From Eledone cirrhosa (taxonomy: Eukaryota), in contig OZ024745.1 of assembly GCA_964016885.1 (NCBI GenBank), positions 87,730,001 through 87,794,000 on the forward strand: a DNA stretch of 64,000 nucleotides, given 5' to 3'. Below are positions 1-64,000 of the stretch, piece after piece. Position 1 is the stretch's first letter. The number at the start of each line of letters is the position of its first letter. The notes under the pieces are model-generated. The model was not told the origin of the DNA. It did no database searches and worked only from the letters and a program-made list of their open reading frames with translations. A program made the translations under genes and the position numbers.

Positions 1-2168
1 TCTCCCTGATCATACGCCCCATCATTGTAATGTCCCCAGATATATGTGACAGCAGGGAGGACCTCCTCAGCAGAATCAGCGAAACTAACCGATCTAGGGA
101 CCTAACAAACTGCATAATAGGTAATATGGATCTTGTGTCCCTATATCCATCAATTGACGGGGATTTTGCTGCGGAGAAATGCGTAGAAATGATCAGTGAG
201 AGCAATGTTTTATTCCGTGTGCTGGGATCCTACTTAAACTTACCTATAGTAATGATTATCTAGATACATATGACCTTAGCAACCTGTGCCCTACAAGACC
301 AGCAAGAGGCAGACCATCTACCATTATCTCAATGGCCAAGAAAACCCACACAGATAGATGGAACGGGTGGACCAGAGCCATACCGACCCCCAAAAACCAC
401 GATGAACTAAAGAAAATGATTGCACATGCGGTGGGGGCCAGTATAAAATTAACCCTTAAGGAACATATGTTCAAATTTAATGGAAAAACATATGCCCAAG
501 AGGAGGGAGCACCCATTGGTGTTAGCATTGCAGGTGACATAGCTAACCTATTCATGGTATGGTGGGACAATAGACTTAAACTTAAACTTAAAGAACAATT
601 AGAAGACAGCAACCTCATGACCCTGATAATGTACTCCCGCTACGTTGATGATATAAACATCGTAGTAAAAACACCCCCGCTAGAGAACAGTCAGGAAGTA
701 GAGAAAAACACATGTGGAAAGCATTCAGCAAATAGCTAACTCCATCCACCAGTGTATTAGAGTTACTATAGACTACCCAAGCAAGCACCCCAACCATCGA
801 TTACCTGTACTAGACACAGAGCTCTGGTTAGATACCATTAATAACAAAAAACAAATCCTGCATTCCCATTATGCCAAACCTATGACTTCCAAATATCTGA
901 TCCACCTAAACTCAACTGTTTCGGACCAGACGAAAATCAACATACTGATTGCGGATTTGGTACCGGTTATGAGAAACGTGCCCCGCATGTGCAACCCTAA
1001 AGAACTAGAATGACACATACAACACTTCATCCACCGTATGCAGTTCTCTGGTTACAATCAGAGAGATAAAATCAGAGTATATAGAGGAGCCAGAACCAAA
1101 TGGAAAAAAATGGTAAATAATGATACAAATGGGACCTGCCCCTTGTATAGGAGCAAATTTTGGAATAGAATAGAAATAACTAGGAATAAGGTTAATAGAA
1201 TAAACTCATGGTATGATAGCAATAAATACCAGATGTAATGTTCATTGATACAACACCTAGAGGTGAATTAGCTTACACATTTAGAAGGGCCCTAGATAAA
1301 CATAAACTCAATATTAAGATAGTAGAAAGACCAGGTACCTCCATCAAAACACTTATTAGCAATACATTCCCTTTTCAAAGACCTCCCTGTATAGATAAGA
1401 AATGTATAATCTGTAAACTAAGCCCCCATATTAACTGTAAAACTAGAAATGTAGCATATAGCATAAGATGTACTGAAGGACAATGTAGAGATAAGAATAT
1501 TATGTAGATAGGTGAGACAGCTCGTAGTATAGGGGAACGGATAAATGAACACTGGCGAGAGCTTCAAGATAGTGAAGAATCATCTGTACTCCACCAAAAT
1601 GTTAAAATAGAACATAAGGGTAAATTAGAGAACATAGAAATAAAAATAGAATCTACACACAGAAAAGACGCAATGTTTAGACAAATCACAGAGGCAATAA
1701 ACATAAATGAACTACAACCAAAATTTAATAGAAAACATGAATGGAACAGCGTCATCACAACTTACAATTAAGGACAAAAAGAAAACACACACACACATAG
1801 AACAAACAACCAACCAGTAACATGTAAATAAACAAATAAATAAATAAATATAAACACACACAGACACCCGGATGTAACACGTTTGCAAACTAAGCAGACA
1901 ACACAAACACAAACAAGATGGCGTTGGACAGAACAAAGGAGAGGCACACAAACAAAGAAAATAATCCCCAGTCACTGAAGAGGTCACATAATGTGTCACG
2001 AAAGAACGTTGACTATATATGAACAATCGTCTTGTTGTGGAACCAGCCAACCACCCAACCGGAAATTTATAAATTCCTAAATTTACAAATTTAAGTTATA
2101 ATACATTGAAGTGAAGCAACTGGTGCGTTTTCAGATAAAGAATCTTGCTAAACAAATTGAGAAACGAA

Positions 2169-2170
<2 letters not shown>
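1..2170 (+). mobile_element. Penelope-like element family A (Neptune-like, decayed): RT, Cys-rich linker, GIY-YIG and 3' pseudo-LTR
   Basis: ORF pieces give DLVSLYPSI, QEEGAPIG..IANLFM, YSRYVDD, LPVLD, then C..KKCIIC..NCKTRNVAYSIRC and (Y)IGET. Several stops and frameshifts. pLTR at ~1770-2170 ends in (TA)n. Confidence 0.88.
1971..2013 (+). ncRNA. Minimal type I hammerhead ribozyme in family A pLTR (partly decayed copy)
   Basis: GTCA-CTGAAGA-GGTCAC..-GAAAGAACGT-TGAC; better copies at 12598-12640 (+) and 41522-41564 (-). Confidence 0.6.
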
Positions 2171-2239
<69 letters not shown>

Positions 2240-2242
<3 letters not shown>

Positions 2243-2400
2243 CGAAGGAAATGTGGTAAGGAACCAGGTGGACCATAACGCACCAAAGTACTCAATACTT
2301 AGGGTAGTAGAGTGGGTAATAGGAACACGTAAGACCCCGACGGCTGAGCTCAAGCCATTTCGACGGCTAATTCTGTACTCAGTACAGAATTTTCAGTACA
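2240..2400 (-). repeat. PLE pLTR fragment (family B) carrying the 3' half of a hammerhead
   Basis: Same sequence at 8672-8850 and 14200-14400. Family consensus on the minus strand is GAAAC-GGCTTGAGCTCAGCC-GTC-GGGGTC; this copy has GAAAT. Confidence 0.6.
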
Positions 2401-2544
2401 AAATTTGGACTGTGAACAACAATTATAATTGAGTGGCTGCTATTTACAGTATAGCAATATAAGGTTGCACTTACCAATGAAACGGTCGTAAATACCTGAA
2501 TAAAATCCTTCTCTTAATGGTTACCTGTGTTTTCTCTTTTATAC

Positions 2545-2547
<3 letters not shown>

Positions 2548-2634
<87 letters not shown>

Positions 2635-2683
2635 ATATATAACATATATATATATATATATAACATATATATATATATATGTA

Positions 2684-2739
<56 letters not shown>

Positions 2740-2764
2740 ATGTATATATATATATATGTTATAT

Positions 2765-2836
<72 letters not shown>
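2548..2836. repeat. (TA)n microsatellite, one of dozens in the window
   Basis: Direct reading; flanked by inverted pLTR copies 2400-2548 and 2837-2990. Confidence 0.98.
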
Positions 2837-2839
<3 letters not shown>

Positions 2840-4973
2840 GTATAAAAGAGAAAACACAGGTAACCATTAAGAGAAGGATTTTATCCAGGTATTTACGACC
2901 GTTTCATTGGTAAGTGTAACCTTATTTTGCTATACTGCAAATAGCAGCCACTCAATTATAATTGTTGTTCACAGTCCAAATTTTCAAAATAGTGATTAAG
3001 TTATTCTTGAAATAATTCTTAATATATAGAGAAAAACATTTATATGGAATTGTATTTACTAGTATAGAGATAGAGGAATCAGAAGGTGAGGGGATATACG
3101 GAATAGAATAGAGAGAGAGGAAGGGGGAGGTGGTATGAAGTAGAGTGACAAACAATTTGACATTAACGATTATTACTCATCTATATCCCCCAAAACCTTG
3201 GATAAAGCCTTAACATTCGCCAAAGCCAATTCTGACATAACAGACGACGAGATAAAAATCATATTAGCTGTTAGGAAAACAATAATTAAATTTGAAAACA
3301 CCTATTGGGAACGTAAGGATAGATTAAATAACTTTGACGTCACGATGGGGGCTAACGACTCGGCACAAGTCACAGATTTAGTAGGTATTTACATAGCCCA
3401 TAGTTTACAAAGTTAGTTTAGCGACCTTCACGGTGGAATCTACAGAGACGACGCCCTTCTGCTAGTTAAGAACCTAAATAACCAGAGCATAGAAAGACTC
3501 CGTAAGAATATTAGAAAGACTCTCGGAAAACTAGGCCTTAAACAGGGCCTAAAACAGTTAACTTTCTAGACGCGACGCTTAACCTAAATACCGGACTTAT
3601 AAGACCTTTACACAAGATTAATGAAAACTTAGCATACGCCAACTGTAACTCAAACCACCCACTATCCATAATTAAATCCTTTCCACGCAGCATATCCCTT
3701 AGGATCTCCCGCCTCTCGTCTAACCGACAAATCTTCGAAGAACATGCAGAATACTACAATACTGCATTAGACAAGGCAGGCCACTTAGATAGAGTAGAAT
3801 ATATAGATAAAAGCCTACGTGAAGCGCACCCGAACACGCATAACACAAACTCCGGTAACACACGCACACACGCACTTACGCATAGAACTGCAAAGTATAC
3901 GGCAAACAGGAATACAACATCGAAATCAAACAAGTCACGCAGTAGAAAATATATTTGATATAACCCCATATTTAACATCTCTATTAGTAATAACCTACAC
4001 TCTACCTTCTTTAGAAAAATAAATAAGCACTTTCCAGATTCACATAGATACAGCAAAATCCTTAACACTAAATCTATTAAACTATCTTACTCCACGGCAC
4101 CAAATATAGAGGCACACATTAAGATGCTTAACGCTAAAAAGATACATAACAACACCAAAACACAAATTTACAACAATAACAATACAATCACCACCGAAAA
4201 CAACAGAATATCTAATACAGAACCAACCGCTAATAGGCAAACAAAACGTAACACACTTGTACAGGCATCGCAGCCCACCAATAATGCCAAAGTTGCCCAT
4301 GACAAGAATTGTAACTGCCACCTACCTGAAACCTGTCCATTACATAATGAATGTATGCAGTCTAACCTGGTTTACCAATGCACAGTGGAATCAGACAACC
4401 AGAAATGGTATTACATCGGAGCGATTGGGAATACATTTAAAGCACGTTGGTATACACACCGTTACGCAATGAAACATTCCCAGCATCTTTATGTAACTAC
4501 CCTTGCAAACCAGATCTGGCAACTGAGGGAAAGTAACCATCAATACACCCTGAAGTGGAAAAAATTATCCAACGCGCCCCCATATCGGAGTGGTATGAGA
4601 AGCTGTCGATTATGTGAAGTTGAGCTTTTCCACATCTTGAGTTCGAAGAATAAGTTACTCAACAATAAAATCGAAAGATCAATTTATTGTAACCATAGAC
4701 TCAAAGAGAAGTTTTCGCACTACAAATCGAACCCTTAACCTCTTACTACCAACTGACAAATTGCTTATACTTAGACATTATACCCTCTTGTTGTATCTAA
4801 ACCCTTTTAATTACCCACAAAACCAATACATATATCCCCCTCTTCTCCCTCATTCCTCTTCTATTTCTTCGTTTTCTTCCTTCCTTCCCTCCCCTTCTTG
4901 GCTATCTTTTCTTTTCTTCTTTCTCACCCCCTTCTTTGCTTTTATTTTTGTTATTATTATCTTTATCTTTATG

Positions 4974-5021
<48 letters not shown>

Positions 5022-5620
5022 CTCTTTACATATCCCCCCCACTCTCTCTCCCTCTCTATCCATCCCTCCCACTATGATCAATTTAATTCTCTTTAACTCA
5101 CTACATTCCACGACATGAATCTGCTATCAAAACTGACCAAGGAATCCTTCCACCTCTACCCCTCCCTCCATCTCAGTTTGTCACTCTACTTCCTACCTCT
5201 TCCCCCTTCCTCTCACTCTATTCTATTACGTATATCCCCTTACCTTCTGATTCCTCTCTATCTATACTAGTAAATACAATTCCAAATAAATGTTTTTATC
5301 TATATATTAAGAATTATTTCAAGATTAACTTACTCACTATTTTGAAAATTTGGACTGTGAACATCAATTATAATTGAGTGGCTGCTATTTGCAGTATAGC
5401 AATATATGGTTGCACTTACCAATGAAACGGTCGTAAATACCTGGATAAAATCCTTCTCTTAATGCTTACCTGTGTTTTCTCTTTTATACTTTATACTCCA
5501 AGATTGAACGGAATTCTTACAAACTTGTGGAGTTGCCCCTAACCGTACGTTGAAACCATCCATGAAACTGGCTTTCTTAACCAAGAACTGGATCACAATA
5601 AGCAATTTTTTGCTTCTCTA
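2837..5620 (+). mobile_element. Naiad-type PLE, 5'-truncated and decayed, with inverted upstream pLTR
   Basis: FDVTMGANDSAQVTDLVG, GGIYRDD, CNCHLPETCPL, NLVYQC..YYIGA, CRLC. 2837-3155 is the reverse complement of ~5170-5490. Confidence 0.9.
5338..5439 (+). ncRNA. Variant hammerhead (U3-A8 core UUGAAAA, long stem II insert)
   Basis: TATT-TTGAAAA-TTTGG...CCAAT-GAAAC-GGTC-GTA-AATA; inverted copy at ~2889-2991. Confidence 0.55.
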
Positions 5621-5669
5621 ACTATATATATTTATATATTCATATATATATACATATATATTCACAGAA

Positions 5670-6635
5670 CCAGTGTTATATCTGCCCTCTCTGTCAGCTT
5701 TACTTTGTAAACCACCGTAACATCTGGTCATGTAAATATAGTGTTGAACATATCACACCATCGCCACCACCATGACCACACACATCGCTATCCGCTCACA
5801 ACCTTGTTTTCCCCGTGTTCCCTATGTCACTTTTTAACCTGTAACCCATCGTAAAATTCGATCCTGTATATATTTTGTCGCACACAACACCACCACTGCC
5901 ACCACACGGCACGTCTCCATACTTCAACAATCATTAACATCATTAACATCACCAACACATATCATCCCTCCCTAAACAACGCAAGTGTGTGTAACTGTGT
6001 GTAAGTATATTTATATATACAACACCACTCCATTGGCTCTTCCCCTCTCTCTATGTACAACGCCATCTCCACTGGTTCTCCCCCTCTCTCTATACACATA
6101 TATATATACATATATATACACATGTGTATGTATACAACGTTTTTGTCAGACTAAGTGTGTCTATGTATGTATCTCCTTATTGAATTTGACATCACCTACA
6201 CATCCATCACACCACCATCCACACCATTTCCACAAACAACAACACCACACCCATACATCACACAAAAATCAGCCACAAATAAATGCCAATCTGTCTACCA
6301 ACAATCTACCACCCCCACATCACAGCCCACCTCAGCCTGCGACCGTCACCGCCATATTATCATCACATCCACCCCCACATGCACTACAGGTAAAAACATC
6401 CCCATGAACTATTCCACCAATCAAAACTAACTTTATTGACCGACGTATGAACTTATGACTTTATCATATATCATGTATTCATTTTCTACTAGCATTTCAA
6501 GGGGTCCGTCTAGCTGCAGATTACAGAGTCGGGTAAGATCGATACAGATAGAACCTTGAGCTAATCAGTGGCGAAACGCACGTCACCAACCAATAAATGT
6601 AATGAAGGAGTAACCAAACGTCCTTGTTATCTTTT
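5670..6635 (+). repeat. Long pLTR/3' UTR-like repeat ending in a variant hammerhead and AATAAA
   Basis: Homologous to ~58640-60105; ends GAAACGCACGTC...AATAAA. Confidence 0.6.
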
Positions 6636-6674
6636 CACTATATATATATATGTGTGTGTGTGTGTGTATATAAT

Positions 6675-8630
6675 ATGTAGCTCCGATGTATGTGTACATT
6701 TCGTTGTGCGTGGTAACCACACGTCTGTAGACAACGCCCTTAGTCAGGCACATTCCCTGTAGAGGGCACACCTCTCCAAGAGGGCAGTTACAGGTCCGTG
6801 CATCATTATTGTAATTCCCATTATTTGGGCCTGGCGTCTTATTTGGGTTCTCCCCGATCACCAAATGGTGCTCTGGCAGGTTGGTGGACTCAGTGTTCAC
6901 CACCAGTTGGTCTCTGCTGGCAGGTGTGGGGTCCTCCGTGGCACAGCTCATCCCCCAGGATCATCTCCAGAACCACTAGCCACTTACGCGTGCGCTCCTC
7001 TCATCCCCCCGGCGTGTCAGGGGCCTGATCGGTTTGTCGGTGGGGTGTCCTCAATTTCACAGCGTTGGCCTTGACCATGTAGTCTGCCATGTTGGGTGCC
7101 GTGGAAAATGAGAACTTCACGGTGTGTTGGTTGAATATTTTGTGGTACATCTGTGAAGTCGGGAAACACTCATCCAATGCCCTGAAGAAGAGACCTGGCG
7201 CGTTAGTGCGTACATGCTTCGAGTATGGTGCATTGAACCATGTTATGTTTCTAGGTCTGTTTCTATTTCGTCGTCTGCTACTAGTAGTGTGTGCATTGTC
7301 ATGTTGTTCTCGCGAGTTACGCCCTACTCCTATTTGATACCCTATTCTATCCCTATGCTTGAACTATTACTTGAGTCTATGGAAAGGCATTCACTAACTA
7401 TGTTGCTCTGGGCACGTTTACTAGCCCTAGTTCTCGTCCCTGTCCTGCTACCCGAGTATCTTGCCTTATCATTGTTGGTATTCTTAATCTTGGTGTTATC
7501 CCTATCGTGTTCAAAGTTCCGTGCAGCGTTATCTACTTCACTATCTTTGGTTTCCCTAACTGGTCTGTGATGTTACTATGGTTTGGTCCGTATGTGCTGG
7601 GGTCCCTAGGGTTCTCGTGCGCCCTCATTTGTCTAGCATCGTGCTCCCATCACTGTCGTGTGTAATGTTCCTATCTATACCGTTATGTGTGTGCTTAAGG
7701 GTAGATTGTCTGCCTATGTTAGTACTAATGGTATCCGGGTGTTTGCGTTCCTCGCTATGGGCCCTGTCCTTGTCCGGGGTGTACACTATGGCTTCTGTGT
7801 AACCGGCCCTGCCCAGTTCCTCGTCGTAGTTGTCGGCGTGCTGATTGAACACATCCGCGTTGGCGGATAATATGGATACGCGGGTGGATACCCCCTTTAC
7901 TATAGTGTCTATAACCGACTTGGGTTGGTTTGAATGCCTGTTTACGTACTGCAGGTTTTCGTTGTGCTTGTGATATGGTCGGTATAAGCCTGTATCCAGT
8001 TCTAAGGATACGTCTATGAAGTTTACCGTCTTAGAGCTATTTTCTATTAGCACGGATAAACCGTGCTGCTTAAAGAAATATGAGATGCGCTTCTGCATGC
8101 GCTCCAGCTGGATAGAGAGGTCCGGCACCTGTGCGAAGTCGCTCGAGCCCATGGCGATGTCAAAACTGTCGGGTCTGTCTCTCCTTTCCCATAGTCTACC
8201 GTCAAAACTAATGAGCGTCTTTCTAGCAGCTATAATGATGTCCACTTCTCCTCTAGTTAGGTTGGACCTGGCCATAGCGCTCATGAGGGCCTTGTTCACA
8301 ATTACTGGTGAAACGGAAGCGTAGTAATTTCCTATGTCCAGCTACACGAAGTTCACTTGCTGTTTGGTAGGCAGCGCTGTGAACCAGTCGATTACCTCCT
8401 TAGTGGAAGTCCATAAGCTAAGTCTATTTTTATTCATAAGCGTGGGCAGTATCCTATCAATTATATTTCTGGCTGGCCCTACCTAGGTCTGACTTGGAGG
8501 GTGGTATTAGTCTAACCGGAAGGTTAGTCTTAAAGTCTAATTTATGATCCTTGATAGAAATCAGCAGTTTTCTAGGTACGTACTGTTCTGTCCTGTCTGC
8601 TACTTCTAGTCCCGTCATTAATTTTTTAGC
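6675..8630 (-). mobile_element. Naiad-type PLE, decayed, with RT core deletion and expanded linker
   Basis: IKDHK..F..NLPVRLI..SKSDLG, FDIAMGSSD, NFIDVSL, RNITWFNAPY, CNCPLGEVCPLQGMC..VVY..YIGAT. YRDD region missing near 8120. Confidence 0.88.
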
Positions 8631-8631
8631 G

Positions 8632-8670
<39 letters not shown>

Positions 8671-8850
8671 TGTATGACCCCGACGGCAGAGCTCAAGCCG
8701 TTTCGACGGCTATTTCAGGAAATAGCCGTCGAAACGGCTTGAGCTCTGCCGCCGGGATCATAACTTTTCCTATCACACACTCTACTACACTAAGTATTGA
8801 GTACTCTGGTGCGTTATGGTCCACCTGGTTCCTTACCACAATTCCCCCGT

Positions 8851-8881
<31 letters not shown>

Positions 8882-8892
8882 CGTTTCAGCAT

Positions 8893-8963
<71 letters not shown>

Positions 8964-9398
8964 ATCTTTAATATTTCCACTTTTATCCTCCTTTATATTT
9001 TACCTTATTCTTACTTTTATACCTTATTATAGTGTAATCTTCCCCATGCCTTATTATACACTATTAATTATAGATTATTATTATTACTCTTTTTCCATTT
9101 CTAATTACCTCACGTACTTTCTCCTCCGCTATATATATATATTGTATGCCCTTTGTGTTTGTGTAGCCTCTGCGCACCCTCTGCACCATACTATCGACGC
9201 CACCCCATCTATGGTTCAACTAACCACCCGACTCCCGGGAATGAATATGACCGCAGCTAGTAAACAAGGACCCACACCCCACCCTCCCGCACCAAAATTA
9301 GACTTATCGTCCCCTACTTTTGGTCTTTACTCTCTTTACTCTTTTTTCTTGAATGTTTGGTTGGTAGAATCCATAACACCAATCAAACCCCTTTTATA

Positions 9399-9443
9399 GC
9401 TCTGACGGATCCTACGGTTACGTAAGGAAGAAACATTGTAAGC
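9399..9443 (+). ncRNA. Minimal hammerhead in a ~280-bp pLTR-like repeat (9210-9490; copy 22156-22432)
   Basis: GCT-CTGACGG-ATCCTACGGTTACGTAAGGAA-GAAAC-ATT-GTA-AGC then AATAAA; second copy at 22344-22388. Confidence 0.6.
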
Positions 9444-9484
9444 CAATAAAAATCTTTTGATGTTGTAGACGCTCTTGTGTTCTT

Positions 9485-9528
<44 letters not shown>

Positions 9529-9541
9529 CTATATATATATA

Positions 9542-9588
<47 letters not shown>

Positions 9589-9732
9589 GATAGATTTATA
9601 GACCCTGACTGAAGACGATGGCAGTTGGCATGTTTTGGCTGCTGATTCTTTATATGGGCAACAAAACTCTAGGGAGTGAATATCGTTACTTTTTTCCTCC
9701 CTCATATCAAAGATTTGAAGACATTACATTAT

Positions 9733-9806
9733 TCACCTGATGAGATCAGTGATAATCGATCATGACCACACGATCGATCTAGCCCTCATTGAAACATGTG
9801 TCATGA
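9733..9806 (+). ncRNA. Degenerate hammerhead-like motif
   Basis: CTGATGAG...CTCATT-GAAAC-ATGT-GTC; stem I weak. Confidence 0.35.
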
Positions 9807-9844
9807 TTAAAATGATTGGAAATTTATACTATGCCTTCGGATCT

Positions 9845-9893
<49 letters not shown>

Positions 9894-10449
9894 TATATAT
9901 ATAGTGAAAGAATGAAGAGTAACATGGTTGGCTTTACAACAAGGGGCTTTATTTCAGGTATTGACAATTGTTTCATTGATCAGGTGAGTCTAGAGGTCGC
10001 TAATTGCCTGAAGTTGCGTCACTCGATCTCCATTACATTATTTACCTCTGATCAACACATCAGAATACGGAGATATAAAAATAATTCACACGAGGCAAGA
10101 TATATATTTTTTCTTTTATCTGTTACAACATCAGACCCTCTACACGTATCTATGTGCGTTTAAAATTTGACTTTTCATGTTAGCACTAAAACCACCAAAG
10201 AATCCTTATAAGAACACTTACTCAGCACCATCACAACCATACTCTGTACTTACATGCACTCACTTATCCTTATTTCTTTCTTTATATTTTTCATTTTCTT
10301 ATTTTCTTACTTGTTTAATGTATCTTTTCTTATCTTTTACTTTTAAATTTTTAAATCTGAAACTTCTCTACCTATTTACCATATATATTTTATTATTGAT
10401 GTTATTGTTTTGATTATACGCTACTCGTGTGAATTATTTTTATATCTAC

Positions 10450-10560
10450 GTATTCTGATGTGTTGATCGGTACTAAATAATGTAATGGAGATCGAGTGAC
10501 GCAACTTCAGGCGATTAGTGACCTCTAGACTCACCTGATCAATGAAACAATTGTCAATAC
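10450..10560 (+). ncRNA. Hammerhead with CUGAUGU core and ~80-nt stem II
   Basis: GTATT-CTGATGT-GTTGATC...GATCAAT-GAAAC-AATT-GTC-AATAC. Inverted copy at 9958-10068, forming the pLTR pair 9903-10095 / 10425-10618. Confidence 0.7.
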
Positions 10561-10829
10561 CTGAAATAAAGCCCCTTGTTGTACAGCCATCTATGCTACT
10601 CTTCATTCTTTCACTATTATTACTCCAAGTATAACCTGCATAGGAATTATCGCGAACTCACTGCCTAACTATGGAAACATCTTATTGAGTCAAACAAAGC
10701 CGTACGTTAAAACTATCCACGACGCAGAGTACTCACAACCTCTAACTGGATTACCTATAACGATAACTTGTTATCCCAAATATATATATATTTATATATA
10801 TATATATATACGCACATATATATATGCAC

Positions 10830-11352
10830 ATATGGTGGCTGCCAACACGTTTTCGAGTACGGCCACTACTTTATATCCATGTAGGAGAACCCCTACCGAT
10901 GCGCTGAACGAGTGCGACTTTTTAGTCCAGCCAGCGACTTGAAAACTCTTGTACAAACACTACATTTGTCACAATTATTGAGACATAGTGCTGGGCCCAT
11001 GGTACCATGTGACGACAAGCGCAGAGAGATCTCCAGATATAAAGCAATGCCTGTGCCGTGAAGCTTTTATAGTGAGCAAAGGCACTGCACAAAGCGAGTC
11101 CCACTCTCTTAACCAAGATGATATTTACCAAAAAGAAGAACAAGTCAACATCATTGGATACCATCAGGGTTGCAGGTGTTATATCAGAGTTTTCCTTCTC
11201 CTAGAATTCTGCCTTGACAAAGGCTAAGGGGTCATCTCTCCCGGTGATTTTGGATGGCCATTGACTCTTTGCCTTTTGACAGGTTTTGCTTTTAGTACTG
11301 CAGGATGTCAAAATTCACCCTCCTCACCAAGAAACCTTGGTGGGGTTGCCAG
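10830..11352 (-). mobile_element. Probable 5' UTR fragment of an RTE-type LINE
   Basis: Minus strand has CTGGCAACCCC and TAGGAGAAGGAAACTCTGA, motifs I recognise from RTE 5' UTRs; no coding remnant seen. Confidence 0.45.
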
Positions 11353-11366
11353 ATTATATATATATA

Positions 11367-11431
<65 letters not shown>

Positions 11432-11471
11432 GCACATATAAATAAATATGCGCGCACACACACACGCACAA

Positions 11472-11526
<55 letters not shown>

Positions 11527-11611
11527 CACATATATATATATATAAGTAGAAGGGATATTTAATTTGTTGGAAATACAACAAACATAAATGTTTATATATA
11601 TATATATGCAC

Positions 11612-11686
<75 letters not shown>

Positions 11687-11754
11687 TAGCTTAGAGTTTA
11701 GACTCAAAGAGGTCATTTACAATCATTTCAGCTCTAGGAATCGCTTCTGAGCAG

Positions 11755-12059
11755 TATAAATTAATATTTGATGAACATTTACATGTTATAGTTGCAATTG
11801 ACTAATAAGATCGCTAGAGTGAAAAATCTTAATTCAACAACATAAGGTCTGCCTGTACGATCTAGAAAATAATAAATCAATACTCACAGACTCATATGGG
11901 CAAAGAGCCTTGGCTTTTTGCCCATATGAGTCTGTGAGTATTGATTTATTATTTTCTAGATCGTACAGGCAGACCTTATGTTGTTGAATTAAGATTTTTC
12001 ACTCTAGCGATCTTATTAGTCAATTGCAACTATAACATGTAAATGTTCATCAAATATTA

Positions 12060-12066
<7 letters not shown>
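11755..12066. repeat. Near-perfect ~312-bp palindrome
   Basis: Arms are reverse complements around GGGCAAAGAGCC-TT-GGCTTTTTGCCC (centre 11910/11911). Confidence 0.95.
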
Positions 12067-12135
<69 letters not shown>

Positions 12136-12138
<3 letters not shown>

Positions 12139-12850
12139 ATACTTTGGGAGGGTCATGTTGCCAATAAGAAACACACGCACCATTGCTTTCACTCCAATCT
12201 ATTATAAATTAAATTATAAATTTAAAAAATAAATTTATAAATTTCTGGTTGGTTGGTTGGTTCCACAACCGGACGGTTGTTCATATATTATCTTTTCTAT
12301 CTTGAAGCTCTCGCCAGTGTTCATTTAATCGTTCTTCTATACTACGATCTGTCTCACCTATGTACATTATATTCTTATGTTTACATTGTCCCTCAGTACA
12401 CCTTATGCTATACACTATGTTTCTATTTTTGCAGTTAATATGTGGGCTTAGTTTACAGATTATGTATTTCACATACATAGAACACATACACGGACACCCG
12501 GATGTAACACATGCGCAAACTAAGCACACAACACACGAAAACAAGATGGCGTAGGACACAACAAAGGAGAGGCACAAAACAAAGTCCAGAATCCCCGGTC
12601 ACTGATGAGGTCACAGAATGTGTGACGAAAGAACTTTGACAATATATGAACTACCGTCCGGTTGTGGAACCAACCGTAAATTTATAAATGTATTTTTTAA
12701 ATTTATATTTTAATTTATAATAAATTGGAGTGAAAGCAATAGGTGCGTGTGTTTCTTATTGGCAACATGAGCCTCCCAAAGTATAACAATATCGGTTTCA
12801 ACACACGTTTTCAGATAAATAATCCTGCTAAACAAATTCAGAAACGATAT
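12136..12850. mobile_element. Family A PLE remnant: inverted pLTRs around a GIY-YIG fragment
   Basis: Minus-strand CKNRNIVYSIRC..YIGET at 12295-12470; pLTR on minus at 12136-12290 and on plus at 12473-12850. Confidence 0.85.
12598..12640 (+). ncRNA. Minimal type I hammerhead (family A)
   Basis: GTCA-CTGATGA-GGTCAC-AGAATGT-GTGAC-GAAAG-AA-CTT-TGAC. Confidence 0.72.
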
Positions 12851-13069
12851 ATATATATATATATATATATATTAGTAAAAAGGAAAAGAAAATGCATACA
12901 ATTTTTTCCCAGTGAAAAATAGTTTAATTAGGAATAAGTATAAATTAGTAATAAGTATTAGTTAGTATTCAGTTTTAGTTTTGAGGCTTTACCGGTTGCG
13001 CATTTCTTATGCTTTTCAAAAATAATTTTGAGATAGAGTGCTCGCGATTTTTGCTCCCTCCCCACTCTC

Positions 13070-13204
<135 letters not shown>

Positions 13205-13221
13205 TCGCTCCATATATATAT

Positions 13222-14097
13222 GATTCCCTGCCCTAAACACGCTGTGACTTCTCTCTCCAGCGTCTAGCTGGACAGTCGCTTTAAATCCTCTTATTGTTGT
13301 CTGAAATATATAGCCTTACACACGCTGATGAACCATGGGCTATTTGTTTCTGTTAACAAATTATTTGCGAAACAGATCTCTGTTGATTTGTACGTGTGTG
13401 TTATATAGTTATATAGGTTTGTATATACACTTTAATTTATATTTTTAATTACCTGTGTCTACACTGTCTTTCATAGGTTGTAGATTCCATACACTGGTGG
13501 TTTTTCCCTGTTTTATTGATGGCGCTCTATCTTTCTCTAGTGTGTTACCTTTTCAACATATTGTATTTTAAAGAACTCAGGATTCCTCTCCTTTGTGCAT
13601 ATTATTGACAGGGATAGCGAGAGTCTATGGCTCCGTTAATCTATCGTGATATTTCGCTCCGTATAACAGTCTTTCCTCTCTCTCTCTGTTTGGTTGAGCA
13701 CACTCCTCTGAGTGGTATTGGGCTGCCCTTTCTAGCAGCTCATCCCTCACACACCACTGGTTCCCTGCCCTAAACACGCTGTGACTTCTCTCTCCCACGT
13801 GTAGCTGGATAGTCGCTTTCAATTCTCTAGAGTTGTCTGAAATGTATAGCCTTACACACGCTGATGAACCATGGGCTATTTGTTTCTGTCAACAAATTAT
13901 TGGCGAAACAGATCTCTGTCGATTTGTACGTGTGTGTTATATAGTTATAGAGGTTTGAATATACAGTTAATTTATATTTTTAATTACCGTGTGTCGACCC
14001 TGCCTTTCATAGGTCATAGATTCCACTGGTGGTTTTTCCCTGTTTTATTGATGGCGCTCTATCTCTCTCTAGTGTGTTACCTTTTCAACATATTGTA
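13222..14097 (+). mobile_element. ~536-bp partial tandem repeat with one hammerhead per unit (retrozyme-like or tandem pLTR)
   Basis: 13222-13565 repeats as 13760-14097. HHR CACACG-CTGATGA..GAAACAGATC..GATTTGTA-CGTGTG at 13319-13398 and 13855-13934. Confidence 0.7.
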
Positions 14098-14133
14098 TGT
14101 ATATATATATATGCACATATATACATATATATA

Positions 14134-14202
<69 letters not shown>

Positions 14203-14396
14203 CGAAGGGATTGTGGTAAGGAACCAGGTGGACCATAACGCACCAAAGTACTCAATACCTAGGGTATTAGAGTGGGTAATAGGAACGAATAGGACCCCGA
14301 CGGCTGAGCTCAAGCCGTTTCGACGTCTGATTCTTTTTTTAGTCCAGAATTAGCCGTCGAAATGTCTTGAGCTCAGCCGTCAGTGTCCTAGTCGTT

Positions 14397-14470
<74 letters not shown>

Positions 14471-15432
14471 TAAACGGAATAGAAAATGCTGACAAATTGT
14501 TCACAGTTGAAAAATGGTTTAATTAGGAATAAAAGAGTATTAGTAATTGTATGGGTTAGTATTCAGTTGTGGTTTTAAGTTTTTAAGTTTTTACTGGTTG
14601 CGCATTTCTAAATGCTTTTCAAAAATAATTTTGAGATAGAGTGTCCGTGTTGTTTGCTCTGATCTGATTAGTTTTGGGAATTCTACCTGTTTTTATGTTA
14701 AAGAAGTGGCCCCAGCGTTACTTTGGTGTTGCAAAAATGCTTGTGGTCAAAACAATTTTGATTGGTCGGTAGAGGTCATGTGAATGTAAAAAATTGATTT
14801 TGCGCCAAGACTGTTTTTAGGTTAAAAAAGTGGCTCCAGCGCTACTTGGTGTTTGCAAAAATTCTTGTGGTCAAAACAATTTTGATTGGTCGGTAGAGGT
14901 CATGTGAATAAAAAATTTGATTTTGCGCCAAGATTGAGAAATGACTCTTTCACAATAAATATGTGTGTGTGTGTGTGTGTAGTAGTAGTAGTAAGGTGTT
15001 CGATGTTGTGATAATGGTTAGCAGGGATGTGTGTCAAATGGCTATTAAGATAAGTGTGTGTGTGTGTGTATATATAGCAGAGTAATTCGTGGTAGCAGGG
15101 ATGGTCAGTAGGAATGTGTCTGTAAGCAGTGGGAGGTATTTTAGCATGTCAAAAGATGTTTTTCAGCTTTTGTCTTATACGGAGAAGTGTGTGTGTGTGT
15201 GTGTGTATAAGTCTCTTTGTATATTAATGTACGCGTGTGTATGTGTGTGTATGTGTACATATGTGTGTGTGTGTGTGTGTGAGAATGTGTGTGTGTGTGT
15301 GTGTGGGTGGACCAGTATTTTTTCCCCCTGGTAAAATGGTGTACATTATTCGATTTTTTCAGTAAAATCGGTTCTCTTAATAGAACATCAAAAATCTTAA
15401 CAATAAAAGTTGGGAAATGATATTCACTATAC

Positions 15433-15463
<31 letters not shown>

Positions 15464-15467
15464 TTGA

Positions 15468-15532
<65 letters not shown>

Positions 15533-15859
15533 TGTTTTTGTGTTGCACCATAGAGCATGTGTGTTTACGTATGTCATTGTGTTTATATGTGGGTAGAGAT
15601 GTGTGCTGATGTAGGTATGTATGTTGACGTCTCTATGTTGTGGGTTCGTCTTAGGGAGAAGTATTTAGTACAGGAACACCCCATTCAATCTACAACGACC
15701 AACCCGAACCACATTTTACAACAACAAGGAATATAACAAACACAGGAGACCACTTAACATCAGCAGACAACCCCTCTACCCCAACCATTTTTTAGACACA
15801 GCACACAGATACAGGCAAACAAAATAACACAAGACAGGGAGGAGAAACCGATAGTAATA

Positions 15860-18114
15860 AAAATTATCAATCTTACTAGTGCAGAACCAACACCCAACCT
15901 TATCAACTTACTCTCCAAAGGTCTTAAATTCACACCGACCCCACTACGTCCTAACTACTATGAAATGAAGGAAGACATAACAGACTTCTGTAGAAAGTTA
16001 CGACTTAGTGAACAACTATTCGACCAGTACAATGAGGATGAATCATTAGCCAGAAATAGAAGCAATTACACGCCTTCAAAAGGTAGAAATAAAATCCTGG
16101 ACGAATTCTGTGAACACATCACAAACTTCCCTTACCAACACTTGCACAGACAAAAACACAAGCCAAACCTCCACAAGAAAGAATGGGAATAATTAAATAG
16201 ATTAAAAACCGACAGAACCATTACAATTAAAGAGGCTGATAAAGGGAGTACAGTAGTCCTAATGGAGACAGAATTCTATATCAACTTAGCTCTATCCACT
16301 TTGGAAAACGAAACATACTCCGAAAAGGCTGAACACTACAATCAACAGAAAATTATGAGAAACCTAAAAACTCTAATCAACCAATACAAAGAAGGACTCA
16401 CTAACAAGAAATTCAGCTTCATCACAGACTTCACAAGTAAATCCAGCCTTTTCTACGGTATCCCTAAAGTACATAAAAGCGAATTAATAAGTAAGGCATG
16501 CAAGGAAGCCACAGACATAGTCATCAATGTCCCCTCACCCAATTATCTCAAATTAAGACCTATAATAGCAGGCCCCGCTTGCGAAACTCACCGCCTTAGC
16601 AACTTCATTGATACCCTTCTCAAACCCTTTCTCAAACACATCAAAAGCTATATAAGGGACGACCTAGATATGCTCAATCACCTCCCTAATATGCCACTTT
16701 CTGAACAGACCCTATTAGTGACGTTCGATGTAGTCAACCTATACTCCAACATCCCCCACAACCTAGGAATAGAAGCTATCCAATTCTGGCTCGATAATTT
16801 CCACAATAAACTCCCACAACGCATCAAAAAAGAATTCGTGATAGAGGGACTCAAATTTATCTTGGAGAACAATTACTTCGTTTTCAATAACAAACCCTAC
16901 AGACAGAAATCTGGGACCGCTATGGGAACGAAAACAGCCCCCACTTATGCCAACCTAGTCATGGGATACCTGGAAATCACCCTCTACACTAAAGTCCTAA
17001 ACAAATTTGGAAACACCCTCCACTTACACATTGAAAGGAACTGGAAGCGATATCTAGATGACTGCTTCATCCTTTGGCACGAAAACATCGAAAAACTTAA
17101 AGAATTTCACACCCTTATAAATGGGCTCAACACGAATATTAACTTCACGATGGAATACTGCCATCACCAACTCCCCTTCCTCGACATCCTCATTAAGATC
17201 CATAACAAAAAAATAGAAACAGACATATACTACAAGCCCACAGACTCCAAGCAATATCTCCCTTTCGACTCTTGCCACCCTAGACACGTTAAAATTAATA
17301 TTCCCTACAACTTAGCCAAGAGAATCTGTACTATAGTCTCCAATAAAAACACCTGCTACTTACGGCTACAAGAACTAAAGGACACACTCATAGGCAGGGA
17401 CTACCCTGCATCACTAATTGACAATGGAATCCAATGTGCCCTAAAACTCAGTACCCAGGACCTTAGACAACCTAAAGTAAATCAAGCGAAACTAAAAGCT
17501 CTTCCATACATCTCCACACACAACCCCCTCAACAATGAGGCCTTTGACACCACCCTCCAGAACATCCCTGTGTTGAAAAAGGACCATAGAATGAACCAAA
17601 TCCTACGAACACACGATATCATAAAGACCAAAAGACAATCCAAGTCAATGAAAAACATCCTAACACATGCCAAAGTACTGCCAACCACAACAACGAAACC
17701 CACAGTAAAAAAATGCGATAGACCCAACTGTGGCATTTGCATCAACCTAATAGAGGGTTCGGAATTCTATTTCAAAGAAGGACAACGTTTTATAGTAAAA
17801 CACAATTTCACATGTGCATCGGAAAATCTAATATATGTATTAACTTGCTCAGGTTGTCGAGAACAATATATATAGGCCAGACCAAAATCAGCCTCCGCCA
17901 ACGCATGACTGTCCATAGATCCCAAATTAAAATACGGGAATACAGGAAAATACCACTGAGTGAACACATTGATACCTGTGCCGCCCAGAATCATCCCAAC
18001 TTCAGAATCTTTCCCCTCTACAAATTTAAAGATAATGCCACCCACACCCAGCGCATCAGCAAGGAATCTTACTTCATTAACAAATACGGACCCCGTCTAA
18101 ACACTTCTCCCTAA
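15860..18114 (+). pseudogene. Neptune-like PLE RT-GIY-YIG ORF with one stop and one frameshift
   Basis: LSKGLKFTPTP, KEADKG, FDVVNLYSNI, QKSGTAMG..APTYANL, RYLDD, LPFLD, CDRPNCGIC, NLIYVLTC..YIGQT. TAA at 16190-16192 and frameshift at ~17870. Confidence 0.92.
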
Positions 18115-18229
18115 GACGAACCCACAACATACACACGTCAACATACATACCTACATCAGCACACATCTCTACCCACATATAAACACAATGACATACGTAA
18201 AAACATGCTCTATGGTGCAACACAAAAAA

Positions 18230-18285
<56 letters not shown>

Positions 18286-18289
<4 letters not shown>

Positions 18290-18800
18290 AAGGTTTAGCA
18301 AATAATGAAAAAGTTTCAAAATAAATTTTAAAAAATTGACTTTACCTACTATAGTTACCTTTACCGATCGGTTTCGAATCCCAAAAATAGACGGAGACCA
18401 TACGGCCTTCGTTGCAAAGAAAGATTCTCGTCAGAAGGTTCTTTTCATTCGAAGAATATAAAATTCCTGAATTTAAATTACGAACTAGCGCTATCAAAAC
18501 TGTTCCTGGGATGAGAGTGGATGATGTAGAAACAGGTTTATCAAGGGCCGAAGTAAAGATAGAGGCAGAAGGAGGTAGGTCAAACCAGCCGCAGCTATCA
18601 CTAGCAGCAGTCGGAGCGACCAAATTTGTTCTCAACTTAGAGGAGTTAGTGATAATAGGATACGTGTTCCTTCACGCACAAGGCGCTAAGGTACGCATGT
18701 ATTGTCCAACCAAATGCCAGTGTGGTTCAATGGCGGGTTAATAAATTAACGAGCCAGAACAAATATAAACAAGGTTTAGCAAATGATGAAAAAGTTTCAA

Positions 18801-18805
<5 letters not shown>
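18286..18805 (-). mobile_element. 481-bp non-coding unit with ~40-bp terminal direct repeat and a hammerhead
   Basis: AAACAAGGTTTAGCAAAT.. at 18286 and 18767. Minus-strand HHR ACCTT-CTGACGA-GAATCTT..GGGATTC-GAAAC-CGATCG-GTA-AAGGT at 18357-18439. Confidence 0.72.
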
Positions 18806-18835
<30 letters not shown>

Positions 18836-19204
18836 ATATATGTGTATATATATATATGTATAGTGAATATCATTTCACACCTTTTATTGTTGAGATTTTT
18901 GATGTTCTATTAAGAGAACCGATTTTACTGAAAAAATCGAATAATGTACACCATTTTACCAGGGGGAAAAATACTGGTCCACACACACACACACACACAC
19001 ATTCTCACACACACACATATGTACACACACACACACACATATACACGCGTACATTAACGTACAAAGAGACTTATACACACACACACACACGCACTTCTCC
19101 GTATAAGACAAAAGCTGAAAAACATCTTTTGACATGCTAAAATACCCCCCACTGCTTACAGACACATTCCTACTGACCATCCCTGCTACCACAAATTACT
19201 CTGC

Positions 19205-19247
<43 letters not shown>

Positions 19248-19706
19248 ACACACGTACTTATCTTAATAGCCATGTGACACACATCCCTGCTAACCATTAT
19301 CACAACATCGAAGACCTTACTACTACTACTACTACACACACACACACACATATTTGTTGTGAAAGAGTCATTTCTCAGTCTTGGCGCAAAATCAAATTTT
19401 TTATTCACATGACCTCTACCGACCAATCAAAATTGTTTTGACCACAAGAATTTTTGCAAACACCAAGTAGCGCTGGAGCCACTTTTTTAACATAAAAACA
19501 GTCTTGGCGCAAAATCAATTTTTTACATTCACATGACCTCTACCGACCAATCAAAATTGTTTTGACCACAAGAATTTTTGCAACAAAAAAGTAGCGCTGG
19601 AGCCACTTTTTTAACATAAAAACAGGTAGAATTCCCAAAACTAATCAGATCAGAGCAAACAACACGGACACTCTATCTCAAAATGATTATATATATATAC
19701 TATATA

Positions 19707-21395
19707 TAAAATAAAATAAAATAAACAAGTCAAATGTTTAGAATTTGGCTTCGTTTATTACTGCTATATATATTTCGGTGACAGCCATCTTTGGCTGTGA
19801 CCTCTTCAGGTAGTCAGAATTAGTGTGGTATGGACAAGTACATATGTTGTTGAGGGAGGTCTGGCCTAGGGGGATCTTGCATATGCAAACTATGCCTGAA
19901 CGAGACCCTCGAGATACTAAGAGGTGGAAGCGGCCTGATAAACCTCAGGATAAACCTGATAAACCTCAGGACCGACTTCTTCGGGACATGCTGACACCTC
20001 AAGATATATGGACAGTAGCAACACAAGAAGATGTGAACTCCCCTCAAGCTATAAGGACTTCTCCAGAACATGTAGACATCTCTCCGCCTGACCTCCCTCA
20101 TCTATATGGGAAATAAAACACCCTAGGTTGAGAAGTCCCCTCAAGTCATAGGGACCAAGGCAGGCTGAGCAGACACCATGATAGCCTAGTGATTGATTCT
20201 GACACAGCCATTATAATTTGGCCAACATCTTTATAACACACACACATTTTAATTTACTTGATTTTTGTTTTTCTATTTTTCAATTTTTCAATCTTGATTT
20301 CTCATTATTAATAATTTGTTATTTGTTTTCTGATCTCTTCACTTTATCACCTTATATTTATTTTTAAGTTTAGATTGGTTATAACACAAACACATTTTAT
20401 TTGATTATCTTATTCTTTCACTATCTTGTTCCTCATACCAATCTATCCAACGTATTTCTGACCTTGAGATTGGTTATAGCACACACACACTTTATCTTAC
20501 TTTATTTGAATCTTCATTTTATTTATCACTTCTCCATATTCATTTCCATTACTTTTTCATTAATTTTTCATTAATTTTTCATTTATTCTTTATTCTCTAT
20601 TTATTATTTTTTTCTGTTTTCTTCATTTTATTGCCTTATATTTCTTCATATACATGTAAGAACCACCACCCACCACCACGGGAGATGGTGGCAAGAGGGA
20701 TGAAGAAACACACACACAGATACTTCTAAAGTGTCAGCAGCAGCAAGACATAAGCTGACCAGAACACCAACAACACGACCAAAATAAGGGTAGAGGTCAG
20801 ATGTACTTAACAATAGCAAACACAAACACTACAGGGAGCCTCACCCCAGAAATAATTTCTATATACTTTGGACTGAGGAATGCTCTCAAAACTGACCAAG
20901 GGGAAGTTTGACATTTGTTTGTTATTTTGTTCCTTTACCATCTTATTCCTTCTACCACTTTATCAATTTTTTTTTTAGCTAACTCCAACAATAACAACAC
21001 TACCAACACAAGCATTGAGGTCAGATGTACCTAACATTAACAATAACAACAACTACAGATTGGCTTGCCTCAAAACGAATTTCTATAGACTTTTGAATGA
21101 GGAATGTTCTAACAACTGACCAATGAGAGGAGAAGAGGCCCTTTGACACTGAAATTCGTTTGTTTGAATTCATACGATTCCAGTTCCTCAGTGAAATAAC
21201 AACCCGACCAGGAACTGAGCATATCAGAGTATTGACAAAGTTATACACTTCAACAACATATGTACTTGTCTATACCACACTAATTCGGACTGGCTGAAGA
21301 GGTCACAGCCAAAGATGGCTGTCACCGAAATATATATAGCAGTAATAAACGAAGCTAAATTTTAAACATTTGACTTATTTTTTTTTATTTTATTT
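19707..21395. mobile_element. Non-coding element with ~150-bp inverted termini, each holding a hammerhead
   Basis: Arms 19707-19854 and 21249-21395. HHR CTGAAGA-GGTCACAGCCA..TGGCTGTCACC-GAAAT-ATAT-ATA at 19760-19814 (-) and 21289-21343 (+). Another end copy at 41087-41285. Confidence 0.7.
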
Positions 21396-21557
21396 TATAT
21401 ATATATATATATTAATAATATTAATAAATGGAAACTATCTTTATAAAACCATCTATATTTTATTATATATATTTCAAGGGTACCAGTATTTTGGTACGCT
21501 ATCGTCAGATAAAATACAATAATTGGTTTACAGATAATGACATGTCTACATATGAAA

Positions 21558-21745
21558 TTAATTGTTTCTACTTTAGGCACAAGGCCAGTAATTACCCAGT
21601 GCAGTACTGGTACTTTATTTTATCGACCCCGTAAGGATGAAAGGCAAAGTCAACCTCGGCGGGATTTGAACTCAGATCGTAGAGGGACCTAACTATGCTG
21701 GAAAGCATAGCGTCCGACCCTCTACCGATACTGCCAATCCACCGT
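21558..21745 (-). mobile_element. tRNA-derived SINE
   Basis: B-box-like GAGTTCAAATCCC and central GCCTTTCATCCTTACGGGGTCGATAAAATAAAGTACCAG; other copies at 33325-33415, 40234-40418, 40845-40975. Confidence 0.8.
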
Positions 21746-21783
21746 CTACATATGAAATTAATGTTATGAGTTCTATGAAAATA

Positions 21784-21997
<214 letters not shown>

Positions 21998-22010
21998 ATA
22001 TATGTATATA

Positions 22011-22157
<147 letters not shown>

Positions 22158-22430
22158 GGTTCAGCTAACCACTCGACTCCCGGGAATGAATATGACCGCA
22201 GCTAGTAAACAAGGACCCACACCCCACCCTCCCGCACCAAAATTAGACTTATCGTCCCCTACTTTTGCTCTTTACTCTCTTTACTCTTTGTTTTTGAATG
22301 TTTGGTTGGTAGAGTCCATAACACCAATCAAACCCCTTTTATAGCTCTGACGGATCCTACGGTTACGCAAGGAAGAAACATTGTAAGCCAATAAAAATCT
22401 TTTGATGTTGTAGACGCTCTTGTGTTCTTT

Positions 22431-22476
<46 letters not shown>

Positions 22477-22480
22477 ACCA

Positions 22481-22512
<32 letters not shown>

Positions 22513-22515
<3 letters not shown>

Positions 22516-23508
22516 ACCTGATATCACTGCTCTACACCAACGCCAAACCACAAGTCATTACACCTGATGGGATGACAGGGTTCTTTGAGATACTGGCTGG
22601 AGTGCTCCAGGGAGATACATTGGCACCCTACCTTTTTATCATCGTAGTGGACTATTGTATGCGACTTGCACTGGAGAAACGCCAGGACTCTGGCTTTCCT
22701 GTAGCACCGGCTCAGAGCAGGAGAGTTAAGGCGAAAAAAGACATCGGATGATGAATTTGCCGACGACATAGTTTTGGTGACAAATAGAGTGAAGGAGGCA
22801 GAGGATTTGATGCAGGAGGTTGAGACTGTGTAGATGAGAGTTGGGCTGAGAATGAATGAGACTAAAACAACATATCTGGTAGAGAATGTTGAGAAGCCAG
22901 AGGGGATCACTGATGTAGGCGGGAAGCCGCTAGAATTGGATGAGGACTTCTTGTATTTGGGAGCAAAGATTGGGAATACGGAAGATGATGTGGTTGAGAG
23001 GAAGAGCAAAGCCTGGGCGGCGTGCCACAGCTTGAGATCGGTGTGGAAGTCGGACCTTCGTAAAGACCTGAAAATCCGCCTCTTCATTGCTTTAGTGGAG
23101 TCTGTGCTGCTGTACGGGTTTGAGACTTGGACACTGACCAAGAAACTCACTCAGATGGTGGAAGGGTGCTACACAAGAATGCTGAGGATGGCTCTGAATA
23201 TTAAACAGTATACACTGAGGATGAAAAACTCAGAGCTCAGTGTCCCAAAATTCAGTTCAAAAGTAACACAGAGGAGACTGAGGTTTGCTGGACATGCTCA
23301 CCGGCATCCAGAGTTGACATTGCACTCAGTGCTCCTGTGGGAGCCCCTACATTGGCACACTGGAAGAGGAAGACCAAGGTTAACGTATGTTGATGCGATA
23401 AGGATAGACACTGGTCTGTTGGTGAGGCAGGACATGGTAGCGATAATGAAGGACAGAGACCGCTGGAGAGAACTCGTCCATGGATCTCGGGAATTTTACC
23501 CACCCTAG
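22513..23508 (+). mobile_element. RTE LINE 3' fragment
   Basis: GVLQGDTLAPYLF, FADD, YLG, VLLYG.ETW, GRGRPR; highly similar to 46378-47375. Confidence 0.93.
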
Positions 23509-23595
23509 GATATATATATATATAGATATACATATATATACACACAAATATATATATATATATATATATTCACATATATATATATATATATATTC

Positions 23596-23639
<44 letters not shown>

Positions 23640-23957
23640 TTAGGTCGTTTGGAAGCCTCGACAATGCAAATGGGTAAATCTCCGGGTAACAAGGTCCCGT
23701 GGTGGAGAGAGAGATGTAATTGGGTGTACGTTGAGAAGCGTGGTGTGTATAAGATGTGTGAGATGTGTAGAATGAGGGAAGAGTATAAAGGTTAAAATAA
23801 AAATAACAACACAAGAGAGAGATACCTTGGGAGAGATTTAATAGTCCCTATTTATTTCGGATTCACATCCATCAAGTGGGGCTTTTTCCGGGGTGGGGGA
23901 AAGGTTGTCTGTCGGACAAGCCCGGAACGCGTCTTTCGCTGTTTGTTGTTTTGAATA

Positions 23958-23988
<31 letters not shown>

Positions 23989-23993
23989 CTATA

Positions 23994-24071
<78 letters not shown>

Positions 24072-24080
24072 TGTGTCTAT

Positions 24081-24344
<264 letters not shown>

Positions 24345-24572
24345 TTCTACCTGGAGTTGCGACCGATCGATAGTATTAGCAATTGGAAAGACCAACGGAA
24401 ACATTGTTTCCTCGGTTCGATTTGACGAAAGTCGATCGTTCCTACTATATATATATATATATTAGGTTATGCAAGAAATTCTTAAGTTTATCTTGAATGC
24501 TGTAATGGTTAATTACTACACGCCATGTCTTCCTGTTTTATTAACCATTCTTTATATATATATATATATGTG

Positions 24573-24615
<43 letters not shown>

Positions 24616-24617
24616 TT

Positions 24618-25380
24618 AGTTTCTGAATTTGTGTGTTGAAACCGATATTGTTATGCTTTGGGAGGGTCAAGTTGCCAATAAGTAACACACGCACCAGTTG
24701 CTTTTATTATAAATTAAATTTATAAATTTAAGAATTTATAAATTTCCGGTTGGTTGGTTGCTTTCACAACTGGACGTTCATATATTGTCAAAGTTCTTTG
24801 GTCACACATTCTGTGACCTCTTCAGTGACTGGGGATTCTTTTCTTTGTTTTTTGCCTCTCCTTTGTGTGTGTTGTGTGCTTAGTTTGCGCATTTGTTACA
24901 TCCGGGTGTCTGTCTATATTTGTTTATTTATTTGTTTATTTACATGTTACTGGTTGGTTGTTTGTTCTATGTGTGTGTGTGTTTTCATTTTGTCCTTAAT
25001 TCTAAGTTGTGATGTTGCAATTCCATTCATGTTTTCTATTTAATTTGGTTGGAGTTCATTTATGTTTATTGCCTCTGTGATTTGCCTAAACATTGCGTCT
25101 TTTCTGTGTGTAGATTCTATTTTATTTCTATGTTCTCTAATTTACCCTTATATTCTAACAAAGGAGAGGCACAAAAACAAAGAAAAGAATCCCCATTCAC
25201 TGAAGAGGTCACATAATGTGTGACGAAAGAACTTTGACAATATATGTACCACCGTCCTGTTGTGGAACCAACCAACTGGAAATTTATAAATTCTTAAATT
25301 TACAAATTTAATTTATAATAAAATGGAGTGAAAGCAACTGGTGCGTGTGTTTCGTATTGGCAACATGACCCTCCCAAAGC

Positions 25381-25385
<5 letters not shown>
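24618..25385. mobile_element. Family A PLE remnant with inverted pLTRs
   Basis: Minus pLTR plus GIY-YIG C-terminus at 24618-25155; plus-strand pLTR at 25157-25385. Confidence 0.85.
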
Positions 25386-25451
<66 letters not shown>

Positions 25452-25559
25452 GTGTGTGTGTGTTTCGATGTGGTATTTAATTTGTTGAAAGTCCGACAAA
25501 CATAAATGTTTATAACTGATTTAGAGCACTCAACAGTTACTGGAGCAAATATTCAATGA

Positions 25560-28530
25560 TATTAAATAAATGGAAACTATATTGATAAAACCATATTTAT
25601 TTTATTATATATATTTCCAGGGTAACCAAGACAACATTGGTACGCTTTCATCAGATAAAATACAAAGTTTGTTTTATAAATAGAGACATACCAATGAAAA
25701 TCATACCTTATCGGTAGGAAATTCACTGTATAGTGTAAATATATTAGGGATTATTCAAACTTATGTGTGAATATGCAAATGAATATGTAAATAATTGAAA
25801 AACAACCGTTTATTTAAATGACACTGGTGAAAGAGAGAAAAACATTAGTGGATAAAGATAAAAAATATTACGAGAGAGATAGAGAGAAGAAATTAACAAA
25901 AGGATGAATAAAACTCATATACCGTTAATTTGGGGGAAAATATCTAGTAGTACGTGTATTTACGATTAATTAGTTGTTTAAAATTCTTTTCTAATATAAT
26001 ATTTTCTGTTATAAGTAGATAGAAAAATAAATATATAGAAAAATCAATAGATAGAAAAATAGATAGAAAATAAATAAATAAATAGATAAATAAATGAATA
26101 TATGTGTATATAATGTTATAGATAATTGTTTTAATGAGTTATGGGGGATGCTGGTTTTGTATTTAATGTAAGTAAATATCAAGTTAAATTAAATTAAGCT
26201 AACTGAGTTAATAAGAATATTTATATTCATATATTTTAAAATGGGAAGATACGGAAAAAACTCCAGTATTGTTTATTTATTCGTTATTATGAGACTATTT
26301 TGTCAACATAAGTATAAATGTTAAAGATATATTTAGCCAGGATTAGTTAGTGTTTATAAATCTAATAAAAGATATTGAAAAAATATTAAAAATTCGAGAA
26401 AACCTTTTAAAAAATAATTTATAAGAGATAAGTAATTTTTTAAAAATAAGTAATTTTTAAAAATAGATAAAAAATTAAAGAAATAAAATAAATAATTAAA
26501 AATTAAAAATTATTAAGATTAAAATTAAAATTAAAATTAAAATTAAAATTAAAATTAAAATTAAAATTAAAATTAAAATTTTAAAAATTGGAATTATATA
26601 TATATATATTTTATGAAACTTTAAGAAGTGAAATTATAGCAAATGTTATAGATATGATTTAGCGATATCAATATATTAAAACCAAGTGGATAAGATTGTT
26701 ATGGAAATAAGTAGAAATATTATAAGTGTAATTATAATTTATATATAGTTCTAAATGTTGAATTTAGGCGATGTATACAAGACATACTATAAAACTATCT
26801 TACTCTACTACTATGAACATAGCACAAAATATAAATAGAATCAATAATATAACTTTAAACCCTAACCCAAATAACCAAAATAACAGTAATATCTCTAGCA
26901 ATATCCAACATAATAGTACCGTTCTGAATAACAACAACTCCGCAAAATGTAACAGTAGAATTAAATTAAATTGTCCTTTACAAAATATGTGTTTAGATAA
27001 GGACATGGTCTATAAATGTACAGTGAAAACCAGTGATAATATATTTAACTATGTAGGTGCAACTTCTACAGAATTTAAAAATCGCTGGAATAATCACAAA
27101 TGCTCTTTCCAAAGAATTGATAAAAAAATCTTCAACTTCTCTTTCAAACCTGATATGGAACTTAAAATGCAAAAATATGGACTATTCTTTAACTTGGGAA
27201 ATAATTTCGGGTACCAGCATACTGAAACACAGCTTTATCTAGATTCTGCAAATTGTGTGTTGAGGCAATTTGTTTCATACTTAAATGTAAGAACTCTATT
27301 AATATAAGGACGAATTTATTTAGTTCTTGTAGACATCGCCTAAATTCAACATTTAGAACTATATATAAATTATAATTACACTTATAATATTTCTACTTAT
27401 TTCCATAACAATCTTATCCTCTTGGTTTTAATATATTGATATTTCTAAATCATATCGATAACATTTGCTATAATTTCAATTCTTAAAGTTTCATAAAATA
27501 TATACATATATAATTCCAATTTTTTAAATTTTGATTTTAATTTTAATTTTAATTTTAATTTTAATTTTAATTTTAATCTTAATAATTTTTAATTTTTAAT
27601 TATTTACTTTTAATTCTTTAATTTTTTATCTATTTTTAAAAATTAGTTATCTCTTATATATATAGATTTTTTTAATTTTCTCGAATTTTTTATATTTGCT
27701 GGAATGTTTTATATTTTTTCAATATCTTTTATTAGATTTATAAACACTAACTAATTCTGACTAAATATATCTTTAACATTTATACTTATTTTGACAAACT
27801 TGTCTCATAATAACGAATAAATTAACAATGCTGGAGTTTTTTCCATATCTTCCCATTTTAAAATATATAAATATAAATATTCTTATTAACGCAGTTAACT
27901 TAATTTAATTTAACTTAATATTTACTTACATTAAATACAAAACCAATATCCCCATAACTCATTAAAACAATTATCTATAACATGATATACCCATCTATTC
28001 ATTTATTTATCTATTTATCTATTTATCTATTTAATTATTTATCTATTTATTTATTTATTTTCTATCTATTTTTCTATCTATTGATTTTTCTATCTACTTA
28101 TAACAGAAAATATTATATTAGAAAGAATTTTAAACCACTAATTAATCGTAAATACACGTACTACTAGATATATTTCCCCCAAATTAACGGTATATGAGTT
28201 TTATTCCTCTTCTTGTTAATTTCTTCTCTCTATATTTCTCTTGTAATATTTTTTTTATCTTTCACCAGTGTCATTTAAATAAACGGTTGTTTTTCAATTA
28301 TTTACATATTCATTTGCATATTCACACATAAGTTTGAATAATCCCAAATATATTTCCACTGTCCAGTGAATTTCCAACCGATAAGGTATGATTTTCATGG
28401 GTATGTCTCTATTTATAAAACAAACTTTGTATTTTATCTGATGAAAGCGTACCAATGTTGTCTTGGTTACCCTCGAAATATATATAATAAAATAAATATG
28501 GTTTTATAAATATAGTTTCCATTTATTTAA

Positions 28531-28535
<5 letters not shown>
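25560..28535 (+). mobile_element. Naiad 3' fragment flanked by ~1.2-kb inverted pLTR/3' UTR copies
   Basis: 26771-27360 encodes TIKLSYST..CPLQNMC..MVYKC..YVGAT. 25560-26772 is the reverse complement of 27333-28535. Confidence 0.88.
28432..28492 (+). ncRNA. Minimal type I hammerhead (ATAT stem III loop family)
   Basis: TTTTAT-CTGATGA-..GTACCAA..TTGGTTAC..-GAAAT-ATAT-ATA-ATAAAA. Minus copies near 21458-21513, 25600-25660, 35235-35291 and 39682-39742 have differing stem II sequences. Confidence 0.8.
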
Positions 28536-28573
<38 letters not shown>

Positions 28574-28578
28574 TCACT

Positions 28579-28713
<135 letters not shown>

Positions 28714-28776
28714 ATACATATATATATACATATACATATATATATAAATATATATATATATACACATATAACTATA

Positions 28777-28855
<79 letters not shown>

Positions 28856-28857
28856 AA

Positions 28858-28894
<37 letters not shown>

Positions 28895-28904
28895 TATGTA
28901 AATC

Positions 28905-31900
28905 AAGAAAGAAGAGTGACATGATTTGCTATACAATAAGAGCTTTATTCACATTGCTGACAATTGTTTCTCTGAACTGGTAGGTCTAGAGATCGCTACC
29001 CGCCTGTTTTTGCGTCAATCGATCACCAATACTTTGTTATAAGCAGTCAATTTATCTGAGCATGCGAGAATGAAGGAAATACACAGGCGTGGCTTCTATA
29101 TATAGTAGTGGCATTAAATCAGAACAATAATAACAATACTCAAATAAATTAGCTAGACCGTAAATAGTTAAAATAATCACAACATCAATCTAAATAAGAC
29201 ATAGAGTATACTGATGACTTTAGCATGTAAAACGAGCTGATACGAAGCAGATGTATGAAATTGACATGTAAAAGCTGTCATGGGGTATATTATATATAGT
29301 GTAGAGTTAACCTGGGGCTTGAAACAATGGACCATTTACTTTACTGTAGGTTGGCTGACCGTAAGATTTATTTATTATCTGACAGATAAAATATTTCCAT
29401 TGTAGTGAGGATGGTAATTTTTTCCGTGGTGTAAAGCGGGTTCATTATTTAAGTGGTCTATATTAGATGAAGGCATTGTTAGTTCGAATCATGGGGTTGT
29501 TTAGCTTTCACAGCATCAATAACAAATCATGCATGGATAAGACAACAATAACAGCAATATAGGTGGTAAGTTAATACAGAGGTTAAGGAAGCAAGGTATA
29601 TATAGAGAGAACATGATGAATACTATTACGGATACATTGGGGTGTTCATTATAACAGCAGAAGGAAGGTGATATGTCAAGGACTGTGGTAGTAGTCAAAT
29701 AATGTACTTAGAATTAAGTTCATCTGTTGAAAATCAAGAGTGGGGAGGTTGTGTTGACAGCAGCCGGGAAGAGATATATTTATGGGTTGATAAGATATGT
29801 GCAGACATTACTGTGGTATAGAATTAAGGAGGCTGAAAGCTGCTTAAAGAATATTATAGTTCTGTGGTGGTCTGTGTGAGAGTGCGGATTTCATGTGTTG
29901 AATGCTAAGTTATGTTGGTTCGAATCACGGTGGCTTAAATCTTATGAATTTAGTAGCGATCCTGTGTCTGCAGAAAATTGACCTTTCTATCTTGTTGTTG
30001 AGTAGCCTTTTATCGTTCCTAAGGATATACAGTAATTCAAGGTCGCAGAGCCTACAATAGGACATATCGGTACTATATGCCCTTGCGGCCGACAACCTCG
30101 ACCAGTTGATATTGTAATCGATGTTTTTGTCCTTAAGTTCCCAGATGTTTTTGGCGAGGGCTGTAGAACCTGTTAGTGCACGGTTCTTCATCGAATGTCT
30201 GTGCACATACCATCTTTTTTTAAACGTACGCGCGGTGGATCCAATGTAATGCCAAGTGGAGTTGCCCGAGTTCACCGTACACATGTACACTAGGCTCGAA
30301 TCAAGGCACCTGTTCGCCAATGGGCACCTATCTGGTAAGTGACAATTGCAGTTTGAGGTGTTATTCCGTGCAGCTTCCACACCGCTGTTTTGTACACTGC
30401 TATAAGTGGGTTGTGATTCATGCCCGTTGAGGTTTTGCTGCGGCGTGCTCGTATGCGTTTGCAGTTGTGATACTGTGATGTGTTTATGTTTATAATTTGG
30501 TGCTATGTTGCGCATAGGTGGGGTGGTTTCCCTAGAGGTATTTCAATGGTTGATCTTGCGTATGTGGGTTTCTATATTTGCAGCCGTAGAGTATGAGAGT
30601 TTTATAGTTTTTCTATTGAGGATTTTATGATATAGGGAAGTGTTTATCTATTAGTTTAAAAAACGTAGAAGGCAGTCTAGTTTTTACAGAGAAGTTGAAG
30701 ATTGGATTAAACCACAGGTATTTTCTTTCTCTAATTCTTCCATAGTTTCTAGGGTTTACATTATTCATGTTTGGACCATCTACTCTAGGCGCTATTTGCC
30801 TACATCTATGTCTAGTCCTGTTACCTCTGTTTTGTGTGAGCGGTTGGTGTCAGTGGGTTTGTTTGAGTTGTCCTTATCCGTTATAAACTGCAGCTTTTCT
30901 TTGTGTCCGGACCTATGTAATGCCGTGTTATAATAATTAGCATGCTTATTAAAAATTTCTAGGTTTGAGGATAAGCGGGATATTCTAAGGGATATACTAC
31001 GTGCTATGGAACTGATTATGGATCGGGGGTGGTTTGAATTATTACTAATGTAGGCCAGATTCTCATTAATTTTGTGGAAGGGTTCTATTAATCCCGTATT
31101 CAGATTTAGAGTCACATCTAGAAAGTCTGCCTGTTTATGATTCAGTTCGTAGGTAATACTTAGGCCTAGTTTTTTTAAGAATGTTCTAATGTTTTTTCTT
31201 AATCTTTCTATGCTCTGGTTATTTAAGTTCCTAGCTATAAAGAGCGTGTCATCTCTATAAATCCCTCCTTGGAGGTTACTGAATTCTTTATGTAGGATGT
31301 GTGCTATAAATAACCCCACGGCCTCAGTGATTTGCGCTGAATCGTTCGATCCCATTGTAATATCGAAGCTGTTTATCCTACCTTTTCTTATCCAATAGCT
31401 ATTTTCAAATGTTATGATAGTCCTTCTAGCAGCTAGTATTATTTCAATTTCATCAGGGGTAAGATCGGAGTTATTTTGGGCAAATATAAGTGCTTTATCT
31501 AGGGTGGCTGTGGACATGGATGCATAGTAATCGTTTATATCAAATTGTATGAAATTACATGCTTATCTATTTCCTATTTTACTGAACCATTCAATCACTT
31601 CGTTAGTGTTACCCCATAAACTGATTTCTAGTTTTCACTTTATTTGTGCGATTACCCTATCTAGAATATTCTTGCTAATTTTACCTATATCTGACTTAGA
31701 TGGGCATATTAATCTGATAGTAGGATTTGCTTCAAAATTATTTTTGTGACCCTTAAGGTTAAATGTGGGGTTGCATGGGGTTAGAGGTACGGTTCTATCG
31801 GATATTCCGAGTTTATTTACTATCCTAAGACTCTCCTTGTTAATGCTGGTGAGTGTGGATTCATTTGTCTTTTTGTATTTTTTGTGTAGTTCACGCTGAA

Positions 31901-32390
31901 TGAATTTATTGTATGTGTTAAGGTCCATAGAATATATGTTTGATGTTTTGTCTGCCTTTACTATGATACCGTTGGTGTCTGTTAGTTTTTTGAGTAGTGT
32001 ATTGATGTCATTTTGTAATTTGTTGTGGTGTGTTCTTTTATAGAATTTAGTTCCACTTATCATATTCATAATGGTTATAACATAGTATTGGTGATCGATT
32101 GACGCAAAAACAGGCGGGAAGCGATCTCTAGACCTACCAGTTCAGAGAAACAATTGTCAGCAATGTGAATAAAGCCCTTATTGTATAGCAAACCATGTCA
32201 CTCTTCTTTCTTGATTTATTATTAGTCAAGGTGTAAACTACATAGAAATCACCGCGTACTCGCAACATCACTATGGAAACGTCTTGTTGAGTCAAACACA
32301 GCCAAGCGTTAATACTATTCACTACTCGGAGTACCCTAACTGGACTACATCTAAGCGGACCACCTATAAAAATAATTTCTTATCCGTATA
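28905..32390 (-). mobile_element. Naiad-type PLE, decayed, with inverted partial pLTR (32072-32390)
   Basis: ADKTSNIY, IRLICPSKSDIG, FDITMGSNDSAQ, GGIYRDD, CNCHLPDRCPL..LVYMC..YIGST. Degenerate HHR (CAGATAA core, GAAACAATTGTC) at 28955-29062. Confidence 0.9.
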
Positions 32391-32522
32391 TATATATATA
32401 TATATATAGTTTAGCTCTAGTTTTTCTTAACTATTGGAGTGGTTGCCAGCATTTCTACGATTTCGCGTTTCGTTTCGCCTTTTCTACCAGCCGAAATACG
32501 ATTCTCGCTGAATTTATAGTTA

Positions 32523-32590
<68 letters not shown>

Positions 32591-33434
32591 TTATTAGAAA
32601 TGTTAGCTATCGCCATATTTTGACTAAAGAAATTAAAGAAATTATTTAGACTGATAGTGGGGTTAAGAACCCTCGGAGAAAAGGAAAAAGATGAGTATTG
32701 ACGTACATATATTAGAAAAAACAAAATTTCGCTCTACATGGCTGAATACAATAAATGTAATCTGGGTTTTTCGAATATTAATAATAACATTCGATTCGTT
32801 TGCCAACACAAGAGCAACAATGAAGTGTTCATTCTACTGACATGGCTATAAAATTGAGGCTTGTTTACAAAATTGCAACCGAATCGAACGTTGTTATTAA
32901 TATTCGAAAAACTCAGATTACATTTATTGTATTCAGCCATGTAAAGCGAACTTTTCTTTTTTATGGAATTTGGCAAAGCCGGCCATTTATCGCTAATATA
33001 CAGGAAACTGACTGGCCAGTCTGCTGATATACAAATCTGGCTGATCATTGGATCTTCTAATATGCAGATCTGACTGATCAGCCAGTCTGCTAATAATCAA
33101 ATCAGGCCGATCAGTCACTGTGTATTTTTGAAAATAGCATATATTTTCACTAGGTCTGACAGTTTAGCAGGTTAACAGTGAGCAGTAATGATGAAGGGTG
33201 ATACCCAGCAACTGTCTGCAGTTCTGTTCCCATGCCAACACAAGAGCAAGAATGAAGTGTTCATTCTACTGACAAGGCTATAAAGTTGAGGCTTGTTTGC
33301 AAAATTGCAAACGAATCGATGTTTTTGCCTTTCATCCTTATGGTGTCGATAAAATAAAGTACCAGTAATACACTGTGTAATTGCTGGCCTTGTGCCAAAA
33401 GTAGAAACAATTATTAATATTCCATTACATTTAT

Positions 33435-33464
<30 letters not shown>

Positions 33465-33465
<1 letters not shown>

Positions 33466-34718
33466 GGGCGGGTAAAATTTCCGAGATCCATGGACGAGTT
33501 CTCTCCAGCGGTCTCTGTCCTTCATTATCGCTGCCATGTCCAGCGTCTCCAACAGACCAGTGTCTGTCCTAATCGCATCAACATACGTTAACCTTGGTCT
33601 TCCTCTTCCAGTGTGCCAATATAGGGGCTACCACAGGAGCACTGAGTGCAATGTCAACTCTGGATGCCGGTGAGCATGTCCAGCTAACCTCAGTCTCCTC
33701 TGTGTTACTTTTGAGCTGAATTTTGGGACGCTGAGCTCTGAGTTTTTCATCCTCAGTGTATACTGTTTAATATTCAGAGCCATCCTCAGCATTCTTGTGT
33801 AGCACCCTTCCACCATCTGAGTGAGTTTCTTGGTCTGTGTCCAAGTCTCAAACCCGTACAGCAGCACAGACTCCACTAAAGCAATGTCAACTCTGGATGC
33901 CGATGAGCATGTCCAGCTAACCTCAGTCTCCTCTGTGTCACTTTTGAGCTGACTTTTGGGAGGCTCCCATACAGCTCTGAGTTTTTCATCCTCAGTGTAT
34001 ACTGTTTAATGTTCAGAGCCATCCTCAGTATTCTTATGTGGCACCATCCACCATCTGAGTGAGTTTCTTGGTCAGTATCCAAGTCTCAGACCCGTACAGC
34101 AGCACAGACTCCACTACAGCAATGAAGAGGCGGATTTTCAAGTCTTTACGTAGGTCCGACTTCCACATCGACCTCAAGCTGTGGCACGCCGCCCAGGCTT
34201 TTCTCTTCCTCTCAACCACATCATCTTCCGTATTTCCAATTTTTGTTTACAGGCTTATGGAATCCCCAAGAAGATAGTGGACCTGATATCACTGCTCTAC
34301 ACCAACACCAAAGCCCAAGTCATTACACCTGATGGGATGACAGAGTTCTTTGAGATACTGGCTGGGGTGCTCCACGGAGATACATTGGCTCCCTACCTTT
34401 TTATCATCGTAGTGGACTATTGTATGCGCCTTGCACTGGAGAAATACCAGGACTCTGACTTTACTGTAGCACCGGCTCAGAGCAGGAGAGTTAAGACGAA
34501 AAAGATATCGGATGATGAATTTGCCGACGACATAGTTTTGGTGACAAATACAGTGAAGGGGGCAGAGGATTTGATGCAGGAAGTTGAGACTGTGTCGATG
34601 AGTGTGAGCTGAGAAATGTATGAGACTAAAACAAAATATCTGGTAGAGAATTTTGAGAAGCTAGAGGGGATCACTAATGTAGGCGGGAAGCCACAAGAAT
34701 TGGTTGAGGACTTCCTGT
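33465..34718. mobile_element. Rearranged RTE fragment (internal duplication plus inversion)
   Basis: Minus 33465-34245 contains two copies of the VLLYG..HPELTL segment. Plus 34245-34718 encodes QAYGIP..QGD-like..FADD. Confidence 0.9.
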
Positions 34719-34729
34719 ATATATATTTT

Positions 34730-35090
34730 TTTAAATAACAGATTAAAGTTTAAGCATCGCTACTTTCACCCTTAACGGGATCTTCTGAAACTAAAAAAAT
34801 CAATCTGTTAACGCAGAAGTAAATATTTCGAAAAACGTTCCAACCGAAGAAGTACAGGAAGACGATACTTTAGTTCGTGGAAACGTTCCCGTGCAAAGAA
34901 CGAAAATAAAACGAAGATAATACGTCATTATTTAGAGCGGTGAAAACAATTACACGCAAAGACAAAACCACGTTCATGATATAAATGAAGTCGTAGACTA
35001 ATATTCTATTAGGTGGTTTGTGGAGACGTTCGCTGGCAATGAACGGAAAAAACGAAGATAATACGTCATTATGTGGAGCGGTGACAACAA
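34730..35090 (-). repeat. Repeat family with internal subrepeats and a terminal hammerhead-like motif
   Basis: Homologous to 61644-62075; the end motif recurs at 36367-36413 and 43468-43494. Confidence 0.6.
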
Positions 35091-36472
35091 TATATAAGCA
35101 AAGGGATATTTAATTTGTTGGTAATTCAACAAATATATATTTATTTATAACTAATTCGAAGCACTCGACAGATTTTCTGGAGCATAATATGAATGATATT
35201 AATAAATGGAAACTATATTTATAAAACCATATTTATTCTATTATATATATTTTAAGGGTACCAAAACTTTGGAATGCTCTCATCAGATAACATACATAGT
35301 TTGTTTTACAAATATTGACATATCCAGGCACGAGATCTTAACGGTTCAAGTTTTACCTGGATAGTCAAAGGAAAAATTGGAAAGAGACGAAAAATCAAAT
35401 ATTTAAAATTATTAAGATGAATATGCAAAAGAGGTTGAGGTATCGGGCTGAAAAAGTCGTTATTTTTAGACGCTATGTAGATTTAAATAATTATTAAGAT
35501 ACATGTATATATATATATGTGTGTAGGAAGAGGAAAGAGAAAGAAATAAATCTTTTATTTACGTGAATTTAAAAAGATTGAAATGTTAAGAATTAATAGT
35601 TTGTTGGCATGGTGGAATATGATTCCAGAATAAATAAAAATATTTAGCTAAATTATGAGTTATAATATTATATATATAATCAATTCGATTATATGAAGAA
35701 TTATGGTTGTAAGTACATTTTATCTTATTATATTGCAATAGGTTGTAAGTATAAATATCTATATAGATTAATAAGTGTATAAATAAAGTATATAAATAAA
35801 GTATTATTGGTGATTATATAGATATAAAAACACACGTATTAACTGTTTACACTTCTAATACGAGTTACGAAGGATGTTGATTTTACATTTTACATATATA
35901 TTTAAGAAAAAGGCGTAGTTCAAATTATAAGAGAAGAACAATTTGTAGATTCAAATATTTTCATCCAACATTGAAAATATTTTCTGAACATTATTAATTT
36001 AGCGAAATTACATAATTTATCATACAAGTTATTTTGTCTATGTTTGCTCAATTGTAAAGGAAAAGATAACTCCAATATTATTTGTTAAACTATTAGATTT
36101 AATGAATAATTTTCTTAGAAAATTCGGAAAGTATGTAGAGGAAATTATATATTATTTTCTGTGAGATTATAAGGTGTCTTATGTTAAATGTTTTCAAGGA
36201 TGAGAATTTCAATTATATATTATCTACGTCGAAAGATGTGTGAGAAGTTTGAAGATTAAAGAGAGGAAAAATGTATTATTATATAAGTCGAGAGTACATT
36301 TAGAAGAACTTTCGTAAAGAGGATATATTTCAGAGGGTTCGATAAGGATAGATATCTATCAAATATAAGGGTGAAAGCTGCGATTCTTTGCTTAAACTTT
36401 AATCTGTTATTTTAATATATATATATATATATATGCACATACCCACACATATATATATATATATACACACAT

Positions 36473-36545
<73 letters not shown>

Positions 36546-36709
36546 AAACATACACATACATGCCCATATACAGGTACATATGAACGCACGTACACATAAC
36601 GATATGCATACAAACGAACGGCCACTCATACAAATACATATATATATATTAGAAAGTGAGGTTTTTTTTACAAAATGAAAAATAACCGAGGTGTCCTACA
36701 CGAGTGAAA

Positions 36710-37109
36710 GTATAAAGAAAAAAAAATGAAATCGAAAATGCAACTGCAGTCTTATTTTTAAAAATATATCTATATTTATTTGGTTCCTTTACCGGTTTCG
36801 CAGTTCTTCTGCGTTTCAAAAGTAGAGTTGAGATGGTGGGTGTGTGGTTTTTCTCACATCTGGTTGGTCTCTGAATGTTACTTGTTTTATATGGAAAAAG
36901 TGGCTCGAAATGCCATTTCGAGCCACTTTTTCCATATAAAACAAGTAACATTCACAGACCAACCACATGTGAGAAAAACCACAGACCCTCCATCTCAACT
37001 CTACTTTTGAAACGCAGAAGAACTGCGAAACCGGTAAAGGAACCAAATAAATATAGATATTTTTTTTAAAAATAAGACTTCAGTTGCATTTTCGATTTCA
37101 TCTTTTTTT

Positions 37110-37116
<7 letters not shown>
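36710..37116. repeat. ~400-bp near-perfect palindrome
   Basis: Centre GTGGCTCGAAAT-GCC-ATTTCGAGCCAC at ~36913. Confidence 0.95.
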
Positions 37117-37165
<49 letters not shown>

Positions 37166-37167
37166 AG

Positions 37168-39566
<2,399 letters not shown>

Positions 39567-41306
39567 GTAGAATTTATATTTAAATTGTTGGGATTCCAAC
39601 AAACATAAATGTGTATAACTGATATAGAGCACTCAACAGATGCCGGAGTAAATGGAAACTATATTTATAAAACCATAATCATTTTATTATATATATTTCA
39701 AGGACGACCAAGCCCATCTAGGTTCGCCTTCATCAGATAAAATACAAAATTTTTTTTAGAAATAGTGACATAACCATGGAAAACAACCTTGACGGTTGAA
39801 AATTCGCTGGATAGTGAGAATTTATTATGGGTAATTCAAAGCTATGTGTGAATATGCAAATGAATGTCAGAAAAATTGAAAAAACAACCGTTTATTTAAA
39901 TTACGCTGTGGGAAGAAGAGAGAGGAGAGAGAGAGAGAAGTAAAATAATACTGTTAAGGGATATATGTAGAGATAGAGTGAAGAAAGAGAGAAGAAAGAA
40001 GGTTATCCTAGGATGAGCTCATATAACGTAAATAAGTCTTATGTTTATGTTACGTATATTTACTAATAATTGTTAGAATTCTATTATAATAATAATTTAT
40101 TCACTATAATAATTATATAGAAAATTAGATATATAGAAAAAATAAATATAAAGATATATGAGTTGATAGATGGGTATATCATGTTATAGATGATAAATTA
40201 TGAGGGATATTAGTTTATATTAAATTAAATTAAAGGCGGTGGATTGGCAGTATAGGTAGAGGGTCGGACGCCATGCTTTGAAGCATAGAGTTACCTCCCT
40301 TTATGATCTGAGTTCAAATCCCGCCGAGGTTAACTTTGTCTTTCATCCTTACGGGGTCGATTAAATAAAAGTACCAGTAATACACTGGGAAAATTGCTGA
40401 CCAAAAGTAGAAATAATTTAATAAAATTAAATTAAATGAGTTAATAAGATTACTTATATGTTTTTAATGTTTTACATTGGAAAAATATTGAAAAACCCAG
40501 TTTTGTTTATTTATTAGTTATTATGAGACAATTTTGACAAATATATGTTTATAGATATATTTAGCCAGAGTTAGGTATTGGTTATAACTCTAATATTAAA
40601 TAATTAAAAAATTAAAAATTATTAAAAGTATAAGAAAATATTAAAAATATTAAAATTATAAAATATTAAAAATTATAGACAAAATTCTTGAAAATTCCTG
40701 GAAAAACTTTCAAAGAGATTTTAAATTTAAAAAAAAAATATCTCAAAAAACCTCAGAAGATACTCAAACACCTTTTAAAAAACATTTAAAAAGTGTTTAA
40801 AATTAATTAAAAAACATAACATTATTCAGAAAATATAAAGAAATAATTGTTTCTACTTTTTGCACAAGGCAAGCAAATACTCAGTGCATTACTGTGTACA
40901 TTATTTTATCGACCCCGTAAGGATGAAAGGCAAAGTTAACCTTGGCAGGATTTGAACTCAGAATGGCAAGGGCCGTAATAATGCATCAAAGAAATAATAT
41001 TAAGAAATATTTAAAAATACTTTAAAATATTAAAAAATATTAGAAAAATATTATTAAAAAATATATTAAATATATTAAAAAATATTCCTCAGTGAAATAA
41101 CAACCCAACCAGGAACTGGGCATATCAGAGTATTGACAAAAGTATACACCTCAACAACATATCTAAACCACACTAATTCGGACTGAAGAGGTCACAGCCA
41201 AAGATGGCTGTCACCGAAATATATATATAGCAGTAATAAACAAAGCTAAATTTTAAACATTTGACTTTTTATTTTACTTTATTTTATATATATATATATA
41301 TATATA

Positions 41307-43382
41307 TTTCGTTTCTGAATTTGTTTAGCAAGATTCTTTATCTGAAATAGTGTGTTGAAACCGATATTGTTATACTTTGGGAGGGTCATGTTGCCAATAA
41401 GAAACACACGCACCAGTTGCTTTCACTTCAATATATTATAATAAATTTATAAATTTAGGAATTTATAAATTTATAAATTTCTGGTTGGTTGGTTCCACAA
41501 CCAGATAGTTGTTTATATATTGTCAAAGTTCTTTCGTCACACATTCTGTGACCTCATCAGTGACTGGGGATTATTTTCTTTGTTTCTGTGCCTCTCCTTT
41601 GTTCTGTCCTACGCCATTTTGTTTCTGTGTGTGTGTTGTGTGTTCAGTCTGCGCATGCGCCACATCCGGGTGTCTGTGTGTGTTTATATTTGTTTATTTA
41701 TTTGTTTATTTACATGTTACCGGTTGGTTGTTTGTTCTATGTGTGTGTGTGTTTGCATTTTGTCCTTAATTGTAAGTTGTGATGTTGCTGTTCCACTCAT
41801 ATTTTCTATTTAATTTTGGTTGTAATTCTTTTATGTTTATTGCCTCTGTGATTTGTCTAAACATTGCGTCTTTTCTGTGTGTAGATTCTATTTTTATTTC
41901 TATGTTCTCTAATTTACCCTTATGTTCTATTTTAGCATGTTGGTAGAGTACAGATGATTCTTTACTATCTTGAAGGTCTCGCCAGTGTTCATTTATCCGT
42001 TCCCCTACACTACGAGCTGTCTCACCTATGTACACTATATTTTTGTCTCTACATTGTCCTTCAGTACATCTTATGCTATACACTACATTTCTAGTTTTAC
42101 AGTTAATATGGGGGCTTATTTTACAGGTTATACATTTCTTATCTATACAGGGGTGTCTTTGAAAAGGGTATGTCTTGCTAATAAGAGTTTTTACGGAGGA
42201 ACCTGGTCTTTCTACTATCTTAATATTGAGTTTATATTTATCTAGGGCCCTTCTAAATTTGTAAGCTAATTCACCTCTAGGGGTTGTATCGATGAACATT
42301 ACACTCTGGTATTTATTGCTATCATACCATGAGTTTATTCTATTAGCCTTGTTCCTAGTTCTTTCTATTCTATTACAAAATTTGCTCCTATACAAGGGGC
42401 AGGTCACATTTATGTCATTATTTACCATTTTTTACCATTTGGTTCTGGCTCCTCTATACACTCTGATTTTATCTCTCTGATTGTAGCCAGAGAACTGCAT
42501 ACGGTGGATGAAGTGTTGTATGTGTCTCTCTAGTTCTTCAGGGTTGCACATGCGGGACACGTTTCTCATCACCCGTACCAAATCCGCAATCAGTATGTTG
42601 ATTTTTGTATGGTCCGAAACGGCCGAGTTTCGGTGGATCAGATGTTTGGAAGTGATAGGTTTGGCATTATGGGAATAGAGGATTTGTTTTTTGTTATTAA
42701 TGGTATCTAACCAGAGCTCTGTGTCTAGTACAGGTAATCGATGGTTGGGGTGTTTACTTGGGTAGTCTATAGTAACTCTAATACTCTGGTGGATGGAGTT
42801 AGCTATTTGCTGGATGCTTTCCATTTGTTTTTCTCTAGTTCCTGACTGTTCTCTAGTGGGGGTGTCTTAACTACGATGTTTATATCATCAACGTAGCGGG
42901 AGTACATTATCAGGGTTAAGGGGTCTTCTAATTGTTTTTAAGTTTAGTTTAAGTCTACTGTCCCACCATACCATGAATAAGTTAGCTATGTCGCCTGCAA
43001 AGCTAACACCAATGGCTGCTCCTTCCTCTTGGGCATATGTTTTTCCATTAAATTTGAACATAAGTTCCTTAAGGGTTAGTTTTATGCTGGCACCTACCGC
43101 ATGTGCAATCATTTTCTTCAGTTCATCGTGGTTTCCGGGTGTCCGTATGGCTCTGGTCCACCCGTTCCATCTATCTGTGTGGGTTTTCTTGGCCATTGAG
43201 GTAATGGTAGGTGGTCTGCCTCTTGCTGGTCTTGTAGGGCACAGGTTGCTAAGGTCATATGTGTCTAGGTAATTATTACTATAGGTAAGTTTCAGTAGGA
43301 GTCCCAGCTCACTGAACTCATCAGCGAGAGTAATGTTGAGTTCCGTGTGTTTCTTATTGGCAACATGACCCTCCCAAAGTAT

Positions 43383-43385
<3 letters not shown>
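41307..43385 (-). mobile_element. Family A PLE, second long copy
   Basis: ORFs 42888-43454, 42432-42824 and 41766-42428 (GAAIG, LPVLD, VVYSIRC..YIGET). HHR at 41522-41564; short inverted pLTR piece at 43345-43385. Confidence 0.92.
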
Positions 43386-43453
<68 letters not shown>

Positions 43454-43488
43454 TATATACTTTTATATGCTTAAACTTTAATCTGTTA

Positions 43489-43527
<39 letters not shown>

Positions 43528-43571
43528 AGTATGTATACGTACATACATATATGTATACAGACGTAGAGTAC

Positions 43572-43818
43572 TATGTATGGATTTACCGAGCATTTATTAT
43601 AATGCTCGCTTTGTTTGTAAACAAATACCCCGAATTAAGCCGTACAGTGTTTAGCAACCATCGTTGCCCTTTTTTCAACACTGACATAGTACATCGTTCC
43701 TTTTTCAGTGTTGAACAAAAGGGCAAAGATGGTTGGTAAACACTGTACGGCTTAATTCGGGATGTTTGTTTACAAACAAACCGAGCATTATAATAAATGC
43801 CCGGTAAATCCATACGTA
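43572..43818. repeat. Foldback / MITE-like inverted repeat (~113-bp arms, ~20-nt loop)
   Basis: Arms 43572-43684 and 43705-43818; TA-rich flanks. Confidence 0.85.
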
Positions 43819-43841
43819 CATATATATATATATATGTGTGC

Positions 43842-43915
<74 letters not shown>

Positions 43916-43998
43916 TACTGTACGTATACATACTTATATTTAAATAACAATCGTTTCATTTTTTCCATTTATATATATTTCGTCTCATTTTTTCCATT

Positions 43999-44070
<72 letters not shown>

Positions 44071-44088
44071 AGTGTGTGTGTGTGTGTG

Positions 44089-47000
44089 TGTCCTGGGTAT
44101 GACATTAAACTACATCCAGTGGCAAGGCTCCAGTTCGGGAGTTCAGGAGATGTGAGGAATGTGGTGTTACCCCTTAGTTGTCATGACTCCCAGATCTGCC
44201 CTGGCCCGGGATGGTAGTACCTGTTAGGGCTCCGTTTATGGGTTAAATAACTACCTTATTCGAGTGGCGCCGGTAAGGTATTGTCAGCCATTGAAAAGAT
44301 ATATGGAGAGTCGATATAACAGCACTAGGGTTAGAGCCCCTAATTACACTGTCAATGAGCAGCCTGGTCGTTATGACTCTGCTGGCTTAGAGCCACAGAG
44401 AGGGTCAGTGGATGATGGATCAGCTGTCTCTGAGACAAATATAAAGAATGCAGTTTTGTCCTGCAGAAGAGCCATCAAAATGGGCACTTTGAATGTGAGG
44501 ACTATTCGGACGCTGGAGAAGAGAGAGGAGTTGGGTCATCTGTTCGAGGAGAGTGGTATACAGATACTTGCGATCCAAGAACACAGGATTCTACACGATG
44601 AGCCCGTGAGGAGTGTGATGATCGGGAGGAAGAGCCAGCTCATCACTACATCGGCAGTGAAGAACACAACAAATGCTGCAGTAGGAGGAGTGGGTTTTGT
44701 GTTCAGTGCAAAAACCAATCTGTTGGTGAGGGAAATAATGCCTATCTCCCCGCGAGTGTTGAGGGTGACCTTCAATGGAAACCCAAGACTGACAGTCATC
44801 TCAGCCTATAGTCCAACCGAGGGGGACAGTGATGTGAATGTGGAGGAGTTCCATGAGGAGGTGTGTAGAGCTGTCAACACCACTCAGCCACACAATATCC
44901 TGCTTGTTTTGGGGGACTTCAATGCACATCTGAGTAAGGAGGGCAGTGAAGATCATTGCTGGTACTTCCATAACAACACCAACCGAAATGGAAGACTACC
45001 GAGAGACACCCTGCTGGAGGCGAACTTGATGGCGACCAACCTAAGGTTTAGGAAGAATCTGGGGAAGATGTGGACCTACATCTCAGATATGCACCTGTCC
45101 AAGTCCCAGATTGATTTCATTCTGGTGAGGAAAAAGTGGCGGAATAGTGTTCTGAACACGGAACCATACAGCTATTTCAGTACACTGGGTAGTGGCCACC
45201 AGCTTGTTATGAGTGAGGTCCGCGTGAGCTTAAGAAAGAGCAAGGCTCAGCCCCGGAGAACAATCTATGACTGGGGAGCTTTCAAGGAAGATGATAAGCT
45301 ACAGGAGAGGTTCACAGTGGAAGCGAGAAACAGGTTTAGTGCTCTGTGGGGAGAGTCAGAGGAGAGAGAGATTGGATGGACTGAGGAGAGTGTGACGAGG
45401 AGGTACGGGCACTTCACCAATGCAGTGGCGGAAGCAAGTGAAACCCTGGTGCCGAGGAAAAAGAACAAAGGGAAGCACGTCAGCTCTACAAACCCAAAAG
45501 TGTGTGCAGCCAGAGAACACCTGAAAGCTGCGAGGGACCAATTCTATGCTGATCCTACGGAGGAGAGGATGGAGACTGTGGAGGTGATGAGGGAAGAGCT
45601 CTGTACCGCTTACACTGAGGTCAGAGAGGAGGCACTGATAGAGAAGATCAGAAGTGTGGAGAGAGCGGTTGACAGATCTGGATGTAAGGAGAGCTGGATG
45701 ATCATCAACGAGATCACAGGGAGGAAGAGAAGGTGTTCGAGTCAGATCCAGGGAACGGGGTCCGAGGATAGGAAAAGGAAATGGCTAGATCATTTTAGAA
45801 CCCTACTAGGAGAGCCACCCTCCACAGCCCAGAGCACTGGGGAGATCAGGCGGCTGTTTGAGGAACTGGATGTTGAGACAGAGCCCTTCACCAGAGAGGA
45901 GCTTCAGAGAGCCAAGAAGAAGATCAAGGAGGGCAAGGCTCTTGGAGAAGATGGAGTGGCATCAGAGGTGATGAAGAGGTGTGATTTTGATGATATCATC
46001 CTGGGGTTCTGTAACGGGGCACTGGATTAAGGAGTTGCCCCAAATTAGTGGAGGATCAGTAACATCGTCCCAGTGCCAAAGAAGGGAGATCTCTCTAACA
46101 CCAACAACTAAAGGGGGATCTCACTGACGTCACTTGTGGCAAAGACCCTCAACAGGATGATTTTTAACAGGATCCAGCCTGAGATGGAGAAGAAGCTCAG
46201 GGACAACCAGAACGGCTTCAGTCACATCCTGATGCTGAGGAGGATATTAGAGGGAGCTAGTGCAAAGTGCCTTCCTGCGGTCATGGTTTTCATTGACTTT
46301 AGGGAAGCCTTTGATTCTCTGGACCGTTAGTGCCTGATGAAGATCTTACAGGCTTATGGAATCCCCAAGATGATAGTGGACCTGATATCACTGCTCTACA
46401 CCAACACCAAAGCCCAAGTCATTACACCTGATGGGATGACAGAGTTCTTTGAGATACTGGCTGGAGTGCTCCAGGGAGATACATTGGCTCCCTACCTTTT
46501 TATCATCGTAGTGGACTATTGTATGCGCCTTGCACTGGAGAAACACCAGGACTCTGGCTTTACTGTAGCACCGGCTCAGAGCAGGAGAGTTAGGGCGAAG
46601 AAGGTATCGGATGCTGAATTTGCCGACGACATAGTTTTGGTGACAAATAGAGTGAAGGAGGCAGAGGATTTGATGCGGCAGGATGAGACTTCGTTGATGA
46701 GTGTGGGGCTGAGAATGAATGAGACTAAAACAAAATATCTGGTAGAGAATGTTGTGAAGCCAGAGGGGATCACTGATGTAGGTGGGAAGCCGCAAGAATT
46801 GGTTGAGGACTTCCTGTATTTGGGAGCAAAGATTGGGAATACGGAGGATGATGTGGTTGAGAGGAAGAGCAAGGCCTGGGCGGCGTGCCACAGCTTGAGA
46901 ACGGTGTGGAAGTCGGACCTTCGTAGAGACCTGAAAATCCGCCTCTTCATTGCTGTAGTGGAGTCTGTGCTGCTGTATGGGTCTGAGACTTGGACACTGA

Positions 47001-47371
47001 CCAATAAACTCACTCAGATGGTGGATGGGTGCTACACGAGAATGCTGAGGATGGCTCTGAACATTAATCAGTATACACTGAGGATGAAAATCTCAGAGCT
47101 GTTTGGGAGCCTCCCAAAAGTCAGCTCAAAAGTGACACAGAGGAGACTGAGGTTGGCTGTACATGCTCACCGACAGCCAGAGTTGACATTGCACTCAGTG
47201 CTCCTTTGGGAGCCCCTACATGGACACACTAGAAGAGGAAGACCGAGGTTAACATATGTTGATGCCCTAAGGACAGACACTGTTCTGTTGGAGATGCAGG
47301 ATATGGCAGCGATAATGAGGGACCGAGACCGCTGGAGAGAACTGGTCCATGGATCTCGGGAATTTTACCCG

Positions 47372-47375
<4 letters not shown>
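44089..47375 (+). mobile_element. Near-full-length RTE-clade LINE (APE endonuclease + RT), inactivated
   Basis: GTLNVRT, AIQEHR, SAYSPT, GDFNA, QIDFIL, then RT FIDF..AFDS, QGD, FADD, YLG. Stops at 46028, ~46046, ~46108 and 46328. Confidence 0.95.
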
Positions 47376-47418
<43 letters not shown>

Positions 47419-47672
47419 GAAGTTATATTTAATTTGTTGTGATTCCAACAAACATAAATGTGTATAACTGATATAGAGCACTTAACAGTTTACTGGAGTA
47501 AATATTCCAATATATTAATAAATGGAAACTATATTTATAAAACCATAAAGTCAATCTTGGTGTGCTTTAATCAGATGAAATAAAAAATTTGTTTTATAAA
47601 TAGTGACATAAACATGGAAAACAACATTGACGGTTGAAAATTCGCTGGATAGTTTCCATTTATTAATATATT

Positions 47673-47749
<77 letters not shown>

Positions 47750-47776
47750 TCATATGTATATATATATATATATATG

Positions 47777-48623
<847 letters not shown>

Positions 48624-48651
48624 TGTAATAAACAACATAAGGCAATTATTC

Positions 48652-48705
48652 CATTTACCAGTGGTTTCTTAAAAGCAAAAGATATTGCTTTCAATCCTCA
48701 GAATG
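48652..48705 (-). ncRNA. Type I hammerhead from the pLTR of the 56.4-58.3 kb Naiad family
   Basis: CATT-CTGAGGA-TTGAAAGCAA..TTGCTTTTAA-GAAAC-CACTG-GTA-AATG; copies at 51336-51389 and 56451-56505 (the latter has a GTG triplet). Confidence 0.8.
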
Positions 48706-48903
48706 AAAAAATCCTGGTCTGTTTATTGAATTTGGATTTTAAAGAACAAAAATGCAAGCTATATGAAAGTGAGGCTGGAGAAAGAAGAAGGAAAGGAAAA
48801 ATAAAATAAAGCCACACATGCAAACACACACACAAACATGCACACACACACACGAAAGCATACATACACACACAGACATATATATATATATATATATATA
48901 TAT

Positions 48904-50040
48904 AAACAATTAAGTTAAAAATGTACATCTACATATGCATAGTGAAATACTAGTATGCATATGAATACGCACACGTATACATATGTAGATGTACCAAGTC
49001 TTTCACTGGTTACTTTACTGTGAGTATCCAGCTATTCTGTATGTAAACACACAGACAAACCGGTTTTTAGAGTCATACTGGTTTTTGAGGAAACACCTTT
49101 CCTCTATTCTCCTGAAAGCCAGACAAGGAATATTGAACTAGTTTCGTTGTTGTTACAACTCATCAGCAATATTTACCTATCTACGGGCCTTTCTGGAGAA
49201 TCGTAAAAGCACATATCGTTATATGCTTTTTCTATGAAAATTAGTAGTGGGCAGACTAATTTGCATAGAGTGTGAGTACGTACCGGTTCAACGGAGACGA
49301 TAAAAACAAATAACGAAACGAAATTAAATTTCGTTTCGTTTGTAACTCACTTTTGTATGACTGACGCTTAAACAATTAAGTTAAGAATGTACATCTACAT
49401 GTGCATAGTGAAATACTAGTATGCATATGAATACACACACGTATACATATGTAGATGTACCAAGTCTTTCACTGGTTACTTTACTGTGAGTATCCAGCTA
49501 TTCTGTATGTAAACACACAGACAAACCGGTTTTTAGAGTCATACTGGTTTTTGAGGAAACACCTTTCCTCTAGTCTCCAGAAATCCAGACAAGGAATATT
49601 GAACTAGTTTCGTTGTTGTTACAACTCATCAGCAATATTTACCTATCTACCGGCCTTTCTGGAGAATCGTAAAAGCACATATCGTTATATGCTTTTTCTA
49701 TGAAAATTAGTAGTGGGCAGACTAATTTGCATAGAGTGTGAGTACGTACCGGTTCAACGGAGACGATAAAAACAAATAACGAAACGAAATTAAATTTCGT
49801 TTCGTTTGTAACTCACTTTTGTATGACTGACGCTTAAACAATTAAGTTAAAAATGTACATCTACATATGCATACTGAAATACTAGTATGCATATGAATAC
49901 ACACACGTATACATATGTCGATGTACCAAGTCTTTCACTGGTTACTTTACTGTGAGTATCCAGCTATTCTGTATGTAAACACACAGACAAACCAGTTTTT
50001 AGAGTCATACTGGTTTTTGAGGAAACACCTTTCCTCTATT
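48904..50040 (-). mobile_element. 466-bp tandem array (~2.4 units) with a minimal hammerhead in each full unit; retrozyme-like
   Basis: Unit starts at 48904, 49370 and 49836. HHR AATATTG-CTGATGA-GTTG..CAAC-GAAAC-TA-GTT-CAATATT at 49129-49173 and 49595-49639. Confidence 0.8.
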
Positions 50041-50751
50041 CTTTTCTCCCTTTCATCTAACTCATTCATGCTCATCTCACAATATATCCTTACTTAAATT
50101 ACCTGTTGTTCTTTTTAATAATACATATCAACATTTTCTTTCCATCGCACATATTATTAAACCCTTAAATATCATTCATAATACATATTAACTTTTTCTT
50201 TCCATCGCACATGTTATTAAACCCTTAAATATTATTCTTAATACATATTAACATTTTCTTTTCATCGCACATATTATAAAAACCTCTCAATATACAATCC
50301 TTAACTTTACATTATTTATCTCTTCGTTAATTTTCAAATTCTTTTAATTTATACATTATCTTCCAACGGTTTTCAACCTCTCTATGTAAAACAATATATC
50401 TTTCTCAGTTATAAAAGATATCTCTCCCTCTCTATCACCCATCTCTCCTCCTATCTCATCCTTCCTCATTATACTCCTCCCTCTCCACTTTTTACTCTCA
50501 CCTCCTCCTCTTTTTCATCCTCCCCCCTCAAAATAAAATATTTTTCCCAATATCACATCAATCTAAAACTACTTCTCATATGTTGATTTAAAACTGCACT
50601 ATCCACACGTGTTTTTTAACCTTCATATCATGTCTTCCTGTTTTATCTGATGAACACACAAATATTATTGCATGATGATATTTGTTTTTGAAATGCGCAT
50701 AATAAAATACATGGCACTCTTTTAACCATATTTTGTTCTTATATATTATAT

Positions 50752-50790
<39 letters not shown>

Positions 50791-51223
50791 TGTACATGCA
50801 TACACAAACATAGCCATACACCCATACATATACATACATACATGCACACAATCATACATATATACACACGTACATACATACACATACATAAATGTGTACA
50901 TATACATGTACAAAATTAGAAAAATATACACTCCTCTACATATTCACATACGCAAATAAATATAAGAAAAAATATATATAAAAAAATAAAATAATAATAA
51001 AGATTATTATAGAGTTGACAGCGAAACAAACGGCGGGTAGATGAACGGGACACGCGTGGTAAGTAATACACATAAATGCACGTATACATACGTACGAAAT
51101 AGTAAATACATACACACACTCTCACACATAAATATACATATACAAATGCATAAACACATACATACACAAATACATGCACAAACACGCACACACACACACG
51201 TATACAATTATACACACACATAT

Positions 51224-51312
<89 letters not shown>

Positions 51313-51556
51313 TGTAATAAACAACATAATTATTCCATTTACCAGTGGTTTCTTAAAAGCAAAAGATTTTGCTTTCAATCCTCAGAATGAAAAAATCCTG
51401 GTCTGTTTATTGAATTTGGATTTTAAAGAACAAAAATGCAATCTATATGAAAGTGAGGCTGGAGAAAGAAGAAGGAAAGGAAAAATAAAATAAAACCACA
51501 CATGCAAACACACACACAAACATGCACACACACACACACGAAAGCATACATACACG

Positions 51557-51607
<51 letters not shown>

Positions 51608-51840
51608 GCGCATTTTGAAATGCGCATAATAAAATATATGGAACTCCTTTAACCATCTTTTGATCTTATATTATGCATACTCCAGTCCCACAAACTGTAG
51701 AGTGCTTCTTATCCGATATCTGCATTGCTTTATTGTACTACAATAAAACTCACCTCCTACATTAACTTGCTCCTTAACGGTTGAGCGCTTACTCTCATAT
51801 TGGATACCTTTTGATGGTCCTTCACCTCTTCTTCTACAAC

Positions 51841-54234
51841 ATGGATTATTACAACATAACCAATTCAACTAAAGACATTCCTATACCTGGTAAATCTGAA
51901 TTCACCAAACTTCTTATTGAAAAAACTGACTCCTTCGTAAGAAGACTTAGATGGACAGCCTATTTCTATGACCAGCGCCTAAAAGGGAACTTTCATACCA
52001 AAGAACACAACTTCCTCGATCATCTTTTTAATTCTAGACGAAATCCTCCTTCCAACAAAAATCTAGTACAATTCGAGGAAGAATTAACTAAAATAATAAA
52101 AAATCTTAAATTCAAGAGATACCCTTACAAAGGACAAGAGCACCTTGTAAATCTCAAGAACACAATCTCTAACCTAAATTCCTCAAAAAATGTTTTAGTC
52201 CACTCTGACAAAACCAATAACCTATATGGTATTTCCAAGGATAATTATAACAACCTTATCCTAAAGGAACTTAGGAAAAAGTATCGTAAAGCCAACCATG
52301 AAAATTTAGAATGCATAAACCTTGAAGCCTATGAGATTATGTCAAAACTTGGCATTGAAAAAAAGACCGAACCATTCCTCCCAAGAACTCCGAGGATAAA
52401 TCTCAAGGATCACAAAAACAATTTTCGCACTGAACTACCTGTTAGATTAATCGCCCCCTCTAAATCTGATCTGGGGGTTATTAGTAAAGCCATCTTGGAT
52501 AGGATTATCCCACAGGTTAGTTCTAATTGCTCTTCTTTAAACCTAAATTTATGGTTTGGTACTCCTGAAGTGATTGGCTGGTTCAACAATTTGGATAATA
52601 AAAACAAACTAAAATTTATTCAATTTGATATTGCCAGCTACTATTCCTCCATTTCGCCTTCACTTCTCAATAATGCTCTATCTTTTGCACTTAAATATTC
52701 TGACATCACCACAGATGAACTTCACATCATCCTCACCGCACGTAAAACCATCGTAGAGTTCAACAACGTATATTGGACCAGAGCCGATACCTCTAACAAC
52801 TTCGACATCACAATGGGAGCATCCGATTCATCCCAATTAACTGATTTAATTGGTATCTTCATTTTGAACTCTTTGAGTCGGAAAATTCCTCAACTTCGCG
52901 GTGGAATTTATCGTGATGATGGACTCTTTACTATCCTAAATTGCAATATAGTTAAACTTAATATTATTAAGAACAATATACGTAATCTCTTTAACCAACA
53001 TAACCTAAAAATTGAATTTGATAATAGTATCAAACTAGCTAATTTCTTGAATGTATCTCTTAATCTTGACACTGGCCTATATTACCCTTACCATAAAAAC
53101 AATGAGAACCTTAATTATGTTAACTTAAAATCTAACCATCCTACCAATATCAAGAATGCTATAGTTAATAATATTGGAAATAGAATATCTAACATATCTT
53201 CTAATAAAAACATCTTTGATGCTAACGCCAATTACTATAATAACGCACTTTCTAAAGCCGGCTATCCAGATAAAATCAAATATAATAAAGAAACAAATTC
53301 TAGAAAAACTTACAGTAGAATAATTAATCATGACCATTCCAATAATTTTAATAAAAGACCTAGATACAAAAACATAATCTGGTATAATGCTCCTTTCTCC
53401 ATCTCTATTAATAACAATATTCCTAAATTATTTTTTAGTGCCTTAAATAAATGCTTCCCTCCCTCACATATCTATAGTAAAATATTCAACAAACACACCA
53501 TCAAATTTTCGTATTCTACATCCTCCAATATTTACAACATCATCTCTAAACACAACAACAAAATATTAAATACTAAATCTCTTCCTTCCAATATTGAATT
53601 TCATAATAACAGTAATAGTACTCCCGACGTCATTGTAAACCCTAGGCTAACTTCTGTAAACCCAAATACAACGTCAAACACAACTTCGCTAAATGTTCAT
53701 AATCCAACTCTAAATCAAGAAACTATTATTCCTATTATTCCTATCGCAAACAACTTCTCCAATCCAATTCCTTCTATAGATAACACTAGATCACTCATTA
53801 ATAATTGCAACTGCCGCATTAAAAATAAATGTCCTCTCAACAACCATTGCCTCGATAAAAACTTAATTTATGAATGTAAAATTATAACTAGCACCAATTC
53901 CTTCACCTATTTTGGCTCCACTTCCACTTCTTTTAAAGCTCGTCTCTATAATCATCATTCATCTTTCAAATACAAACTTAAAAGAACTAACACTGCTCTC
54001 TCAGAACTCATATGGTCCTTAAAAGACAAAAACATTAAATATACCATCTTTTGGAAGAAGATTTCTTCTGCATCCTCATACTTGAACAGCTCTCTATCTA
54101 AAATCTGTAATCTCTGCCTAAATGAAAAATTTACCATTATCTCTAACCTAGATTCTATAATAAATAGACGCTCAGATTTGTTTTCTATCTGCCTGCATAA
54201 ATTCCATAGAACTTTTCACAAAGTATACAGTTAA
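51841..54234 (+). CDS. Naiad-type PLE reverse transcriptase / GIY-YIG endonuclease polyprotein (~797 aa)
   Basis: ATG at 51841 gives MDYYNITNSTKDIPIP, then RLRW, SDKT, KDHK, FDIASYYSSI, MGASDSSQ, YRDDGL, CNCRIKNKCPL, LIYEC..YFGST, CNLC. No internal stop. Confidence 0.9.
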   Translation: MDYYNITNSTKDIPIPGKSEFTKLLIEKTDSFVRRLRWTAYFYDQRLKGNFHTKEHNFLDHLFNSRRNPPSNKNLVQFEEELTKIIKNLKFKRYPYKGQEHLVNLKNTISNLNSSKNVLVHSDKTNNLYGISKDNYNNLILKELRKKYRKANHENLECINLEAYEIMSKLGIEKKTEPFLPRTPRINLKDHKNNFRTELPVRLIAPSKSDLGVISKAILDRIIPQVSSNCSSLNLNLWFGTPEVIGWFNNLDNKNKLKFIQFDIASYYSSISPSLLNNALSFALKYSDITTDELHIILTARKTIVEFNNVYWTRADTSNNFDITMGASDSSQLTDLIGIFILNSLSRKIPQLRGGIYRDDGLFTILNCNIVKLNIIKNNIRNLFNQHNLKIEFDNSIKLANFLNVSLNLDTGLYYPYHKNNENLNYVNLKSNHPTNIKNAIVNNIGNRISNISSNKNIFDANANYYNNALSKAGYPDKIKYNKETNSRKTYSRIINHDHSNNFNKRPRYKNIIWYNAPFSISINNNIPKLFFSALNKCFPPSHIYSKIFNKHTIKFSYSTSSNIYNIISKHNNKILNTKSLPSNIEFHNNSNSTPDVIVNPRLTSVNPNTTSNTTSLNVHNPTLNQETIIPIIPIANNFSNPIPSIDNTRSLINNCNCRIKNKCPLNNHCLDKNLIYECKIITSTNSFTYFGSTSTSFKARLYNHHSSFKYKLKRTNTALSELIWSLKDKNIKYTIFWKKISSASSYLNSSLSKICNLCLNEKFTIISNLDSIINRRSDLFSICLHKFHRTFHKVYS

Positions 54235-55246
54235 TATTCAATTCTTTATCAATTTAGAATCTTTTCTCAAAGGCACATATACATACACCTCTTTAAAATA
54301 TACCCATCTACCTTACTTTAAAGGGCATTATACACTCTATAATACTCGTTTACTCATTACCCTCATTCTATCTTCTCGTAAAATCATAACATTTGTTTTT
54401 GTTTTTGACTTTTGAATATTCATCCGCAATCATTATTATTTTTTCTCTCTATCATAAATCTTTTTAATCTCAATTTCATCCTTAATTTATTATTATTTTT
54501 TTCTCCCCATCAACGAACTCATTATTAATACATATTAACTATTTATTCGCACATATCAATTCAATCAATATACAAACTTTAACTTCACATTATTTTTCTC
54601 AAATCCTTCTACACACAAACCTTAACAATTTTTCTCTTCGCTAATTTTGAAATTGCCACAATACATACATTTCTTCTTTTGACGTTAGAATATTTACCCA
54701 CAATTATTTTTTTTTTTTTTCTCTCTATCTTCATACATAATTTCCCTTCGTTAATTTTCAAATTCCTTTAATTTATACATTATCTTCCAACAGTTCCCAA
54801 CCTCTCTATATTAAAACAATATATCTTTTTCTCAGTTATAAAAACTATCTCTTTCTCTCTATCACCCATCTCTCCCTCTCCACCTTCACTCTCATCTCCT
54901 CCCCCTTTTTTTCATCCTTTCCCCCCCCCTCCCTAAATAAAATATTTTTTCCTCGCACATATCCTCCCTTCGTTAATTTTCAAAATTTTTAATTTATGAA
55001 GTATCTTCCAACGGTTTTCAACCTCTCTATGTAAAAAAAATATATCTCCTCTCAGTTATAAAAACTATCTCTTTCTCTCTATCACCCATCTCTCCCTCTC
55101 ATCTCCTTCCCTTTTCATCCTCCCCCCCCTCTCTAAATAAAATATTTTTCCCAATATCACACATCAATCTAAAACCAATTTTCATATGTTGATTTAAAAC
55201 TGCACTATCCACAAGTGTTTTTTAGCCTTCATATCATGTTCTCCTG

Positions 55247-55313
55247 TTTTATCTGATGAAAACACAAATATTATTGCTTGATGATGTTTGTTTTTGAAAT
55301 GCGCATAATAAAA
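55247..55313 (+). ncRNA. Canonical-core minimal hammerhead in the pLTR of the intact Naiad
   Basis: TTTTAT-CTGATGA-long AU-rich stem II-GAAAT-GCGC-ATA-ATAAAA; upstream copy at 50641-50707. Confidence 0.85.
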
Positions 55314-55551
55314 TATATGGAACTCCTTTAAACATCTTTTGATCTTATATTATATATATATATATATACATACACTCATACATACACACACACATATATA
55401 CACACGTATATATGTGTATATAAATACACACATACACATACATATACACATACATACATACGCACATAAATATCAACACATCCATACATACACATACATA
55501 TATACAACCACACACACATATATACACACATACATACATATAGAAAAATAA

Positions 55552-55596
<45 letters not shown>

Positions 55597-56038
55597 TGTA
55601 CATGCATACACATACACAAACATAGCCATACACACATACATATACATACATACATGCACACAATCATACATATATACACACGTACATACATACACATACA
55701 TAAATGTGTACATATACATGTACAAAATTAGAAAAATATACACTCCTCTACATATTCACACACGCAAATAAATATAAGAAAAAATATTTATAAAAAAATA
55801 AAATAATAATAAAGATTATTATAGAATTGACAGCGATACAAACGGCGGGTAGATGAACAGACACGCGTGGTAAGTAATACACATAAATGCGCGTATACAT
55901 ACGTACGAAATAGTAAATACATACACACACTCTCACACATAAATATACATATACAAATACATAAACACATACATACACATACACAAATACATGCACAAAC
56001 ACGCACACACACACGTATACAATTATACACACACATAT

Positions 56039-56095
<57 letters not shown>

Positions 56096-56229
56096 CACAC
56101 ACACACATACACACACATATATATATGTATACATACACACACACATACATACATAGTTATACAATTATACACATACAAATACGTACATATCATAAACACG
56201 CACAACCAAATACAAACACACACACACAT

Positions 56230-56332
<103 letters not shown>

Positions 56333-56399
56333 CATACACACATGTGTGTGTGTGTGTAAAACTCAGTCTTAGATAATTCATATAAACCTTACATATACA

Positions 56400-58290
56400 T
56401 ATATATAGTAGTAAATTAATAAAGTAATAAGGAACATAAGGCAATTATTCCATTCACCAGTGGTTTCCTAAAAGCAAAAAAATGTTGCCTTCAATCCTCA
56501 GAATGAAAAAAACCTGGTCTTTGTACATATATATATATATACACACACACACATATATATATATATAAATATATATATATACACATAAATATACACACAC
56601 ATACACATAGGTATGTGAAGGGCAAGGCAAAAAGAATATATGGGGGGTGGGAGACATAGGAAAAGGTGAAATATAAGGGGAGATAAGGGAGAAAAAAATA
56701 TATACAAGAGTACCGAACGTAGATTCAGCAAAATAAAAAAAAACCGTAACATAAGTAAAGAGCAGAGAAGGAGTTCAAGGCGGTTGATTTATCATAGGAA
56801 TATCAATCCAGTTACAGATCAGATGCGATTTCAGATGAGGACAGCATCTGAAGATCTCAGTCTTTGAGTTAAGGCAAGCGGAAGTGGCTCTCAAGTCTAG
56901 CAAAATCCGATATTTTTCTGTGGTACACAAAGAACAAATCTTTGTACCCCTTTGGTACTCCCTCGAATGGTCTAATATAGACCAATCGATAGAGTACGGG
57001 ATGTTCCTATCCTTGAATTCCCACACCTTACTTGCGAGGGTCGTTGATGTTCGTTTATCGGAGTGCTTAAAAGAAGCGACATGTGAGTAAAATCTGGTTT
57101 TAAACCTGTCCTGGGTCATACCGACATATCGCTCACTCCTGGCTGGCTGGTTGTTGATTACCGGTGTTATTTTAACCTCATAAACAACAGATTTGGTGTT
57201 ACATTTACCCTGCAATGGGCATTCATCCGGCTTCCTGCAACTGCATCCTGGATTTGTTCTCGTATGGTTTGAACTGGTGATTTTGGACTTCATAGATGGG
57301 CAACAAGAGTAGCTAATCTTAACTACGTTCCTATTAAGTATCTTATAATATCTATGATTAGGAGGAAAATGTTTGTCTAAGAGTTCAAGGAATTTCCTTC
57401 CTACATTAGTTTTGACAGTTAGAGAGAAGGGGGTGTGAACCAAATAATCTCCCTTTTCCTGTTATTGTGGTTAGTTTTAGGGGGGGAGTAGGTAAATAAG
57501 ACATTGTTTCTGTAAAACCACTGTTCTTAAGGGCTTTATTATAATAAGGGGCGGCTTTATCAAAAATGTCTATAGACGAAGATAAGATAGAAATCCTACG
57601 GGTAATGTTAGGAATAACATTATTAAAAACTATAGGGGGATGGCAAGACTCTTTGTGTATATACCTAAGATTTTCATTAGGTTGATGATAGGGTTTAAAA
57701 GAGGCGGTAAGTAGATCAAGATTAATATCAAGAAAGTTAGTATTAGTAAGGTTCGTATCTATAGTAATTTTAAGGTTAAGATTAGCAAAAGTATTGATTA
57801 CATCTTTACGGAATTTATCAAGGTTATGGCCGTTGGTGGTATGAGAAACTGCTAATCCGTCATCACGGTATAAACCTATATTATGGGAAGGAAATTTCTC
57901 TTTGAGGGTGTGGAGAAGGAATAATCCTACTAAGTCACGCACATCCGCACTGTCATATGAACCCATTGCAACATCAAAAGAGTTTTCTGTGTTTGACTTT
58001 TTAACCCAAATATTATCATTAGTAAAGCGTAAAGATTTTCTAGCATGAAAGATGATGTCTTCTTCTAATTTAGAAATATTAATGAATGGTCTTGCAAAAA
58101 TCTAAGACATTAGTTAATAAGGAAACAGTAATAGAGGGGTAAAAATCGACAATATCAAATTGGGTAAATCTACACTTATTTTTACCTTGAATATTATTAA
58201 ACCAAGAAATAACAGAGGAAGTATTTAGCCACTGTGATAGGTCAGTGTTAGTTCTAATTTGGAGAATTATTTTTCTTAAGATGTTTTTGA
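56400..58290 (-). mobile_element. Naiad-type PLE, 5'-truncated and frameshifted
   Basis: FDIVDFYPSI, MGSYDSADV..LVGL, GLYRDDGL, CSCRKPDECPLQGKC..VVYE..YVGMT, CSLCTTEK. Confidence 0.92.
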
Positions 58291-59492
58291 CTTCGCCATA
58301 CACCTCTCATCCTTGCACCATTTTGTTTTATCGGTCCTCTCTGACAGGTTTTACCGTACAAACCATAGTAACATCTGATCCTGTAAATACAATGTCGATC
58401 ATATCACACCATCGCCACCACCACCACACCACACATCGTCATATGTCTACCATCCACACCCACAACCTTATCCCCCATATTACCTCTGTCTAACATAATC
58501 TACAACCCCACGCTAAGTTCGGTCCTGTAAATGTATTGTCGCACACACAACCACCGCCACCACTAAATACAGCCACATACTTCAACAATCATTAACATCA
58601 TTAACATCATCAACACATATCATCCCTCACTCTCAGATCGACTGTGTTATATCCGCCTCCCGTCTGCCTTACCCTGTAACACACCGTAACTTCTGATCAT
58701 GTAATCATCTTGTCGAACATATCACTCCAGCATCACCACCACCACCATGACCACAACACACATCGCTATACGTCCATAAACTCTTTTACCCCGCGTTCCC
58801 TATGTCACTTTTTAACCTGTAACCCATCGCACTATTCGATCCTGTATGTTTTTGCCCCTCACAAATCCACCACCACAAGACACGACTCCATACTTCATCA
58901 ACACCGCCAACGCATACCTCCCCTCTCGAACCAACGCAAGTGTGTGTGTCTGTGTGTAAGTCCTTTTTACATATACGGGCGTATAAATATGCGTGCGTGC
59001 ATGCATATATGTGTGTGCATATATATATATATATATTTATATATACATATATGTATATATGTATATGTATATATATGTGTGTGTGTATATGTGTGCGTAT
59101 ATGTGCATATATGTGTATGTATGTGTGTGTGTCTTTATCTGTATATGTGTGTCTGTGTGTGTGTATGTGTATCTTTATGTATACGTGTGTGTGCGTGTAT
59201 GCGCGCATATCCGTATGTGTGTATGAGTGTATGTATGTGTATGTCTATAAGTATAACACCATCTTTACTGGCTCTCACCTACCCTCCATATTTGTCCTAC
59301 GCAAACCCCACAGATACTCCCCCACTCTCCCAATATATAACCGCACGCGCGCATGCACATACATGTGTGTTTATATGCATATTGGTGTGTATGTGTGTGT
59401 GTAGACATGTGTGGGTGCGGGTGTGTGTGTGTATGGGGTGTGTTCGTGTGTATATATGTCAATATATGTGCGCATGTATACATATATGTGTG

Positions 59493-59529
<37 letters not shown>

Positions 59530-59971
59530 CGTATTTGTCAAACGAAGAGCGTCTAGCTATGTATCTCCCCAAAGACTCGACACCACCAACACATCCACCG
59601 AACCACCACAAACGTCACTACCATATACAACAACACCACAACCACACCCCACACACGTCAACCCGTCTACAGATAACCCACTAACCTCACACCACAGTCG
59701 ATCCCAGTAAGCGACCATAACCACCATCTTATCATCACATCCACCTCCACATGCACTACAGGCCAAGGCCAACCCGCCACCACCACACCACAACCCATCA
59801 CATCCAGCGACCGTCACCAACATCTCACCAGCACATCCAACCCCGCATACACTACAGGCCAGTACATCCCTTTGATCCTTCCCACCAATCAAAACAACTC
59901 ATTTTGTCAAACCCTTGAAATTCTGACTTTACCACATAGCATGTATTTCATTTTCTCATAGCATTTTAAAA

Positions 59972-60058
59972 GGGTCCGTCGAGCTGCCGATTATTGAGTC
60001 GGGTAGGATCGATACAGATCGAACCCTGAGCTGATCAGTGGCGAAACGCGCGTCACCT
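59972..60058 (+). ncRNA. Variant hammerhead with CCGUCGA core and branched long stem II
   Basis: GGGT-CCGTCGA-GCTGCCGATTA...TGATCAGTGGC-GAAAC-GCGC-GTC-ACCT then AATAAA; paralog at 6502-6587. Confidence 0.55.
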
Positions 60059-60679
60059 ATCAATAAATGCAATGAATGGCGTAATCAATCGTCCTTGTTA
60101 TCCTTTCAATATATTACACTCTGTATAGCTCTACACCTCATCACAGAAGTGAACCTAAACATCGAGTGCTCTCCCGGGTGAACCTGCTGTAACTCCAAGT
60201 CACACCCCTTGGATATATATATATATATATATATACACGTTCGGAAAAGATTTTTTGGTAAAAACAGGAGTAAGGAGAAGAAAGCACTCACCAATCGTTG
60301 TTTTAGTTACGATGGACAATTTTATAAAAATAATAAAATAAGATGCTGAGGTTATATATATCGTTTAATCATATAATTATTTCCATGGTTCTCCATGTAA
60401 TCGAGATGTCCTTTATGCATTTGCTCTTGATTATGAGAACGGTTTCCTCAGATGAAAATCGATATATTTGATATGTCGCTGGCAGGAAAACACACATCCT
60501 AATGCCTGCTACCCACCATACATATGAGTTCCTTGAAGGGTTTGGCAGCCGTCGCGTTTGTTAGGAAAAGCTATCAACGAAAACAGACGAAAAGAACGAA
60601 GAACTGTGTGCAACCAAAACCCAGTAGACAGTTGAAGCAACACAAGGAGCTCTGAGTGGGCTGCGGTATATATTTAGTT

Positions 60680-60900
60680 GACGACCACCTACAACAACAA
60701 CAACAACAAAAACAACAACGACGACAACTACAACAACAACAATGACAATAACATCAAACTGCCGACCAACGTTGTCCACACTGGTCGCAATAGTCGTGGG
60801 GATACCATCACCCTATTGACAACAACAACTAAAACAACAGCTACAGTAAAAATAGTTACAACGACAACAGCAACAAACGACAAAAACAGCAAAAAACACA
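60680..60900. repeat. (ACA)n-rich low-complexity tract
   Basis: Direct reading. Confidence 0.85.
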
Positions 60901-61394
60901 GACCAGCGTCGTGTATACATGTCGTAGTCGTGGCAGTGACGGTACCACCCTGTTGACCGTAAATTTTCAGTGTATATTATAACAAACACTCAAGACAAAT
61001 ACATCGTGACATATGTAATGGATGTGAAACCTGAAACTTTCTTATTCTACACACACACATATTCGATCTACACTGAAAATATCTCAGCATTGCAACCACC
61101 ATAATATATTAACACACCTGCTTTATATGCTTGTATTTTTTATGTAACACCCAGCATTCATATATGCTTGATACTTTTGCCTGTTCAATTGCTTTATGTA
61201 TGACTAACGCACGTACTGTCTCTTTAATTTTATTTATGTACTAGACGCTCTTGTATTATCTGTCACATGCTCCACCAAAAGCTTTTAATTGTAATTTTGA
61301 ATCTTACCCATCACACACTGTTGTCCACAATATGTATCTGTATGACTCTTCAGCAGAATAGGAGGCTGATTATATGTGAAAACATTATGAATAA

Positions 61395-61441
61395 TGCTCT
61401 GAAGACGCCAGGCCTAGGCTTGGAAGAAACAATTGTTAGCA
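61395..61441 (+). ncRNA. Minimal type I hammerhead
   Basis: TGCT-CTGAAGA-CG-CCAGGC-CTAG-GCTTGG-AA-GAAAC-AATT-GTT-AGCA. Confidence 0.7.
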
Positions 61442-61476
61442 ATTAAATGTTCTAACATAGCTTTGATTCGTGTGTA

Positions 61477-61576
<100 letters not shown>

Positions 61577-61660
61577 ATAATAATAAATTTGAGGAGTAAA
61601 ATCCAAAGAGGCTCGATAAGGATAAATATAGACCAAATATTTATTAAAATAACAGATTAA

Positions 61661-61711
61661 AGTTTAAGCAAAGAATCGCTGCTTTCACCCTTAACGGGAT
61701 CTTCTGAAACT
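61661..61711 (-). ncRNA. Variant hammerhead with CAGAAGA core
   Basis: AGTTT-CAGAAGA-TCCC-GTTAA-GGGT-GAAA-GCAG..TTGC-TT-AAACT. Confidence 0.5.
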
Positions 61712-62829
61712 AAACAATTCAAACTGTGAGCGCAGAAGTAAATATTTCGAAAAAGTTGCAACCGAAAGAAAACAGGGAGACCATACTTTGGTTCGTGGAG
61801 ACGTTCCCTGGCAATGAACGGAAAACAGCGAAGATAATACGCCAATTTTTGGAGCGGTGAGAACAATTACACGCAAAGACAAAACCACGTTTATTGCATA
61901 AATGAAGTCGTAGACTAATATTCTATTTAGGTGGTTCTTGGAGACGTTCCCTGGCAATGAACGAAAAAAAACCGAAGATAACAAGTCATTATGTGGAGCG
62001 CCGAGAACAATTACACGCAAAGACAGAACCAAGTTTATGGTATAAATGATGTTGTGGATTAATATTCTATTTAGGAAACCGAATGATTCTTGGCTTCAGA
62101 GTTAAGAAAAATTTAAATTACAGAGGTTATTGAAATGAACAATAATTAAATATATACATACACGCATCCAAATACGTACATACACATGCATACGCGAAAA
62201 CACACGCTATGGTAAGCATATACAAGCACGTAACACAAAAACACGCGCAAAGATACAAAAACCCGCGCCACACCTGTACCCGCACACATACGTACGTATA
62301 CACCAAATACACATAAAACATATATAAATATATATATATATATATGTGTGTGTGTGCATACATATAATTATATAAACGTATATAAATATACACACATAAA
62401 TACGTATACAACGCATGTACACTCATACCTACAGGTAAATACACATATGTTCGCTAAATGTGCGTCAACCAAAACACAAAGTACACATATGCACACCCTA
62501 CATACGTGCAAACCCGCATACAAACACACAAGCAAAATACACGTATATACATAACCAATACAAATGTACCAGTATATATAATATAATATATACACCTATA
62601 ACAAATACGAGCAAATATACGTACGAGAAAGTATACGTACCTTCACAAAGCTTACAGGTAATATATACTTACCTATACAAATAAGTAATGGGATAAACAT
62701 AAAATATACTTAGCTACCACATCAAGACGTAAATTATCCGCGTATTGTTCGTACTATCCGTTAGGGTATAATGTGGGGCTGTAATACAGGAAATGTTTAT
62801 GCAATTTATGTTTACAAGCCGAAACTGCC

Positions 62830-64000
62830 TCAGATTTTTTGTTTAAGATGTGGTCATTGGCGTAGAGTATTTCCATGGCTTCAGCGGCGCAGACGTCGCA
62901 TGGTCTTTTATTTCCGTTATACGTTCTAGCTTTACCTAGGATCGCCCAGTGTTACCTATATTGGGTGTGGTTGTCTTTCAGACTCCAGATATAAGCTGAA
63001 AGTGACGTCATATTCCTTCTTAAAGGGTTAAGAAAAGAATGGGTGTGCACATAAAGACGCTGCTTGAATCTATTGGCGATTAACCATGTGTAGGACCTAC
63101 GGGACGTGGGTGTTTCGACCTTACATTTGTAGACAATGTTACTAGAGGGGCATTTCCCGGATAGGGGGCAGTCAACCCGATTCCTTCAAGTGCAGTTAGT
63201 ACTAGCTACAGAACTGCACGTGTTCCTACGACTAGGTAATTTAGCTAATTTTGAAGCAGTGATGTTATGTGCAAAGTTAGGAGTTGTAGTGTAAGAAATG
63301 TTAATGGTAATTCTATTAAAAATGTTATTATATTTAGGTGCTGGGGAGAAATGCTTCTTAATAAGGGAGAGAAAGATCTTAGCTAATGGCGTGGCCACCT
63401 CCATATTATATGGTGGGTTATACCATATAATACGTCGGAATCGATTTGTCGTAGGTCTATTCTCAAACTTAGTATATGCTACCCTATCGACAAATCCACT
63501 CCGAACAAGATCTTCATCGTAATATGTGGAATGGTCGGTGAAAATATGCTTGGGAAAGCCTAAAAGAAATGTTTCTTACCAGGTTCTTGGTTGTGCTGGC
63601 AGGATTCTTAGAATGCTTACTTATGTAATTAAGCGTATCATTTGGCTTTCTATACGGGTAGTGCAAGCCATTCGACTAATTAAGGGTAACGTCGAGGTAA
63701 TTAACGACCGAGAGGTAGGCCTCAAACTGTATGGAGAGATTGAAGCCTTTAAAGAAGGCTGTGAGTTCTTTTCTGAACCAATCGCAAGCGCGTGGGCCGC
63801 ACATTGTCATGGTCAAAAGACCGTCATCACGGTACAAACCACCGACTACATTGGGGAATTCTTACTTGATAGAGAAAAGAAGGAAAAGGCCGATAAGACC
63901 AGTAACCTCCGCGGAATCGCTGGCGCCCATACTCACGTCGAATGGGGTACTATTAGATTTTTTAATCCAAATAGAGTCGTCGAAATTAATCACCGACTTA
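62830..64000 (-). mobile_element. Naiad-type PLE, decayed, extending beyond the window
   Basis: Minus strand reads FDVSMGASDSAEV..LIGL, GGLYRDDGL, NYLDVTL, IIWYNPPY, CPLSGKC, and a CDVC-like C-terminus. Confidence 0.88.

Follow-up and report, generated by a model that had tools for sequence, protein, structure and literature searches.

A dispersed 466-bp hammerhead retrozyme family of Eledone cirrhosa with the insertion footprint of Penelope-like elements

The 64,000-nt stretch of Eledone cirrhosa DNA analyzed here (hereafter the window) contains a short tandem array of a 466-bp repeat, a member of a dispersed non-coding hammerhead family that would be copied into (TA)n by the borrowed RT-endonuclease of a Penelope-like element (PLE), likely from a circular RNA monomer (probability about 0.7). 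The 466-bp family is a real, recently active retrozyme family. The retrozyme identity proposed for the array in a preliminary description is supported by the dispersal of the family, its units, and its hammerheads.

As listed in Table 1, the array occupies the minus strand between a (TA)n tract and the 3' part of a PLE. The tandem-repeat call gives a period of 466, 2.4 copies, and 98% matches, in agreement with the near-identical head-to-tail units described earlier. The outer (RNA 3') end of the arm is unit base 1, i.e., the fixed "short" end of the family, and the arm is 5'-truncated at unit base 207; the left flank is (TA)n, and the right junction lacks TA. Unit base 397, at which the tail begins, is the "long" end at other loci of the family. 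Only one arm is present, so the window copy is without an inverted second copy of its own. The units are non-coding and without their own RT; the longest ATG frame overlapping the array within the units is approximately 50 to 60 amino acids, as the earlier statement that there is no substantial ORF would have it, and no PLE ORF continuous with copies of the 466-bp family or its sisters was found at the loci examined. The epithet "young" holds only in a relative sense, since the pairwise difference among the window units is 2.2%, against a median within-locus distance of 0 in the family.

Table 1. Features of the 466-bp array and adjacent elements in the window
Feature	Position	Strand	Remark
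(TA)n target tract	48878..48903		Short end of retrozyme arm abuts it
Retrozyme arm	48903/48904-50042	- (RNA sense = minus strand)	2.44 units of 466 bp
Minimal type I hammerhead, copy 1	49129..49173	-	Predicted cut 3' of GUU at 49136
Predicted cut-to-cut monomer	49136..49601	-	466 nt, strongly self-paired; putative circle
Extended stem I closing hammerhead	49574..49665	-	Predicted in all three sister families, sequence differing
Minimal type I hammerhead, copy 2	49595..49639	-	Predicted cut 3' of GUU at 49602; ACUAGU for dimeric stem III
70-nt PLE-type "tail"	49766..49835, also 49300-49369	-	Unit bases 397-466, between two fixed insertion ends
Perfect 14-bp hairpin inside tail	49778..49806		Seen in sequence
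6-bp microhomology at head-to-head junction	50037..50042		Array versus Hydra-subfamily fragment
"Hydra-b" PLE subfamily 3' end, 5'-truncated	50043..50744	+	Own hammerhead; ends at Hydra short end before (TA)n
Hydra-clade PLE, context only	51613..55353	+	ORF 51778-54234 open; hammerhead 55245-55315

Each full unit carries one type I hammerhead, and hammerheads in at least two consecutive head-to-tail repeats are a defining trait of retrozymes. In the descriptor scan, the core is CUGAUGA...GAAA and CUAG, with a stem I of 7 bp, a stem II of 5 bp, and a stem III of 2 bp, and stem III formed in cis is predicted to close a 2-nt loop. An Rfam search at the gathering threshold returned no match for the array hammerhead. 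The canonical minimal core, the GUU site, and the 2-bp stem III had all been recognized earlier, as had the extended stem I and the further hairpin; the strand, left unstated, is minus, and the palindrome is ACUAGU, not AACUAGUU. The conserved palindrome comprises these 6 nt, and its flanking outer position is the cut nucleotide, which among 91 distinct variants is U, A, and C in 42, 27, and 21 cases, respectively. The outer A:U pair of AACUAGUU was accordingly rejected as part of the palindrome, as the outer position varies freely. The palindrome center shifts from UA to AU and stays self-complementary in 89 of the 91 variants, which, together with the freely varying cut nucleotide, indicates that the dimer helix is ACUAGU. 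A helix of this kind is expected for dimeric minimal hammerheads (PMC4209133).

The fold of the predicted monomer has a z of -8.85, and none of 100 shuffles was equally good. Covariation was assessed on 26 distinct variants picked from the 91 and drawn from three related families: 97.9% of the cells are paired, and 8 of 13 pairs are altered on both sides. On three of five measures, none of 500 shuffles reached the observed values, and on the other two, which are not exceptional, 119 and 160 of the 500 were as good. As judged from this alignment, the predicted hammerhead is kept by compensatory change and is under structural selection. PLE minimal hammerheads cleave weakly (PMC4209133), and Poseidon PAc inserts uncut RNA in vitro, where hammerhead mutants are still inserted, i.e., hammerhead activity is not needed (PMC11167929). 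Since PAc requires no cleavage in vitro and eight of nine Xenopus retrozyme dimers were without cleavage in vitro (10.64898/2026.07.22.740005), activity should not be assumed here.

The core of the 466-bp family has 5,142 exact matches in the 3.0-Gb genome (control, 0). Exact long ends against TA number 1,983, i.e., there are at least 1,983 insertion ends, and 873 short ends were counted on the strand without overlapping hits. By these counts, the repeat is a dispersed, multi-locus mobile family found at roughly two thousand places, rather than the single-locus duplication that had been named as a possible refutation. In a typical insertion, two arms of opposite orientation meet head to head, and both are bordered by (TA)n at their outer ends. 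The outer end is unit base 1 to 6 in one arm (short end) and base 397 in the other (long end), such that the long end lies 66 to 70 nt beyond the short end. The arms are frequently multi-unit, and one of them holds approximately 30 units. Overall, 111 of 161 insertions are long plus short, none is long plus long, and two are short plus short. The first batch (n = 121, duplicates dropped) was classed automatically, with two mini-arm calls that look false and two missed on inspection, and comprises 85 long-plus-short, 0 long-plus-long, 2 short-plus-short, and 34 one-ended insertions; the short-plus-short pair consists of a compound locus (L151) and a true exception (L118). The second batch (n = 40), read by eye, comprises 26 long-plus-short, no like-with-like, 8 one-ended, and 2 ambiguous insertions, and 4 that are cut by an edge or gap. 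The loci, most of them from contig C1, were selected as best hits of the unit or through matches to core or end patterns, and the proportions and arm lengths are biased accordingly.

These insertions combine an inverted, 5'-truncated second copy and a one-sided tail with (TA)n or AT-rich targets. The inverted copy and the one-sided tail are PLE features, and the tail is absent from TPRT of non-LTR elements (Craig 2021, PMC8557442). In vitro, a PLE protein cuts and extends both strands, and the tail is the interval between two internal RT starts on the RNA (Frangieh 2024, PMC11167929). Because this footprint is known from PLEs, a PLE enzyme most likely made the insertions, and we regard PLE mobilization of the 466-bp family as highly probable. 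Autonomous local Hydra copies have an equal two-arm design with an 88-nt tail, and dozens of further TA-flanked families have the two-arm design as well, with tails of approximately 50 to 170 nt whose length is particular to each family. The tails of Hydra and of sister family F each have a predicted hairpin at the position equivalent to that of the 14-bp hairpin (49778-49806). In many families, an ACTC...GAGT-type pairing lies 20 to 30 nt inside the tail beside the short end (e.g., L078, L074, L089, L059, and L130), and this pairing is possibly a shared RT-binding element.

Two sister families occur in the same genome. Family F, approximately 62% identical to the 466-bp family over 320 nt, has units of approximately 430 to 480 bp, the same ACTAGT hammerhead, and its own tail of approximately 60 nt; examples are a short two-arm copy in the window (43523-43819), L092:2380-2860, and L063:380-2150. 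The shared-core pattern with the CTAG palindrome has 40,422 matches genome-wide (control, 31), and all of the first 100 among the matches listed look like the 466-bp family or F, of which F is apparently the more abundant. Family K is older, with 335 pattern matches and copies 76 to 88% alike (loci L221 to L250), an ACATGT palindrome, mostly single decayed units, and no continuous ORF. A family-F array at G000:C1:319893984-319896443 has ACATGT for ACTAGT, apparently a separate palindrome-preserving change. Neither a parent pLTR nor an autonomous element whose pLTR is homologous turned up in the window or in approximately 1 Mb of fetched loci; comparison of the unit with the window, a relaxed locus search, the hammerhead catalogue, and families F and K yielded only further non-coding sisters.

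The variation among units bears on the template. Units of the same arm differ by 0.34% and those in opposite arms of an insertion by 0.29%, compared with 3.3% for units of different loci. Rare variants were tallied in 63 two-arm loci with at least three units: 23 (at 16 of the loci) are carried by every unit of the two arms, 9 are present in both arms but not in every unit, 26 recur among the units of a single arm, and 197 are confined to one unit each. The 5' ends of the arms are not enriched at the predicted cut site (6 of 249, versus 4.3 expected), and 88 of 245 arms, in a sample biased to long arms, traverse that site at least twice. As the arms traverse the cut site repeatedly and their ends are not piled there, a linear monomer was ruled out as the usual template. 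Repeated copying of one unit, i.e., a circle, would fit best, and the main template is probably the circular monomer; an uncut multimer or subsequent homogenization would be less probable alternatives. Of 36 two-arm loci, sampled with a skew toward near-identical best hits, only 15 have arms that resemble each other more closely than they resemble any other locus. Some arrays are heterogeneous, as seen in the partly shared variants, the one-arm multi-unit variants, and loci L058 and L063, which indicates that the arrays are shaped in part by gene conversion, multimer templates, or local expansion.

The intact element next to the array had been called a Naiad, an assignment that its ORF contradicts. 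The ORF contains RWT (position 58), DKT (144), YRDD (378), CxCx5C (677), GIY-YIG (696 to 715), CxxC (777), and CxH (805), so that the RT precedes a C-terminal GIY-YIG; the element has a sense hammerhead and is inserted in (TA)n. Hydra elements are defined by a C-terminal EN, an RWK-like motif, DKT, CxCX5C, CxxC and CxH, a hammerhead, and (TA)n insertion, whereas Naiads have an N-terminal endonuclease and no canonical hammerheads (PMC8557442). Naiad traits fail here: there is no N-terminal GIY-YIG and no CX2-5CxxC, the motif is DKT instead of DKA, and a hammerhead is present. Pfam assigned no family to the ORF, and its clade thus rests on the motifs, by which it is Hydra. Compared with the Hydra PLEs described by Craig (2021), the element shares the C-terminal GIY-YIG, RW(T), DKT, CxCx5C, CxxC, CxH, the hammerhead, and (TA)n targeting, but it is approximately 3.7 kb long, as opposed to "generally <3 kb", and has RWT in place of RWK.

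The junction at the right end of the array was earlier read as a contact with the pLTR copy of this intact element. The absence of a TA spacer is confirmed, whereas the abutting sequence is a Hydra-subfamily fragment that is approximately 78% like the 3' end of the intact neighbor and 94 to 97% like 14 other copies of the sister subfamily. It is truncated at the junction and oriented away from the array. A microhomology of 9 nt, suggested by one distant copy, shrank to 6 nt with the closest copies. Private differences amount to 1.7% in the fragment and approximately 1% in the array, which points to a similar age. As a whole, the window locus resembles a two-arm insertion in which the second arm is foreign; however, its two outer ends, that of the array and that of the fragment, are short plus short, against the one-short-one-long rule of the family, which makes a deletion or joining to an existing copy as likely.

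Of the 18 non-TA junctions of the family that were examined, 5 are head-to-head joins to PLE or PLE-type families, in each case to the 3' part, 2 run into antisense LINE-like frames, and the rest are unique or unclassified. The five PLE-type joins (the window, L255, L064 with another Hydra family, L129, and L160 with the long end of an unclassified family) involve four to five different partner families or subfamilies; the partner at L129 is putatively Neptune-type, as read from its linker motif. At L255:820-3842, a Hydra-a 3' short arm, 140 nt of a LINE RT frame, and a retrozyme long arm are combined in a chimera that obeys the short-plus-long rule and whose two foreign pieces both read outward in sense, which looks like template switching between RNAs. 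The Hydra end motif occurs 19,310 times genome-wide. In the flanks of the 466-bp family, 11 motifs were found in 444 kb (24.8 per Mb, at 9 of 120 loci), against 6.4 per Mb genome-wide, and the flanks of F and K contain 3 in 121 kb and 0 in 79 kb, respectively; the approximately 4-fold enrichment is about equal near F, on small counts. At all nine loci, the Hydra ends are separated from the retrozyme copies by TA or lie at a greater distance. A family-specific association with Hydra ends was rejected because F is similarly enriched, and the enrichment was read as shared TA targeting. Since joins with other PLE families also occur, the window junction does not fix the partner enzyme. Hydra is the leading candidate, owing to its TA targeting, its part in three of the five chimeras, and a similar predicted tail layout, and the chance that a Hydra-clade RT is the partner is about even. 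Of the earlier suggestion of RT co-mobilization, a Penelope-like RT, as indicated by the two-arm and tail insertions, is upheld, and the Naiad RT is not.

The pathway that we propose would start with transcription of tandem copies on the hammerhead-sense strand. Pairing of two hammerheads via ACUAGU would lead to cleavage at GUH, after which the 466-nt circle would be sealed by a host ligase; the covariation and known retrozymes both point to these two steps. By transfer of the enzymology of Poseidon PAc, a PLE protein would nick both (TA)n strands. RT would start at two internal sites 66 to 70 nt apart that flank the tail hairpin, consistent with the two fixed ends and the TA targeting observed, and each cDNA could circle the template up to approximately 30 turns by a rolling-circle process. 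The two 5'-truncated arms, whose head-to-head architecture is observed, would then be joined; in the window, the second arm is missing, and the Hydra-subfamily 3' fragment would have taken its place through microhomology-mediated joining or template capture.

The same PLE machinery and start sites could also act on a linear multimer that is transcribed from a donor array and left uncut, with the hammerhead weak or acting elsewhere. PAc takes unprocessed RNA, including hammerhead mutants (PMC11167929), the ends are not piled at the cut site, and the nine rare variants that occur in both arms without being present in every unit fit such a template. This alternative is nevertheless unlikely in view of the 23 rare variants that no unit of either arm lacks, the arms that reach approximately 30 units, and the compensatory changes by which core, stems, and palindrome are kept across families only approximately 62% alike. 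In satellite-like growth, a route discussed by Li et al. (2026), pLTR-derived monomers would be inserted singly, and arrays would arise later by unequal crossing-over. The 26 one-arm multi-unit variants agree with this route, and a three-unit variant rhythm in one L058 arm and 18-bp inserts between L060 units indicate some local duplication, but both inverted arms are multimeric with a common period and private variants, the exact short and long ends against TA are kept, and a parent pLTR was not found in the window and the fetched loci; we consider growth of this kind very improbable as the origin of the arrays.

Carriage of the array by the RT of an adjacent Naiad, together with the pLTR of that element, would be in keeping with the direct TA-free head-to-head junction, the similar age of fragment and array (1.7% and approximately 1% private differences), and the second chimera, with Hydra-a at L255, that follows the short-plus-long rule. 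The neighboring ORF, however, has the Hydra and not the Naiad motifs, the abutting fragment is of a different subfamily from the intact element, junction partners vary between loci, and the window ends are short plus short, which leaves this explanation with hardly any weight. Co-integration of Hydra, rather than Naiad, with the array in one event at the window locus is possible but somewhat doubtful. Finally, the inverted arrays would be spurious if they were long-read assembly artefacts (fold-back chimeras). Contigs of four runs contain the unit. No strand-change joint was found in short-read contigs, which is weak support for an artefact because each inversion center is unique; on the other side, the arms end at different fixed bases against TA, the tail length is specific to each family, and 12 contigs of run X1, which may not be assembly-independent, show the long end 49766 with TA loose ends. 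We assign artefacts a negligible probability. A broader version of the PLE reading, which we put forward tentatively, is that an old clan of viroid-like ribozyme circles of 430 to 480 nt (approximately 40,000 hammerheads in three families down to approximately 62% identity), which no longer needs kinship with any PLE sequence, would mimic the RT-binding tail structure, such that a Hydra-type PLE dimer may prime on both strands of the target, using two sites of the same circle, and produce palindromic concatemers up to 14 kb, with occasional switches among circle, PLE, and LINE RNAs. Since both start sites are mapped to the base, rolling-circle retrotransposition of a circRNA could be tested directly in vitro.

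The class itself is known: at the sequence level, the 466-bp repeat has every feature that characterizes a non-LTR retrozyme. Like the metazoan non-LTR retrozymes of coral, mussel, and axolotl (Cervera and de la Pena 2020, PMC7229834), it consists of thousands of copies of tandem, non-coding, low-GC repeats, each unit with a single type I hammerhead, has a strongly self-paired monomer, and coexists with PLEs. It differs in its unit length (466 nt, versus approximately 170 to 400 nt), its minimal PLE-type hammerhead with a dimer-only stem III, and its insertion into (TA)n as a pair of inverted arms with a fixed tail, the word "inverted" being absent from the main text of that study; circles and cleavage were demonstrated there and are predicted for the 466-bp family. 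With the vertebrate non-LTR retrozymes (Li, Clavereau, and Pollet 2026, 10.64898/2026.07.22.740005), it shares the PLE link, a unit within 51 to 972 bp, and dimers to multimers. PLE mobilization of retrozymes was proposed by Cervera and de la Pena (PMC7229834) and supported by Li et al. through co-occurrence and pLTR homology, with local tandem growth discussed, in a main text in which "tail", mollusc, and cephalopod have no match (10.64898/2026.07.22.740005); here, the evidence is an insertion footprint, and a parent pLTR was not found. The insertions resemble those of EN+ PLEs (Craig 2021, PMC8557442; Frangieh 2024, PMC11167929) in the inverted two-arm form, the two internal RT starts, the tail on one arm, and the AT-rich or (TA)n targets, but they contain no ORF, their tail is 66 to 70 nt instead of 30 to 40 nt, and their arms are concatemers of a short unit. 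In the literature covered, mostly open-access main texts and including the review PMC11722881, neither an inverted-arm/tail footprint on a retrozyme nor cephalopod retrozymes were found.

What appears to be new, then, is insertion-level support for PLE-driven, probably rolling-circle, copying of a retrozyme. The mobilizing enzyme of animal retrozymes, and the birth of arrays from a circle as opposed to growth as satellites, have so far only been proposed (PMC7229834; 10.64898/2026.07.22.740005). A PLE-specific footprint at thousands of recent insertions, known start sites, and co-resident candidate intact enzymes offer a ready substrate-enzyme test, and the family bears on why PLEs form tandem or inverted copies and keep hammerheads.

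Other elements were observed in the window, which, like the genome, is dense in PLE two-arm insertions. Further broken PLE copies lie at 15758-18114, 29925-32141, 41766-43490, 56577-58300, and 3959-4738 (Hydra-type; others with a CxxxxCxxC linker), and LINE-type endonuclease and RT frames (Pfam Exo_endo_phos_2, weak, and RVT_1) at 44228-47419. Blocks around the Hydra copies are duplicated (48531-48904/51220-51602, 92.5%; 50747-51316/55553-56129, 93%). Another minus-strand hammerhead element is located in 48620-48815 and 51309-51500, with hammerheads at 48649-48708 and 51333-51392 and a palindromic stem III around CCACTGG. A TA-flanked unit of approximately 480 nt at 18282-18800, with a minus-strand hammerhead at 18357-18439 and a direct repeat of approximately 43 nt at both ends, may represent a pLTR or another retrozyme-like family.
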